The notes under the pieces: generated by a model | The model's input: the letters and a program-made list of their open reading frames with translations, nothing else | What the model was told of the DNA's origin: nothing | Databases searched by the model: none | Shown: in pieces, positions 1-64,000 of the stretch | Layout: each line of letters starts with the position of its first letter | How positions within the stretch are numbered: the stretch's first letter is position 1 | Position numbers and translations under genes: made by a program | IMG/VR virus record: IMGVR_UViG_3300046170_000519 | Coordinates: 124,001 to 188,000 of that record | DNA: 64,000 nucleotides | Reading direction: 5' to 3' (one strand)

Positions 1-2794
1 TGAAAGTCGGAGTAGCAGAGCAAAGATTGCTGTCACAATTAGATATTTTTTTTCCGAAACTATTGTTATGACCTGCATGTCCTGCAGCAATCCAAGGTCC
101 AGAATCAACATAACGATCTGTATCAGGTGAGCAAATTGAATCAAGCAAAGTATAGCAAAAATGATATCCGTCGTTATGATAATAAATGAAGGTATCTCCA
201 ATAGAGGAAACTAAGTCACTGTAAACACTTTGAGAGAAAGAATCTTCAGAAGGGCAAATTTTAAATGTTTCATTTAAATTAATTGAACCACCAGAACCAT
301 TATGAGCCCTAATTAAGGAATCTGCGTCACACACTTCTTTCTTAAAACAATGGCAAGAGGGTGTATTTGTGGGCGTTATTGTATGAGTCTCAGTTTGAGT
401 TTTTGTACCCGTGGGTGCAGTTTTTGTATTTGTCGGAAATGGAGTGGGGGTTGTGCAATTACCGTCCCCTTTACATTCTGGACAACAACATGGGCATCCA
501 GGACTTCTTCCACAATAATATGGCCCGCTTGCATTGAACGTAGGGTCTGAATGATAACATAAAGAACCGCATAAACCGTTACTAATTGGAGCTCCATATT
601 CATTTAAACAAGTTTCGGTATATGTAGAAGTTGGGGTTGGAGTGTGATTTGTGAAAGTAAAAGAAGGGCTAGGTGTTTCACTGGGGCTTGGTGTCTCAGT
701 GGGAGTTGCAGGACAATTTTGAATTTCAATTCCTTGACAGTCATCTGGAGAATTACGACACAAAAAGCAAGCGTCTCCCGTTTGCTTATCTAAATTATTA
801 GGATCATTAAGCCTAAATCCCAAAAGCTGAATTTGAATATCAGATAAATTTTGGTTAGTAACGAACGCTAATAATAATTGATCATACGTACAAGGCTCGA
901 AAACACCACCAGAGTACGAAGAGCAAAACATATCTTTTAAGTCAGCTAGAGAAGTTGAAGGGTTATTGACTGTAATTTGACCCGCAAGAGTTGATTGGCT
1001 ATAACTTAAAACAATTTGCTTGTAAATATTATGAGGTATAATATCTGCTAAATCATATTCGCTGTACGTGGAACCATTACAAGAACCACCTTTTTCTATT
1101 GATTTAACACAATCTCCGTCAAAACAATGCACTTCTTCGTCAAAGTTTGGAGCACAGCTATCATCTAGCCATAAAGGACCAAAAAGCCTAAAAGAGTGTT
1201 GAGCTCCACTAACCATTGTTATGGTGTGACACGTTGTGCAGTTTTGTTCTATTTCGTACGATAAATTTTGCTCCGATAAACAATCACCTTCTAAATCTGG
1301 AGGAAAAGGTATGTCGGGAACTACCGTTGGATCTTCTGGTAGTGGTGGAGCATCAGCTGGAGGTAAATCTTCTGATTTAGAATATGGTCCGACAAGAAAG
1401 GCGCATCCTGGAGACTCATCAGAAAATTGACCTTTATAGCTTCCATCTGTATAATCGCTAGAATTTGCTCCTTCTGGAAGTTTATAGTAAGTATCATACT
1501 CAAAACCATATATTTCAGGTCTTTCAATAGATCCATCACAGGCAGTAGCATCCCCACAAGAATCTAGTAAATAATAGTCAGCGTCTGTTAGTGTGTGAGT
1601 GGGGGTTGGCGTTTCAGTAGAAATAGCAGAGCCAGTTTCTGTTGGTGAAAATTTTGTATTAGTTGTTGTTGGAGTCGGATTTTCACAACTACAAGGTAAA
1701 TAACTAAAAAATAAATTTGAGGGAATATTTAATGTTGTAGTGGGGTTTCCAGCAGAACAGCATACATATGAAATACTAACACAAAGATCTCCACTCTTGT
1801 AAGTGCCTTCTGTTAAATTATTGGAATTAAAATAAATTCCTTCGTAGGCTTTATGCGATTGATCGCTAGAGCTACATACAGTATAGTATACACAGCTAGA
1901 ACATGCCGTGCATTGTTGTGAAGTTGAATTAATTCCAAATGTATTATTTTGACAAATATCAAAAGGCTTTTCACAAGGTGGGCACGTTACTGTTTCTGTA
2001 AATGTTTGAGTTGAAGGTAGTGTTTGAGACGATGTTTCGGTTCGAGGCGGTGTTTCGGTTCGAGGCGGTGTTTCGGTTCGAGGCGGTGTTTCAGTTCGAG
2101 GCGGTGTTTCAGTTCGAGGCGGTGTTTCAGTTCGAGGCGATGTTTCGGTTCGAGGCGGTGTTTGACTTTTTGGAGGATCAGTTTCAGCAGGAGTTTGAGT
2201 GGGCGGTTTAGTTTGAACTGGTGTTTCAGTTCGAGGCGATGTTTCGGTTCGAGGCGGTGTTTCGGTTTGAGGAGGTGTTTCAGTTAGAGTTTGAGCTGTA
2301 GGAGTGAGAGGAATAGTATAGCTTCCTGTAGCAGTTTTTGGAAGTGAGGAGGTAAATGTGTTAGTTGCTGAAGTATCTGTCGGTAATGGGGTCTTATTAC
2401 CACCTCCACCTCCACCTGGGCCTCCAGGATCTGTTGGCTCAGGCGGTTCAGTTACAGGTGGAGTATCTGTTCTACAGCTTTCATATTCGCAGAGAGAATT
2501 ATCAACGCAATCACAATTACCACAAAGGTTGCATGCCGATGGATCTGCACAACCAGGATTTGAGGCACAAAGACAAGGATTTGCCGCTAAAGCTTTTTGT
2601 TTAGCTTCATCTCCATAACAGCCATTATAAAGACATGTTTCATTGTCTACAACAATACTAACACTCGTACCATCACTTAAAGATACTGAACCGCTAGGGC
2701 AAGCAGGGTCATAGTTGTCCGCACAAACATCGTTACAACAATGCCCGTGCCAATCTATGGAAAATTCTAGCAGATCATCTTGTATGGGGAGCAT
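1..2794 (-). CDS. Cys-rich / Thr-Pro-rich repeat protein, 3'-truncated by the window edge (>931 aa; missing from the ORF track)
   Basis: Manually translated: ATG at 2792-2794 (MLPIQDDLLEFSIDWHGHCCNDVCADNYDPAC...). No stop was found in the lines translated down to position 1. Contains GCADPSACN-type Cys motifs, (TETPPR)n and TPT-rich linkers like the 4048-aa protein. Confidence 0.9.
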   Translation of the reverse strand, partial: MLPIQDDLLEFSIDWHGHCCNDVCADNYDPACPSGSVSLSDGTSVSIVVDNETCLYNGCYGDEAKQKALAANPCLCASNPGCADPSACNLCGNCDCVDNSLCEYESCRTDTPPVTEPPEPTDPGGPGGGGGGNKTPLPTDTSATNTFTSSLPKTATGSYTIPLTPTAQTLTETPPQTETPPRTETSPRTETPVQTKPPTQTPAETDPPKSQTPPRTETSPRTETPPRTETPPRTETPPRTETPPRTETPPRTETSSQTLPSTQTFTETVTCPPCEKPFDICQNNTFGINSTSQQCTACSSCVYYTVCSSSDQSHKAYEGIYFNSNNLTEGTYKSGDLCVSISYVCCSAGNPTTTLNIPSNLFFSYLPCSCENPTPTTTNTKFSPTETGSAISTETPTPTHTLTDADYYLLDSCGDATACDGSIERPEIYGFEYDTYYKLPEGANSSDYTDGSYKGQFSDESPGCAFLVGPYSKSEDLPPADAPPLPEDPTVVPDIPFPPDLEGDCLSEQNLSYEIEQNCTTCHTITMVSGAQHSFRLFGPLWLDDSCAPNFDEEVHCFDGDCVKSIEKGGSCNGSTYSEYDLADIIPHNIYKQIVLSYSQSTLAGQITVNNPSTSLADLKDMFCSSYSGGVFEPCTYDQLLLAFVTNQNLSDIQIQLLGFRLNDPNNLDKQTGDACFLCRNSPDDCQGIEIQNCPATPTETPSPSETPSPSFTFTNHTPTPTSTYTETCLNEYGAPISNGLCGSLCYHSDPTFNASGPYYCGRSPGCPCCCPECKGDGNCTTPTPFPTNTKTAPTGTKTQTETHTITPTNTPSCHCFKKEVCDADSLIRAHNGSGGSINLNETFKICPSEDSFSQSVYSDLVSSIGDTFIYYHNDGYHFCYTLLDSICSPDTDRYVDSGPWIAAGHAGHNNSFGKKISNCDSNLCSATPTF
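2020..2290 (-). repeat. 18-bp tandem repeat encoding (TETPPR/TETSPR)n
   Basis: ttcgaggcggtgtttcgg-type units in tandem, in frame within the 1-2794 ORF. Confidence 0.9.
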
Positions 2795-2804
2795 AAACAA
2801 TATT

Positions 2805-2809
2805 TACAC
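2805..2809 (-). promoter_or_regulatory. GTGTA motif (putative late promoter)
   Basis: Minus strand TTTTTGTGTGTAAATATTGTTTATG, immediately upstream of the 2794 ATG. Confidence 0.5.
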
Positions 2810-2850
2810 ACAAAAAGAAGTAAAATTTAAAATTAAATTTTATTTATTAT

Positions 2851-2949
2851 TTACTTCTGACTAGATTGTAATGAAGATGATTTTTTTAAATTAATAGATC
2901 TAATTAATGTAGTAGATTTTTCTAAAAAATTTTTAATTATAGATGACAT
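2851..2949 (-). CDS. possible 32-aa micro-ORF
   Basis: MSSIIKNFLEKSTTLIRSINLKKSSSLQSSQK*; fills the gap and has GTGTATA just upstream (2959-2963). Confidence 0.3.
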   Translation of the reverse strand: MSSIIKNFLEKSTTLIRSINLKKSSSLQSSQK

Positions 2950-2971
2950 ATTTATGTATACACAAAATATA

Positions 2972-3217
2972 TCACACTCTTTTAAAAAGCTTAAAACTAA
3001 AAGATGTAAGCAAAACAATTAATAAAATAATCAAAAAATAAAAAATGGGATCAGAATAGTTTGGGAAAGAATTATTATTTAAAGCTTCAAGCTCAGATGA
3101 ACCTAAAGGAGCATTTGGAGTCTCTTGAGGAATGTTTGATTTTAATTTTGCTTTATTTAAAAAAGAATTGGTTTTAGCGCAACCTAAAAATAAAAAAGAT
3201 AAAAATATAAACCTCAT
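2972..3217 (-). CDS. small lipoprotein with C-terminal transmembrane helix (u-spanin-like topology)
   Basis: MRFIFLSFLFLGC lipobox-like signal; C-terminal hydrophobic FYFLIILLIVLLTSFSF followed by a basic tail; overlaps the stop of the upstream membrane gene. Confidence 0.55.
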   Translation of the reverse strand: MRFIFLSFLFLGCAKTNSFLNKAKLKSNIPQETPNAPLGSSELEALNNNSFPNYSDPIFYFLIILLIVLLTSFSFKLFKRV

Positions 3218-3651
3218 TACCTTCTTTTACTAGGAATGGCATAAAAACCAACAACCATGAAGCAAAGATCCATAAAAGATGCTAGCATTAAACCACCAGT
3301 CATTTTCACAATCTCCCAATCTTTAGCTCCAAAAATCCAGCCAAAAAAACCTAAACGAGAACTCTCTCCTTTGGGGACAATTAAATTGTATTCAATTTGA
3401 GGGTTAAAAGCATAATATATCATCAAAAAACACATTGTAAATGTGATTGACATAAACAAAATCCTTCTAGTAATTTTTACAAAAGGATCTTTAGCTTGTT
3501 CTGATTGACTCAAGATTAAAGCTTGCATCATTTTTTCATCTTTAATAGCTAACATCATTTGATCTTGACGCTTTTGTTCGAGCCAAGAGTTTAATAAATT
3601 GCATGCTAACTTAATCCCAGCTCCAACAATTGTATTTAAAACAGGTCCCAT
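3217..3651 (-). CDS. membrane protein, holin-like (3TM-holin-like layout)
   Basis: Amphipathic N-terminus, charged linker, then hydrophobic segments ILFMSITFTMCFLMIYYAF and GGLMLASFMDLCFMVVGFYAI, basic C-terminus SKRR. Confidence 0.5.
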   Translation of the reverse strand: MGPVLNTIVGAGIKLACNLLNSWLEQKRQDQMMLAIKDEKMMQALILSQSEQAKDPFVKITRRILFMSITFTMCFLMIYYAFNPQIEYNLIVPKGESSRLGFFGWIFGAKDWEIVKMTGGLMLASFMDLCFMVVGFYAIPSKRR

Positions 3652-3661
3652 ATATTATATA

Positions 3662-3666
3662 TACAC
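3662..3666 (-). promoter_or_regulatory. GTGTA motif (putative late promoter)
   Basis: Minus strand CCTGTGTATATATAATATATG upstream of the 3651 ATG. Confidence 0.45.
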
Positions 3667-3680
3667 AGGAAAAAGCTTTA

Positions 3681-4058
3681 TTAAGCATTATGTTTTTCAA
3701 AAACTTTTATACTTTTTGTGCTAGACCCTATAAATCTAATACAGGAATATTTAAAATTCCAAAAATCACAATAAGCTAAATTTTCACCACCTGAAATAGC
3801 ATGATCACTAATTAAACTCCAATGGTTTTGAAAGTCTGAACTAGCCGAATTTGTCGCAGGATCTGTATAATTAGAGCCTAAAATCTGAAATTGAACAGAC
3901 CCATTCCCTGCTTCGCTATGAACTTGATAGCTATGTAAGGTATATAATCTAACATCAATAATTGAGCTATAGTTTTTTGATGGGTCAGCATCAGTAATTT
4001 TATCCCAAGATGTGAAAGCTTCTGGACCTAAGTTACTCGTTAATTCTACTCTAGACAT
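3681..4058 (-). CDS. hypothetical beta-rich protein; paralog of the N-terminal domain of 46162-48831
   Basis: ORF 125 aa, coupled to neighbours; shares DxxxxxxHS(Y/F), SN...WxxI, LxYxxx(W/F)NF and HN motifs with the 889-aa protein N-terminus. Confidence 0.75.
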   Translation of the reverse strand: MSRVELTSNLGPEAFTSWDKITDADPSKNYSSIIDVRLYTLHSYQVHSEAGNGSVQFQILGSNYTDPATNSASSDFQNHWSLISDHAISGGENLAYCDFWNFKYSCIRFIGSSTKSIKVFEKHNA

Positions 4059-4059
4059 T

Positions 4060-4533
4060 TTATTTTAAAAATTCATCAAAATTTACAAAACTAAAGTCTT
4101 CGACACTACAAAGACCTGAAGTTTCTGAGTCTAATTTAGCTTCAAGAATTTGCTCGTAAGTGAAATAAAGATCATCTTCAATTCCGTCATGAATAAAAAA
4201 AGACTGATCGTTCGTAACATCTCTGTCTAATTTTATATATTCATTTGACACAAAAGCTCCTTTGGCGAGCTTACAGAACATATTAATTCGAGCTAAAGCC
4301 CACAAAGCTTTTGGCTTTTCTAGCCTGGTGGCATCATGAATACCTCTTTTAAAAATTTCTTTTAACTGACTTAATGAAATTTTGCAAGATGGATGATTAT
4401 TATTATGAGAAAAAACTTTTTTACTTAAATAATCGATAACTTTTTCAGAAGAGTTTGATAAATTAACTTCTTGAGATAAATGAGATAATTCATTTTCAAT
4501 CTTTTTTGAAACATCTATCCCTAATTTTTTCAT
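4060..4533 (-). CDS. hypothetical protein, DUF5824-like motif
   Basis: LKEIFKRGIHDA...WALARINMF resembles the recalled viral consensus LKxVYxRGxxA...WAxARVNxF. Confidence 0.55.
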   Translation of the reverse strand: MKKLGIDVSKKIENELSHLSQEVNLSNSSEKVIDYLSKKVFSHNNNHPSCKISLSQLKEIFKRGIHDATRLEKPKALWALARINMFCKLAKGAFVSNEYIKLDRDVTNDQSFFIHDGIEDDLYFTYEQILEAKLDSETSGLCSVEDFSFVNFDEFLK

Positions 4534-4728
4534 TTAATTAAGTTGTTCAAAAGTTTCTTTATTGCAAAACTTATTTAGTTTTGTGCCATCACTATCAATA
4601 GCTTTTAATACATAGCGAACTCTAGTAGATCCATCTTTGTTAGTTTTCTCTAACTTAGAAGCTTGCACTTCTTCAGATGGAATTTTTACTTTAGATTTTT
4701 TTTTAACATTATAAAATTCTATATGCAT
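4534..4728 (-). CDS. small basic protein, CC1/DUF5679-like putative DNA-binding protein
   Basis: 64 aa, Lys-rich; IEFYNVKKK...TxKDG...RYVLKA..DGTKLxKF pattern. Confidence 0.55.
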   Translation of the reverse strand: MHIEFYNVKKKSKVKIPSEEVQASKLEKTNKDGSTRVRYVLKAIDSDGTKLNKFCNKETFEQLN

Positions 4729-4737
4729 GATTAATAA

Positions 4738-4742
4738 TACAC
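4738..4742 (-). promoter_or_regulatory. GTGTA motif (putative late promoter)
   Basis: Minus strand TTTTTTTGTGTATTATTAATCATG upstream of the 4728 ATG. Confidence 0.45.
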
Positions 4743-4765
4743 AAAAAAATAGAAAAATAGAAATT

Positions 4766-5185
4766 TTAAATGTCTGAACTTCCGAAACCTTTTTCTCCTC
4801 GAACTGTATGTGTTAAATCATTTGTTTCACATAGAGTGACATGAGGAACTGGCATAAAGATTATTTGACAAATTCGATCCCCGATATTGTATCTTCTCGA
4901 AAGACTATTAGGCACACTCATTCTAACTTTTATCTCTCCTCTATAATTTGAATCAATAACACCTACAGAGTTTCTTAAATAGTGCTCAGTTTTAGAAACA
5001 CTAGAACGAGGAAATAATAAACCAACATAACCTTCGGGAATTTCAAAAGATAAGCCTGTGCCATACTCAAAGTATAAATCAGTTTCATCTAAAGAAATAG
5101 CCGTAAGGTCTAAACCTGCATCCCCTATTCTAGAATATTTTGGAGTGACGGCTTGAATCGAAAGTTTTTTAAAATTTATTTTCAT
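4766..5185 (-). CDS. dut: trimeric dUTPase
   Basis: Motifs GDAGLDL, PRSS, GVIDSNYRGEI, GDRICQ, RGEKGFGSS. Confidence 0.97.
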   Translation of the reverse strand: MKINFKKLSIQAVTPKYSRIGDAGLDLTAISLDETDLYFEYGTGLSFEIPEGYVGLLFPRSSVSKTEHYLRNSVGVIDSNYRGEIKVRMSVPNSLSRRYNIGDRICQIIFMPVPHVTLCETNDLTHTVRGEKGFGSSDI

Positions 5186-5191
5186 AAGCTA

Positions 5192-6205
5192 TTAAAAATC
5201 ATCTTCTAGAGATCCTGATTGTTGATACTCCCTAACTCTTCTTTCGAAAAAATTACCCATAGCTTGAACATCAACGACTTCCCCTAGCCAAGGAAATGGA
5301 TTATGATCGCTGGGAAAACGATAATCTAAACCTATAGCTTCTAATCTTCTGTTACCTATATAATGCATATAATCAACAAACATTTCAGCATTTAGACCCA
5401 AAATTCCTGTTGGTAAAACATCATGAGCATAAGATATTTCTAGCTCGACAGCTTTTTTTATGTGATCGATAAATTCTTGCTGAATATCTTTGGTCCAAAT
5501 AGAAGGATTTTGTTCGATTAATGTATTAATTAAATATGTACCAAAAGCTATATGAGAACTTTCATCCCTTAAAGTATACTTTATCTGATCAGAAATTCCT
5601 TGGAGTTTATTTTGACGACCAAGAGCTAAAAGCATGGCAAAGCCACTAAAGAAAAAAGTTCCTTCGCAAACAATCCAATATGTTAAAAAATTTCTTAATA
5701 TTTCTTGCTTCCCTTCTTTGTTGTGAGGGTTGAAGTCTTGACGACTAATGTCGTTAGTTATGCTCATTAAGAAATCATCTTTTGCTTTAATACTTGGAAT
5801 GTTTTCATAAGCAGCAAACACTTCTTCAATATTAAGATCAAGGCTATCACATATATATACTACCGTAAGATTGTGAAGACTTTCTTCAAAAGCTTGACGC
5901 AAAATGTACTGACGACACTCAGCATCAGTAATAAATCTAAAAGCCGAAAGAAGAAGGTTATTACCAACCAAAGACTCTGATCCAGCAAAAAACCCCAAAC
6001 AGCGTTTAACGAGCAATTTTTCATCATCTGTAATTTCATTATTTTTCCATTGTTTTATGTCGTTCTGCATGCTAATTTCAGTAGGCATCCAGTTATTAGC
6101 ACAACTTTTTAAAAATAAATCCCAAGCATATTTATGTTTGTGGGGTAAAATTCTATTAACTCCTGCTATATTTTTTGTTAAAAGTTCTCCTGTTTTATTA
6201 TCCAT
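5192..6205 (-). CDS. nrdB: ribonucleotide reductase beta subunit (R2), class Ic-like
   Basis: NNWMPTEI, FFAGSES, QAFEESLH, CEGTFFFSGF, RDESSH, NFFERRVREYQ; Glu as first ligand and Val at the radical-Tyr position. Confidence 0.96.
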   Translation of the reverse strand: MDNKTGELLTKNIAGVNRILPHKHKYAWDLFLKSCANNWMPTEISMQNDIKQWKNNEITDDEKLLVKRCLGFFAGSESLVGNNLLLSAFRFITDAECRQYILRQAFEESLHNLTVVYICDSLDLNIEEVFAAYENIPSIKAKDDFLMSITNDISRQDFNPHNKEGKQEILRNFLTYWIVCEGTFFFSGFAMLLALGRQNKLQGISDQIKYTLRDESSHIAFGTYLINTLIEQNPSIWTKDIQQEFIDHIKKAVELEISYAHDVLPTGILGLNAEMFVDYMHYIGNRRLEAIGLDYRFPSDHNPFPWLGEVVDVQAMGNFFERRVREYQQSGSLEDDF

Positions 6206-6230
6206 ATATTATATATTCGTTTGAAAATGT

Positions 6231-6259
6231 ATTATAGATTATTTTTTTATTAAAGTCAA
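6231..6259 (-). promoter_or_regulatory. sigma70-type promoter for nrdB-dut
   Basis: TTGACT (6259-6254), 17-nt spacer, TATAAT (6236-6231). Confidence 0.8.
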
Positions 6260-6262
6260 CAA

Positions 6263-9200
6263 TTATTTATATGTTTTTCCACATATATCTATAAATCCAT
6301 TTTTTGAATATTCTTCATGCTCTGGAGTTCCATATAATATATTTAATTCTCCATTCCATACTGTTAAATCTAAAGAATTGAAAACATTTCCAATTTTATT
6401 TGCAAGTCCATGACTATAAACTCCATCATTAAAGCCAGCAAAATGCAAACCACAACCTTTTAAGGAGTCGCCGTCTTTTTTCATTAATAGTGAGCCTGAG
6501 TCACCAGAATCTGAAAAATAAATATTTTCCCCCTTGCCTCTATAGTATAAACAATCAGTGAAAATAGCTTTATGTTGCATAGATGGAACAACTTTAATGG
6601 AGCCCGTAGAGGGATCTAGAATTCTATCACTACAATAGTAAACATAACCCATCCAAGAGTCAGAAATTATTGAAGGATGTTCAGTAAAAGAGTTTTCAGT
6701 GGTAGAGCCCGTCGTCCTACCGCTTTTAAACACAAAATCTCCAACTTTTGCATCTGAGAATGATGGGGTATTATTAGTTAAATCAATAATCGAACTAGAG
6801 GGGAAAACACTTGCGCCAAAATTTATTGATGCAGCATCTACTGTATTAATTGGTTGAAAGCCATGGTTTCCATAGGAAGTTTTATTAAAAGGATGTGGAA
6901 AAAACAAAGGTTCGATATAATTTGTAGATCCAATATTTACCGATCCTGCTCCAAGGACAGTGTTTTGATCTAGAAAAGACGGACTAGAGATTTCTAAATC
7001 TAAAAGATTTTTATGAAAATCAGAAAGAGTGCCAGAATGATATTCAGAGTCTCCATTACCTCGTTCATCCGTAGAGCAACAAAAAGGGACTCCAAAAAAT
7101 AAAACATTTAAAGGTTGATTACTTGGCTTGGAACTCCAAGAAGTGTAATATATTTTTTTAAAAGTTTCATCAGAGGTTTGATAAGAAAATTCCATATACT
7201 CATCAGACATTAATATTGGATAAAAGCGAAAACTATTATTTTTAGATTTGCCATTTTTATATATGAGTGTGCCGTCATTTTTAAAAATAGAAACATTCGT
7301 CTCGACCTTGGAATATATAGAAGTTAAATTGCTTAAATCACTGTAAGTTAAACAAAAAGGTGAAGAATCTAGATTTAAACCCTTAAAAATATACTTCCTA
7401 CCAGCTTCAATAAAAGCAAAATCAGAATTGTCAAAAGCTGGATTTTTAAAAGAATCTCCAGAAATATCTTCAAAAATAAACCCGTTTTCATAAGATACAT
7501 TATAAGATATAGGAGGTTCTGTTTTTGGATCATAAACTTGAGAGCCGATAACATGGTTGTTAGTAACACAAACAAGCTCTTGGTCTTTATTGAGAGCGGA
7601 AAAACCTAAAGTTCCTGCAGAATAATCATTCGCCACCCCAATTGATACTCCTCCAGGAATGCACTTGTAGGGTTTTTTGTCAGAGTCGTAGGAATTTTGA
7701 GGGCAGCCATGAATTGATTTTTTTGAGGGAGATAGGCCATTAACTTTTTCGCCGCATGCGCCAAAAGCAAACATCTTAGGGACTTCTACGACATCTGTTT
7801 TAAAACCCTCTATCGAAGAGGGTATCAAATCTTCCTTCTTCAGTAAACTTTTTCCAACTTTTTTTGAAACCCCTACAGCAATACATTCTTGATGAGAATC
7901 TACACCATCTATAATTTTTGTAGAGACAAAAACACTTTCTACATTATTTTTTTGTAAAAGAAATTGAGTTGACGAAAAATTCATAGCTTGAGAGATATTT
8001 TTAAAATTATTTGAAGAGTTGAAATCGGAACTTGATGAAGATTCTAAAAGAAAAGAATTGCAGGATTCACAATCAATAAAGCCATCATAATAAGAAAGAT
8101 CGAAAGAATCTTGACATAGCTGGGCATAAGTTAAACGTTTGAGTCCACCCATGTAGCCATGGTTAAAACAATTATAGCTAACTGTATCAATGTCACCTTT
8201 TACATTTAAAGTAATATTTCCATAAAAATGTTCAATATTTAACCCGTCCACAACTTTGGTTCCCGCACTGTTTGAGCCAGTGACTTCAAGCACACTCGAA
8301 TCAGCCACAAATCCTAGAGCATGGATTTGGGGGACATTTTCAATTATATAAGTGCCTAAACCAATTCCAATAAATGAATGATTGTCATAATCAACTCCAT
8401 TAAATATAATTCGACTTGAACCATCAATACTAAAAGTATTGTTACCTTTCGATGATGGAATCAAGCATTGGACATATTGACCAGTAGATCTAAAACATTT
8501 ATCATTGTAGATAATAGAATCAGAAGATTCTGGTATCACAATTTTCTCTAAAGTTTTTCCTGTCGGTCTGGGAGGGCAGAGAGAACAATCATCAAAATTT
8601 TCGAAATCGCAATTTTCACCAGAAGATGTTGGAGTAATTGATAGAGTTGGGGGGATGCAATGATTGCAATTAATCGTATCGTCAAGAGAAGTTTGTGAAG
8701 GAGTTATAGGGATAATTAAACCAAAACTAGGAGTTATAGTTGGGAGAGGTAAAAAGTAAGGGCTTTTTGTTTTTGTATGAGTGAATGATCCTGTTTCAGT
8801 TTGCGTATAGGTTGCTGATTGAGTTTTAGTGAATGAACCTGTTTCGGTTATAGTATAAGAACCTGTTTCGGTTTGAGTTTCGGTCTCAGTCTGAGTCTGA
8901 GTCTCTGTTTGAGTCTGAGTACCAGTTTCTGTTTGGGTCTGAGTACCAGTTTCTGTTTGGGTCTGAGTACCAGTTTCTGTTTGAGTCTCCGTAGGTGTCG
9001 GATTCTCTATTATCGTTGCTGTAGGGGGCTGTGTGTTAGTTAAACTCGGAACTGGCTGTGTGTTAGTTGAACTCGGAACTGTTTGAGTGGGAGGAAGTTC
9101 TACCCTGTCAGTAAATGGAGCAGTCTCCGTAGGTGTCCCACGAAGAGGATTCTCTGTCTTTGTTCCTGTCTCAGTTCGAACTGTTAATGTCGGAGTATTC

Positions 9201-12200
9201 GTCTGAGTCTCTGTCTCAGTCTCCGTCTCCGTCTCGGTCTCAGTCTCGGTCCCCGTCTTTGTCGCACTAAAAGTATTTGTTTGAGAATTTGTTTGCGTTG
9301 GAGTATAAGCTGTATTCGAAGGGGTTGCATCAGGCGTTTCTGTTGGGCATAAACCATCTGGACAAGTCTCATGCCCACAACACAAGCCATCAACGGAAGA
9401 GCAACGATAATCACAAAAACCAGCACAATCTCCTAAGTCACAAAGAGATGTACTTGATCTAGATTCTCCCTGAGGAAGATTATAGTAACAAGTCCAAAAA
9501 TCCCCTGGATTATCATGCCATTTATATGGACCTTCGCTGCATGGATTAGTATCATTTCTCTCGTAGACACTTTGAGCATTGCATGGATCTTCCCCATTAG
9601 CTCGCCTTGGCAGTTGACTGTTGTCAAGACCTTGGTAATCCATGTAATAACAACCTTGAGGTGGACCTGAGCATGTATAATCCCCTTCTGGGTCAGAATC
9701 ATTTGGGCAAGTTAGACACTTGGTACGCATGCTTCCATAAGAGACATCACAAGGATCATCACAACATTGACTTCTAAAGCATTGATCTAAATGATAAAGA
9801 GTACATTTTCTACAACGATCTCTGTAATAACACTCAGTAATTTTTAATGTAACACCTGATCTGTTGGTATATTCTTCTAAAAGATCTGGAAAATCAGGAT
9901 CAATAACTTCTCCGTAATTACAAGCTCTACCAAAAGGTAATCCACCGTCTTCATTTGGAATTCCATTAGGAGCTGTATCCCAGCATCTTTTTGGGGTTTT
10001 TGTAGGAGTATCAGGAATTGTTTTTGTTTTTGTTTCTGTAAATGGACCTGTGATTGTCCCTGTAGTTGTCTGGCTATCTGTATCTGTATCAGTTTCTGTA
10101 TCAGTTTCTGTATCAGTTCCTGTGTTAGTTTTTGATGGGGTTTTAGTTTTTGTTGGGGTTTTTGGTTTTGTAGAAGTTCCTGAGTAAGTAAATGAATATG
10201 TTTCAGTATTTGTGGCAGTAGCAGTTTCAGAAAAAGTAGGAGTTGAGCTATCAGAAGCAGTATCACTTTCTGGAGCTGTTGCAGTTTCTGGAACACTATC
10301 ACTCGGTGGACTGTCAGTTGCACATTCGACTCCACAACAACTCTCTTCACAATCATAATGTAATTGTGGATGAGTTGAGCCTTTAGGCAATTCAGCACCA
10401 CATGGAATTTCAGGAGGCAAATTGAAGCATGAATCCCCTAATTTAGTACACCATTTTTCATTGTATATACAAGTATCTTTTGAGCATTCACAACCCGCTT
10501 CTTCTACAGTCGCATCTCTACACTCAGCAAGAAATAAACATTCAGGCTTGTAGTTAGAAGCGCAAGGGTCATTACAGCATTTAGTGGGTGATGCTGTGAT
10601 TGTGGGTGTTGATGTATGTGAACCCGTCTCTGTGATCGTATTAGAAAATGTATAAGTTTCCGAAGTTGTGATCGTATTAGAAAATGTATAAGTTTCCGAA
10701 GTCGTATCTGTATAGGTTTCTGTACCTGTTTCTGTGTACGTTACTGTTCCTGAGTAACTAGGTGTTGGGGTCGCTTCACAGTCATCACAATCACTATATG
10801 TATTTGATTCTTGTATCGCAGCTAATAATCCATCGGGTGGCGAATCTACTGGAGCACTACCACAAGTTAATGCATCGTTGTAGCTAACATATATACAGCA
10901 ATCTCCAAGTTTATAAACTCCCGTTTGAAGTATAGAAGGAAGGCAAAAATTAGAGCTTTCAATTATATAAGGATTGTCACAGCCGTAGTAACAAGGATAA
11001 AAATCATGAACATAACCAGTACTTGTTTCTGTGGGAGTAGATGTATGTGAGGCTGTGCTTGAGTAAGTTTTTGTATATGAAGCTGTATATGTTTGCGAAG
11101 ATGAACTCGTATGCGATGAAGTATAAGTATCAGTTGCCGAACCTGTTTCAGTAAAGGTAGATGTTGGGCATTTTGCATCATTTTCACATTTTTCACAACA
11201 ACATTCACAAGAATACGTGCCACAATTGTCAGCATCTGAATAAAGAGGTAAATTACTTCCAGGAGTATAAAGATAACAGCCCGAACAATTACATGTTTCA
11301 GTGTAGCTGGTAGTGATTGTAGCAGTTCTTGTTAAGGTGTTTGTTTGGGTCTGTGTCTGAGTTTGTGTCTGAGTCTGTGTCTTAGTTGGTGTCTGAGTTT
11401 TTGTCTTAGTTTGTGTTTTTGTACTAGTCTGGGTTTTGGTTTTAGTTGCTGTTTTTGACGGTGTTTCTGTTGGCGGTAAAGATGGAGTTCTGGTGGGGCA
11501 TACGCAATCACCATTATTTAAACCAGCTCCATTTGTTGCTCCAGAGTTATTAGTAGCACAATTTTGTTGATCTACACAAACCCAGTCCAGACATGTTGAT
11601 CCATCAGGAGCTAAACCTCCACCTTCTCTAGTGTAATCATCATTGTTGGATTTTATTTTATATCCAAGACTTTCTCCTGTGCAGCGATCAAAGAATTCAA
11701 GACATCCTGTCTCACATGGACAGCAATGATCGCAATGATGATTGTTGTTATCGCAATCTGTTTGAGTGCATTCCTGTAATGTAGCCGCAGAGCGACAGAA
11801 AGTATTTGTGTAGGTAGGAGTGAAACTTTGAGTTTTAGTAAATGAGCCTGTTTCTGTTTTGGTGTTTGTAAAGGATCCTGTTTCTGTTGTAGTCTGAGTC
11901 TGAGTTTCGGTTTGTGTTTTTGTGCGTGTTTGTGTGTCTGTTTCAGTAAAGGTAGATGTTGGGCATTTTGCATCATTTTCACATTTTTCACAACAACATT
12001 CACAAGAATACGTGCCACAATTGTCAGCATCTGAATAAAGAGGTAAATTACTTCCAGGAGTATAAAGATAACAGCCCGAACAATTACATGTTTCAGTGTA
12101 GCTGGTAGTGATTGTAGCAGTTTGTGTTAAGGTGTTTGTGCTTGTTAAAGTTTCGGTTCTCGTTTGTGTGAAAGATCCTGTTTCTGTTTGAGTAAAAGAA

Positions 12201-15200
12201 CCTGTTTCTGTTTGAGTTTGTGTTTTAGATGGGGTTTTAGTTCGAATCGTTTTCGTAGGTGATGGTGGCAACGATGGAGTTCTGGTGGGGCATACGCAAT
12301 CACCATTATTTAAACCAGCTCCATTTGTTGCTCCAGAGTTATTAGTAGCACAATTTTGTTGATCTACACAAACCCAGTCCAAGCATGTTGATCCATCAGG
12401 AGCTAAACCTCCACCTTCTATGGTATAGTCATCATTGTTGGATTTTATTTTATATCCAAGACTTTCTCCTGTGCAGCGATCAAAGAATTCAAGACATCCA
12501 CTCTCACATGGACAGCAATGATCGCAATGATGATTGTTGTTATCGCAATCCGTGGAGTTGCATTCTTGACCAGTAGAAGCATCAAGACAGCGAGTGTCTG
12601 TATAAGTGAATGTAGTTGTTTCAGTTTCTGTGTTTGTTTTTGTAGGAGTAAGCTTTGTTTTTGTTGTTGTACTTGTTTTTGTGGGTGTAAACTTTGTTTC
12701 TGTTTCTGTGTTTGTTTTTGTAGGAGTAAGCTTTGTTTCTGTAGGACTAAGCTTTGTTTCTGTAGGAGTAGGAGTAAACTTTGTTTCTGTTTCTGTGTTT
12801 GTTTTTGTAGGAGTAAGCTTTGTTTCTGTAGGAGTAGGAGTAAACTTTGTTTCTGTTTCTGTGTTTGTTTTTGTAGGAGTAAGCTTTGTTTCTGTAGGAG
12901 TAGGAGTAAACTTTGTTTCTGTTTCTGTGTTTGTTTTTGTAGGAGTAAGCTTTGTTTCTGTAGGAGTAGGAGTAAACTTTGTTTCAGTTTCTGTGTTTGT
13001 TTTTGTAGGAGTAAGCTTTGTTTCTGTAGGAGTAAGTTTTGTTCCTGTAGGAGTAGGAGTGAGTTTCGTTTTTGTTGCTGTGCTTGTTTTTGTAGGTGTA
13101 AGGATTGTTCCTGTAGGACTTGCTTTTGTCTGAGTTGGTGTCGCTACAGTAGGTGTTAAACAAACACCATTTATGTCAAGATGGCAATCGTCACTTATTA
13201 CTCCACCTGGGGCATTAGCTATATCATTGAAGGTACAACCTTCTGGAGGTATACAAACAGCTGGTTGATTAAATGTTCCAGCAAAACATGGGTGAGCTGA
13301 AATCGTAGGATCTGTATTACAAAATCCTGATACAGTACAAGGGCATTCACAACCACTATTAGGTTCGTCGCAATATATACAATCTATATACTCGCATGTT
13401 CCTGCATAATTTTGACCTGGATTACTAAAGTTACAAGCCATAGGATCATGGCAAACACCTGTTGGCGTAATTGTTTTTGTCGGAGTACCTTTTGTTTGTG
13501 TCGGACTTAGTTTTGTTTCAGTGGATGTTGAGGTTAATGGAGGTGTTGATGTTAGTGTTTTTGGCAACGATGGGGTTCTGGTGGGGCATACGCAATCACC
13601 GTTATTTAAACCAGCTCCATTTGTTACTCCAGAGTTATTAGTAGCACAATTTTGTTGATCTACACAAACCCAGTCCAAGCATGTTGATCCATCAGGAGCT
13701 AAACCTCCACCTTCTATGGTATAGTCATCATTGTTGGATTTTATTTTATATCCAAGACTTTCTCCTGTGCAGCGATCAAAGAATTCAAGACATCCACTCT
13801 CACATGGACAGCAATGATTGCAATGATGGTTATTATTCTGGCAATCTATGAAAGTGCATTCTTGCAATGTAGCAGCAGAACGACAGAAGGTATTTGTATA
13901 AGTGGGTGTTTTAGTCTCAGTATTTGTTTGAGTTTGTGTTGCTGTTTGCGTCTGAGTTTTTGTTGCTGTTTTTGTTTGTGTACTAGTTTGAGTTTTTGTA
14001 CTTGTTTTTGTTGGAGTTCTTTCTGTTTCAGTGAAGGTGGATGTTGGGCATTTTGCATCATTTTCACATTTTTGACAACAACATTGACAATCGTAGGAAC
14101 CGCAATTGTCGGCATCTGAGAAAAGAGGAAAGGCACTACCAGAACTAGAAAGGTAACAACCCGAACAATTACATGTTTCAGTGTAGCTGGTAGTAATTGT
14201 AGCAGTTCTTGTTAAGGTTTCTGTGTTAGTTAAAGTTTCTGTGTTAGTTAAAGTTTCTGTATTGCTCGGAGTTTCTGAAGGGGTTTTAGTAGGTGTTGAG
14301 GTTAATGGAGGTGTTAGTGTTGGTGTTTTTGGTAAAGATGGAGTATTGGTTGGACATGTGCAAGAGCCATTATTTAAACCAGCCCCATTTGTTGTTCCAG
14401 AGCTATTGGTAACACAATTTTGTTGATCTACACAAACCCAGTCCAAGCATGTTGATCCATCATTGCCTGAACCTCCACCTTCTATGGTATAGTCATCATT
14501 GTTGGATTTTATTTTATATCCAAGACTTTCTCCTGTGCAGCGATCAAAGAATTCAAGACATCCACTCTCACATGGACAGCAATGATCGCAATGATGGTTA
14601 TTATTCTGGCAATCTATGACAGTGCATGTTTGACCAGTAGAGGCATCAACACAAGGAGTCTCTGTTTTAGTTGGACTGCTCGTTTCAGTTTGCACGGTTT
14701 CTGTAGGAGCAGTATTACTTGAAGTAGGCTCAATAGTATTTGAAGGTGTAGCTACTGTAGCGGTTGGGCAGGGAAGATTGCAGTAAATCTCTACATGGCA
14801 TAGAGCGTCACGGTCATAATTACAATCCAATGGATCCATGCAAGCACCTTTGTTAATACAAAGATTGGTATCATGACACCATCCAGGTTGTGAACCAAAT
14901 ACGCTCGCTCTAGGATCATACTCACAATATTGAGCGTAACCACATGCATACTCACAACTAGGAGTTGGTGTTAAATCTGGAGTGTTTGTGTATGTATGAA
15001 CCGTATCTGTATGAACCGTATCTGTATGAACCGTATCTGTATGAACCGTATCTGTATGAACCGTATCTGTATGAACCGTATCTGTATAAGCTGTATTTGA
15101 AGGAGTCAACCTCGTTCCTGTGGGAGTAAGCTTTGTTCCTGTAGGAGTAGGAGTGAGCTTTGTTCCTGTAGCAGTTACAACCGTATCTGTATGAGCTGTA

Positions 15201-18200
15201 TCTGTATGAACCGTATCTGTATGAACCGTATCTGTATGAACCGTATCTGTATGAACCGTATCTGTATGAACCGTATCTGTATAAGCTGTATTTGAAGGAG
15301 TCAACCTCGTTCCTGTGGGAGTAAGCTTTGTTCCTGTAGGAGTAGGAGTGAGCTTTGTTCCTGTAGCAGTTACAACCGTATCTGTATGAGCTGTATCTGT
15401 ATGAGCGGTATCTGAATGCGGTGTATCTGAATGCGGTGTATCTGAATGCGGTGTATCTGATGGATTAGGGCTATATGTAGGAAGAGGACTATCGGTAGGA
15501 AGAGGGCTATCGGTTCGGCAGCTAATATATTCACAACTTCCATCGTCACAATTTGCCCAAGAGCTATAATTGCAAGCCGATTGATCTGTGCAACCTTTAT
15601 TTCTAAGACCGCTACAAAGATCTGGGTCATGGCAACCCGCATCTGGATCGAAGCTACAATCTGCAGCAGATTTACAACCAAAATTTCCTGAACAACAACC
15701 ATCACATTGACAATCAGCATCAGGATCATAATTACAATAGCCTGGATTTTGACAACCAATAACACCTTGACCGCAGTTACCCTGAGAATCTTTACAGCAA
15801 ATATTGTCTAAACGACCTCCAGAACAACATTCGCTTTCATCATGACAAACTCCTGTTGGATCTCCTGTATAAAAAAGGCAATCGTTTTGATTTAAACACG
15901 CGAATTGAATGCAGTAAGTTGGGGATAAAGTTGGAGTTTTGTCTGGAGAAGGTGAGCTTGTTAAAGTTAACGGAGGTGTGTTAGTGTTTGTTGGACAAAT
16001 AGTACCAATGCAGAGATTTTCTAAATGACATATCGCAGATCTATCATAATTGCAATCCCCTAATGTTTGGCATCCCCCGCTATGACCGCTACATAAAGTA
16101 TTGTCAGCGCATTTTGTTGGGTCATCATCATAATAGCAATCGGTCGCTATCTTACAAACATAACCTTCGCAACAAGGAGCTTCAGCAGGACCAGTTCTGT
16201 GTTTACAGCATGTTGTAAGATCATCACAATCTGAACCATCAAAAGCTGGATCAAAAGGATCTGGGCAGCCGTAAAGATAACATGTTTCAGTATTTGTTAC
16301 TGGCGGAGTCTCTGTTTCTGTAGCAGGTGGGGTTTGTGTTGGAATAGTCGCTGTAGGAACAGGGACAGTATCTGTTGGGCAAGGTTGACAACCCCCAGTT
16401 AAGCAAGCTACATTACTATTTCCAAGATGATTTAAACACTCATTGCTAGGCGAAATGACATCATTGCATGCAAACTGTGGATGCCTAGCAGCTAAGGCAC
16501 CATTAGGACACCAACAGTATTCGTTAGTCTTGGCACAATCTTTTGGTGGGGTAGCTCCGTAATTAACATCACAAGGGTCATCACAACTGCAGGTAGAATC
16601 ATTTCTTTTAAATTCTGGATCCCCTATTTCTCGACATACACCGCAAGCATCAATGTAGTAGCATTTATCGTTTTGAACCCCTGTAGAGGTAAAACTACAA
16701 CTATGAGATGTATCTGGACAAGGCTGAAAAGTAGCTTCAACGCCAGTACCCGCTCCATAAACATAAGGGTCATCACAATCAGGAACACATGTTCTTGATG
16801 GAGTAACAGGTGGAGATGGAGTGTCTGCAGTAGGGCTGATTGTGTTTGTAACAGCAGGTGTGTCTGTTGGGCAAAGCTCTGGTTGAGGTGGACATCTACC
16901 CTCGCAATCAGGCTCTCCTTCGCATTTATCAGCATCCATTTTACACGCTGTTGGGTCGTAGTTACAATCACCTTGCAATAAACATCCCCCTTCCCTACCT
17001 GAGCAAAGGGAATCAGTGTCGCAACCTCTGTTCGGATCGAAATTACAATCTTTAGGATCTGGGCAACCTCTGTAAGTTCCTGAACATTTACTTGGATCAC
17101 TGCAAGGAGCATTAGGGTTAAAGTTACAATCATTAGCGTCTTTACAATCGCATTGATTTGGGCAATCCGAGCAAGATAAACTATATCCAGCTTGATAATT
17201 ATCAAAATTAGGTGGACCATAATTTTGGCCTGTCCATCGAGTTTCACAAAAACAACCCACATATGAAACAGCAAGTTCACAAGTTCCGTCTCCTAGAGCT
17301 GTAATTCCAGTAACTCCAGTAGTATAAATTCTTGGACCCGTAGACTGTCCTGTAATCGTATCGCAAGTGTAAACCGCTATACAAGGACCTGCTGTACATG
17401 TCTGAGTTTCTGTTCCACTATTTGTAGAGGTATCTGTATGAGCCGTATCTGTATGAGCCGTATCTGTATGAGCCGTATCTGTATGAGCCGTATCTGTATG
17501 AGCCGTATCTGTATGAGCCGTATCTGTATGAGCCGTATCTGTATGAGCCGTATCTGTATGAGCCGTATCTGTATGAGCCGTATCTGTATGAGCCGTATCT
17601 GTATGAGCCGTATCTGTATGAGCCGTATCTGTATGAGCCGTATCTGTATGAGCCGTATCTGTATGAGCCGTATCTGTATGAGCTGTATCTGTATGAGCTG
17701 TATCTGTATGAGCCGTATCTGTATGAGCCGTATCTGTATGAGCCGTATCTGTATGAGCCGTATCTGTATGAGCCGTATCTGTATGAGCCGTATCTGTATG
17801 AGCCGTATCTGTATGAGCTGTATCTGTATGAGCTGTATCTGTATGAGCCGTATCTGTGTAAACTAATGTTGGTGTAAGTGGAGGAGAATAGGTAGAAGTA
17901 TTACAATCGTATTCACATCCATCGACGCAGCTCGCTGATAAAGACATATCTTTATTAGTTTCATAATTGCAAGCATTAGGATCATTACACACGTCATTTT
18001 GACTACAAAGAGCGAGATTAACACAAGCTGGAGCTATTCCATCTTGAAAATCTGCAGAGCAGTAAGAAGTACTACCCGAAAGGTCATCGCCGCATGCATA
18101 ATCTTCACAACTACATTGAAATCCGTCATCGATTGTAGCATCAGGGTCATAATTTCCATAAGACCCATCATATAAAACATCCATGCAACCTAGTATTCCT

Positions 18201-18409
18201 GTAGGCGTCGGTTGAGGAGATGTAGTGTTACTAGGAGTGGGATTAACTGAAGCAGAAGATTGTTCTGTAAAATAAATTTTCGCCCCTTGTTTTAAATTAG
18301 AATCAAAAATATTATTATAAACTAATAATTTATTAATAGATATTCCATAGCTATCAGAAATACTCTTTAAAGTATCTGATTTTGAAACAATATGGAATTT
18401 ATTATTCAT
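6263..18409 (-). CDS. giant 4048-aa modular protein: LysM - Cys-rich repeats - Thr-rich stalks - cupredoxin-like domain - trypsin-like (S1) serine protease
   Basis: N-terminal HIVSKSDTLKSISDSYGISINKLLVYN (LysM); GCxDxxxCNYDxxA repeats; C-terminal TNNHV / VDAA / GDSGS triad; uninterrupted ORF. Confidence 0.9.
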   Translation of the reverse strand: MNNKFHIVSKSDTLKSISDSYGISINKLLVYNNIFDSNLKQGAKIYFTEQSSASVNPTPSNTTSPQPTPTGILGCMDVLYDGSYGNYDPDATIDDGFQCSCEDYACGDDLSGSTSYCSADFQDGIAPACVNLALCSQNDVCNDPNACNYETNKDMSLSASCVDGCEYDCNTSTYSPPLTPTLVYTDTAHTDTAHTDTAHTDTAHTDTAHTDTAHTDTAHTDTAHTDTAHTDTAHTDTAHTDTAHTDTAHTDTAHTDTAHTDTAHTDTAHTDTAHTDTAHTDTAHTDTAHTDTAHTDTAHTDTAHTDTAHTDTAHTDTAHTDTAHTDTSTNSGTETQTCTAGPCIAVYTCDTITGQSTGPRIYTTGVTGITALGDGTCELAVSYVGCFCETRWTGQNYGPPNFDNYQAGYSLSCSDCPNQCDCKDANDCNFNPNAPCSDPSKCSGTYRGCPDPKDCNFDPNRGCDTDSLCSGREGGCLLQGDCNYDPTACKMDADKCEGEPDCEGRCPPQPELCPTDTPAVTNTISPTADTPSPPVTPSRTCVPDCDDPYVYGAGTGVEATFQPCPDTSHSCSFTSTGVQNDKCYYIDACGVCREIGDPEFKRNDSTCSCDDPCDVNYGATPPKDCAKTNEYCWCPNGALAARHPQFACNDVISPSNECLNHLGNSNVACLTGGCQPCPTDTVPVPTATIPTQTPPATETETPPVTNTETCYLYGCPDPFDPAFDGSDCDDLTTCCKHRTGPAEAPCCEGYVCKIATDCYYDDDPTKCADNTLCSGHSGGCQTLGDCNYDRSAICHLENLCIGTICPTNTNTPPLTLTSSPSPDKTPTLSPTYCIQFACLNQNDCLFYTGDPTGVCHDESECCSGGRLDNICCKDSQGNCGQGVIGCQNPGYCNYDPDADCQCDGCCSGNFGCKSAADCSFDPDAGCHDPDLCSGLRNKGCTDQSACNYSSWANCDDGSCEYISCRTDSPLPTDSPLPTYSPNPSDTPHSDTPHSDTPHSDTAHTDTAHTDTVVTATGTKLTPTPTGTKLTPTGTRLTPSNTAYTDTVHTDTVHTDTVHTDTVHTDTVHTDTAHTDTVVTATGTKLTPTPTGTKLTPTGTRLTPSNTAYTDTVHTDTVHTDTVHTDTVHTDTVHTDTVHTYTNTPDLTPTPSCEYACGYAQYCEYDPRASVFGSQPGWCHDTNLCINKGACMDPLDCNYDRDALCHVEIYCNLPCPTATVATPSNTIEPTSSNTAPTETVQTETSSPTKTETPCVDASTGQTCTVIDCQNNNHHCDHCCPCESGCLEFFDRCTGESLGYKIKSNNDDYTIEGGGSGNDGSTCLDWVCVDQQNCVTNSSGTTNGAGLNNGSCTCPTNTPSLPKTPTLTPPLTSTPTKTPSETPSNTETLTNTETLTNTETLTRTATITTSYTETCNCSGCYLSSSGSAFPLFSDADNCGSYDCQCCCQKCENDAKCPTSTFTETERTPTKTSTKTQTSTQTKTATKTQTQTATQTQTNTETKTPTYTNTFCRSAATLQECTFIDCQNNNHHCNHCCPCESGCLEFFDRCTGESLGYKIKSNNDDYTIEGGGLAPDGSTCLDWVCVDQQNCATNNSGVTNGAGLNNGDCVCPTRTPSLPKTLTSTPPLTSTSTETKLSPTQTKGTPTKTITPTGVCHDPMACNFSNPGQNYAGTCEYIDCIYCDEPNSGCECPCTVSGFCNTDPTISAHPCFAGTFNQPAVCIPPEGCTFNDIANAPGGVISDDCHLDINGVCLTPTVATPTQTKASPTGTILTPTKTSTATKTKLTPTPTGTKLTPTETKLTPTKTNTETETKFTPTPTETKLTPTKTNTETETKFTPTPTETKLTPTKTNTETETKFTPTPTETKLTPTKTNTETETKFTPTPTETKLSPTETKLTPTKTNTETETKFTPTKTSTTTKTKLTPTKTNTETETTTFTYTDTRCLDASTGQECNSTDCDNNNHHCDHCCPCESGCLEFFDRCTGESLGYKIKSNNDDYTIEGGGLAPDGSTCLDWVCVDQQNCATNNSGATNGAGLNNGDCVCPTRTPSLPPSPTKTIRTKTPSKTQTQTETGSFTQTETGSFTQTRTETLTSTNTLTQTATITTSYTETCNCSGCYLYTPGSNLPLYSDADNCGTYSCECCCEKCENDAKCPTSTFTETDTQTRTKTQTETQTQTTTETGSFTNTKTETGSFTKTQSFTPTYTNTFCRSAATLQECTQTDCDNNNHHCDHCCPCETGCLEFFDRCTGESLGYKIKSNNDDYTREGGGLAPDGSTCLDWVCVDQQNCATNNSGATNGAGLNNGDCVCPTRTPSLPPTETPSKTATKTKTQTSTKTQTKTKTQTPTKTQTQTQTQTQTQTNTLTRTATITTSYTETCNCSGCYLYTPGSNLPLYSDADNCGTYSCECCCEKCENDAKCPTSTFTETGSATDTYTSSHTSSSSQTYTASYTKTYSSTASHTSTPTETSTGYVHDFYPCYYGCDNPYIIESSNFCLPSILQTGVYKLGDCCIYVSYNDALTCGSAPVDSPPDGLLAAIQESNTYSDCDDCEATPTPSYSGTVTYTETGTETYTDTTSETYTFSNTITTSETYTFSNTITETGSHTSTPTITASPTKCCNDPCASNYKPECLFLAECRDATVEEAGCECSKDTCIYNEKWCTKLGDSCFNLPPEIPCGAELPKGSTHPQLHYDCEESCCGVECATDSPPSDSVPETATAPESDTASDSSTPTFSETATATNTETYSFTYSGTSTKPKTPTKTKTPSKTNTGTDTETDTETDTDTDSQTTTGTITGPFTETKTKTIPDTPTKTPKRCWDTAPNGIPNEDGGLPFGRACNYGEVIDPDFPDLLEEYTNRSGVTLKITECYYRDRCRKCTLYHLDQCFRSQCCDDPCDVSYGSMRTKCLTCPNDSDPEGDYTCSGPPQGCYYMDYQGLDNSQLPRRANGEDPCNAQSVYERNDTNPCSEGPYKWHDNPGDFWTCYYNLPQGESRSSTSLCDLGDCAGFCDYRCSSVDGLCCGHETCPDGLCPTETPDATPSNTAYTPTQTNSQTNTFSATKTGTETETETETETETETQTNTPTLTVRTETGTKTENPLRGTPTETAPFTDRVELPPTQTVPSSTNTQPVPSLTNTQPPTATIIENPTPTETQTETGTQTQTETGTQTQTETGTQTQTETQTQTETETQTETGSYTITETGSFTKTQSATYTQTETGSFTHTKTKSPYFLPLPTITPSFGLIIPITPSQTSLDDTINCNHCIPPTLSITPTSSGENCDFENFDDCSLCPPRPTGKTLEKIVIPESSDSIIYNDKCFRSTGQYVQCLIPSSKGNNTFSIDGSSRIIFNGVDYDNHSFIGIGLGTYIIENVPQIHALGFVADSSVLEVTGSNSAGTKVVDGLNIEHFYGNITLNVKGDIDTVSYNCFNHGYMGGLKRLTYAQLCQDSFDLSYYDGFIDCESCNSFLLESSSSSDFNSSNNFKNISQAMNFSSTQFLLQKNNVESVFVSTKIIDGVDSHQECIAVGVSKKVGKSLLKKEDLIPSSIEGFKTDVVEVPKMFAFGACGEKVNGLSPSKKSIHGCPQNSYDSDKKPYKCIPGGVSIGVANDYSAGTLGFSALNKDQELVCVTNNHVIGSQVYDPKTEPPISYNVSYENGFIFEDISGDSFKNPAFDNSDFAFIEAGRKYIFKGLNLDSSPFCLTYSDLSNLTSIYSKVETNVSIFKNDGTLIYKNGKSKNNSFRFYPILMSDEYMEFSYQTSDETFKKIYYTSWSSKPSNQPLNVLFFGVPFCCSTDERGNGDSEYHSGTLSDFHKNLLDLEISSPSFLDQNTVLGAGSVNIGSTNYIEPLFFPHPFNKTSYGNHGFQPINTVDAASINFGASVFPSSSIIDLTNNTPSFSDAKVGDFVFKSGRTTGSTTENSFTEHPSIISDSWMGYVYYCSDRILDPSTGSIKVVPSMQHKAIFTDCLYYRGKGENIYFSDSGDSGSLLMKKDGDSLKGCGLHFAGFNDGVYSHGLANKIGNVFNSLDLTVWNGELNILYGTPEHEEYSKNGFIDICGKTYK
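11155..14640 (-). repeat. interspersed Cys/His-rich modules: module A x4 (~95 aa), module B x3 (~50 aa)
   Basis: NNNHHCxHCCPCExGCLEFFDRC...CPT at ~14350-14640, 13575-13870, 12275-12570, 11485-11780; TCNCSGCYL...CCCxKCENDAKCP at ~14040-14190, 11950-12110, 11155-11310. Confidence 0.9.
12705..13060 (-). repeat. 66-bp tandem repeat encoding TPTPTETKLTPTKTNTETETKF
   Basis: About 4-5 near-identical in-frame units. Confidence 0.85.
14995..15450 (-). repeat. 15-bp (HTDTV/HSDTP)n repeats within a 195-bp tandem duplication
   Basis: gtatctgtatgaacc units; block ataagctgtatttgaaggagtcaac recurs at 15086 and 15281. Confidence 0.85.
17430..17857 (-). repeat. 15-bp tandem repeat encoding (HTDTA)28
   Basis: gtatctgtatgagcc repeated 28 times with only synonymous gcc/gct changes. 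Confidence 0.95.
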
Positions 18410-18412
18410 TAA

Positions 18413-20053
18413 TTAAAAAAGTCTATCGATTAATCCATGTTTAAACATTAAATTAGGAGGAAATTTCGGAAAAGTTTTATCAATAGCAAATTCAGGTAAA
18501 ACCTTTTGGTTTTGGCTATTAAATTGCCCAGAAAAAGGGTTTAAATGAAAAGACATTTTTTCAGTTCTTTTTATAGAAGTAAAAGATTCATAACCACTTG
18601 ATATAAATCGAACATCTGGCTCAAATATATAAGACAAAGAGATATGTAGAACTGGAGATCCTACATAAATTTTAGATTTATAAATTGGATCATCAACATA
18701 CCTTCTCCAAAAATAAGAACCATCATTAAAATTAAAATTAAATGGGTAACTTTTTAATATTAAAAAATTATCATCAGAATTATAATTTAAAGCTGTTGAA
18801 TATAATTCTAATTCTCCAGAAGAAAAAGAATAATCTCCTTCATTGTAAGTTATATCTTGATTAATTACAAAATGAGGAAGATTGCTATAATCTAAAGTAG
18901 TAAGCCAGTCATCTATAGAGTATAAAGCTGAAGGAAGTTCATTAAACCAATATTGTGTATTTAAGGAACATAAATTAAAGTTTACATCTTCAACATTTAT
19001 GGTATTTTTAGTAAATAATTTTTTAAATAAAGATTCGTCTTTAATAAGCTGTTCAGAGTTTTGTGTTATTGTCGGTGTTTCGCTAGTATAACAAAGCACT
19101 GAAGCAAAATTACGAGGAGTATAATCTCCCAGAAGCGCTCTAAAAACAGATCCACTGTAAGCATAATCACTTTTATAACAAGAAGTTGGGTCATGAGTTA
19201 AAGTTTCGGTTGGTTCGGTTTTTAAATAAAAATCGTTAGACGCATTAATAGCCCCTTCTTCTACATTACTGTCGCTAGAGATTAATTCGCCGTATTGATT
19301 TTCGTTAATAAATGTAGCTAAATGTTCATAAAAACAATCATAATCTCCGCAACTTTTATAAAAAACTCTATAATCCGAATCGGTTGAATTAACTTTTTCT
19401 GTTACTTCTGAAACTCCATGAAAGACAGACTCATGAGAAAAATGAGGTTTATCTCCGCATAATAAAACAGTGTCAGTATTAATAGCTTCAAATAGTTCAA
19501 TATTAGTTATTGTTTCAGTATGAGTTGGGGTAAAGGGTGAATGAGTTTCAGTGAAAGTTGGGGTTGAGCATATTGAGCTACTAATAAGTGGAGGTGTAGT
19601 AAAAAAACTAGCATTTATATTTTTACTAAAACAGCCTTGATTGCAGTAAAAGACTGGACGATAATAATAAGCAGTTGATTTATCATTGCTGTACCAATAT
19701 TCCCAGTTTTGAATAATATCAACACTTTCATCTATATTGCTGTCGACAAATGAATCCATAAATAATGCTGCACAAGTTACTTCAGGAGAAGAATAGGTTT
19801 CAGTAGAACAATCGTAAGTCCAGGAGACAGCACACATTGAAGAATCTATTGATAATGACTCTTCGCAACAGTAAGAAACTGTATAAAGATTATTGCCATC
19901 TTTAGTTACTCCGTTTACGCTAAGAATATTTAAAGATAAAGTTGAACTGGTGCAGTCATTAATATAAGGCAGTACGTCAGCAAAACTACTAAGCTTATCT
20001 GCTGTCGAAATAGTAATTTCAGAATTTTCAGGACATTTTTTATTTGAAGACAT
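18413..20053 (-). CDS. hypothetical 546-aa protein, Cys-containing N-terminus, short TPT linkers; probable structural accessory protein
   Basis: Long ORF, 3 nt from the 4048-aa start, GTGTA motif upstream. Confidence 0.8.
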   Translation of the reverse strand: MSSNKKCPENSEITISTADKLSSFADVLPYINDCTSSTLSLNILSVNGVTKDGNNLYTVSYCCEESLSIDSSMCAVSWTYDCSTETYSSPEVTCAALFMDSFVDSNIDESVDIIQNWEYWYSNDKSTAYYYRPVFYCNQGCFSKNINASFFTTPPLISSSICSTPTFTETHSPFTPTHTETITNIELFEAINTDTVLLCGDKPHFSHESVFHGVSEVTEKVNSTDSDYRVFYKSCGDYDCFYEHLATFINENQYGELISSDSNVEEGAINASNDFYLKTEPTETLTHDPTSCYKSDYAYSGSVFRALLGDYTPRNFASVLCYTSETPTITQNSEQLIKDESLFKKLFTKNTINVEDVNFNLCSLNTQYWFNELPSALYSIDDWLTTLDYSNLPHFVINQDITYNEGDYSFSSGELELYSTALNYNSDDNFLILKSYPFNFNFNDGSYFWRRYVDDPIYKSKIYVGSPVLHISLSYIFEPDVRFISSGYESFTSIKRTEKMSFHLNPFSGQFNSQNQKVLPEFAIDKTFPKFPPNLMFKHGLIDRLF

Positions 20054-20068
20054 GGCGGGGAATAATTT

Positions 20069-20073
20069 TACAC
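20069..20073 (-). promoter_or_regulatory. GTGTA motif (putative late promoter)
   Basis: Minus strand ATTTATGTGTAAAATTATTCCCGCCATG upstream of 20053. Confidence 0.5.
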
Positions 20074-20078
20074 ATAAA

Positions 20079-23000
20079 TTAGTTCGTACAGTTGTATAAA
20101 ATTTCGTAATTAAAAGTTGTGGAATAAATAGTCGTTAAACCATTTGTTGTAGTTATGGTATTTTCGCTGTAAGAAATAGAGGTTTCAATCAAATAAGATT
20201 CGATACCATCTCTAGATCCACATAAGTTTATAACATCTTTTTCTGTTGGAGCCCTAGGATCTAAGCTGGGATGTTGAGAAGAACTCTGTTGTGTATTGCT
20301 GATTTCGAATGTACTATAATTAGAGGAAGATGGATCTAATACAGGAATAGCTTTAGGAACATTAAGAACATTATGGTGGCAAGGAGAATCTTGAACGCAA
20401 TCACTACATTTCGAATCATTCAAGCAAGCTGTAATTGAAACTTTATGATAACCATCTTTTTCAAAATCTATAGTATAATACTCTAAATTGAAATCAGAAG
20501 TTGATGTTGGCGTTGATTCATGATGCGGTAATTCTATATTAAAATTATATTTTTCATAATTATTAGATTTTACTTCTTTTATTAAATTAGATGTATTATT
20601 TTCATATACTTTTATATCCGCTTCATCAATGGCATTTAAATCTCCATCATGAAATAATCCGTAGTAGTAACTTTTATCTTCTACGTCCATAGTTCCATCA
20701 CAAATACTGCAAGCTTCGGAATTAGAAAGGATTGGTAATAAATCAGTAAAGTGATATTGATTATTATAATCTTTTCCAAAAAATCTTACATGTAAAGAAG
20801 CTTGAGAATAAGGTATAAATGCTGCAGCTCCTCGATTCGCCGCAACTTTTAATAGTCGAGGATATGATATATCAGTTGAAGTATGCTGTAATACTCCGTT
20901 AAAAGCTGGCGAACCATACACTCTAAATGGATTTGAATTATTAACAAAAACGATTAAACCTGGATTTCCTCCAGCATTAATGCATATAACATTACTGATT
21001 GAGACTCCTTGAAGAGGAGAATCACACTCAACATACATTTCTAAAGGTAATTCTTCTGATGGAGTTGGGGTATGAGTGTCTGTGTCTGTTAATGTAGTAG
21101 TCGGAGTTTCACAAGAAACACAGCATTGATCGCAAGAATCTTGTGGGTAAACATCATTAGCTTTAGGAGTATCAGTTGAATCTGCAGGAATAACTTTATT
21201 AATTAATAAATTATTGTTAAATTCCTGAGAATTTTTGAATTGACCTGCAGAACCTCCACAAGAAGAAGCTGAAACCGCATTACAGAAAGAAACATCAACT
21301 TGAGAGTCAAATACATAACATTTAGAGGTTGAGAAATCTTTAATAACACTTGGGAAATCAGCATAAGATTCAACTCCTATATAAGCTGGTAATGTAGCAG
21401 AAAGGCAGTTGCTAGGCTCAGAACCATCTCCACAGGTGTATGAGCAACTAATATACTTACCGCAGAGTCCAAAGCCACAAGTCTCAGTTTCAGTTTGAGT
21501 CTGAGTTTCTGTCTCTGTTGCTGTTTGAGTCTGAGTTTCTGTCTCTGTTGCTGTTTGAGTCTGAGTTTCTGTCTCTGTTGCTGTCTGAGTCTGAGTTCTT
21601 GTTTGAGTGTTTGTAGCTGTCTGGGTCTCAACCTCTGTTTCTGTCTCTGTCTCGGTTTGAGTGTTTGTTGATGTCTCGGTCTGAGTTCGTGTTTGAGTCT
21701 TTGTTACTGTCTGGGTCTCAGTCTCTGTTTCAGTCTCTGTCTCGGTCTGAGTTTGTGTTTGAGTCTTTGTTGCTGTCTGGGTCTCAGTCTCTGTTTCAGT
21801 CTCTGTCTCGGTCTGAGTTTGTGTTTTAGTCTGAGTCTGAGTTTCTGTCTCGGTCTGAGTTTGTGTTTGAGTCTTTGTTGCTGTCTGGGTCTCAGTCTCT
21901 GTTTCAGTCTCTGTCTCGGTCTGAGTTTGTGTTTCAGTCTGAGTCTGAGTTTCTGTCTCGGTCTGAGTTCGTGTTTGAGTCTTTGTTGCTGTCTGGGTCT
22001 CAGTCTCTGTTTCAGTCTCTGCCTCGGTCTGAGTTTGTGTTTCAGTCTGAGTTTGTGTTTCAGTCTGAGTCTGAGTTTCTGTCTCGGTCTGAGTTCGTGT
22101 TTGAGTCTTTGTTGCTGTCTGGGTCTCAGTCTCTGTTTCAGTCTCTGTCTCGGTCTGAGTTTGTGTTTCAGTCTGAGTCTGAGTTTCTGTCTCGGTCTGA
22201 GTTCGTGTTTGAGTCTTTGTTGCTGTCTGGGTCTCAGTCTCTGTTTCAGTCTCTGTCTCGGTCTGAGTTTGTGTTTCAGTCTGAGTCTGAGTTTCTGTCT
22301 CGGTCTGAGTCTGAGTTTCTGTCTCGGTCTGAGTCTGAGTTTCTGTCTCGGTCTGAGTCTGAGTTTGTGTTTCTGTCTCGGTCTGAGTCTGAGTTTGTGT
22401 TTCTGTCTCGGTCTGAGTCTGAGTTTCTGTCTCGGTCTGAGTCTGAGTTTGTGTTTCAGTCTGAGTTTGTGTTTCTGTCTCGGTCTGAGTTTGTGTTTCT
22501 GTCTCGGTCTGAGTCTGAGTTTCTGTCTCGGTCTGAGTCTGAGTTTGTGTTTCAGTCTGAGTCTGAGTTTGTGTTTCAGTCTGAGTCTGAGTTTGTGTTT
22601 CAGTCTGAGTCTGAGTTTGTGTTTCAGTCTGAGTCTGAGTTTCAGTAAAGGTATTTGTTTCAGTCTGAGTCTCTGTTTCAGTCTCTGTCTCGGTCTGAGT
22701 TTGTGTTTCAGTAAAGGTATTTGTTTCAGTCTGAGTCTGAGTTTCTGTCTCGGTCTGAGTCTGGGTTTCTGTCTCGGTCTGAGTCTGAGTTTCTGTTTCA
22801 GTCTGAGTCTGAGTTTGTGTTTCAGTCTGAGTCTGAGTTTCTGTTTCAGTCTGAGTCTGAGTTTCTGTTTCAGTCTGAGTCTGAGTTTCAGTAAAGGTAT
22901 TTGTTTCAGTCTGAGTCTGAGTTTCTGTCTCGGTCTGAGTCTGAGTTTGTGTTTCAGTCTGAGTCTGAGTTTCTGTCTCGGTCTGAGTCTGAGTTTGTGT

Positions 23001-26000
23001 TTCAGTCTGAGTCTGAGTCTCTGTTTCAGTCTGAGTCTGAGTTTCTGTCTCGGTCTGAGTCTGGGTTTCTGTCTCGGTCTGAGTCTGAGTCTCTGTTTCA
23101 GTCTGAGTCTGAGTTTCTGTCTCGGTCTGAGTCTGAGTTTGTGTTTCTGTCTCGGTCTGAGTCTGAGTTTCTGTCTCGGTCTGAGTCTGAGTTTCTGTTT
23201 CAGTCTGAGTCTGAGTTTCTGTTTCAGTCTGAGTCTGAGTCTGAGTTTGTGTTTCAGTAAAGGTATTTGTTTCAGTCTGAGTCTGAGTTTCTGTCTCGGT
23301 CTGAGTCTGAGTTTGTGTTTCTGTCTCGGTCTGAGTCTGAGTTTCTGTCTCGGTCTGAGTCTGAGTTTGTGTTTCTGTCTCGGTCTGAGTCTGAGTTTGT
23401 GTTTCTGTCTCGGTCTGAGTCTGAGTTTCTGTCTCGGTCTGAGTCTGAGTTTGTGTTTCTGTCTCGGTCTGAGTCTGAGTTTGTGTTTCTGTCTCGGTCT
23501 GAGTCTGAGTTTGTGTTTCTGTCTCGGTCTGAGTCTGAGTTTGTGTTTCTGTCTCGGTCTGAGTCTGAGTTTGTGTTTCTGTCTCGGTCTGAGTCTGAGT
23601 CTCTGTTTCAGTCTCTGTCTCGGTCTGAGTTTGTGTTTCAGTCTGAGTCTGAGTTTCTGTCTCGGTCTGAGTCTGAGTTTCTGTCTCGGTCTGAGTCTGA
23701 GTTTCTGTCTCGGTCTGAGTCTGAGTTTGTGTTTCTGTCTCGGTCTGAGTCTGAGTTTGTGTTTCTGTCTCGGTCTGAGTCTGAGTTTCTGTCTCGGTCT
23801 GAGTCTGAGTTTGTGTTTCAGTCTGAGTTTGTGTTTCTGTCTCGGTCTGAGTTTGTGTTTCTGTCTCGGTCTGAGTCTGAGTTTCTGTCTCGGTCTGAGT
23901 CTGAGTTTGTGTTTCAGTCTGAGTCTGAGTTTGTGTTTCAGTCTGAGTCTGAGTTTGTGTTTCAGTCTGAGTCTGAGTTTGTGTTTCAGTCTGAGTCTGA
24001 GTTTCAGTAAAGGTATTTGTTTCAGTCTGAGTCTCTGTTTCAGTCTCTGTCTCGGTCTGAGTTTGTGTTTCAGTAAAGGTATTTGTTTCAGTCTGAGTCT
24101 GAGTTTCTGTCTCGGTCTGAGTCTGGGTTTCTGTCTCGGTCTGAGTCTGAGTTTCTGTTTCAGTCTGAGTCTGAGTTTGTGTTTCAGTCTGAGTCTGAGT
24201 TTCTGTTTCAGTCTGAGTCTGAGTTTCTGTTTCAGTCTGAGTCTGAGTTTCAGTAAAGGTATTTGTTTCAGTCTGAGTCTGAGTTTCTGTCTCGGTCTGA
24301 GTCTGAGTTTGTGTTTGAGTCTGAGTCTGAGTTTCTGTCTCGGTCTGAGTCTGAGTTTGTGTTTCAGTCTGAGTCTGAGTCTCTGTTTCAGTCTGAGTCT
24401 GAGTTTCTGTCTCGGTCTGAGTCTGGGTTTCTGTCTCGGTCTGAGTCTGAGTCTCTGTTTCAGTCTGAGTCTGAGTTTCTGTCTCGGTCTGAGTCTGAGT
24501 CTGAGTTTCTGTCTCGGTCTGAGTCTGAGTTTCTGTCTCGGTCTGAGTCTGAGTTTCTGTCTCGGTCTGAGTCTGAGTTTCTGTTTCAGTCTGAGTCTGA
24601 GTTTCTGTTTCAGTCTGAGTCTGAGTCTGAGTTTGTGTTTCAGTAAAGGTATTTGTTTCAGTCTGAGTCTGAGTTTCTGTCTCGGTCTGAGTCTGAGTTT
24701 GTGTTTCTGTCTCGGTCTGAGTCTGAGTTTGTGTTTCTGTCTCGGTCTGAGTTTCTGTCTCGGTCTGAGTCTGAGTTTCTGTCTCGGTCTGAGTCTGAGT
24801 TTGTGTTTCTGTCTCGGTCTGAGTCTGAGTTTCTGTCTCGGTCTGAGTCTGAGTTTGTGTTTCTGTTTCAGTCTGAGTTTGTGTTTCTGTCTCGGTCTGA
24901 GTCTGAGTCTGAGTTTCTGTTTCAGTCTGAGTCTGAGTTTCTGTCTCGGTCTGAGTCTGAGTTTCTGTTTCAGTCTGAGTCTGAGTTTCTGTCTCGGTCT
25001 GAGTCTGAGTCTGAGTTTCTGTCTCGGTCTGAGTTTGTGTTTCTGTCTCGGTCTGAGTCTGAGTTTCTGTCTCGGTCTGAGTCTGAGTTTGTGTTTCAGT
25101 CTGAGTCTGAGTTTGTGTTTCAGTCTGAGTCTGAGTTTGTGTTTCAGTCTGAGTCTGAGTTTGTGTTTCAGTCTGAGTCTGAGTTTCAGTAAAGGTATTT
25201 GTTTCAGTCTGAGTCTCTGTTTCAGTCTCTGTCTCGGTCTGAGTTTGTGTTTCAGTAAAGGTATTTGTTTCAGTCTGAGTCTGAGTTTCTGTCTCGGTCT
25301 GAGTCTGGGTTTCTGTCTCGGTCTGAGTCTGAGTTTCTGTTTCAGTCTGAGTCTGAGTTTGTGTTTCAGTCTGAGTCTGAGTTTCTGTCTCGGTCTGAGT
25401 CTGAGTTTGTGTTTCAGTCTGAGTTTGTGTTTCTGTCTCGGTCTGAGTTTGTGTTTCTGTCTCGGTCTGAGTCTGAGTTTCTGAGTCTGAGTTTGTGTTT
25501 GAGTCTGAGTCTGAGTTTCTGTCTCGGTCTGAGTCTGAGTTTGTGTTTCAGTCTGAGTCTGAGTCTCTGTTTCAGTCTGAGTCTGAGTTTCTGTCTCGGT
25601 CTGAGTCTGGGTTTCTGTCTCGGTCTGAGTCTGAGTCTCTGTTTCAGTCTGAGTCTGAGTTTCTGTCTCGGTCTGAGTCTGAGTCTGAGTTTCTGTCTCG
25701 GTCTGAGTCTGAGTTTCTGTCTCGGTCTGAGTCTGAGTTTCTGTTTCAGTCTGAGTCTGAGTTTCTGTTTCAGTCTGAGTCTGAGTCTGAGTTTGTGTTT
25801 CAGTAAAGGTATTTGTTTCAGTCTGAGTCTGAGTTTCTGTCTCGGTCTGAGTCTGAGTTTGTGTTTCTGTCTCGGTCTGAGTCTGAGTTTGTGTTTCTGT
25901 CTCGGTCTGAGTTTCTGTCTCGGTCTGAGTCTGAGTTTCTGTCTCGGTCTGAGTCTGAGTTTGTGTTTCTGTCTCGGTCTGAGTCTGAGTTTCTGTCTCG

Positions 26001-29000
26001 GTCTGAGTCTGAGTTTGTGTTTCTGTTTCAGTCTGAGTTTGTGTTTCTGTCTCGGTCTGAGTCTGAGTCTGAGTTTCTGTTTCAGTCTGAGTCTGAGTTT
26101 CTGTCTCGGTCTGAGTCTGAGTTTCTGTTTCAGTCTGAGTCTGAGTTTCTGTCTCGGTCTGAGTCTGAGTCTGAGTTTCTGTCTCGGTCTGAGTCTGAGT
26201 CTGAGTTTCTGTTTCGGTCTGAGTCTGAGTTTCTGTCTCGGTCTGAGTCTGAGTCTGAGTTTGTGTTTCAGTAAAGGTATTTGTTTCAGTCTGAGTCTGA
26301 GTTTCTGTCTCGGTCTGAGTCTGAGTCTGAGTTTCTGTCTCGGTCTGAGTCTGAGTCTCTGTTTGAGTCTGAGTACCAGTTTCTGTTTCAGTCTGAGTCT
26401 GAGTTTGTGTTTCAGTCTGAGTCTGAGTCTGAGTTTCTGTTTCAGTCTGAGTCTGAGTTTCTGTCTCGGTCTGAGTCTGAGTCTGAGTTTGTGTTTCAGT
26501 AAAGGTATTTGTTTCAGTCTGAGTCTGAGTTTCTGTCTCGGTCTGAGTCTGAGTTTGTGTTTCTGTCTCGGTCTGAGTCTGAGTTTGTGTTTCTGTCTCG
26601 GTCTGAGTCTGAGTTTGTGTTTCTGTCTCGGTCTGAGTCTGAGTTTGTGTTTCTGTCTCGGTCTGAGTCTGAGTTTGTGTTTCTGTCTCGGTCTGAGTCT
26701 GAGTTTGTGTTTCTGTCTCGGTCTGAGTCTGAGTTTGTGTTTCTGTCTCGGTCTGAGTCTGAGTCTCTGTTTCAGTCTCTGTCTCGGTCTGAGTTTGTGT
26801 TTCAGTCTGAGTCTGAGTTTCTGTCTCGGTCTGAGTCTGAGTTTCTGTCTCGGTCTGAGTCTGAGTTTCTGTCTCGGTCTGAGTCTGAGTTTCTGTCTCG
26901 GTCTGAGTCTGAGTTTCTGTCTCGGTCTGAGTCTGAGTTTGTGTTTCTGTCTCGGTCTGAGTCTGAGTTTGTGTTTCTGTCTCGGTCTGAGTCTGAGTTT
27001 CTGTCTCGGTCTGAGTCTGAGTTTGTGTTTCAGTCTGAGTTTGTGTTTCTGTCTCGGTCTGAGTTTGTGTTTCTGTCTCGGTCTGAGTTTGTGTTTCTGT
27101 CTCGGTCTGAGTCTGAGTTTCTGTCTCGGTCTGAGTCTGAGTTTGTGTTTCAGTCTGAGTCTGAGTTTGTGTTTCAGTCTGAGTCTGAGTTTGTGTTTCA
27201 GTCTGAGTCTGAGTTTGTGTTTCAGTCTGAGTCTGAGTTTCAGTAAAGGTATTTGTTTCAGTCTGAGTCTCTGTTTCAGTCTCTGTCTCGGTCTGAGTTT
27301 GTGTTTCAGTAAAGGTATTTGTTTCAGTCTGAGTCTGAGTTTCTGTCTCGGTCTGAGTCTGGGTTTCTGTCTCGGTCTGAGTCTGAGTTTCTGTTTCAGT
27401 CTGAGTCTGAGTTTGTGTTTCAGTCTGAGTCTGAGTTTCTGTTTCAGTCTGAGTCTGAGTTTCTGTTTCAGTCTGAGTCTGAGTTTCAGTAAAGGTATTT
27501 GTTTCAGTCTGAGTCTGAGTTTCTGTCTCGGTCTGAGTCTGAGTTTGTGTTTCAGTCTGAGTCTGAGTTTCTGTCTCGGTCTGAGTCTGAGTTTGTGTTT
27601 CAGTCTGAGTCTGAGTCTCTGTTTCAGTCTGAGTCTGAGTTTCTGTCTCGGTCTGAGTCTGGGTTTCTGTCTCGGTCTGAGTCTGAGTCTCTGTTTCAGT
27701 CTGAGTCTGAGTTTCTGTCTCGGTCTGAGTCTGAGTTTGTGTTTCTGTCTCGGTCTGAGTCTGAGTTTCTGTCTCGGTCTGAGTCTGAGTTTCTGTTTCA
27801 GTCTGAGTCTGAGTTTCTGTTTCAGTCTGAGTCTGAGTCTGAGTTTGTGTTTCAGTAAAGGTATTTGTTTCAGTCTGAGTCTGAGTTTCTGTCTCGGTCT
27901 GAGTCTGAGTTTGTGTTTCTGTATCGGTCTGAGTCTGAGTTTCTGTCTCGGTCTGAGTCTGAGTTTGTGTTTCTGTCTCGGTCTGAGTCTGAGTTTGTGT
28001 TTCTGTCTCGGTCTGAGTCTGAGTTTCTGTCTCGGTCTGAGTCTGAGTCTGAGTTTGTGTTTCAGTAAAGGTATTTGTTTCAGTCTGAGTCTGAGTTTCT
28101 GTCTCGGTCTGAGTCTGAGTTTGTGTTTCTGTCTCGGTCTGAGTCTGAGTTTGTGTTTCTGTCTCGGTCTGAGTCTGAGTTTGTGTTTCTGTCTCGGTCT
28201 GAGTCTGAGTTTGTGTTTCTGTCTCGGTCTGAGTCTGAGTTTCTGTCTCGGTCTGAGTCTGAGTTTGTGTTTCAGTCTGAGTTTGTGTTTCTGTCTCGGT
28301 CTGAGTTTGTGTTTCTGTCTCGGTCTGAGTCTGAGTTTCTGTCTCGGTCTGAGTCTGAGTTTGTGTTTCAGTCTGAGTCTGAGTTTGTGTTTCAGTCTGA
28401 GTCTGAGTTTGTGTTTCAGTCTGAGTCTGAGTTTGTGTTTCAGTCTGAGTCTGAGTTTCAGTAAAGGTATTTGTTTCAGTCTGAGTCTCTGTTTCAGTCT
28501 CTGTCTCGGTCTGAGTTTGTGTTTCAGTAAAGGTATTTGTTTCAGTCTGAGTCTGAGTTTCTGTCTCGGTCTGAGTCTGGGTTTCTGTCTCGGTCTGAGT
28601 CTGAGTTTCTGTTTCAGTCTGAGTCTGAGTTTGTGTTTCAGTCTGAGTCTGAGTTTCTGTTTCAGTCTGAGTCTGAGTTTCTGTTTCAGTCTGAGTCTGA
28701 GTTTCAGTAAAGGTATTTGTTTCAGTCTGAGTCTGAGTTTCTGTCTCGGTCTGAGTCTGAGTTTGTGTTTGAGTCTGAGTCTGAGTTTCTGTCTCGGTCT
28801 GAGTCTGAGTTTGTGTTTCAGTCTGAGTCTGAGTCTCTGTTTCAGTCTGAGTCTGAGTTTCTGTCTCGGTCTGAGTCTGGGTTTCTGTCTCGGTCTGAGT
28901 CTGAGTCTCTGTTTCAGTCTGAGTCTGAGTTTCTGTCTCGGTCTGAGTCTGAGTCTGAGTTTCTGTCTCGGTCTGAGTCTGAGTTTCTGTCTCGGTCTGA

Positions 29001-32000
29001 GTCTGAGTTTCTGTTTCAGTCTGAGTCTGAGTTTCTGTTTCAGTCTGAGTCTGAGTCTGAGTTTGTGTTTCAGTAAAGGTATTTGTTTCAGTCTGAGTCT
29101 GAGTTTCTGTCTCGGTCTGAGTCTGAGTTTGTGTTTCTGTCTCGGTCTGAGTCTGAGTTTGTGTTTCTGTCTCGGTCTGAGTTTCTGTCTCGGTCTGAGT
29201 CTGAGTTTCTGTCTCGGTCTGAGTCTGAGTTTGTGTTTCTGTCTCGGTCTGAGTCTGAGTTTCTGTCTCGGTCTGAGTCTGAGTTTGTGTTTCTGTTTCA
29301 GTCTGAGTTTGTGTTTCTGTCTCGGTCTGAGTCTGAGTCTGAGTTTCTGTTTCAGTCTGAGTCTGAGTTTCTGTCTCGGTCTGAGTCTGAGTTTCTGTTT
29401 CAGTCTGAGTCTGAGTTTCTGTCTCGGTCTGAGTCTGAGTTTCTGTCTCGGTCTGAGTCTGAGTTTCTGTCTCGGTCTGAGTCTGAGTTTCTGTCTCGGT
29501 CTGAGTCTGAGTTTCTGTCTCGGTCTGAGTCTGAGTTTCTGTCTCGGTCTGAGTCTGAGTTTCTGTCTCGGTCTGAGTCTGAGTTTGTGTTTCTGTCTCG
29601 GTCTGAGTCTGAGTTTGTGTTTCTGTCTCGGTCTGAGTCTGAGTCTGAGTTTGTGTTTCAGTCTGAGTCTGAGTTTCTGTCTCGGTCTGAGTCTGAGTCT
29701 GAGTTTGTGTTTCAGTCTGAGTCTGAGTTTCTGTTTCAGTAAAGGTATTTGTTTCAGTCTGAGTCTGAGTTTCTGTCTCGGTCTGAGTCTGAGTTTGTGT
29801 TTCTGTCTCGGTCTGAGTCTGAGTTTGTGTTTCTGTCTCGGTCTGAGTCTGAGTTTGTGTCTCGGTCTGAGTCTGAGTTTGTGTTTCTGTTTCAGTCTGA
29901 GTTTGTGTTTCTGTCTCGGTCTGAGTTTGAGTTTGTGTTTCTGTCTCGGTCTGAGTCTGAGTCTGAGTTTCTGTTTCAGTCTGAGTCTGAGTTTGTGTTT
30001 CTGTCTCGGTCTGAGTCTGAGTTTCTGTCTCGGTCTGAGTCTGAGTTTGTGTTTCTGTCTCGGTCTGAGTCTGAGTTTGTGTTTCTGTTTCAGTCTGAGT
30101 CTGAGTTTCAGTAAAGGTGTTTGTTCAGTCTGAGTCTGAGTTTGTGTCTCAGTCTGAGTCGCTGTTCAGTCTCTGTTTCAGTCTGAGTCTGAGTCTGAGT
30201 TTGTGTTTCATGTCTCGGTCTGAGTCTGAGTTTCTGTCTCGGTCTGAGTCTGAGTTTGTGTTTCTGTTTCAGTCTGAGTTTGTGTTTCTGTCTCTGTCTG
30301 AGTCTGAGTTTGTGTTTCAGTCTGAGTCTGAGTTTCTGTCTCGGTCTGAGTCTGAGTTTCTGTCTCGGTCTGAGTCTGAGTTTGTGTTTCAGTCTGAGTT
30401 TGTGTTTCTGTCTCGGTCTGAGTCTGAGTTTGTGTTTCAGTCTGAGTCTGAGTTTCTGTTTCAGTCTGAGTCTGAGTTTCTGTCTCGGTCTGAGTCTGAG
30501 TTTCTGTCTCGGTCTGAGTCTGAGTTTCTGTCTCGGTCTGAGTCTGAGTCTGAGTCTGAGTTTCTGTCTCGGTCTGAGTCTGAGTTTGTGTTTCAGTAAA
30601 GGTATTTGTTTCAGTCTGAGTCTGAGTTTCTGTTTCAGTCTGAGTCTGAGTCTGAGTTTGTGTTTCAGTAAAGGTATTTGTTTCAGTCTGAGTCTGAGTT
30701 TCTGTCTCGGTCTGAGTCTGAGTTTGTGTTTCTGTCTCGGTCTGAGTCTGAGTTTCTGTCTCGGTCTGAGTCTGAGTTTCTGTCTCGGTCTGAGTCTGAG
30801 TTTCTGTTTCAGTCTGAGTCTGAGTTTCTGTCTCGGTCTGAGTCTGAGTTTCTGTTTCAGTCTGAGTCTGAGTTTCTGTCTCGGTCTGAGTCTGAGTCTG
30901 AGTTTCTGTCTCGGTCTGAGTCTGAGTCTGAGTTTCTGTCTCGGTCTGAGTCTGAGTTTGTGTTTCAGTCTGAGTCTGAGTTTGTGTCTCGGTCTGAGTC
31001 TGAGTCTGAGTTTCTGTTTCAGTCTGAGTCTGAGTCTGAGTTTGTGTTTCAGTCTGAGTCTGAGTTTCTGTTTCAGTCTGAGTCTGAGTTTCTGTCTCGG
31101 TCTGAGTCTGAGTTTCTGTCTCGGTCTGAGTCTGAGTTTCTGTCTCGGTCTGAGTCTGAGTTTCTGTTTCAGTCTGAGTCTGAGTTTCTGTCTCGGTCTG
31201 AGTCTGAGTTTGTGTTTCAGTCTGAGTCTGAGTTTGTGTTTCAGTCTGAGTCTGAGTCTGAGTTTGTGTTTCTGTTTCAGTCTGAGTTTCTGTCTCGGTC
31301 TGAGTCTGAGTTTCTGTCTCGGTCTGAGTCTGAGTTTCTGTCTCGGTCTGAGTCTGAGTTTCTGTCTCGGTCTGAGTCTGAGTTTGTGTTTCTGTTTCAG
31401 TCTGAGTTTGTGTTTCTGTCTCGGTCTGAGTCTGAGTTTCTGTCTCGGTCTGAGTCTGAGTCTGAGTTTCTGTTTCAGTCTGAGTCTGAGTTTCTGTTTC
31501 AGTCTGAGTCTGAGTTTGTGTTTCAGTAAAGGTATTTGTTTCAGTCTGAGTCTGAGTTTCTGTCTCGGTCTGAGTCTGAGTTTGTGTTTCTGTCTCGGTC
31601 TGAGTCTGAGTTTGTGTTTCTGTCTCGGTCTGAGTCTGAGTTTGTGTTTCTGTCTCGGTCTGAGTCTGAGTTTGTGTTTCTGTCTCGGTCTGAGTCCGAG
31701 TTTGTGTTTCTGTTTCAGTCTGAGTTTCTGTCTCGGTCTGAGTTTCTGTCTCGGTCTGAGTCTGAGTTTGTGTTTCTGTCTCGGTCTGAGTCTGAGTTTC
31801 TGTCTCGGTCTGAGTCTGAGTTTGTGTTTCTGTTTCAGTCTGAGTTTGTGTTTCAGTCTGAGTCTGAGTTTCTGTCTCGGTCTGAGTCTGAGTTTGTGTT
31901 TCTGTTTCAGTCTGAGTTTGTGTTTCTGTCTCGGTCTGAGTCTGAGTTTCTGTCTCGGTCTGAGTCTGAGTTTGTGTTTCTGTTTCAGTCTGAGTTTGTG

Positions 32001-35000
32001 TTTCTGTCTCGGTCTGAGTCTGAGTTTCTGTCTCGGTCTGAGTCTGAGTTTGTGTTTCTGTTTCAGTCTGAGTTTGTGTTTCTGTCTCGGTCTGAGTCTG
32101 AGTCTGAGTTTCTGTCTCGGTCTGAGTCTGAGTTTCTGTTTCAGTCTGAGTCTGAGTTTCTGTCTCGGTCTGAGTCTGAGTCTGAGTTTCTGTCTCGGTC
32201 TGAGTCTGAGTTTCTGTCTCGGTCTGAGTTTGTGTTTCAGTCTGAGTCTCTGTTTCAGTCTCTGTTTCAGTCTGAGTCTGAGTTTGTGTTTCTGTCTCGG
32301 TCTGAGTCTGAGTTTCTGTCTCGGTCTGAGTCTGAGTTTGTGTTTCTGTTTCAGTCTGAGTTTGTGTTTCTGTCTCGGTCTGAGTCTGAGTTTCAGTAAA
32401 GGTATTTGTTTCAGTCTGAGTCTGAGTTTGTGTTTCTGTCTCGGTCTGAGTCTGAGTTTCTGTCTCGGTCTGAGTCTCAGTTTGTGTTTCTGTCTCGGTC
32501 TGAGTCTGAGTTTCTGTCTCGGTCTGAGTCTGAGTTTCTGTCTCGGTCTGAGTCTGAGTTTGTGTTTCTGTCTCGGTCTGAGTCTGAGTCTGAGTTTCTG
32601 TTTCAGTCTGAGTCTGAGTTTGTGTTTCTGTCTCGGTCTGAGTCTGAGTTTCAGTAAAGGTATTTGTTTCAGTCTGAGTCTGAGTCTGAGTTTGTGTTTC
32701 AGTAAAGGTATTTGTTTCAGTCTGAGTCTGAGTTTCTGTCTCGGTCTGAGTCTGAGTTTGTGTTTCTGTCTCGGTCTGAGTCTGAGTTTGTGTTTCTGTC
32801 TCGGTCTGAGTCTGAGTTTCTGTCTCGGTCTGAGTCTGAGTTTGTGTTTCTGTTTCAGTCTGAGTTTGTGTTTCTGTCTCGGTCTGAGTCTGAGTTTGTG
32901 TTTCTGTCTCGGTCTGAGTCTGAGTTTGTGTTTCTGTCTCGGTCTGAGTCTGAGTTTGTGTTTCAGTCTGAGTCTGAGTTTCTGTCTCGGTCTGAGTCTG
33001 AGTTTCTGTCTCGGTCTGAGTCTGAGTTTGTGTTTCAGTCTGAGTTTGTGTTTCTGTCTCGGTCTGAGTCTGAGTTTGTGTTTCAGTCTGAGTCTGAGTT
33101 TCTGTTTCAGTCTGAGTCTGAGTTTCTGTTTCAGTCTGAGTCTGAGTTTCTGTCTCGGTCTGAGTCTGAGTTTCTGTCTCGGTCTGAGTCTGAGTTTCTG
33201 TCTCGGTCTGAGTCTGAGTCTGAGTCTGAGTTTCTGTCTCGGTCTGAGTCTGAGTTTGTGTTTCAGTAAAGGTATTTGTTTCAGTCTGAGTCTGAGTTTC
33301 TGTTTCAGTCTGAGTCTGAGTCTGAGTTTGTGTTTCAGTAAAGGTATTTGTTTCAGTCTGAGTCTGAGTTTGTGTTTCTGTCTCGGTCTGAGTCTGAGTT
33401 TCTGTCTCGGTCTGAGTCTGAGTTTCTGTTTCAGTCTGAGTCTGAGTTTCTGTCTCGGTCTGAGTCTGAGTTTCTGTTTCAGTCTGAGTCTGAGTTTCTG
33501 TCTCGGTCTGAGTCTGAGTCTGAGTTTCTGTCTCGGTCTGAGTCTGAGTCTGAGTTTCTGTCTCGGTCTGAGTCTGAGTTTGTGTTTCAGTCTGAGTCTG
33601 AGTTTGTGTCTCGGTCTGAGTCTGAGTCTGAGTTTCTGTTTCAGTCTGAGTCTGAGTTTGTGTTTCAGTCTGAGTCTGAGTTTCTGTTTCAGTCTGAGTC
33701 TGAGTTTCTGTCTCGGTCTGAGTCTGAGTTTCTGTCTCGGTCTGAGTCTGAGTTTCTGTCTCGGTCTGAGTCTGAGTCTGAGTTTGTGTTTCAGTAAAGG
33801 TATTTGTTTCAGTCTGAGTCTGAGTTTCTGTTTCAGTCTGAGTCTGAGTTTCAGTAAAGGTATTTGTTTCAGTCTGAGTCTCTGTTTCAGTCTCTGTCTC
33901 GGTCTGAGTTTGTGTTTCAGTCTGAGTCTGAGTTTCTGTTTCAGTCTGAGTCTGAGTTTCTGTTTCAGTCTGAGTCTGAGTTTCAGTAAAGGTATTTGTT
34001 TCAGTCTGAGTCTGAGTTTGTGTTTCTGTCTCGGTCTGAGTCTGAGTTTGTGTTTCTGTCTCGGTCTGAGTCTGAGTCTGAGTTTCTGTTTCAGTCTGAG
34101 TCTGAGTTTGTGTTTCTGTCTCGGTCTGAGTCTGAGTTTCAGTAACTGAGTTTCTGTCTCGGTCTGAGTCTGAGTCTGAGTTTGTGTTTCAGTAAAGGTA
34201 TTTGTTTCAGTCTGAGTCTGAGTTTCTGTCTCGGTCTGAGTCTGAGTTTGTGTTTCTGTCTCGGTCTGAGTCTGAGTTTGTGTTTCTGTCTCGGTCTGAG
34301 TCTGAGTTTGTGTTTCTGTCTCGGTCTGAGTCTGAGTTTGTGTTTCTGTCTCGGTCTGAGTCTGAGTTTGTGTTTCTGTCTCGGTCTGAGTCTGAGTTTC
34401 TGTCTCGGTCTGAGTCTGAGTTTGTGTTTCAGTCTGAGTTTGTGTTTCTGTCTCGGTCTGAGTTTGTGTTTCTGTCTCGGTCTGAGTCTGAGTTTCTGTC
34501 TCGGTCTGAGTCTGAGTTTGTGTTTCAGTCTGAGTCTGAGTTTGTGTTTCAGTCTGAGTCTGAGTTTGTGTTTCAGTCTGAGTCTGAGTTTGTGTTTCAG
34601 TCTGAGTCTGAGTTTCAGTAAAGGTATTTGTTTCAGTCTGAGTCTCTGTTTCAGTCTCTGTCTCGGTCTGAGTTTGTGTTTCAGTAAAGGTATTTGTTTC
34701 AGTCTGAGTCTGAGTTTCTGTCTCGGTCTGAGTCTGGGTTTCTGTCTCGGTCTGAGTCTGAGTTTCTGTTTCAGTCTGAGTCTGAGTTTGTGTTTCAGTC
34801 TGAGTCTGAGTTTCTGTTTCAGTCTGAGTCTGAGTTTCTGTTTCAGTCTGAGTCTGAGTTTCAGTAAAGGTATTTGTTTCAGTCTGAGTCTGAGTTTCTG
34901 TTTCAGTCTGAGTCTGAGTCTGAGTTTGTGTTTCAGTAAAGGTATTTGTTTCAGTCTGAGTCTGAGTTTGTGTTTCTGTCTCGGTCTGAGTCTGAGTTTC

Positions 35001-38000
35001 TGTCTCGGTCTGAGTCTGAGTTTCTGTTTCAGTCTGAGTCTGAGTTTCTGTCTCGGTCTGAGTCTGAGTTTCTGTTTCAGTCTGAGTCTGAGTTTCTGTC
35101 TCGGTCTGAGTCTGAGTCTGAGTTTCTGTCTCGGAGTCTGAGTCTGAGTTTCTGTCTCGGTCTGAGTCTGAGTTTGTGTTTCAGTCTGAGTCTGAGTTTG
35201 TGTCTCGGTCTGAGTCTGAGTCTGAGTTTCTGTTTCAGTCTGAGTCTGAGTTTGTGTTTCAGTCTGAGTCTGAGTTTCTGTTTCAGTCTGAGTCTGAGTT
35301 TCTGTCTCGGTCTGAGTCTGAGTTTCTGTCTCGGTCTGAGTCTGAGTTTCTGTCTCGGTCTGAGTCTGAGTCTGAGTTTGTGTTTCAGTAAAGGTATTTG
35401 TTTCAGTCTGAGTCTGAGTTTCTGTTTCAGTCTGAGTCTGAGTTTCAGTAAAGGTATTTGTTTCAGTCTGAGTCTCTGTTTCAGTCTCTGTCTCGGTCTG
35501 AGTTTGTGTTTCAGTAAAGGTATTTGTTTCAGTCTGAGTCTGAGTTTCTGTCTCGGTCTGAGTCTGGGTTTCTGTCTCGGTCTGAGTCTGAGTTTCTGTT
35601 TCAGTCTGAGTCTGAGTTTGTGTTTCAGTCTGAGTCTGAGTTTCTGTTTCAGTCTGAGTCTGAGTTTCTGTTTCAGTCTGAGTCTGAGTTTCAGTAAAGG
35701 TATTTGTTTCAGTCTGAGTCTGAGTTTGTGTTTCAGTCTGAGTCTGAGTTTGTGTTTCAGTCTGAGTCTGAGTTTGTGTTTCAGTCTGAGTCTGAGTTTC
35801 TGTCTCGGTCTGAGTCTGAGTTTCTGTCTCGGTCTGAGTCTGAGTTTCTGTCTCGGTCTGAGTCTGAGTCTGAGTTTCTGTCTCGGTCTGAGTCTGAGTC
35901 TCTGTTTCAGTCTGAGTCTGAGTTTGTGTTTCAGTCTGAGTCTGAGTTTCTGTTTCAGTCTGAGTCTGAGTTTCTGTCTCGGTCTGAGTCTGAGTTTCTG
36001 TCTCGGTCTGAGTCTGAGTTTCTGTCTCGGTCTGAGTCTGAGTCTGAGTTTGTGTTTCAGTAAAGGTATTTGTTTCAGTCTGAGTCTGAGTTTCTGTCTC
36101 GGTCTGAGTCTGAGTTTGTGTTTCTGTCTCGGTCTGAGTCTGAGTTTGTGTTTCTGTCTCGGTCTGAGTCTGAGTTTGTGTTTCTGTCTCGGTCTGAGTC
36201 TGAGTTTGTGTTTCTGTCTCGGTCTGAGTCTGAGTTTCTGTCTCGGTCTGAGTCTGAGTTTGTGTTTCAGTCTGAGTTTGTGTTTCTGTCTCGGTCTGAG
36301 TTTGTGTTTCTGTCTCGGTCTGAGTCTGAGTTTCTGTCTCGGTCTGAGTCTGAGTTTGTGTTTCAGTCTGAGTCTGAGTTTGTGTTTCAGTCTGAGTCTG
36401 AGTTTGTGTTTCAGTCTGAGTCTGAGTTTGTGTTTCAGTCTGAGTCTGAGTTTCAGTAAAGGTATTTGTTTCAGTCTGAGTCTCTGTTTCAGTCTCTGTC
36501 TCGGTCTGAGTTTGTGTTTCAGTAAAGGTATTTGTTTCAGTCTGAGTCTGAGTTTCTGTCTCGGTCTGAGTCTGGGTTTCTGTCTCGGTCTGAGTCTGAG
36601 TTTCTGTTTCAGTCTGAGTCTGAGTTTGTGTTTCAGTCTGAGTCTGAGTTTCTGTTTCAGTCTGAGTCTGAGTTTCTGTTTCAGTCTGAGTCTGAGTTTC
36701 AGTAAAGGTATTTGTTTCAGTCTGAGTCTGAGTTTCTGTCTCGGTCTGAGTCTGAGTTTGTGTTTGAGTCTGAGTCTGAGTTTCTGTCTCGGTCTGAGTC
36801 TGAGTTTGTGTTTCAGTCTGAGTCTGAGTCTCTGTTTCAGTCTGAGTCTGAGTTTCTGTCTCGGTCTGAGTCTGGGTTTCTGTCTCGGTCTGAGTCTGAG
36901 TCTCTGTTTCAGTCTGAGTCTGAGTTTCTGTCTCGGTCTGAGTCTGAGTTTGTGTTTCTGTCTCGGTCTGAGTCTGAGTTTGTGTTTCTGTCTCGGTCTG
37001 AGTCTGAGTTTGTGTTTCTGTTTCAGTCTGAGTTTCTGTCTCGGTCTGAGTCTGAGTTTCTGTCTCGGTCTGAGTCTGAGTTTCTGTCTCGGTCTGAGTC
37101 TGAGTTTCTGTCTCGGTCTGAGTTTCTGTCTCGGTCTGAGTCTGAGTTTGTGTTTCTGTCTCGGTCTGAGTCTGAGTTTGTGTTTCGGTCTGAGTCTGAG
37201 TTTGTGTTTCTGTTTCAGTCTGAGTTTGTGTTTCAGTCTGAGTCTGAGTTTCTGTCTCGGTCTGAGTCTGAGTTTGTGTTTCTGTTTCAGTCTGAGTTTG
37301 TGTTTCTGTCTCGGTCTGAGTCTGAGTTTGTGTTTCTGTCTCGGTCTGAGTCTGAGTTTGTGTTTCTGTCTCGGTCTGAGTCTGAGTTTGTGTTTCTGTC
37401 TCGGTCTGAGTCTGAGTTTGTGTTTCTGTCTCGGTCTGAGTCTGAGTTTGTGTTTCTGTCTCGGTCTGAGTCCGAGTTTGTGTTTCTGTTTCAGTCTGAG
37501 TTTCTGTCTCGGTCTGAGTTTCTGTCTCGGTCTGAGTCTGAGTTTGTGTTTCTGTCTCGGTCTGAGTCTGAGTTTCTGTCTCGGTCTGAGTCTGAGTTTG
37601 TGTTTCTGTTTCAGTCTGAGTTTGTGTTTCAGTCTGAGTCTGAGTTTCTGTCTCGGTCTGAGTCTGAGTTTGTGTTTCTGTTTCAGTCTGAGTTTGTGTT
37701 TCTGTCTCGGTCTGAGTCTGAGTTTCTGTCTCGGTCTGAGTCTGAGTTTGTGTTTCTGTTTCAGTCTGAGTTTGTGTTTCTGTCTCGGTCTGAGTCTGAG
37801 TTTCTGTCTCGGTCTGAGTCTGAGTTTGTGTTTCTGTTTCAGTCTGAGTTTGTGTTTCTGTCTCGGTCTGAGTCTGAGTCTGAGTTTCTGTCTCGGTCTG
37901 AGTCTGAGTTTCTGTTTCAGTCTGAGTCTGAGTTTCTGTCTCGGTCTGAGTCTGAGTCTGAGTTTCTGTCTCGGTCTGAGTCTGAGTTTCTGTCTCGGTC

Positions 38001-40744
38001 TGAGTTTGTGTTTCAGTCTGAGTCTCTGTTTCAGTCTCTGTTTCAGTCTGAGTCTGAGTTTGTGTTTCTGTCTCGGTCTGAGTCTGAGTTTCTGTCTCGG
38101 TCTGAGTCTGAGTTTGTGTTTCTGTTTCAGTCTGAGTTTGTGTTTCTGTCTCGGTCTGAGTCTGAGTTTCAGTAAAGGTATTTGTTTCAGTCTGAGTCTG
38201 AGTTTGTGTTTCTGTCTCGGTCTGAGTCTGAGTTTCTGTCTCGGTCTGAGTCTCAGTTTGTGTTTCTGTCTCGGTCTGAGTCTGAGTTTCTGTCTCGGTC
38301 TGAGTCTGAGTTTGTGTTTCTGTCTCGGTCTGAGTCTGAGTTTGTGTTTCTGTCTCGGTCTGAGTCTGAGTTTGTGTTTCAGTCTGAGTCTGAGTTTCTG
38401 TCTCGGTCTGAGTCTGAGTTTCTGTCTCGGTCTGAGTCTGAGTTTGTGTTTCAGTCTGAGTTTGTGTTTCTGTCTCGGTCTGAGTCTGAGTTTGTGTTTC
38501 AGTCTGAGTCTGAGTTTCTGTTTCAGTCTGAGTCTGAGTTTCTGTTTCAGTCTGAGTCTGAGTTTCTGTCTCGGTCTGAGTCTGAGTTTCTGTCTCGGTC
38601 TGAGTCTGAGTTTCTGTCTCGGTCTGAGTCTGAGTCTGAGTCTGAGTTTCTGTCTCGGTCTGAGTCTGAGTTTGTGTTTCAGTAAAGGTATTTGTTTCAG
38701 TCTGAGTCTGAGTTTCTGTTTCAGTCTGAGTCTGAGTCTGAGTTTGTGTTTCAGTAAAGGTATTTGTTTCAGTCTGAGTCTGAGTTTCTGTCTCGGTCTG
38801 AGTCTGAGTTTCTGTCTCGGTCTGAGTCTGAGTTTCTGTCTCGGTCTGAGTCTGAGTCTGAGTCTGAGTTTCTGTCTCGGTCTGAGTCTGAGTTTGTGTT
38901 TCAGTAAAGGTATTTGTTTCAGTCTGAGTCTGAGTTTCTGTTTCAGTCTGAGTCTGAGTCTGAGTTTGTGTTTCAGTAAAGGTATTTGTTTCAGTCTGAG
39001 TCTGAGTTTCTGTCTCGGTCTGAGTCTGAGTTTGTGTTTCTGTCTCGGTCTGAGTCTGAGTTTCTGTCTCGGTCTGAGTCTGAGTTTCTGTTTCAGTCTG
39101 AGTCTGAGTTTCTGTCTCGGTCTGAGTCTGAGTTTCTGTTTCAGTCTGAGTCTGAGTTTCTGTCTCGGTCTGAGTCTGAGTCTGAGTTTCTGTCTCGGTC
39201 TGAGTCTGAGTCTGAGTTTCTGTCTCGGTCTGAGTCTGAGTTTGTGTTTCAGTCTGAGTCTGAGTTTGTGTCTCGGTCTGAGTCTGAGTCTGAGTTTCTG
39301 TTTCAGTCTGAGTCTGAGTTTCTGTTTCAGTCTGAGTCTGAGTTTCTGTCTCGGTCTGAGTCTGAGTTTCTGTCTCGGTCTGAGTCTGAGTTTCTGTCTC
39401 GGTCTGAGTCTGAGTCTGAGTTTCTGTCTCGGTCTGAGTCTGAGTCTGAGTTTGTGTTTCAGTCTGAGTCTGAGTTTCTGTTTCAGTCTGAGTCTGAGTC
39501 TGAGTTTGTGTTTCAGTAAAGGTATTTGTTTCAGTCTGAGTCTGAGTTTCTGTTTCAGTCTGAGTCTGAGTCTGAGTTTGTGTTTCAGTAAAGGTATTTG
39601 TTTCAGTCTGAGTCTGAGTTTCTGTCTCGGTCTGAGTCTGAGTCTGAGTTTCTGTTTCAGTCTGAGTCTGAGTTTCTGTCTCGGTCTGAGTCTGAGTTTC
39701 TGTTTCAGTCTGAGTCTGAGTTTCTGTCTCGGTCTGAGTCTGAGTTTCTGTCTCGGTCTGAGTCTGAGTTTCTGTCTCGGTCTGAGTCTGAGTTTCTGTC
39801 TCGGTCTGAGTCTGAGTTTGTGTTTCTGTTTCAGTCTGAGTTTGTGTTTCTGTCTCGGTCTGAGTCTGAGTTTGTGTTTCAGTCTGAGTCTGAGTTTGTG
39901 TTTCAGTCTGAGTCTGAGTTTGTGTTTCAGTCTGAGTCTGAGTTTCTGTCTCGGTCTGAGTCTGAGTTTCTGTCTCGGTCTGAGTCTGAGTTTCTGTCTC
40001 GGTCTGAGTCTGAGTCTGAGTTTCTGTCTCGGTCTGAGTCTGAGTCTGAGTTTCTGTTTCAGTCTGAGTCTGAGTTTGTGTTTCAGTCTGAGTCTGAGTT
40101 TCTGTTTCAGTCTGAGTCTGAGTCTGAGTTTCTGTTTCAGTCTGAGTCTGAGTTTCTGTCTCGGTCTGAGTCTGAGTCTGAGTTTCTGTCTCGGTCTGAG
40201 TCTGAGTTTGTGTTTCAGTCTGAGTCTGAGTTTCTGTTTCAGTCTGAGTCTGAGTCTGAGTTTGTGTTTCAGTAAAGGTATTTGTTTCAGTCTGAGTCTG
40301 AGTTTCTGTCTCGGTCTGAGTCTGAGTTTCTGTCTCGGTCTGAGTCTGAGTTTGTGTTTCTGTCTCGGTCTGAGTCTGAGTTTCTGTTTCAGTCTGAGTC
40401 TGAGTTTCTGTCTCGGTCTGAGTCTGAGTTTCTGTTTCAGTCTGAGTTTGTGTTTCTGTTTCAGTCTGAGTCTCTGTTTGAGTCTGAGTACCAGTTTCTG
40501 TTTCAGTAAATGTGCTTGTCTGAGTCTCCGTTTCAGTATAAGTTACTGTAGGAGTATATGTATATGTTTGAGTCTGAGTCTCCGTTTCAGTATAAGTTAC
40601 TGTAGGAGTATATGTATATGTTTGAGTCTGAGTCTCCGTTTCAGTATAAGTTACTGTAGGAGTATATGTATATGTATCAGTATAAGTACTAGTTTCAGTC
40701 GGAGGAGACTGTATTAATTTTGAGCGTGCAAATACCGATAACAT
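20079..40744 (-). CDS. giant (Thr-Glu/Thr-Gln)n stalk protein, ~6,890 aa if restored, interrupted by about 6 indels as assembled; ~470-aa Cys-containing C-terminal region
   Basis: The 319-aa ORF frame continues upstream without a stop through 21039-21693 (...[21 protein letters not shown]...[15 protein letters not shown]). The Thr-X frame changes at ~25480, 30123, 30166, 30210, 34150 and 35134. Confidence 0.85.
21480..40510 (-). repeat. ~19-kb coding minisatellite built from 6-bp dipeptide units with kb-scale higher-order repeats
   Basis: Almost entirely ACTCAG, ACCGAG, ACAGAA, ACACAA, ACTGAA and ACAAATACCTTT units; identical blocks recur (e.g. 22901/27499, 28075/36070). Confidence 0.97.
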
Positions 40745-40755
40745 AGTACATAGCC

Positions 40756-41703
40756 CTAGCCTTTGACTTTGAATGTTGCAGTGTATCCAAGATTACCCGC
40801 TCCAAACTTAGGTGATTGAGATAAATATAAAGTAGCTCCCTCTACTAAAGTTAAAGGAGAGGTGAAATCAGATTTTGAGTTTTTTTCATCTAATGGGTGT
40901 GTCCATGATTTTTCTGATTTTGTTCCATCTGCAGCTGATTGATTTAATGTTATTGTTGATTCTGTATTAGAACCTCCTGTTGTAAATATAGAAGCTGTAA
41001 CACTTAAAACTTTTTTGTTATGCCAGGAGGAGGGGACAACTATGATTGCATCTTCAAAATTAAAATTATCAATAAGTTCAGAAGCTGGAACATTATTTAT
41101 TGCAAAATACTCTTCTTCATTGGGGTATTTTTTCCAATTAGCTTCATCACGAGTCCAGACTCCGCCGTTTCCGTTTGATTCACCTTCTACTTTATGATTA
41201 ATCCAAGCATTTATTAAAGCTTGTGAAGGAGCATTATCCCCAGAAACTTGAGCATTGTACTGAGTAACAGAGATATCTCCAACAGCTGCATTATATAAAG
41301 TTTCATAATCATCAATCATAAATTGATAAGACTGGTTTTTCTCTATTACATAGACTACCATGCCTAATTTTAAACGACCAGAACTCATTAAATCTCTGTT
41401 TAGCTCTAATAAAGCAGGAGTAGTTATTATTTCAACACAGGGAGGGACCTCATTCCTGTTACAGCTTCTTGGAACTTCTTCTGTTCCACCAGGTGTATAT
41501 ATTAATGGTATAAAATTAAGAGGATCATCAAGTGGAATGCCTGTGACTCCATTAGTAGTACTATAAGTAATATTGTTTAAATGATAATATTCTTGTAAAC
41601 CACCAATGAGAGATGTCCCAGAAGTTACTCCAGTTTGAGAACTCATGGAAAAAGAATCTGCAACTTGTTTTGCTGTTAAATGTATGTGATCTGAAAAACT
41701 CAT
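40756..41703 (-). CDS. hypothetical structural protein with tail-fibre-type RLKLGMVVYVIE motif
   Basis: 315 aa; LMSSGRLKLGMVVYVIEKNQSYQF resembles a motif recurrent in phage tail-fibre N-termini; operon with the stalk genes. Confidence 0.6.
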   Translation of the reverse strand: MSFSDHIHLTAKQVADSFSMSSQTGVTSGTSLIGGLQEYYHLNNITYSTTNGVTGIPLDDPLNFIPLIYTPGGTEEVPRSCNRNEVPPCVEIITTPALLELNRDLMSSGRLKLGMVVYVIEKNQSYQFMIDDYETLYNAAVGDISVTQYNAQVSGDNAPSQALINAWINHKVEGESNGNGGVWTRDEANWKKYPNEEEYFAINNVPASELIDNFNFEDAIIVVPSSWHNKKVLSVTASIFTTGGSNTESTITLNQSAADGTKSEKSWTHPLDEKNSKSDFTSPLTLVEGATLYLSQSPKFGAGNLGYTATFKVKG

Positions 41704-41712
41704 AGCTTTATA

Positions 41713-43239
41713 TTATTTTGAAACAGCTCTCCATTTTACTCTATCGTTGCCACTATTATCAAAAGCAAAAGAGTTAGTCGATCTGTTGCCGTAAGTAGAA
41801 TAAACTTTATAAATCGTTCCATTAAAACTTACGTTATGAGAAGAAAGCACTGAGTCTGGTGATAATGTTGTGTCAACACCATTGATCGTTTTGATTATAT
41901 CAAAATTTGGAGATACATGATCAATAGGCAACCAGAAGCTGTAAATATATTTATTACCAGTTCCTTGAAAACAACCAGCGTTATTTCCGTAAGTGTTTTC
42001 TGGGATTGTAATTTCATTAAACAAACCGTCACCACTGAATTGATCAACGGGTATTTCTTGGAAGAAGCAAGATCCATAGACACTTGTACACTGTCCTGCA
42101 TAAGTTTCTCCACTGTAGCAAGTATTTTGGTTGTCAACAACACTTGTTATGTAATCAGCTAATTCAGAAGGTGAGTCTACACCATTAATTATAGTAAAAG
42201 ATTTTGCTGGTGAGACACTATTCGCGTTAAATAATTCCGCCCAGTCAAATGTAGAATAATCTGTTCCGCTAGCAAGAGGTTGCTCTGCTACTTTGTGAGG
42301 TTCAGCTATTAAGTAGCCAACAGCACTAGGATTAGTGCCGCCAGCTTCTGTTGGAGTGTTTGTTTCTGTCATAGTTTCTGTATTAGTTTGAGTCTGAGTT
42401 TCAGTCTGAGTTTGAGTTTCAGTCTGAGTTTGAGTTTCGGTTTCAGTTTGGGTAAATGAACCTGTTTCGGTCTGAGTTTGAGTTTCGGTCTGAGTTTGAG
42501 TTTCGGTCTGAGTTTGAGTTTCGGTTTCAGTTTGAGTTTCTGTTTCAGTTTGGGTAAATGAACCTGTTTCAGTCTGGGTCTGAGTTTCGGTCTGAGTTTG
42601 AGTTTCGGTCTGAGTTTGAGTTTCGGTTTCAGTTTGAGTCTCTGTTTCAGTTTGGGTAAATGAACCTGTTTCAGTCTGAGTCTGAGTTTCAGTATAAGTT
42701 TGAGTTTCTGTTTGGGTCTGAGTTTCTGTTTCAGTTTGGGTAAATGAGCCTGTTTCAGTCTGAGTTTGAGTTTCTGTATAAGTTTGAGTTTCTGTTTCAG
42801 TCTGAGTTTCTGTTTCAGTCTGAGTTTCTGTTTCAGTCTGAGTAAATGAACCTGTTTCAGTCTGAGTAAACGAACCTGTTTCAGTCTGAGTAAATGTAGA
42901 TGTATCTGTTTCCGTGAATGTAGGAGTTATTCCACAATGAGAAATTCTTTGATCAGAGGAGGTTGAGTAAGGGCTAACAAAAGCATGATTAATAGTTATT
43001 GATTTACCTTGTTGTAATTCAATATAATAAACTTTTCCGCATTCTAATTCTGAAAAAGATTGAGATGAACTAGCTGCAGCAATCCAAGATTTTGCAGACC
43101 CAGAATCATCAATTTGCCAAACCGTATTTATTTCAGATTTATGAGAATTAAGAGGAAAATTAGTACAACTAGATAGGCTTTGAGTTCCTGGACAGAAACC
43201 ATACCATATGAAGTTATATTTTTTATTTAAGAGGGCCAT
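41713..43239 (-). CDS. 508-aa Thr-X stalk protein with WYGxCP...LECGK N-terminal domain
   Basis: N-terminal domain, ~180-aa TETQ/TGSF stalk, distinct C-terminal domain; intact frame. Confidence 0.88.
   Translation of the reverse strand: MALLNKKYNFIWYGFCPGTQSLSSCTNFPLNSHKSEINTVWQIDDSGSAKSWIAAASSSQSFSELECGKVYYIELQQGKSITINHAFVSPYSTSSDQRISHCGITPTFTETDTSTFTQTETGSFTQTETGSFTQTETETQTETETQTETETQTYTETQTQTETGSFTQTETETQTQTETQTYTETQTQTETGSFTQTETETQTETETQTQTETQTQTETQTQTETGSFTQTETETQTETETQTQTETQTQTETQTQTETGSFTQTETETQTQTETQTQTETQTQTNTETMTETNTPTEAGGTNPSAVGYLIAEPHKVAEQPLASGTDYSTFDWAELFNANSVSPAKSFTIINGVDSPSELADYITSVVDNQNTCYSGETYAGQCTSVYGSCFFQEIPVDQFSGDGLFNEITIPENTYGNNAGCFQGTGNKYIYSFWLPIDHVSPNFDIIKTINGVDTTLSPDSVLSSHNVSFNGTIYKVYSTYGNRSTNSFAFDNSGNDRVKWRAVSK
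42365..42915 (-). repeat. Thr-X coding repeat (TETGSFTQ / TETQ)
   Basis: Low-complexity in-frame repeat. Confidence 0.9.
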
Positions 43240-43264
43240 TTTTCGAATAAATACTAAAAAAGAA

Positions 43265-43284
43265 TGTGTAAATTGTTTTTACAC
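43265..43284. promoter_or_regulatory. inverted repeat TGTGTAAA-N5-TTTACACA carrying the GTGTA motif on both strands
   Basis: aatgtgtaaattgtttttacacaaa in the gap upstream of 43239. Confidence 0.5.
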
Positions 43285-43325
43285 AAAAAAATATAGTTTT
43301 GTTTATTTTTTGCTAAATACATAAT

Positions 43326-46160
43326 TTATAAAGTTAAAATACATTTCCCCTCAGATATATCACACTGATAACATTTATCATTATATGAAAGAATGATATT
43401 ATTGCTAGCAAATTCTCCAACAGATGTTGCCCCCATAATAAAACTCATTGAGCTATTATCTGATAGCCATATATCGATAGTAAAAGGAAGGCTGGTTGTT
43501 GATTTAGATATGTTTGGTAAACATACGCTTGAGTTTCCAACTAAACCTACATGAACTCCAGATAAAGTAATAACCTCTGAAGAAACTGGATCTATAATTT
43601 CTTGTATATTTGAGGAAATATCCACAGAATTTTGGCAGCAAGAAGTTGATGTATTGGTTGGGGTGCTTGGAAAAACAATAATATGAGTTAAAGTTCTTGT
43701 TTCAGTCTGAGTTTGGGTCTCTGTTTGAGTTTCAGTCTGAGTTTGTGTTTCTGTCTCCGTCTCTGTTTCAGTCTGAGTTTCAGTTTCTGTTTCGGTAAAT
43801 GTATTTGTCTGAGTTTGAGTCTCTGTTTCAGTTTGAGTCTCTGTCTCTGTTTGAGTCTGAGTACTAGTTTCTGTCTCTGTTTCGGTCTGAGTCTGGGTCT
43901 CTGTTTGAGTTTCAGTCTGAGTTTGTGTTTCTGTCTCTGTCTCTGTTTGAGTCTGAGTACCAGTTTCTGTCTCTGTCTCTGTTTGAGTCTGAGTACCAGT
44001 TTCTGTCTCTGTCTCTGTTTCAGTCTGAGTCTGGGTCTCTGTTTGAGTTTCAGTCTGAGTTTGTGTTTCTGTCTCTGTCTCTGTTTCAGTCTGAGTTTCA
44101 GTTTCTGTTTCGGTAAATGTATTTGTCTGAGTTTGAGTCTCTGTTTCAGTTTGAGTTTCTGTCTCTGTTTCAGTCTGAGTACCAGTTTCTGTCTCTGTCT
44201 CTGTTTCAGTCTGAGTCTGGGTCTCTGTTTGAGTTTCAGTCTGAGTTTGTGTTTCTGTCTCTGTCTCTGTTTCAGTCTGAGTTTCAGTTTCTGTTTCGGT
44301 AAATGTATTTGTCTGAGTTTGAGTTTCTGTCTCTGTTTCAGTCTGAGTACCAGTTTCTGTCTCTGTCTCTGTTTCAGTCTGAGTTTGTGTTTCTGTCTCT
44401 GTCTCTGTTTCAGTCTGAGTTTCAGTTTCTGTTTCAGTTTGGGTTTCTGTCTCTGTTTCAGTCTGAGTACCAGTTTGAGTCTCTGTTTCAGTTTGAGTCT
44501 GAGTCTGGGTCTCTGTTTGAGTTTCAGTCTGAGTTTCAGTTTCTGTTTCGGTAAATGTATTTGTCTGAGTTTGAGTCTCTGTTTCAGTTTGAGTCTCTGT
44601 TTCAGTTTGAGTCTCTGTTTCAGTTTGAGTTTCTGTCTCTGTTTGAGTCTGAGTACCAGTTTCTGTCTCTGTCTCTGTTTCAGTCTGAGTCTGGGTCTCT
44701 GTTTGAGTTTCAGTCTGAGTTTGTGTTTCTGTCTCTGTCTCTGTTTCAGTCTGAGTTTCAGTTTCTGTTTCGGTAAATGTATTTGTCTGAGTTTGAGTCT
44801 CTGTTTCAGTTTGAGTTTCTGTCTCTGTTTCAGTCTGAGTACCAGTTTCTGTCTCTGTCTCTGTTTCAGTCTGAGTTTGTGTTTCTGTCTCTGTCTCTGT
44901 TTCAGTCTGAGTTTCAGTTTCTGTTTCAGTTTGGGTTTCTGTCTCTGTTTCAGTCTGAGTACCAGTTTCTGTTTCTGTCTCTGTTTCAGTCTGAGTCTGG
45001 GTCTGTGTTTGAGTTTCAGTCTGAGTTTCAGTTTCTGTTTCGGTAAATGTATTTGTCTGAGTTTGAGTCTCTGTTTCAGTTTGAGTCTCTGTTTCAGTTT
45101 GAGTCTCTGTTTCAGTTTGAGTTTCTGTCTCTGTTTGAGTCTGAGTACCAGTTTCTGTCTCTGTCTCTGTTTCAGTCTGAGTCTGGGTCTCTGTTTGAGT
45201 TTCAGTCTGAGTTTGTGTTTCTGTCTCTGTCTCTGTTTCAGTCTGAGTTTCAGTTTCTGTTTCGGTAAATGTATTTGTCTGAGTTTGAGTCTCTGTTTCA
45301 GTTTGAGTTTCTGTCTCTGTTTCAGTCTGAGTACCAGTTTCTGTCTCTGTCTCTGTTTCAGTCTGAGTTTGTGTTTCTGTCTCTGTCTCTGTTTCAGTCT
45401 GAGTTTCAGTTTCTGTTTCAGTTTGGGTTTCTGTCTCTGTTTCAGTCTGAGTACCAGTTTCTGTTTCTGTCTCTGTTTCAGTCTGAGTCTGGGTCTCTGT
45501 TTGAGTTTCAGTCTGAGTTTCAGTTTCTGTTTCGGTAAATGTATTTGTCTGAGTTTGAGTCTCTGTTTCAGTCTGAGTACCAGTTTCTGTCTCTGTCTCT
45601 GTTTCAGTCTGAGTCTGGGTCTCTGTTTGAGTCTGAGTCTGGGTCTCTGTTTGGGTCTGAGTACCAGTTTCTGTTTGAGTCTCCGTCTCTGTTTCAGTGA
45701 ATGTATTTGTCTGGGTTTGAGTCTCTGTTTCTGTTTCTGTTTCTGTTTCAGAAATTGTTGGAGATACTGTCGGGGTTCCATCAGCACAACAACCTAAAGA
45801 TAGTCTATATATATCTGTAGAACTTGAATGAGAAAATTGAAATTCAGGAATATCAACAAATCCTTGCCCTGGTTTTAGAATAATTTTATAAGCTTTTCCG
45901 CACTCTAAGGATTTTATTCCAAGGAATGGAATTTGACTTTTAGTAGCTGAACTCGAATAAGAAGACTCTGAAACTAAATCTTCAAAAGGATGTATAGCAT
46001 AATAAATTTCTGGATGATTGTGATCGTTGTTATTAGAATCTCCCGCATCAATAGTTACTAAATCAAAAGGGATACATTTCGCAGCACTTTCTTCAGGACA
46101 AGTCCCATACCACCCATAGTAAATTAGGTAATTGGATTGATTTTGATCTAAGCGAGCCAT
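43326..46160 (-). CDS. 944-aa Thr-X stalk protein, paralog of the 508-aa protein N-terminus
   Basis: WYGTCP...LECGKAYKIIL N-terminal domain, ~690-aa TETQ/TGT/TNTF stalk, ~105-aa CC-initiated C-terminal domain. Confidence 0.9.
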   Translation of the reverse strand: MARLDQNQSNYLIYYGWYGTCPEESAAKCIPFDLVTIDAGDSNNNDHNHPEIYYAIHPFEDLVSESSYSSSATKSQIPFLGIKSLECGKAYKIILKPGQGFVDIPEFQFSHSSSTDIYRLSLGCCADGTPTVSPTISETETETETETQTQTNTFTETETETQTETGTQTQTETQTQTQTETQTQTETETETETGTQTETETQTQTNTFTETETETQTETQTETQTQTETETETETGTQTETETETQTETETETQTETETETETQTQTETETETETGTQTETETETQTETETQTQTNTFTETETETQTETETETETQTQTETQTETQTQTETETETETGTQTQTETETQTETETQTETETQTETETQTQTNTFTETETETQTETQTQTQTQTETETETETGTQTETETETQTETETETQTETETETETQTQTETETETETGTQTETETETQTETETQTQTNTFTETETETQTETETETETQTQTETQTETQTQTETETETETGTQTQTETETQTETETQTETETQTETETQTQTNTFTETETETQTETQTETQTQTQTETETQTGTQTETETETQTETETETQTETETETETQTQTETETETETGTQTETETETQTQTNTFTETETETQTETETETETQTQTETQTETQTQTETETETETGTQTETETETQTETETQTQTNTFTETETETQTETETETETQTQTETQTETQTQTETETETETGTQTQTETETETGTQTQTETETETQTQTETQTETQTQTETETETSTQTQTETETQTETETQTQTNTFTETETETQTETETETETQTQTETQTETQTQTETRTLTHIIVFPSTPTNTSTSCCQNSVDISSNIQEIIDPVSSEVITLSGVHVGLVGNSSVCLPNISKSTTSLPFTIDIWLSDNSSMSFIMGATSVGEFASNNIILSYNDKCYQCDISEGKCILTL
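43697..45750 (-). repeat. Thr-X coding repeat with 492-bp higher-order unit
   Basis: cggtaaatgtatttg marker at 44117, 44303, 44555, 44777, 45047, 45269, 45539 (spacing 186, 252, 222, 270, 222, 270). Confidence 0.9.
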
Positions 46161-46161
46161 G

Positions 46162-48831
46162 TTAACTTATTGTTATAGAATAAACACCTCCGTTAAGATT
46201 TACGGTTTGACCCTCTAGCATCTTTACCATGTCTTCTACACTGGTGAATTCTGGGTAATATGTATCTTTAGGTTGGAATGGGGAGTAATATGATTTGAGC
46301 ATCATACCTTCAACATACAAATGGTTTTCTACCGAAATAACCGTTTCTGCTTGTACGAATCTAGGGCCTGAAGAAAAGAAAGAATTCCATTGTCCAGGAT
46401 CGCTAGTCCATTCTAGTATAAAAGTCGAATCTGGTACAAGATAACGTACATATAAACCACCAGCATCTTCTTCAACAGTAAGACCTGATAGTTTTGTTAC
46501 CATGTCTTCTACACTAGCGAATTCTGAATAATATGTATCTTTAGGTTGGAATGGGGAATAATATGATTTGAGCATCATACCTTCAACATACAAATGGTTT
46601 TCTACCGAAATAACCGTTCCTGCTTGTACGAATCTAGGGCCTGAGGAAAAGAAAGAATTCCATTGTCCAGGATCGCTAGTCCATTCTAAATAAAACTTTT
46701 TCAATCTAGGAGCTGGCGTTTCAGTTTCTGTTTGAGTAAATGTTTCGGTAGTTGTTGGTGTTGGGATGATGCTGTTTACATTAACTAATATAATTGTGCT
46801 CTGATTAGGGCCTGTAAGCTCTCCTATCCAGCATTCTCCTCCATAAGTATATTTTATTGAACCATTAGAAACACCAAATGAAAGAGTTACATATCCTGTA
46901 AAGGTTGGATTTTGAACAGAGTCTTGAATGAAATAAGATCTATTCGTTGTATCTGATACATCTAAATGGTAAAAGCAAAGAGTGCCTCCATTATCAAAAC
47001 CATTTACATTAAAACCTGTATCCGCCGAAAATTGTGATCCCGTAGTTCTTGCTTGAATATCCCCAAACCCATCACAGCAATTAGGCTCAGAAGTTTGTGT
47101 TTCTGTTTCAGTCCCTGTTTGGGTTAAAGTAAATGAGCCTGTCTCTGTTTGTGTTTCTGTATCAGTCTGAGTTTGCGTTTCTGTCTCAGTTTGGGTTTGT
47201 GTTTCTGTTTCGGTCTGAGTCTGAGTATGAGTTTCTGTTTCAGTCTGAGTCTGAGTGCCAGTTTCTGTTTCAGTCTCTGTATCAGTCTGAGTTTGCGTTT
47301 CTGTCTCAGTTTGGGTTTGTGTTTCTGTTTCGGTCTGAGTGTGAGTATGAGTTTTTGTTTCAGTCTGAGTCTGAGTGCCAGTTTCTGTTTCAGTCTCTGT
47401 AGTCGTCTGAGTTTCTGTCTCTGTCTCAGTCTGGGTTTGCGTTTCTGTCTCAGTTTGAGTTTGCGTTTCTGTTTCTGTCTCAGTTTGAGTTTGTGTTTCT
47501 GTCTCGGTCTGAGTCTGAGTTTGTGTTTCAGTCTGAGTCTGAGTTTCTGTTTCTGTTTGGGTAAATGTATTTGTCTGAGTTTGAGTATCTGTTTGGGTCT
47601 GAGTGCCAGTTTCTGTTTCAGTCTCTGTAGTCGTCTGAGTTTCTGTCCCTGTCTCAGTCTGAGTTTGCGTTTCTGTCTCAGTTTGGGTTTGTGTTTCTGT
47701 TTCAGTCTGAGTCTGAGTTTGTGTTTCTGTATCTGTATGGGTCTGAGTTTCTGTCTCGGTCTGAGTCTGAGTCTCTGTTTGAGTCTGAGTACCAGTTTCT
47801 GTTTCAGTAAATGTGTTTGTCTGAGTTTCTGTCTCGGTTTGAGTTTGCGTTTCTGTTTCTGTCTCGGTTTGAGTTTGCGTTTCTGTTTCAGTCTGAGTCT
47901 GAGTTTGTGTTTCTGTTTCAGTCTGAGTCTGAGTTTCTGTTTCTGTTTGGGTAAATGTATTTGTCTGAGTTTGAGTATCTGTTTGGGTCTGAGTGCCAGT
48001 TTCTGTCTCTGTTTCTGTTTCGGTCTGAGTCTGAGTTTCTGTATCTGTTTCCGTAAATGTATTTGTCTGAGTTTGAGTTTCTGTCTCTGTTTGGGTTTGG
48101 GTTTCGGTTTGGGTAAAAGAACCTGTTTCAGTTTTTGTTTCTGTTCTTGTATTAGTAAATGTATTAGTATAAGTTTGGCTGTTTGTCGCAGTTTCGGTTT
48201 GGGTATCTGTATTTGTTTTAGTATGAGTTTGAGTCTCTGTTTCTGTATTAGTATCAGTTATTGTTGAAGTTTGAGTTGTTGTGTAAGACCCTGTTTCGGT
48301 TTGAGTTGGTGTTTCAGTTTCTGTTCTGGTTTGAGTTTGCGTGAATGAACCTGTTTCGGTTTGAGTCTCTGTAAATGAACCTGTTTCGGTTTCAGTTTCT
48401 GTATTTGAGGGAGTTTCCGTCGGGTTTGTTTCTGTTATAGTTGGTGATTTAGGTATTGAGTCTATTAGGAAATCAGGTTTATATATAGGATTATGGCAAT
48501 GAGAAACAGTAAAATCACAACTAGAACTATTTACTTGAATTTTTAAAAAATTAAAATTAAAAATTTGTTGATAATTTAATGTGTCTGAAGATTTTGAAGA
48601 AACCTCAAGGCTATAAATCTTTACCCAAGATTTTAAATTGATATCATTTGATACATATATCGATATATCACTAGGAGAATCAGATTTATTATTTAAAAAA
48701 AGTGTAAAAGAATGAGTTAAATGCTTAGATATATCATAGTTTATAGACTCCGAAGAGCCTGAATCAGTAGGAAGCAATGAACCCGAAAATTCATAGCTAA
48801 CTGATAGTGTTTTATTTAACTCAGACCTCAT
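46162..48831 (-). CDS. 889-aa Thr-X stalk protein with beta-rich N-domain, CC domain and duplicated C-terminal domain
   Basis: Intact ORF; stalk at ~47095-48420; two 91-aa C-terminal repeats. Confidence 0.9.
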   Translation of the reverse strand: MRSELNKTLSVSYEFSGSLLPTDSGSSESINYDISKHLTHSFTLFLNNKSDSPSDISIYVSNDINLKSWVKIYSLEVSSKSSDTLNYQQIFNFNFLKIQVNSSSCDFTVSHCHNPIYKPDFLIDSIPKSPTITETNPTETPSNTETETETGSFTETQTETGSFTQTQTRTETETPTQTETGSYTTTQTSTITDTNTETETQTHTKTNTDTQTETATNSQTYTNTFTNTRTETKTETGSFTQTETQTQTETETQTQTNTFTETDTETQTQTETETETETGTQTQTDTQTQTNTFTQTETETQTQTETETQTQTQTETETQTQTETETETQTQTETETQTNTFTETETGTQTQTETQTQTETETQTHTDTETQTQTQTETETQTQTETETQTQTETGTETQTTTETETETGTQTQTDTQTQTNTFTQTETETQTQTETQTQTQTETETQTQTETETETQTQTETETQTQTETETETQTTTETETETGTQTQTETKTHTHTQTETETQTQTETETQTQTDTETETETGTQTQTETETHTQTQTETETQTQTETETQTQTDTETQTETGSFTLTQTGTETETQTSEPNCCDGFGDIQARTTGSQFSADTGFNVNGFDNGGTLCFYHLDVSDTTNRSYFIQDSVQNPTFTGYVTLSFGVSNGSIKYTYGGECWIGELTGPNQSTIILVNVNSIIPTPTTTETFTQTETETPAPRLKKFYLEWTSDPGQWNSFFSSGPRFVQAGTVISVENHLYVEGMMLKSYYSPFQPKDTYYSEFASVEDMVTKLSGLTVEEDAGGLYVRYLVPDSTFILEWTSDPGQWNSFFSSGPRFVQAETVISVENHLYVEGMMLKSYYSPFQPKDTYYPEFTSVEDMVKMLEGQTVNLNGGVYSITIS
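46226..46688 (-). repeat. direct repeat, ~190 bp, offset 273 bp (LEWTSDPGQW...VEDMV twice)
   Basis: 46228-46415 versus 46501-46688 differ at 7 positions, all transitions. Confidence 0.92.
47095..48420 (-). repeat. Thr-X coding repeat
   Basis: Low-complexity in-frame repeat including a 120-bp duplication at 47161/47281. Confidence 0.9.
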
Positions 48832-48841
48832 AATAAACTAA

Positions 48842-48870
48842 TAAAAGTATTTTACACGAAAATACTTTTA
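48842..48870 (-). terminator. 12-bp perfect hairpin with the GTGT(A) motif in its loop; candidate terminator and/or late promoter
   Basis: TAAAAGTATTTT-CGTGT-AAAATACTTTTA followed by TTAGTTT on the minus strand, between the fcl-like stop and the 48831 ATG. Confidence 0.45.
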
Positions 48871-48906
48871 GAAGCCGATTTTATATAAAAAAAGTTACAT
48901 TTTAGA

Positions 48907-49839
48907 TTACTCTCTAAGGTCTGCTGATGATTTATTACTCAAATACCAGTTTATTGTTTGCTCAAGACCTTCCTCAAAAGAAATGGGATGAAAGTCTGGG
49001 AAAATAATTTTCATTTTTGAGACATCTAACACTTTTCTTTGTACTCCATTTGGTTTTGATGTATCCCATTTCAAATCTCCTTTGTATTTTATAAATTTAG
49101 CAGTTAAATCAGCAAGTTCTTTGATTGATGTCCCAATACCTGTCCCGATGTTTACAGGATCTAGATCGTGATCAACATTTACAGACATAGAAATAACCTT
49201 GGCAGCATCCTTAACGTGTAAAAATTCTCTAACAGGACTTCCATCACCCCAATTAGTAATTTCGGGTTCATTTATTTGATCAGAAAACCTTTTTATTAAA
49301 GCTGATACTACATGAGCTCGATATTCTTGAAATACATCGTGTTCTCCGTATAAGTTAGTAAGCACTAGGTGGTTTCCTAATAATCCATATTGTTGATAAT
49401 AAGATTTTTGAGCTATTAATTGAATTTTTTTTGAAGAGCCGTAGCCGATAACAGAATCGTGCATGGGGCCATTCCAAAAATCTTTTTCTTTCATATCTCC
49501 TTCGACGTGACCTGGGTAAGCACAGGCAGAACCTACAGCAACAACTTTATTAACATCGTTTTTTGCCGCAGCCTCATAAATATTAGCTGTCATTAAAGTG
49601 TTATTCCTGAAGAGGTTAGCGGGCTCTTCGACATTAATGTTTAATCCGCCATAATATGCAGCCGAATGAATTATGACTTCTGGCTTATGTTTTTTAATAT
49701 AATTAAAAGTTGAATTATAATCATAAAGATTAAACTCAGAGCTTCTTGGAGCAAGGACTTCGAATTTTTTTTCGCACTCGCTAACGATTTGCCTCCCCAG
49801 AAAACCTGAACCGCCTGTAACTAATATTTTTTTATACAT
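48907..49839 (-). CDS. fcl: GDP-L-fucose synthase-like extended SDR
   Basis: TGGSGFLG, HSAAYYGGL, GSACAYP, YGSSK, NLYG, WGDGSPVREFLHVKD, DTSKPNG. Confidence 0.85.
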   Translation of the reverse strand: MYKKILVTGGSGFLGRQIVSECEKKFEVLAPRSSEFNLYDYNSTFNYIKKHKPEVIIHSAAYYGGLNINVEEPANLFRNNTLMTANIYEAAAKNDVNKVVAVGSACAYPGHVEGDMKEKDFWNGPMHDSVIGYGSSKKIQLIAQKSYYQQYGLLGNHLVLTNLYGEHDVFQEYRAHVVSALIKRFSDQINEPEITNWGDGSPVREFLHVKDAAKVISMSVNVDHDLDPVNIGTGIGTSIKELADLTAKFIKYKGDLKWDTSKPNGVQRKVLDVSKMKIIFPDFHPISFEEGLEQTINWYLSNKSSADLRE

Positions 49840-50764
49840 TTTTATATTTACTCCTACTATCTAAAGCTGGAACAGCTTGAATTAATTCGTTAATACCTTC
49901 TTCTATAGTTTTTTTAATATTAAATCCTATATTATTTATTTTCTTATAAGACACTTCATAATTCCTTTTATCTTCATCTTCTCCAAACTCCGCAAAATGA
50001 AGATAGTAATCTACTTTGTCTTTTATCATCAAAGCTATTTCTTCTTTACTAAAGTTATTAAAATCTCCCCCAACATTATAAGTATTATTCTTCATAATAT
50101 CATAATTCTCTATAGCATAAACTATACTATCAGCCATATCATCTACATGAATAAAAGTTCTTTTGAAGCTTTTTTCAAACATAACAAGAGTTTTGTTATT
50201 AATAGCCTGATAGACAAAATCATTAATAAGAAGATCTAATCTCATCCTTGGAGACAAACCAAAAGCTGTGGCAAAACGATAAGCTACGGCACCATTTTCA
50301 TTTAAAAAAATATTTTCAGCTTCAGTTTTAGTTGTTCCATATAAACTTATAGGGTTTAAAGGAGTTTCTTCAGTGCAAATTTCATTTTCAATAACTCCAT
50401 AGTTAGACCCTGTTGAAGCATATACAGTTCCTTGATCTTTGGATAATAAGGACGATATTAATTTAGAAGAGTCTACGTTAACTGTTTTTGCTAAATCTGG
50501 ATTCTTTCTGCAAGCTGGAAACCCAACAATAGCCGCCAAATGTATAACAAATTCAAAGTTATGAACTAAGTTTTTCATTAAAGTTTCATCTCTAGCATCT
50601 CCTTTGATGAATTTAAACTTTTTATTTTTAAAAAAGGGGATAATTGTATGACCATTGTCGTACATCAAATTATCGACAACACAGACCTTAAACCCTTTTT
50701 CTAATAATTTGGGAACTAAAACAGAACCCACGTATCCAGCACCTCCAGTAACTAAAATTTTCAT
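49832..50764 (-). CDS. NAD-dependent epimerase/dehydratase (extended SDR)
   Basis: TGGAGYVGS, HLAAIVG, YGTTK catalytic motif. Confidence 0.9.
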   Translation of the reverse strand: MKILVTGGAGYVGSVLVPKLLEKGFKVCVVDNLMYDNGHTIIPFFKNKKFKFIKGDARDETLMKNLVHNFEFVIHLAAIVGFPACRKNPDLAKTVNVDSSKLISSLLSKDQGTVYASTGSNYGVIENEICTEETPLNPISLYGTTKTEAENIFLNENGAVAYRFATAFGLSPRMRLDLLINDFVYQAINNKTLVMFEKSFKRTFIHVDDMADSIVYAIENYDIMKNNTYNVGGDFNNFSKEEIALMIKDKVDYYLHFAEFGEDEDKRNYEVSYKKINNIGFNIKKTIEEGINELIQAVPALDSRSKYKNV

Positions 50765-50810
50765 AATATGTTTATTATGAATAGTAAATTACTTTTACTA
50801 AAAATCTAAA

Positions 50811-51587
50811 CTAATAATTAAAAAAATTACTTTTATAAAGAGGTGAATTTAGTTTTTCATCTAAATTAGAGCTATGATACTGGTGGTAGAAGTCGAAATT
50901 TAACTTTAGACCTAAATTGTAAACAGGGTTATGAGCGCATAAAGAATTTATAAAATTGATATCAATGTATTTTTTAAATATTAAATCTTCATTCAAAAAA
51001 CTTCTTTGATTGATAAGAGATTTATTGAAAATAAATATTCCTCTAGCTGAACCAAAGAAAGGGCAAATATTATTTCTATAAAAACAATTATAGGCATAGT
51101 GAGGTTGATTAATTACAAACTCATTTATGTCGTCACTTAAAACATGTTTTATTGGATCTTTCGATTGTAATTCGTCTAAAGATCTAGATTGGGAATAAGC
51201 GAGATTAGGTAGCTTGCTCGAAGAAAAAAACCAGTCAAAGAAAGATATTCCAGGAATTGTGTCTTGGTCAATTTTTAATATAAAATTAAAAGAGCAGTGA
51301 TCTATGCAAAAGTTTAATGCATGTGGTATTGAAAAAACTGACTCTTTACAAAATTTTTTTGAAGGAGTTAATATTTTAATAAAATCTTTTTTTTTGTATA
51401 GATTAATTGATTCAATAATAGGAGTTTCTGAGAAGTAGTCACAAACTATAATCTCTACTCGATTGATTAAATTTAATTTTTCTATAAAAAAAGTAATACA
51501 ATTTAATGTATTTGTTAATCTTTTAAGCGAAGATCCTTTATAGAAATCATTTCTTGAGCAAAGAATAATGCTTAATTTTTCGTTCAT
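50811..51587 (-). CDS. glycosyltransferase family 2-like protein
   Basis: LSIILCSRND, EIIVCDY, LKIDQDTI (DxD) GT-A pattern. Confidence 0.65.
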   Translation of the reverse strand: MNEKLSIILCSRNDFYKGSSLKRLTNTLNCITFFIEKLNLINRVEIIVCDYFSETPIIESINLYKKKDFIKILTPSKKFCKESVFSIPHALNFCIDHCSFNFILKIDQDTIPGISFFDWFFSSSKLPNLAYSQSRSLDELQSKDPIKHVLSDDINEFVINQPHYAYNCFYRNNICPFFGSARGIFIFNKSLINQRSFLNEDLIFKKYIDINFINSLCAHNPVYNLGLKLNFDFYHQYHSSNLDEKLNSPLYKSNFFNY

Positions 51588-51589
51588 GA

Positions 51590-51949
51590 TTAAATAAAGT
51601 TTGATATATGATCACTACTAAAAGAAAAATAAAAAGAATCTTCATTTAAATAGTAAGTATTTTTGAAATTAAATGGCAAACTTTTATCACTTTTATAAAT
51701 TATAACATGATTCAGGAGATTAACAGGTAATTCATAATCTTTAGATGATCTTATATTTTTAAAAATTTTTTTTAAAAAAACCTCATGATCAGAACTTAAA
51801 CTTATTAAATAAAAAATAGAATTATTTAATAGCAAGCTACATTTGTTCATTTGAGCTACTAAAGTATTAGTTAAATGAATAGGTAATTGAGGTGCATAAA
51901 TACCCACACAAAATTTATTGTTTTTTTTAATTGAATTATATACGCTCAA
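51590..51949 (-). CDS. hypothetical protein
   Basis: 119-aa ORF overlapping its neighbours in the sugar operon. Confidence 0.65.
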   Translation of the reverse strand: MSVYNSIKKNNKFCVGIYAPQLPIHLTNTLVAQMNKCSLLLNNSIFYLISLSSDHEVFLKKIFKNIRSSKDYELPVNLLNHVIIYKSDKSLPFNFKNTYYLNEDSFYFSFSSDHISNFI

Positions 51950-52632
51950 GATTTTTTATGAAGAATTTTTGTATTGGGATATAAACTAATAACCTCATCT
52001 AAAGTTTTTTTTGAATCAATAGGGTCGCTTATGTTGACGATAAAGTCTGTATTAATAAAATTATTATAATAATCTTTATCATTTTTGCAAGATTCATAAA
52101 TCGCAACATCAAAACTTAAATAACTTAATCCATGAGAGACTTTTCTAAGTAAAAATTTTTCAGATTTATCTAATATTTTTTTTAATTGTTTAGAGTTTTT
52201 ATAAATAGCAACTCCATTTAAATGCTCTCGATAACTTAAGTTTTTATGATATACATTATCGCCTTTATATTTTGATCCTGCTATAATAAAATTATTATTA
52301 TTTACAAAAATTAAAAAAGTAGAGATCCACCCGTCTATTAACTCAACATCTGTTTCTAATAGTAGAAAACTTTTGTATTTTATTGGGTAATCAATTAAGT
52401 AGTTTAATGATTCAAAGAAAAGAATATTAGGGCCAGATGTTAAACTATAAGGAGTTATTTCCGTCGGATTAAAAGGGTGAAAACTTTTATCATAAACATC
52501 TTCCGAGCTATTTAAATTTAAATTTACAAAATATATATTAAAATTATACTTTAACTTTTTTTCTTTTATATATTTCTCAAAGCTTTTGCTTGAAGCATTT
52601 ACAAAAATAAAAAAATCAAATACATCACGCAA
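51946..52632 (-). CDS. hypothetical protein, possible GT-A fold glycosyltransferase
   Basis: FLLLETDV (DxD-like ETD), HLNGVAIY, SFDV; operon context. Confidence 0.5.
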   Translation of the reverse strand: MRDVFDFFIFVNASSKSFEKYIKEKKLKYNFNIYFVNLNLNSSEDVYDKSFHPFNPTEITPYSLTSGPNILFFESLNYLIDYPIKYKSFLLLETDVELIDGWISTFLIFVNNNNFIIAGSKYKGDNVYHKNLSYREHLNGVAIYKNSKQLKKILDKSEKFLLRKVSHGLSYLSFDVAIYESCKNDKDYYNNFINTDFIVNISDPIDSKKTLDEVISLYPNTKILHKKS

Positions 52633-52752
52633 ATTATTATTTATATTTTTTTTAAAAAAATTTTCTAAACTTCCATTTTTATACTCTTTTAAAGTGCAAA
52701 GTAAAAAAATGCAGTTATATATTTTATTTTTTTTTTATATTTTTTCAATATA

Positions 52753-55206
52753 TTACTGGCAGCTTTCACAAGATTCTCCTTTAGCTCTAGCCTCTAGGCT
52801 ACAAGATTTAGGTTCAGATTTAGATTCACCTGTGGATTTTTCTACTTTACTAGCAGCTCTATTGCGTAAATAATATGTAGTTTTAAGTCCTAACTGCCAA
52901 CACTTAAAGTAAATATCATTTAAATATTTTAAGGATGTTGTTTTGTTATAAAGGTTAAAACTTATAGCTTGATCAACCCACTTTTGACGAACAGAATTGA
53001 TTTCTATTAATTTTAACATGTCTCTATCAAATGCAGTTTTATACTTATTTTTTAAATCTTCTGGAATATTTTCGTTAGTTAGAGATAAATCACCATCAAT
53101 GCTTTTTATGAATGAAGCTATTTCTGGATTCCAGAGACCTCTATCTTTCATATCATTGACAAAATGAGGATTAGTGATGTAGAAATTACCACTTTTATTT
53201 TCATAAACAAAAAGAACAGAAAAATTAGGTTCAATACTTTGCTCCACACCATTTATATATCCTATGGTTGCGGTTGGAGCTATAGCCATTACATTTGAAT
53301 TTCTCATACCATGCTTAGAAATATGACTCCTAACTTTTTCCCAATCTTTTAGATTTTCTGTAGATTTGTTTTTTTCTCCCCTGTATGACATTAAATTATT
53401 GAAAGAGTCAATAGGTAGAATATTTTTACTCCACAGTGATCCATTATAACTACTATAAGATCCTTTTTCTCTAGCTAAAAGGGAGCTGGCATAAATTGCA
53501 TGACAGGAATAAAACTCAAAAAGTTTGTCGTTAAAACTCTTAGCTTCATCGCTGTCAATTTGAATATTCATTTTATGTAAAACATCGTGTATTGACATCA
53601 TTCCTAGGCCAATTGGTCTATGCTTTAAGTTGCTATTTTCAGCTTCTTTTGTTGGGTAGAAATTTAGATCAATTACATTATCAAGTATTCTAATAGCTGT
53701 ATGTATTGTTGATTTTAATTTATTAAAATCGATGCAATAACCAGTTTTGCCATGAGTTGTTTTTTCTTTTAAATGATTTAATATATTGATAGAACCTAAA
53801 TTGCAAACAGCTGTTTCTCCTATTTCTGTTTTTTCTCCCTGATTGTATTTTGATGGTTTTGTGTGTAGAGTAATTTCCGTGCAAAGATTTGAGCTATTGA
53901 CCGCACCCTTATGTTGATTAGTGTATCGAATATTACAGGGGTCTTTAAATGTATTCCATGGGTGAGATGTTTCAAAGAGAACTTTAAGCATTTTTTTCCA
54001 AAGATCTTTTGCGGGGATTATCCGATAATTTTTAATTAAACCTGCATCTGCCGCTTTGCATAACTCATCGTATCGAGTGTCAAACTGATCTCCGAAAAGA
54101 TCATGCAAGGTTTTTCCGTCATCACCTTCTGTATCTTTTGGGTCAAAGAAATACCAAACATCTTCTTTTTGGACCCTACGCATAAATTCATCAGGAATCC
54201 ATGCTGCGGTATTCATGTCGTGACAGCGTAAGCGGTCGTCTCCTGTATTTCTCCTTAAGTTTAAAAAATCTTCAAAATCTAAATGCCATGGCTCTAAATA
54301 AGCACATCCAGCACCTGGGCGCTTCCCTCCTTGATTGACAGCAACTAAAAGGTCGTTGTATATTTTCAACCAAGGAACTAAACCGCTAGAAATACCATTA
54401 GTCCCTTCAATATGAGAACCTGTAGAACGAAATGGTGTTACATCAAGACCTAAGCCTCCAGCATATTTTGATTTGCGAGCTTCTTGCCAAGCACCGTCAA
54501 ATATCCCATCAATACTATCATCAAAAGTATTTAAGTAGCAGGAACTAAGTTGAGAGTGAGTGGTTCCGCTATTAAAAAGAGTTGGGGTTGAGGGAGTGTA
54601 CAAGAATTGACTAAACAAATTGTAAAATTCTATAGCTTTTTCGTTTTTATTTTTTTCGTTGATTGCTAGTCCCATTGCGACTCGCATCCAAAAACTTTGG
54701 GGAGCCTCCATGCATTTTTCATCCACCCTAATAAAATATCTGTCTGTTAAAATCTGTATACCTAAATATTTAAAATCTAAATCTCTTCTAATTTTAATAG
54801 ATTCAGCAAGCTTTTGTAAGTCGAAGTTTAGTAATTTTTCATCAAGCCTGTTTTCTTTTACTAGCTTTTTTGTATTTTGAATGAAACTTTTTCTATATTG
54901 TAATTTAAAAGTGTCTGAATCCACACCTTCTTTAAAAACTTCTTTATATAGATTATTTAATAATAATCTAGCCGCAGCAAAAGAGTAATTAGGCTCTTTT
55001 TCTATTTTTTCTCTAGCTGATAAAATCAAAGCTTGATCGATCTCTTTTGTTGTTATTTTGTCAAAAAGCTGTAATTGTGCATCTAGAACTATTTCGCTGG
55101 CAGATACATCGGTAATTCCTTCACAAGCTCTTTGCGAGCTTGCATTAATTTTATCTACATGAAATTTTTCAAGCCTTCCGTTTCTTTTCTTTACTTTTAT
55201 ATTCAT
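52753..55206 (-). CDS. nrdA: ribonucleotide reductase alpha subunit with N-terminal ATP cone
   Basis: VKKRNG ATP cone, TPTLFNSG, SSCY, SNLCTEI, APTAT, KTTYYLR, C-terminal CESCQ. Confidence 0.97.
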   Translation of the reverse strand: MNIKVKKRNGRLEKFHVDKINASSQRACEGITDVSASEIVLDAQLQLFDKITTKEIDQALILSAREKIEKEPNYSFAAARLLLNNLYKEVFKEGVDSDTFKLQYRKSFIQNTKKLVKENRLDEKLLNFDLQKLAESIKIRRDLDFKYLGIQILTDRYFIRVDEKCMEAPQSFWMRVAMGLAINEKNKNEKAIEFYNLFSQFLYTPSTPTLFNSGTTHSQLSSCYLNTFDDSIDGIFDGAWQEARKSKYAGGLGLDVTPFRSTGSHIEGTNGISSGLVPWLKIYNDLLVAVNQGGKRPGAGCAYLEPWHLDFEDFLNLRRNTGDDRLRCHDMNTAAWIPDEFMRRVQKEDVWYFFDPKDTEGDDGKTLHDLFGDQFDTRYDELCKAADAGLIKNYRIIPAKDLWKKMLKVLFETSHPWNTFKDPCNIRYTNQHKGAVNSSNLCTEITLHTKPSKYNQGEKTEIGETAVCNLGSINILNHLKEKTTHGKTGYCIDFNKLKSTIHTAIRILDNVIDLNFYPTKEAENSNLKHRPIGLGMMSIHDVLHKMNIQIDSDEAKSFNDKLFEFYSCHAIYASSLLAREKGSYSSYNGSLWSKNILPIDSFNNLMSYRGEKNKSTENLKDWEKVRSHISKHGMRNSNVMAIAPTATIGYINGVEQSIEPNFSVLFVYENKSGNFYITNPHFVNDMKDRGLWNPEIASFIKSIDGDLSLTNENIPEDLKNKYKTAFDRDMLKLIEINSVRQKWVDQAISFNLYNKTTSLKYLNDIYFKCWQLGLKTTYYLRNRAASKVEKSTGESKSEPKSCSLEARAKGESCESCQ

Positions 55207-55238
55207 ATAATTTTAGATATTTTGCAATGATAACACAT

Positions 55239-55243
55239 TACAC
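55239..55243 (-). promoter_or_regulatory. GTGTA motif upstream of nrdA
   Basis: Minus strand TTAGTGTAATGTGTT, 33 nt before the ATG. Confidence 0.35.
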
Positions 55244-55287
55244 TAATATAATCAAGACGAAACAGAAAAAAAGATATTAACAAAAAA

Positions 55288-56148
55288 TTAATTATCAAAT
55301 ACTGCGGACTTAAATTCTCCCCAGTCTAACTTATCTCTGACATTAAGATTTACCTCCCATGCAGCTTTAAGAACTGTTGGTTGTAGATCATTTTTTTCAA
55401 AAGTATCTATCAATGAGTTAATATCTTTAGGGAAGCATGTACCCCCAAAACCTTTTTGTCCATCATGCCCTGGGACTTGATAATGAGATTGCCCTATTCT
55501 TTTATCTGATAAAACTCCGTTTATAATAGGGTTCCAATCTAACCCAAGTTTTTCAATCAAGGTATAAATTTCATTAAAGAAACTAACTTTACAAGCAAAA
55601 AAACAATTAGCTATATATTTGACCGACTCAGATTCGTCGCTCTTCATTAACATTGTTTTAATGTTAGGAAAAGCTGATTGTAATAATTTTTCAACAAGAT
55701 GTCCTGTTCTTTTATTATTAGTAAATCCGACGATATGTCTGTCAGCATTAAGGAAATCTTCTTTAGCAAATTTAGCAGTTAAGAATTCTGGACTATGAAC
55801 AATATTTAGATTTGGATATTTGTCTTGCAGGTCTTTTGTTGTGCCGATTGGAACCGTAGATTTTATAATTAAAATAGGATTAGACTTCACCTTTTCTGAA
55901 ACCTCTTTAAGGCAGGAATTTATAATTGATAAATTACATTCGCCACCTCTTAGGGATCTCATTGGGGTTGGAACGCAAATAAAAACAAAATCTTGCGAAA
56001 CAACTTCTTCAAGCGAATTTTTTGATAATTTTTTATTTTTGTCAAAAATTTTTACATTAAATTTTTGGAAACCATTGGCGATAGCGGAGCCAACAAAACC
56101 ATTGCCGATTACGCCAATGTTTAATTTACTGAGATTGATTTTTTTCAA
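55288..56148 (-). CDS. UDP-glucose/GDP-mannose dehydrogenase family protein (short form)
   Basis: IGNGFVG, FICVPTP, IKSTVP, SPEFL, KYIAN, GFGGTCFPKD. Confidence 0.9.
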   Translation of the reverse strand: MKKINLSKLNIGVIGNGFVGSAIANGFQKFNVKIFDKNKKLSKNSLEEVVSQDFVFICVPTPMRSLRGGECNLSIINSCLKEVSEKVKSNPILIIKSTVPIGTTKDLQDKYPNLNIVHSPEFLTAKFAKEDFLNADRHIVGFTNNKRTGHLVEKLLQSAFPNIKTMLMKSDESESVKYIANCFFACKVSFFNEIYTLIEKLGLDWNPIINGVLSDKRIGQSHYQVPGHDGQKGFGGTCFPKDINSLIDTFEKNDLQPTVLKAAWEVNLNVRDKLDWGEFKSAVFDN

Positions 56149-57040
56149 TCCAATCCTCCAGTTTTTGTTTGGGAATCCAGTTCAATAACTCTCTGGCTTT
56201 ATTGTTATTAGCTTGAGTTTCTTTAGCTTCTCCAAGTCTAGCTGGAATATGAGTAAATTCACCCCCTATTAAATCTTTAATTTCATTAACGGAATGATTT
56301 AAACCTGTCCCAAGATTTATAAGTTCACCCACAGGCTTTTTGTTGTCGAGATTAGCTGCTAAAATATTTGCTTTAGCAATATCTTTTACATAAGTGAAAT
56401 CTCTTCTCTGTGTTCCATCTCCTACAATTGTCATTAGTTCTTTGTTTGATTTTTGTCTAAGAAAAATTCCTATGACGGGAGCATATTGACCTTTCAGGGG
56501 CTGTCTTTCGCCATAGACATTGAAATATCTAAAACAAACTGTTTCTATATTAAATAGATTTGTATACATAAAGCACAGATCTTCTCCAGCGGTTTTTGTT
56601 ACAGAATAAGGATTCAAGCAATCCTTGGGCATATCTTCTCTTTGGGGAGGAGTATTTTTTAAACCATAAGCTGCTGATGTAGAGCTGTAAATGACTCTTT
56701 TAACATTATTTATTTTTGCAGCCTGTAGTACAGAACAGGTTCCTACAACGTTTGTTTTAGCTGCTAATATTGGGTTTTCTAAAGTTGGCTGAATGCGAGC
56801 TTCCGCTGCAAGGTGGAAAATAACATCAACACCTTTACATAATGGAGAAAAGTGATCGAAGTCGCAAACATCAACTTTAAAATTTTTTGTTTCTTTATTC
56901 CAGAAGAATTCACTATTGGCATCAGAAGACTCATTGTCGACCACAGTGACTTCATTTCCTAAAGATAGTAGTTGATCAACAACATGAGAGCCTATAAAAC
57001 CAGCTCCTCCAGTGACTAAACATTTTTTATTTTTAATCAT
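56126..57040 (-). CDS. NAD-dependent epimerase (UDP-glucose/GlcNAc 4-epimerase-like)
   Basis: TGGAGFIGSH, FHLAA, SSTSAAYG, PYSVTK, RYFNVYG, RDFTYVKD. Confidence 0.92.
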   Translation of the reverse strand: MIKNKKCLVTGGAGFIGSHVVDQLLSLGNEVTVVDNESSDANSEFFWNKETKNFKVDVCDFDHFSPLCKGVDVIFHLAAEARIQPTLENPILAAKTNVVGTCSVLQAAKINNVKRVIYSSTSAAYGLKNTPPQREDMPKDCLNPYSVTKTAGEDLCFMYTNLFNIETVCFRYFNVYGERQPLKGQYAPVIGIFLRQKSNKELMTIVGDGTQRRDFTYVKDIAKANILAANLDNKKPVGELINLGTGLNHSVNEIKDLIGGEFTHIPARLGEAKETQANNNKARELLNWIPKQKLEDWIEKNQSQ

Positions 57041-57051
57041 AATAAATATTT

Positions 57052-57079
57052 ATTATAACTCAAGTATTTGAGAAATCAA
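57052..57079 (-). promoter_or_regulatory. sigma70-type promoter for the epimerase/dehydrogenase operon
   Basis: TTGATT, 16-nt spacer, TATAAT; 12 nt upstream of the 57040 ATG. Confidence 0.55.
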
Positions 57080-57186
57080 TTTTTTTTCTATATAATATAT
57101 ATAATATATAATATATATAATATTAAAAGATATATATATTTCTATAGATAATATAGAAAAAATTAAAAGATATATAAAATATATGA
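57080..57186. other. extremely AT-rich divergent intergenic region, candidate unwinding element/origin
   Basis: TATAATATA runs and two copies of attaaaagatatata; lies where gene orientation switches. Confidence 0.35.
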
Positions 57187-57215
57187 TTGACTTTTCGTCA
57201 ACATAATGATATTAT
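57187..57215 (+). promoter_or_regulatory. sigma70-type promoter
   Basis: TTGACT, 17-nt spacer, TATTAT; contains the inverted repeat TTGAC-N5-GTCAA. Confidence 0.75.
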
Positions 57216-57226
57216 TTTAGGCTTTA

Positions 57227-57529
57227 ATGAAAAATATGTTTAGAATAATTAAGGAAGATTACTTAAATCAATATTTTGTGACATCTTCAAACTGGGAAAA
57301 TACAATCCTAGCATCATCTAGTTCGGAGGCTGTATCCAGAAGTCTTGAAATAGCTTTTGATCAGCAAGGAGATAGATTATTATTATCACCAGCGATAATT
57401 GTTGTTGATATGACTAATTTTTGCTTGAATTTTTCCGAAGATCACACTAAAGTATACTCTACTGAATTAATACTTCACGATATAGGTAGACACGATTTAG
57501 CAAAAAAATTTAAAAAAATTATAAAATGA
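57227..57529 (+). CDS. hypothetical protein
   Basis: 100-aa ORF after a promoter, ATGA overlap with the next gene. Confidence 0.75.
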   Translation: MKNMFRIIKEDYLNQYFVTSSNWENTILASSSSEAVSRSLEIAFDQQGDRLLLSPAIIVVDMTNFCLNFSEDHTKVYSTELILHDIGRHDLAKKFKKIIK

Positions 57530-58062
57530 TTATCGGGGTTTCAGGTAATGCGAGGGCAGGAAAAGATACTTTTTGCAATCTATATAAAGAAAATAAAGAT
57601 AAGAACACCAAGCGTGTAGCTTTTGCAGATGCAATTAAGGAAGAGTTAAAAAATCTTCTACTTACTAATTTTAACATAAATCCTTTAAATTGCTCAGATG
57701 AAGAAAAGGAAATCATTAGACCCCTACTAGTATCATACGGCACTGATGTAGCTAGAAAATTGAATAAAAATCATTGGATTGATAAAATCAAAGATCAACT
57801 TATATTAAATGAATCAAAGCGAATTACAACAATAATTACTGACGTAAGATATAAAAATGAGCAAGATTATATTAGAAGTTTTAAAAATTCACTACTGATA
57901 CACATTAATCGAGAAGGCTTTCCTCCAATGAATATTGAAGAATCCAAAAACTCTCCAATATTAGAAAAAAATTCTGATTTTGTATTTAATTGGAAAACAT
58001 TTGTTAACAACGAAGATCCACATATATATTTTAATAAATTCCTAAATGAATCAAAATTATAA
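57526..58062 (+). CDS. deoxynucleoside monophosphate kinase (phage dNMP kinase)
   Basis: GVSGNARAGKDT P-loop, FADAIK, IITDVRYKNE. Confidence 0.85.
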   Translation: MIIGVSGNARAGKDTFCNLYKENKDKNTKRVAFADAIKEELKNLLLTNFNINPLNCSDEEKEIIRPLLVSYGTDVARKLNKNHWIDKIKDQLILNESKRITTIITDVRYKNEQDYIRSFKNSLLIHINREGFPPMNIEESKNSPILEKNSDFVFNWKTFVNNEDPHIYFNKFLNESKL

Positions 58063-58654
58063 CAACGAAGAAGATAACAAATTAATTAATGAAATAAAAA
58101 AAGGAATTAATGCAAGTTTAAATTTCAATTTTTTACTTCAAAAACATTCTCCATTATTTTTCAAGATAAGTAGGTTTTACTTAAATTCTCAAAAGAAAAA
58201 TGTAATTTATGATTTTAATAAAGATAAAAATTTTTACTTTTATAAATTTATTTTAGATTATGATCAGACTAAAGGAACTAAATTCAGTACATATGTTGGT
58301 AATAGAGTAAAGTGGCTTTGTCTTAATATAGTTAACTCAATAAAAAAGAAGTCTACATTAGAGTCCAGCGACTGCCCAGAAGATCTTGACTTCGTAACTG
58401 AAGGCTTAATACCTAATTCAAATATTTCAAGCCAAGATATAACTGATGTAATACAAGTATTAAAAAATGACCCAGATAGAAGAGTTTATGAAATTTTTAA
58501 GTACAGATACTTACAAGGAAAAGAAAATAATGTTATGCCATGGAAAGAGGTCTGTAAAAAAAGTGAATTAAACTTAAGTATTCAGGGTTGTATAAATATA
58601 CATAATAAATTTATAAAAAAAATAAAAAATAAACAAAAAACAAAACAATACTAA
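58046..58654 (+). CDS. phage sigma70-family RNA polymerase sigma factor
   Basis: YDQTKGTKFSTYV region-2 motif; C-terminal helix-turn-helix-like segment. Confidence 0.75.
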   Translation: MNQNYNNEEDNKLINEIKKGINASLNFNFLLQKHSPLFFKISRFYLNSQKKNVIYDFNKDKNFYFYKFILDYDQTKGTKFSTYVGNRVKWLCLNIVNSIKKKSTLESSDCPEDLDFVTEGLIPNSNISSQDITDVIQVLKNDPDRRVYEIFKYRYLQGKENNVMPWKEVCKKSELNLSIQGCINIHNKFIKKIKNKQKTKQY

Positions 58655-58656
58655 TC

Positions 58657-59106
58657 ATGGCTTTTTATTTAAATCAATTCCATTGCATAGGAAATTTAGT
58701 TGCCGATCCTGAAATTAAAAATGCTGGATCTACAAAAGTCTGTAAATTCAGAATTGCAGTTAATAATCCTCATAATGAATCTGCGTTATTTTTTTATGTG
58801 GATGTTTGGGGTAAAGAGGGAGAAAAATGTATGCTTCTCAAGAAAGGAGCTCAAGTCTTTATATCTAATGCTTCAATTATACCTAAGCAATACCAAAAAG
58901 ACTGTAACGGAACTCCAGTCTCTTGCACAACATTCACCGTAAATGTGGACGGTTATTGCGGTAAGGTTCAATTTGGTCCAAAAACTGAGATCCCAAGCTC
59001 CAATAAAATATCAAAAAATAAAACTAATAAAATTAACAACCCAGCAGAAACAAAAGAAAGCGATGAAGAAGATTATTCCGATTTCGAGCAAGAATTTGAG
59101 TTTTAA
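58657..59106 (+). CDS. ssb: single-stranded DNA-binding protein
   Basis: LNQFHCIGNLVADPE, FRIAVN, VDVWGKEGE, KKGAQV; acidic C-terminus ending EFEF. Confidence 0.9.
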   Translation: MAFYLNQFHCIGNLVADPEIKNAGSTKVCKFRIAVNNPHNESALFFYVDVWGKEGEKCMLLKKGAQVFISNASIIPKQYQKDCNGTPVSCTTFTVNVDGYCGKVQFGPKTEIPSSNKISKNKTNKINNPAETKESDEEDYSDFEQEFEF

Positions 59107-60359
59107 TCTTTATTCGAGGTTTTTCTCCAGTCCATAATCTCTTCTATTCTTTGAGGAAAAACTTTCTTTTTTTTCTCTTTTTTGTTTTCTTTTGAAAGAT
59201 TTAAAACATCCAATTTATTCTCTGGGTTTTTAATGTCTGTAGTTCCAGCAGTTTCTTCGTTTATTTTATTCTTTAATTTTTTGTATGTTTTATTGACTCT
59301 TTCCTTGCTATTAATAAAAGATATTTGAGCCGCTAAAACTAATAAAATAGCCAAAGGATCAAACACTAACATAATAATAATTATTATTACACGAACAGCT
59401 TGATCGGGAGATAGAGAAACAAATCCAGAATCATTTAAAGCTTCTAGAAAATATTTCAATGGCCCTATTTCGGTTTCCATTCGCCTAATGGTTTCCCCTA
59501 AATTGTTTTTTTCTTTTTTAAGTGAATCTATTCTTTCGAAGCTTGATCTTATATATTCATTGCATTCTTCTATTTCTTTTTGTTTTATATCTAAATTATT
59601 GTCTTTCAGTCGGATATTTTCTATAAATTGATTTATCCTAGAATACTCTTTGTTATAATTTTCTCTATAGATTTTTATATTTTCATTATAAATATTTATT
59701 TTATTTTTAATTTCTTGTCTCTGTCCCTCTTGCTTTACTCTTAACTCCTCCAATAACTTTTTTTTGTTAGAAAATAATCCGACCTTTTTACTTTCCAACT
59801 CTTTTATTTCAATGTCTAAAACTTCTTTAGATTTCTCTAGTCTGTTAATTCTTTCAATTTCTATCTCAATATCATCTTTTAATTTTTTTGAAAGAGCATC
59901 TATTCTTGATTGTTCCCTATCTATCTCTTTTTGCTGAATATCTATTCCCACAACTTCCTTTTTTTCTAATTTTTCTATTTGATTTTTGTATTGATTTATT
60001 GAATTTTGCTCGTATTCAATTTGAACATTTAAGTTATCAATTAATGATAATTCTTGATTAGCTTGACTTTTGTGTTCTATATGCGATTTACTTAAAAATC
60101 CAAATATACCTAAGCTGGTTATGCTCATTAAAACAAAAACAGCAAAACTGAAATACAATTTCATTAAAAATTTTGTTTTTGCCCAATTCTTATGCAACCA
60201 TAACACGGTTACCAACTTACCAACCTCAAGGGCTGCTCCCATTATAATTACCGAATATTTAGAGCCTGGAAATATTGTCGATAAACCAAGTATACTAAAA
60301 TAGCCACCTATAATAGATATAGATAATGCAGATAAAATAGTTAAAAAAAATATTTTCAT
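59103..60359 (-). CDS. membrane-anchored coiled-coil protein of a type common in large phages
   Basis: Three N-terminal TM segments (LEVGKLV...W), long coiled coil, GPLKY, TM segment IIIIMLVFDPLAILLVLAA. Confidence 0.8.
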   Translation of the reverse strand: MKIFFLTILSALSISIIGGYFSILGLSTIFPGSKYSVIIMGAALEVGKLVTVLWLHKNWAKTKFLMKLYFSFAVFVLMSITSLGIFGFLSKSHIEHKSQANQELSLIDNLNVQIEYEQNSINQYKNQIEKLEKKEVVGIDIQQKEIDREQSRIDALSKKLKDDIEIEIERINRLEKSKEVLDIEIKELESKKVGLFSNKKKLLEELRVKQEGQRQEIKNKINIYNENIKIYRENYNKEYSRINQFIENIRLKDNNLDIKQKEIEECNEYIRSSFERIDSLKKEKNNLGETIRRMETEIGPLKYFLEALNDSGFVSLSPDQAVRVIIIIIMLVFDPLAILLVLAAQISFINSKERVNKTYKKLKNKINEETAGTTDIKNPENKLDVLNLSKENKKEKKKKVFPQRIEEIMDWRKTSNKD

Positions 60360-60369
60360 ACTCTGTTGT

Positions 60370-60374
60370 TACAC
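60370..60374 (-). promoter_or_regulatory. GTGTA motif upstream of the coiled-coil gene
   Basis: Minus strand AAAAAGTGTAACAACAGAGTATG. Confidence 0.45.
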
Positions 60375-60380
60375 TTTTTC

Positions 60381-60409
60381 TTGATTTTTATATGTTTATA
60401 TGTTACTAT
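60381..60409 (+). promoter_or_regulatory. sigma70-type promoter, probably leaderless transcript
   Basis: TTGATT, 17-nt spacer, TACTAT (overlapping TATAAT at 60407); ATG at 60417. Confidence 0.6.
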
Positions 60410-60416
60410 AATTCTA

Positions 60417-60806
60417 ATGCCTTCTTATATATATAAACATCCTGAAGAAGAAAAATATGTTGAAGTAATTCAATCAATGAACGAAGAGCATATATATTTT
60501 GACGAATCTGGCTTGCAATGGCAAAGAGTTTGGACCAATCCTCAGTTAAACACCGAATCAAATATAGATCCTTTTAGTAATGTAGGTTTTATAGAAAAGA
60601 CTGGAAAAATGAAAGGGTCCTATGGCGACATGATGGACTATTCAAAAGAGCTTTCTGAAAAAAGAAAATCTATACACGGAGGCATTGATCCTGTTCAGCA
60701 AAAATATTTTAAAGATTACTCCGCCAAAAGAAATGGAGCAAAACATGTCCACGAACTAAAGCAAGGAAAGTTTGAAAATAAAAATTTTAAAATATCATAT
60801 GACTAA
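60417..60806 (+). CDS. FmdB-like small protein (MPxYxY start, Cys-less)
   Basis: MPSYIYKHPEEEKYVEVIQSM; the start is re-placed at 60417 because the upstream extension overlaps the promoters. Confidence 0.7.
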   Translation: MPSYIYKHPEEEKYVEVIQSMNEEHIYFDESGLQWQRVWTNPQLNTESNIDPFSNVGFIEKTGKMKGSYGDMMDYSKELSEKRKSIHGGIDPVQQKYFKDYSAKRNGAKHVHELKQGKFENKNFKISYD

Positions 60807-61339
60807 TGAGTATATCAATATACAAACCTAATTCAAAAAATACAGGGTGCGCTTTTAGTTTTCGTTATGGAATTCAAAAAAATGGCGAACCTTGTTTATT
60901 TGTTAATTCTATAAAGCAGTATAGCTGGGATGATTCATCAAAGACTGGAAACTTTTCATCGAATGCTAATGACCCATCCAAAAACTTATCTTTAAAGTTT
61001 AATGAATTTGAATGTGGTTCAATTATCAGTGCTTTAGTAAATCGTTATGAGTATAACACATTCCATAACTACGAACAAAACAAAACCACCATAAAATTTT
61101 CGCCATGGGATAAAGAAATAAAAGTAAGTTCCTTAGACTCAAAAACTAAAAAGTTCATAGAGAAAAAACAAATACTACCTGCTTTTGGCATATCTATTAC
61201 CCGTAACGGCTCTGATACTTTTAAAATTCCTATAGAACCTGGTGAAGTTGAAGTTATTCGCTGTTTTATAGAGTCTATTATAAATAAAATAATTAATTTC
61301 AGAATTAAATCTCAAATAGATAATTTAAAAAAAGCTTGA
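60806..61339 (+). CDS. hypothetical protein (possible PC4/Whirly-like nucleic-acid-binding fold)
   Basis: 177-aa ORF coupled to the previous gene; the fold is a guess from its beta-beta-alpha pattern. Confidence 0.6.
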   Translation: MSISIYKPNSKNTGCAFSFRYGIQKNGEPCLFVNSIKQYSWDDSSKTGNFSSNANDPSKNLSLKFNEFECGSIISALVNRYEYNTFHNYEQNKTTIKFSPWDKEIKVSSLDSKTKKFIEKKQILPAFGISITRNGSDTFKIPIEPGEVEVIRCFIESIINKIINFRIKSQIDNLKKA

Positions 61340-61364
61340 CTTTCTTTAGATTTTTTTCTATAAT
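61336..61364 (+). promoter_or_regulatory. sigma70-type promoter, leaderless
   Basis: TTGACT, 17-nt spacer, TATAAT; ATG 7 nt downstream at 61371. Confidence 0.8.
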
Positions 61365-61370
61365 CACTGC

Positions 61371-62144
61371 ATGACTAAATCAAAAGCTTCCCTGCCTGAT
61401 AACTCCTTTGGCCCTAAAAGCTTCGAAAGAGATGAAAATGGGCTTTTAAAAAATGTTCAATATACATTCAATGAAGACGGCTCTATCGACTGGAGAGCCA
61501 TGGTAAGAGAAGAGCATTTATTTCCAAACAAAGCTTGGTTTGAAAGATTTAATAAACCAATGCCAAAATCTATTAATGGATTAAAAGATCATCAATTATT
61601 AATAAAACTTTCTGGGATAAAAGAGTTAGCTAGATTAAGAGGTTTTAATTCTGTTTCCTATGAAACGGTTGCGTGCAATCATGACCATGTAGCAGTTAAA
61701 TGTAAGATATCATTTATTGAAAACTACGAGACAAAAGAAATTGTTACATACGAAGACATGGCAAATGCAACAATAAATAACTGTAGTAGTTTTGCTGTAA
61801 AGTTTTTAGAAACTATTGCATGTAACAGAGCTTTTGTTAGAGCTGTTAGAAATTTTTTAAATGTCCATATTGTAGGTTTAGATGAAATGGATACATCTGA
61901 ATCCAGCCAACAAAACAAAGCAGACCAACCCTCTTCACTTAATTCTTTCTCCATACATTCAACTCTTGAAAAAGCAGCTAAAACCTCTTTAAACTGTAAT
62001 GATTTTGATTGCTTTAAAGAATTTTTAGTTGATCTTAAAAATTCTAACGAATATATTAATAGCGATGCTCCAAATTGGAAAAGCTATACAGATATACCAT
62101 CAAAAGAAGCTAGAATACTTTTGAAAATTTTAAAAAGTAATTAA
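61371..62144 (+). CDS. putative single-strand annealing recombinase (Rad52/ERF-like)
   Basis: VAVKCKISF...EDMANAT...ETIACNRAFVRAVRNFLNV...DEM resembles the SSAP core. Confidence 0.5.
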   Translation: MTKSKASLPDNSFGPKSFERDENGLLKNVQYTFNEDGSIDWRAMVREEHLFPNKAWFERFNKPMPKSINGLKDHQLLIKLSGIKELARLRGFNSVSYETVACNHDHVAVKCKISFIENYETKEIVTYEDMANATINNCSSFAVKFLETIACNRAFVRAVRNFLNVHIVGLDEMDTSESSQQNKADQPSSLNSFSIHSTLEKAAKTSLNCNDFDCFKEFLVDLKNSNEYINSDAPNWKSYTDIPSKEARILLKILKSN

Positions 62145-62491
62145 ATATATTTTTTGATTAAGAAATATACTAAAACAGGATATGTAAAAAAAGAAACTAT
62201 TGGTAAATAAACTGGACCGTTTAAATAATAACATAAAATTCCAGAAAAAATAGCTCCAACCCAATGACAAAAGCAAATAGGGCAAGTTAGCAACTCTCCT
62301 AAAATTCCCCAATTTTTATATACATATTCCTCAAAATCTGTCGGGGTATATATCATTACTTTTCTTCTTCTCAAGCATAACCAAATCTTTAAAAATTTAC
62401 ATTTCAATGTCGTTGTTTGCCATGTGAAAATCCAATTTAAGGTTGCTATAAAACCTAATATGTATATTTCTATAAATAATAAATTAATCAT
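62141..62491 (-). CDS. DUF1360-like membrane protein
   Basis: GELLTCPICFCHWVG between hydrophobic segments. Confidence 0.65.
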   Translation of the reverse strand: MINLLFIEIYILGFIATLNWIFTWQTTTLKCKFLKIWLCLRRRKVMIYTPTDFEEYVYKNWGILGELLTCPICFCHWVGAIFSGILCYYLNGPVYLPIVSFFTYPVLVYFLIKKYI

Positions 62492-62523
62492 AATAATATT
62501 ATGTATTATAAATGTATTCTTTT

Positions 62524-64000
62524 TTATTTCCAGTGTAATATTCCAGAGAATATACCGTAACCTTTATGTAAAACTCCTTTAGTCATTGCGTTTGGAGTTT
62601 TTGATAACATTGGATTATAATATCCAGGCCCCTTACCTGCTAAATTAAACTGAACAGAGTCTGCTACGAATGTTTGACCACAACCAACAGCTACTGGACC
62701 ACAAGCTAATGTATACTCTGGATTAATATCGAAATCTGCACTTCCACCAATTCTAGGCTTCCAAGATTTACAATCTAATTCCTGATTAAAAATATTAGTT
62801 ATTTCCCACTGATCTGCGCCGCTTAAAGTCAAACCTACTACCCCCGCATTCCATAAACTAACAACTATCCCCCCTTCTCCAGCACCAACTCCAGTAGGAA
62901 AAGCTCCTATAGTTTCTGTTGAAAAACTTCTATTAACTGAACAAGTTTGATCTACAGCTCTAGTAGCTGGATTCACAAGATTAACTTGCTTTGCAGCATA
63001 TGCCCCGCTATAAAATGTAAAATTAGTGAAATCGAAACAAGAAACAGAATCATCTATGCAAAAATTTTGAGAAGTGTTGAATGTTTTAATTGATGATGAA
63101 TTTTTAAATAGCGATCCGCTATACCCATTGGTTGCAGTAGTAAAATAACAATCATCTTTATAAAAATCTATTGCAGTGCAGACCCCACCTCCAAAATCTT
63201 CTTTAGAAAAATTTACTTGACCTGATGAATTTTCCTGAACTTCTATTTTGAATGCTCCTGAGTCTGTAGCTACATAACAAATATAATTTTCTCTATCACT
63301 TGCCATATCTGTAACATTTCCGCACGGTATAGTCTTTACTAGGCTCGAATTTAAATCTGATCCTTGACTTATTTTCACCATATCATAAATTAACACTCCT
63401 TTTCCAGTCTTTGAGCCAGGAAAATTTGTTCCCAATTCAGGCTGATATAGTTCTTTTTCAAAATCATTAGCTGGTTCGGGTGGCGGAGTGTATCCGCATG
63501 TACCAACTAATATATATTGACCAATTACTCCAACCCTGTAAGCTATTGCTCCAACATTTTGAAGTAATGTACTATCATCTCCAGTTATTATATCATAAAA
63601 CCCTACTCCCGCTTCCCCCATAGCATAAACAATAGTTTCTTGATGAAAAAATTCTGCCCCATAAATTCCATTAAAATCATCAAACCCATACCTCATGCCT
63701 TTTTCGTCCCCTCCCCAAAATTGCCCTAAACTTTTTAAAGCTCCGTCAAAAATCTGATCTTCACCTGATCCATGTCCTCCACCAATGGTTGCTTTATGAC
63801 TCATCGATCCTTCTTCTATTTTGTACAAAAAACCTCCAGATGATCCGCATGAAGCTATTAAATGTTTTCCGTCCGATTTTAGGTCGTAAATAAAATTAGC
63901 ATTTAAACTGCCTGAAGACTGTAAATCGTCATTCACCCTACTAGCGAAACTTGGTGAATTTAAATAAGGTTGTGTTGAGGAAGCTGGGCTACCTAAATAA
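62524..64000 (-). CDS. Gly-rich beta-propeller-like protein, 5'-truncated by the window edge
   Basis: The frame stays open upstream of the GTG at 63936 to the window end (YLGSPASSTQPYLNSPSFASRV); repeated short strands such as LIASCGSSGGFLY, YILVGT, CYVATDSG. Confidence 0.75.
   Translation of the reverse strand, partial: YLGSPASSTQPYLNSPSFASRVNDDLQSSGSLNANFIYDLKSDGKHLIASCGSSGGFLYKIEEGSMSHKATIGGGHGSGEDQIFDGALKSLGQFWGGDEKGMRYGFDDFNGIYGAEFFHQETIVYAMGEAGVGFYDIITGDDSTLLQNVGAIAYRVGVIGQYILVGTCGYTPPPEPANDFEKELYQPELGTNFPGSKTGKGVLIYDMVKISQGSDLNSSLVKTIPCGNVTDMASDRENYICYVATDSGAFKIEVQENSSGQVNFSKEDFGGGVCTAIDFYKDDCYFTTATNGYSGSLFKNSSSIKTFNTSQNFCIDDSVSCFDFTNFTFYSGAYAAKQVNLVNPATRAVDQTCSVNRSFSTETIGAFPTGVGAGEGGIVVSLWNAGVVGLTLSGADQWEITNIFNQELDCKSWKPRIGGSADFDINPEYTLACGPVAVGCGQTFVADSVQFNLAGKGPGYYNPMLSKTPNAMTKGVLHKGYGIFSGILHWK

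What the first reader, a model, noticed from the sequence alone, without database searches (positions are those of the whole stretch)
25470..35140. About six frameshifting indels in the giant array: assembly error or slippage-based phase variation
Seen: apparent deletions relative to the consensus unit at ~35134 (4 nt, tctg), ~34150 (22 nt) and ~25480 (10 nt between tctg microhomologies), plus three small indels clustered with substitutions at 30123-30210. As assembled, translation from 40744 switches at ~35134 into a strongly basic (R/K-L-Q)n frame and stops at 34139, losing the head. The shorter stalk genes have no frameshifts, suggesting selection for frame. The 30.1-30.3 kb cluster looks like low-quality consensus. 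The microhomology-flanked deletions could be real slipped-strand alleles switching the head on or off.
Basis: partly seen in the sequence, partly recalled or inferred. Interest (0 to 1): 0.6.

Follow-up and report, generated by a model that had tools for sequence, protein, structure and literature searches.

The report
Assembly frameshifts in giant phage gene
The six reading-frame breaks in this 19-kb repeat array are really in the sequence, but they are most likely errors of this one assembly: two other assemblies of the same marine jumbo phage read straight through three of them, so the real object is probably one intact gene of about 7,000 codons.

Summary
On the minus strand a (Thr-Glu/Gln)n array (21481-40699) changes frame six times: at 35133/35134, 34145/34146, 30210, about 30165, about 30124 and 25480-25483. 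As assembled, the ORF from ATG 40744 stops at 34139.

The phase-variation reading is not supported. The window is a 205,857-bp seawater jumbo-phage contig. Two sister assemblies of the same strain have no mismatch to it over more than 33 kb of shared DNA outside the array interior. They part from it exactly at three junctions and stay in the Thr frame: +4 nt at 35134, a different in-frame structure at 34146, and +142 nt at 25480.

The 30.1-30.2 kb patch holds three single-base indels. Two are the array's only TTT-to-TT contractions, against 335 intact sites. It also has two unique substitutions and lies near the array's centre.

All breaks lie at least 4 kb from either unique flank. The repeat unit is 6 nt, so slippage would keep the frame. 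Relatives carry leader, Thr-X array and head in one ORF.

Best explanation: repeat-collapse and consensus errors in a long-read assembly (0.72).

The parts
20079..40744 (-). The giant gene as it would run if in frame: 20,666 nt here and about 21.1 kb after adding the 420 nt seen in sister assemblies. It has a conserved leader, a (Thr-Glu/Gln)n array of about 6,400 codons, and a C-terminal head. In this assembly it is broken into seven frame segments.
   Evidence: single-ORF architecture in relatives
40700..40744 (-). Start codon and conserved N-terminal leader, [15 protein letters not shown]. The ATG lies 11 nt after the stop of the upstream gene.
   Evidence: The leader MLSVFAR is kept in 10 diverged relatives (upstream gene 43-60% identical) and in P0129. 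The same 11-nt spacing is seen in L036.
21481..40699 (-). Thr-X dipeptide array: T 3,198, Q 1,697 and E 1,340 of 6,415 codons, with an NTFT punctuation 58 times. 82% of it lies in exact repeats of 150 nt or more, the longest 982 nt.
35133..35134 (-). Break 1: 4 nt are missing (AGAC on the minus strand), and reading passes into the basic frame. Sister assembly L015 is identical for the 16,570 nt before this point and carries the 4 nt.
34145..34146 (-). Break 2: an out-of-register join (minus strand CTCAG|TTACTGA). L015 is identical for the 989 nt before it, then continues in frame with a different arrangement (498 nt against 224 nt here).
34139..34141 (-). TGA stop that ends the ORF as assembled (2,201 codons). 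It is made by the novel junction sequence of break 2.
30121..30212 (-). Low-quality patch holding breaks 3-5: +1 at 30210, -1 in a T3 run at about 30165, and -1 in a T3 run at about 30124. It also has the unique codons GCG (30162) and AAC (30121). It lies 8.7 kb from one edge of the array and 10.3 kb from the other.
25480..25483 (-). Break 6: a 142-nt deletion compared with sister assembly L026, flanked by 4 nt of microhomology. L026 is identical for 7,071 nt on one side and 1,341 nt on the other, and is in frame.
20079..21480 (-). C-terminal head. It has a Cys-rich proximal part (from CGFGLCGKY) and a mostly beta distal part. The distal part corresponds roughly to the only start-codon ORF here, 20079-21038 (319 aa). 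It is an orphan domain with 4 relatives among 1.84 billion representatives.
40756..41703 (-). Conserved upstream partner gene (315 aa). It was used as the anchor to find relatives and sister assemblies.
41713..48831 (-). Three unbroken paralogues (508, 944 and 889 aa), each built as N-terminal domain, (T-E/Q)n array and C-terminal domain.
   Evidence: In the 944-aa gene, the array length differs from L016 by 324+60+432 nt, all multiples of 6.

Best explanation
The frame breaks are most likely artefacts of this one metagenome assembly (JGI 3300046170, contig Ga0494229_00544), not features of the phage.

The array is a 19-kb stretch in which 82% of positions lie in exact repeats of 150 nt or more. 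Only long reads can span it. Near the unique flanks, reads are anchored and the sequence is reliable. In the interior, the assembler collapsed or mis-joined repeat copies out of register, giving -4, a net -274 and -142 nt. Near the centre it left a short unpolished patch with three single-base indels.

The true gene is then one open reading frame of about 7,000 codons. It has a 15-residue conserved leader, about 6,400 residues of alternating Thr-Glu/Gln, and a 467-residue Cys-rich head.

Shown: where the breaks are, their absence from sister assemblies at three sites, and the single-ORF architecture in relatives. Inferred: that long reads were used, that the cause is collapse or consensus error, and what the protein does. 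My guess at its role is a long, acidic, possibly O-glycosylated tether that holds a binding head away from the virion.
For: (1) Sister assembly L015 (JGI 3300046168). It is identical to the window for 16,570 nt, and the first difference is exactly the 4 nt at 35134. It is then identical for 989 nt and diverges exactly at 34146. Its Thr frame is unbroken over all 3,329 codons held. Its gene call of 4,897 codons runs open to the contig end.

(2) Sister assembly L026 (JGI 3300046171). It has no mismatch over 17,071 nt up to 25484. It then carries 142 nt more, followed by 1,341 identical nt. Its Thr frame is unbroken into the head.

(3) All three structural differences are losses in the window, as repeat collapse would give.

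(4) The central patch holds the only two TTT-to-TT contractions among 337 such sites, the only TTCATG, and 2 of the 7 rare codons in 18 kb, all within 92 nt. Residual indels after polishing of long-read virome assemblies are documented (PMC6487183).

(5) Everything outside the array interior is clean. ORFs of 2,980, 4,048 and 3,302 codons are intact, and there are no mismatches to the sister contigs.

(6) All breaks lie at least 4.0 kb from the head-side edge of the array and at least 5.35 kb from the other edge. Both sister contigs end inside the array, and every short-read contig breaks at its edges.

(7) As assembled, about 13 kb (21039-34138) has no minus-strand ORF with a start codon. Yet it keeps perfect T-[EQ] periodicity, which does not fit real decay.

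(8) The head is conserved in an older sample, with 7 synonymous and 5 replacement codon changes in 563 codons. In the relatives P0129 and L013 it sits in one ORF with the leader and array.
Against: - On 1.2 kb it returned only 43-78-nt Logan contigs, none of which can count as bridging a junction.
- In that call, the bin over junction 2 has non-zero depth in all four runs, 4.6 in X13. Low-level presence of the junction in other samples therefore cannot be excluded.
- The sequencing platform of the source sample is not on record, so 'long-read assembly' is an inference.
- Polishing with multi-mapped reads could in principle have erased a real 4-nt deletion in a sister assembly. This could not create the 142-nt and 274-nt differences.
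- The 30.1-30.2 kb patch is not covered by the parts of the sister contigs that could be fetched. The open 4,897-codon call in L015's record excludes only the +1 insertion, which gives an immediate TGA. It does not exclude the -1 shifts, because the basic frame stays open.
- The two assemblies also differ in frame: by 30 nt at 32856, and again near 31250. The array interior is therefore either truly variable or unreliable in more than one assembly.
Confidence: 0.72

Rival explanations
1. The out-of-frame forms are real molecules but not a switch. They would be deletion variants arising from instability of the array during replication, or chimeras made during library amplification. They were common enough in this one sample to enter the consensus. 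Genomes carrying them make a truncated stalk with a basic tail and no head.
For: The junctions are clean, with perfectly identical sequence for at least 1 kb on either side. Junction 25480 has 4 nt of microhomology. In-register length differences between assemblies show that these arrays do vary, or are at least hard to fix: 816 nt in the 944-aa gene and 30 nt in the giant array. The junction-2 bin has non-zero depth in four runs.
Against: This needs three to six independent out-of-register events in one consensus genome, while two samples of the same strain show none in the parts held. Long in-register homologies should outcompete 1-4 nt microhomologies by far. The three single-base indels are not slippage products of a 6-nt array.
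Confidence: 0.17
2. This is adaptive phase variation. Slipped-strand events in the array switch the head on and off in the phage population.
For: An in-frame form (sister samples) and an out-of-frame form (this contig) of the same strain both exist as assemblies. After a -1 shift the alternative frame stays open, so an OFF form would still make a long product.
Against: The unit is 6 nt (periods 24, 30 and 66), so unit slippage never changes frame. The differences are not whole units. One break would suffice for OFF, yet there are six, with a net shift that no single event reverses. No relative shows a comparable break. No reversible mechanism is apparent.
Confidence: 0.05
3. The gene is a true, fixed pseudogene in this phage lineage. 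The array is decaying and the head is no longer made, or is made only as the 319-aa ORF from ATG 21038.
For: An ATG-started 319-aa ORF covers the distal head. That distal domain exists as a stand-alone 302-aa gene in an unrelated contig (P0128).
Against: Sister assemblies with no mismatch elsewhere are in frame. There is no decay in the 13 kb downstream: 7 rare codons in 18 kb. The Cys-rich proximal head upstream of ATG 21038 is intact and conserved.
Confidence: 0.04
4. Programmed recoding: ribosomal frameshifting at the junctions restores the frame.
For: None beyond the existence of frame changes inside one gene.
Against: The junctions are absent from the same strain's other assemblies. They differ from one another in sequence and in direction (-1, -1, +1, -1, -1, -1). 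They are unique sequences and not conserved.
Confidence: 0.01

Closest known systems
Residual indel and repeat-collapse errors in long-read virome and metagenome assemblies (for example VirION; Warwick-Dugdale et al. 2019, PMC6487183)
   Same: Frame-breaking indels that shorten gene calls. They persist where short reads cannot be placed uniquely, and include single-base indels at short homopolymers. That paper reports 22.8 indels per 100 kb left after polishing.
   Different: Here the rest of the 206-kb contig is clean and only the interior of one 19-kb array is affected. Three of the six events are larger out-of-register losses (4, 142 and a net 274 nt), not base-calling errors.
Simple-sequence-repeat contingency loci (phase-variable genes of Haemophilus, Neisseria and Campylobacter; from my own knowledge)
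   Same: Tandem repeats inside a surface-protein gene, with frame changes that would switch off the distal part.
   Different: Those loci use units of 1, 2, 4, 5 or 7 nt and alleles that differ by whole units. Here the unit is 6 nt and the changes are not whole units.
Dipeptide-repeat stalks of Gram-positive adhesins (Ser-Asp repeats of the staphylococcal Clf/Sdr proteins, glycosylated by SdgA/SdgB; from my own knowledge)
   Same: A long array with a hydroxy amino acid at every second position. It is coded by a 6-nt unit, varies in length, and links an anchor to a globular binding domain. Glycosyltransferase genes occur in the same genome.
   Different: This one is Thr-Glu/Gln rather than Ser-Asp and is phage-encoded. 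The head is C-terminal, and there is no signal peptide or LPXTG motif. It is roughly 20 or more times longer. No sequence homology was tested or claimed.
Thr-X or Pro/Thr linkers of bacterial surface proteins (hits P0006-P0125)
   Same: The same low-complexity T-X pattern. This is the only thing that a word search with the array finds.
   Different: Those are short linkers between known domains in cellular proteins. None has the MLSVFAR leader or the head, so they share composition, not ancestry.
The phage's own gene family: orthologues P0129 (909 aa), the L013 gene (280 aa) and others
   Same: The leader MLSVFAR, a position 11 nt after the 315-aa partner gene, a Thr-X array, and a Cys-rich head starting CG[FY]G.C.
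   Different: Their arrays are about 50 to more than 600 residues, with other second residues (P, L, S, A, V, H). Here the array is about 6,400 residues of E/Q.

Membership tests
Slipped-strand (SSR) phase-variable locus | The repeat unit length is not a multiple of 3, so gain or loss of a unit changes the frame | tested here: not met
   The basic unit is 6 nt, with higher periods of 24, 30 and 66. The array translates as strict T-[EQ] dipeptides.
Slipped-strand (SSR) phase-variable locus | ON and OFF alleles differ by whole numbers of repeat units at one tract | tested here: not met
   The differences from in-frame sister assemblies are 4 nt, 142 nt and a complex net 274 nt. There are also three 1-nt indels, and the events are spread over four separate places.
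Slipped-strand (SSR) phase-variable locus | Both alleles coexist and recur within populations | tested here: inconclusive
   Logan contigs are 43-78 nt long and none bridges a junction. The junction pattern is not in other IMG/VR contigs.
Assembly or consensus artefact in a tandem array | Absent from independent assemblies of the same strain | tested here: met
   L015 and L026 are in frame at 35134, 34146 and 25480, with identical flanks. The 30.1-30.2 kb patch is not covered directly.
Assembly or consensus artefact in a tandem array | Confined to sequence that reads cannot place uniquely, with the rest of the contig clean | tested here: met
   82% of the array lies in exact repeats of 150 nt or more. 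All breaks are at least 4 kb from unique flanks. ORFs of 2,980-4,048 codons are intact elsewhere. There are no mismatches to sister contigs outside the array interior.
Assembly or consensus artefact in a tandem array | Error signature of the platform: single-base indels at homopolymers, clustered with substitutions | tested here: met
   Two T3-to-T2 contractions, the only ones among 337 sites, plus one inserted base and two unique codons within 92 nt.
Assembly or consensus artefact in a tandem array | Raw reads of the source sample contradict the consensus | not testable with these tools
   Only Logan contigs are served for these runs, and the one read-laying run is spent.
Programmed ribosomal frameshift | A conserved slippery site and stimulatory element at the shift, kept in relatives | tested here: not met
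   The junctions are absent from the same strain's other assemblies and from relatives. The six sites share no motif.
Phage leader / Thr-X / head gene family (defined here) | The MLSVFAR leader directly after the 315-aa partner gene, then a Thr-X array, then a Cys-rich head, all in one ORF | tested here: met
   Leader and synteny. The head is homologous to P0129 (E 7.5e-9 over residues 1-467) and to the L013 gene (E 3e-10). In this window the one-ORF condition fails only at the six breaks.

The most novel reading that the evidence does not exclude
The out-of-register deletions are real alleles circulating in the phage population. The same strain would then exist with the head attached (sister samples) and without it (this sample). 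In the second form the gene makes a 1,870-residue acidic Thr-Glu/Gln stalk ending in a 330-residue basic tail, a heritable on/off change of a virion appendage produced by instability of a giant array.

Separately, and more likely, the intact gene itself is unusual. It would be a protein of about 7,000 residues (10% of the genome) made almost wholly of Thr-Glu/Gln, in a phage that also encodes a Fringe-like glycosyltransferase, a GT2 enzyme, two carbohydrate sulfotransferases and nucleotide-sugar enzymes. That set suggests a mucin-like, O-glycosylated tether.
Probability: 0.12. Interest if true: 0.6.

Novelty: not a real feature. Interest (0 to 1): 0.22.

Why it matters
For the frameshifts themselves, the lesson is practical. 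Long tandem arrays in long-read virome contigs can carry out-of-register collapses and unpolished patches. These split a giant gene into fragments, and in this record they even led the gene caller to the wrong strand. Protein catalogues built from such contigs therefore miss or mis-state the largest phage genes. Comparing sister assemblies of the same population is a cheap way to detect this.

The gene beneath the artefact deserves attention for its own sake. A roughly 21-kb gene for a Thr-Glu/Gln tether with an orphan Cys-rich head would be among the largest phage genes. Its family shows array lengths from about 50 to about 6,400 residues, which suggests strong selection on the reach of a virion appendage in marine phages.

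Tried and rejected
As the tool's message suggested, a shorter part (34050-35250) was laid on four runs. It gave only 43-78-nt Logan contigs, no reported indels and no bridging record, so it is inconclusive.
- The search for related loci in viral contigs with the head and with the partner gene found no relatives. Exact scans of viral contigs for junction 1 and for the NTFT motif found nothing outside the own record.
- The genome search on L015 and L026, to reach the rest of those records, failed because the records are not held. The last 4.7 kb of L015's contig and the other end of L026's contig therefore could not be read.
- The listing of cluster members for the 2,201-aa and 2,306-aa products: not in the collection.
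- Pfam and PHROGs on the head, the partner gene and the paralogues gave no family. The word search with the head found nothing. The exhaustive search found 4 hits only.
- The word search with the array returned only unrelated Thr-X linkers.
- The AlphaFold2 model of the head from a 5-row alignment had mean pLDDT 39, so no fold search was made.
- The ESM Atlas feature search scored 0.77 or less and gave no lead.
- The NCLDV capsid family was absent, though that search's controls also found nothing. A tape-measure protein shows a tailed phage.
- The RNR search in cultured phages gave 47.5% identity at best, so there is no close cultured relative.
- A paper search for the sample identifiers found nothing.
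- I considered and rejected another genetic code as an explanation. The breaks are frame changes, not in-frame stops.
Full report
**What the window is.** The window is bases 124001-188000 of a 205,857-bp virus record that CheckV rates as complete. In the JGI collection it is contig Ga0494229_00544 of sample 3300046170. It is a tailed jumbo phage. It has a 3,302-residue tape-measure protein, both ribonucleotide reductase subunits and nucleotide-sugar enzymes. There is no NCLDV capsid hit and no close cultured relative; the best RNR identity is 47.5%. Twenty public runs hold it, mostly seawater metagenomes.

**The observation.** Tandem Repeats Finder reports one array from 21481 to 40485, with periods of 24, 30 and 66 built on a 6-nt unit. 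On the minus strand an ORF starts at ATG 40744. After a 15-residue leader it reads as strict Thr-Glu/Thr-Gln dipeptides.

Tracking which frame carries Thr at every second codon shows six switches, at these places:
- 35133/35134
- 34145/34146
- 30210
- about 30165
- about 30124
- 25480-25483

The details are as follows:
- At 35134, 4 nt are missing compared with a paralogue that is otherwise identical over 301 nt.
- At 34146 there is a novel join that also creates the TGA ending the assembled ORF at 34139.
- At 25480 there is the join GTTTCT|GAGTCT.
- The three changes at 30.1-30.2 kb are single bases: one inserted base and two TTT-to-TT contractions.

Each larger junction sequence is unique in the window. 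With the breaks stepped over, the array has 6,415 codons: 3,198 T, 1,697 Q, 1,340 E and 58 NTFT punctuations. Only seven rare codons occur in the inner 18 kb.

**It is one gene.** Thirteen metagenome contigs carry a homologue (43-94% identity) of the 315-aa gene at 40756-41703. In the ten whose sequence extends past that gene, the next gene opens with the same leader, MLSVFAR, followed by a Thr-X array. Two complete examples exist.
- In L013 the gene is only 280 residues: leader, about 50 residues of Thr-X, then a Cys-rich domain. That domain aligns with the start of the window's head (31% identity, E 3e-10).
- P0129 has 909 residues: leader, about 250 residues of Thr-X, then a domain matching the whole head (E 7.5e-9). 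It sits 11 nt after the partner gene, as here.

The start at 40744 and the head at 20079-21480 therefore belong to one gene, and the head needs the array to be in frame. The head is also nearly unchanged in an older sample, with 7 synonymous and 5 replacement codon differences in 563 codons.

**The decisive comparison.** Looking up where the flanking proteins are encoded gave two further long contigs of the same phage, from sister samples.

L015 (3300046168, 44,794 nt) ends inside the array.
- It is identical to the window for 16,570 nt, from 51703 down to 35134. The first difference is exactly the 4 nt that the window lacks.
- It is then identical for 989 nt and diverges exactly at 34146. From there it continues in frame with a different arrangement of repeat copies: 498 nt where the window has 224.
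- Its Thr frame is unbroken over all 3,329 codons held.
- Its gene call of 4,897 codons runs open to the contig end.

L026 (3300046171, 207,177 nt) also has a contig end inside the array.
- From the downstream genes up to 25484 it has no mismatch to the window over 17,071 nt.
- It then carries 142 nt that the window lacks, with 4 nt of microhomology at the join. Another 1,341 identical nt follow.
- Its Thr frame runs unbroken into the head.

So three of the six breaks are absent from independent assemblies of a population that is otherwise indistinguishable. All three are losses in the window.

**The central patch.** The parts of the sister contigs that could be fetched do not reach 30.1-30.2 kb. 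The internal evidence is nevertheless strong:
- TGTTCAG occurs only at 30122 and 30163, against 335 copies of TGTTTCAG.
- TTCATG occurs only at 30207.
- Two of the array's seven rare codons lie in the same 92 nt.
- The patch is 8.7 kb from one edge of the array and 10.3 kb from the other, which is where anchored long reads are fewest.
- The inserted base gives an immediate TGA in the Thr frame. The open 4,897-codon call in L015's record therefore argues against that insertion there. It does not exclude -1 shifts, because the basic frame stays open.

**Why an artefact is the best reading.**
- 82% of the array lies in exact repeats of 150 nt or more, the longest 982 nt. Every short-read contig stops at the array's edges. 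A contig that spans it must therefore come from long reads. This is an inference, because the platform is not on record.
- Outside the array interior the contig is clean. ORFs of 2,980, 4,048 and 3,302 codons are intact, and there are no mismatches to sister contigs.
- All breaks lie at least 4.0 kb from the head-side edge and at least 5.35 kb from the other edge.
- As assembled, 13 kb (21039-34138) has no minus-strand ORF with a start codon. Yet it shows no decay of the dipeptide pattern.
- Indels that survive polishing in long-read virome assemblies are documented (PMC6487183).

**Why not phase variation.**
- The unit is 6 nt, so slippage by whole units keeps the frame.
- Where array length differs between assemblies in the 944-aa paralogue, the differences are 324, 60 and 432 nt, all multiples of 6. 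One 30-nt in-frame difference is also seen in the giant array.
- The frame-breaking differences are 4, 142 and a net 274 nt, plus three single bases. They lie at four separate places, with a net shift that no single event could reverse.
- One break would be enough to switch the head off.

**What remains open.** The reads test failed. The 1.2-kb stretch drew only 43-78-nt Logan contigs, none of which can count as bridging a junction. The bin over junction 2 has some depth in all four runs, 4.6 in X13, and this cannot be interpreted. Real out-of-frame molecules in the source sample are therefore not excluded. They could be array-instability variants or amplification chimeras. I give this about 0.17, and an adaptive switch about 0.05.

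**What the gene probably does (inference).** The head is an orphan, with no Pfam or PHROG family and four relatives among 1.84 billion representatives. Its model was too poor to use, with mean pLDDT 39. Its distal half occurs as a stand-alone gene elsewhere.

Three neighbouring paralogues have the same plan of domain, (T-E/Q)n array and domain. The genome also encodes these enzymes:
- a GT2 glycosyltransferase, two Sulfotransfer_2 enzymes and a Fringe-like glycosyltransferase;
- epimerases/dehydratases and a UDP-glucose dehydrogenase next to the cluster.

The most likely role is a very long, acidic, perhaps O-glycosylated tether that carries a binding head away from the virion. In function it would resemble the Ser-Asp stalks of staphylococcal adhesins. 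That comparison is a resemblance drawn from memory, not a tested membership.

**Verdict.** The frame breaks are most probably not a real feature of the phage (0.72). Interest in the frameshifts is low. The underlying gene of about 7,000 codons is the thing worth following.

Noticed in passing
L039 (G000:C1:75000-83000): 812-1534, 4123-4788, 5679-6269, 6922-7623; window 48907-50764 and 55288-57040: The phage encodes a GT2 glycosyltransferase, two Sulfotransfer_2 enzymes and a Fringe-like glycosyltransferase. Next to the Thr-X gene cluster it also has two NAD-dependent epimerases/dehydratases, a UDP-glucose dehydrogenase and a nucleotide-sugar epimerase. Together these could O-glycosylate and sulfate the Thr arrays, giving mucin-like fibres. 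This is untested.
   Followed up: partly
window 43326-46160 compared with L016:6360-8378: The 944-aa paralogue is 672 aa in another sample's 78-kb contig. The window has 324+60+432 nt more, all multiples of 6, plus one substitution. This is either true in-register length polymorphism of the array or a short-read collapse.
   Followed up: partly
L025 (own record), locus 1-8361, equal to window plus-strand ORFs 21693-25484 and 25265-30133: In the source record, the public gene calls inside the array lie on the wrong strand (products of 1,263 and 1,568 aa). They are a side effect of the frame breaks and of the array being open in several frames.
   Followed up: no
window 6263-18409 (-): A 4,048-codon ORF directly downstream of the cluster has an N-terminal LysM domain and its own tandem repeats (periods 15, 66 and 195 at 12.6-13.1, 15.0-15.4 and 17.4-17.9 kb). 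It is unbroken and identical in L026.
   Followed up: partly
L037:9714-19622 (G000 195713-205621): The tape-measure protein has 3,302 residues, which by the usual rule of about 0.15 nm per residue implies a tail of roughly 0.5 micrometre. The four ORFs after it (1,067, 546, 837 and 513 aa) have no PHROG match.
   Followed up: no
window 46162-48831 (-), C-terminal part: The 889-aa paralogue ends with two near-identical copies of a module of about 95 residues (LEWTSDPGQWNSFFSSGPRFVQA...), an internal duplication of its head.
   Followed up: no
L035:2796-3704 (P0128): The distal half of the head exists as a stand-alone 302-aa gene in an unrelated 4.5-kb contig, with an opposite-strand gene upstream. 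The head is therefore modular. The window's ATG at 21038 lies near the equivalent boundary.
   Followed up: partly
window 35103-35220 in run X18 (table 5): One Logan contig of a 2018 biofilm metagenome skips 116 nt here. Adding the 4 nt that the window lacks at 35134 makes this 120 nt, a whole number of 6-nt units. This fits an in-frame reference, but the shorter side of the joint is only 24 nt, so it is weak.
   Followed up: no
L004-L014, L036: Among relatives, the second residue of the Thr-X array differs by lineage (E/Q here; P/L/S/H, A/E or V/P elsewhere). Array length ranges from about 50 to more than 600 residues. The leader MLSVFAR stays fixed.
   Followed up: partly
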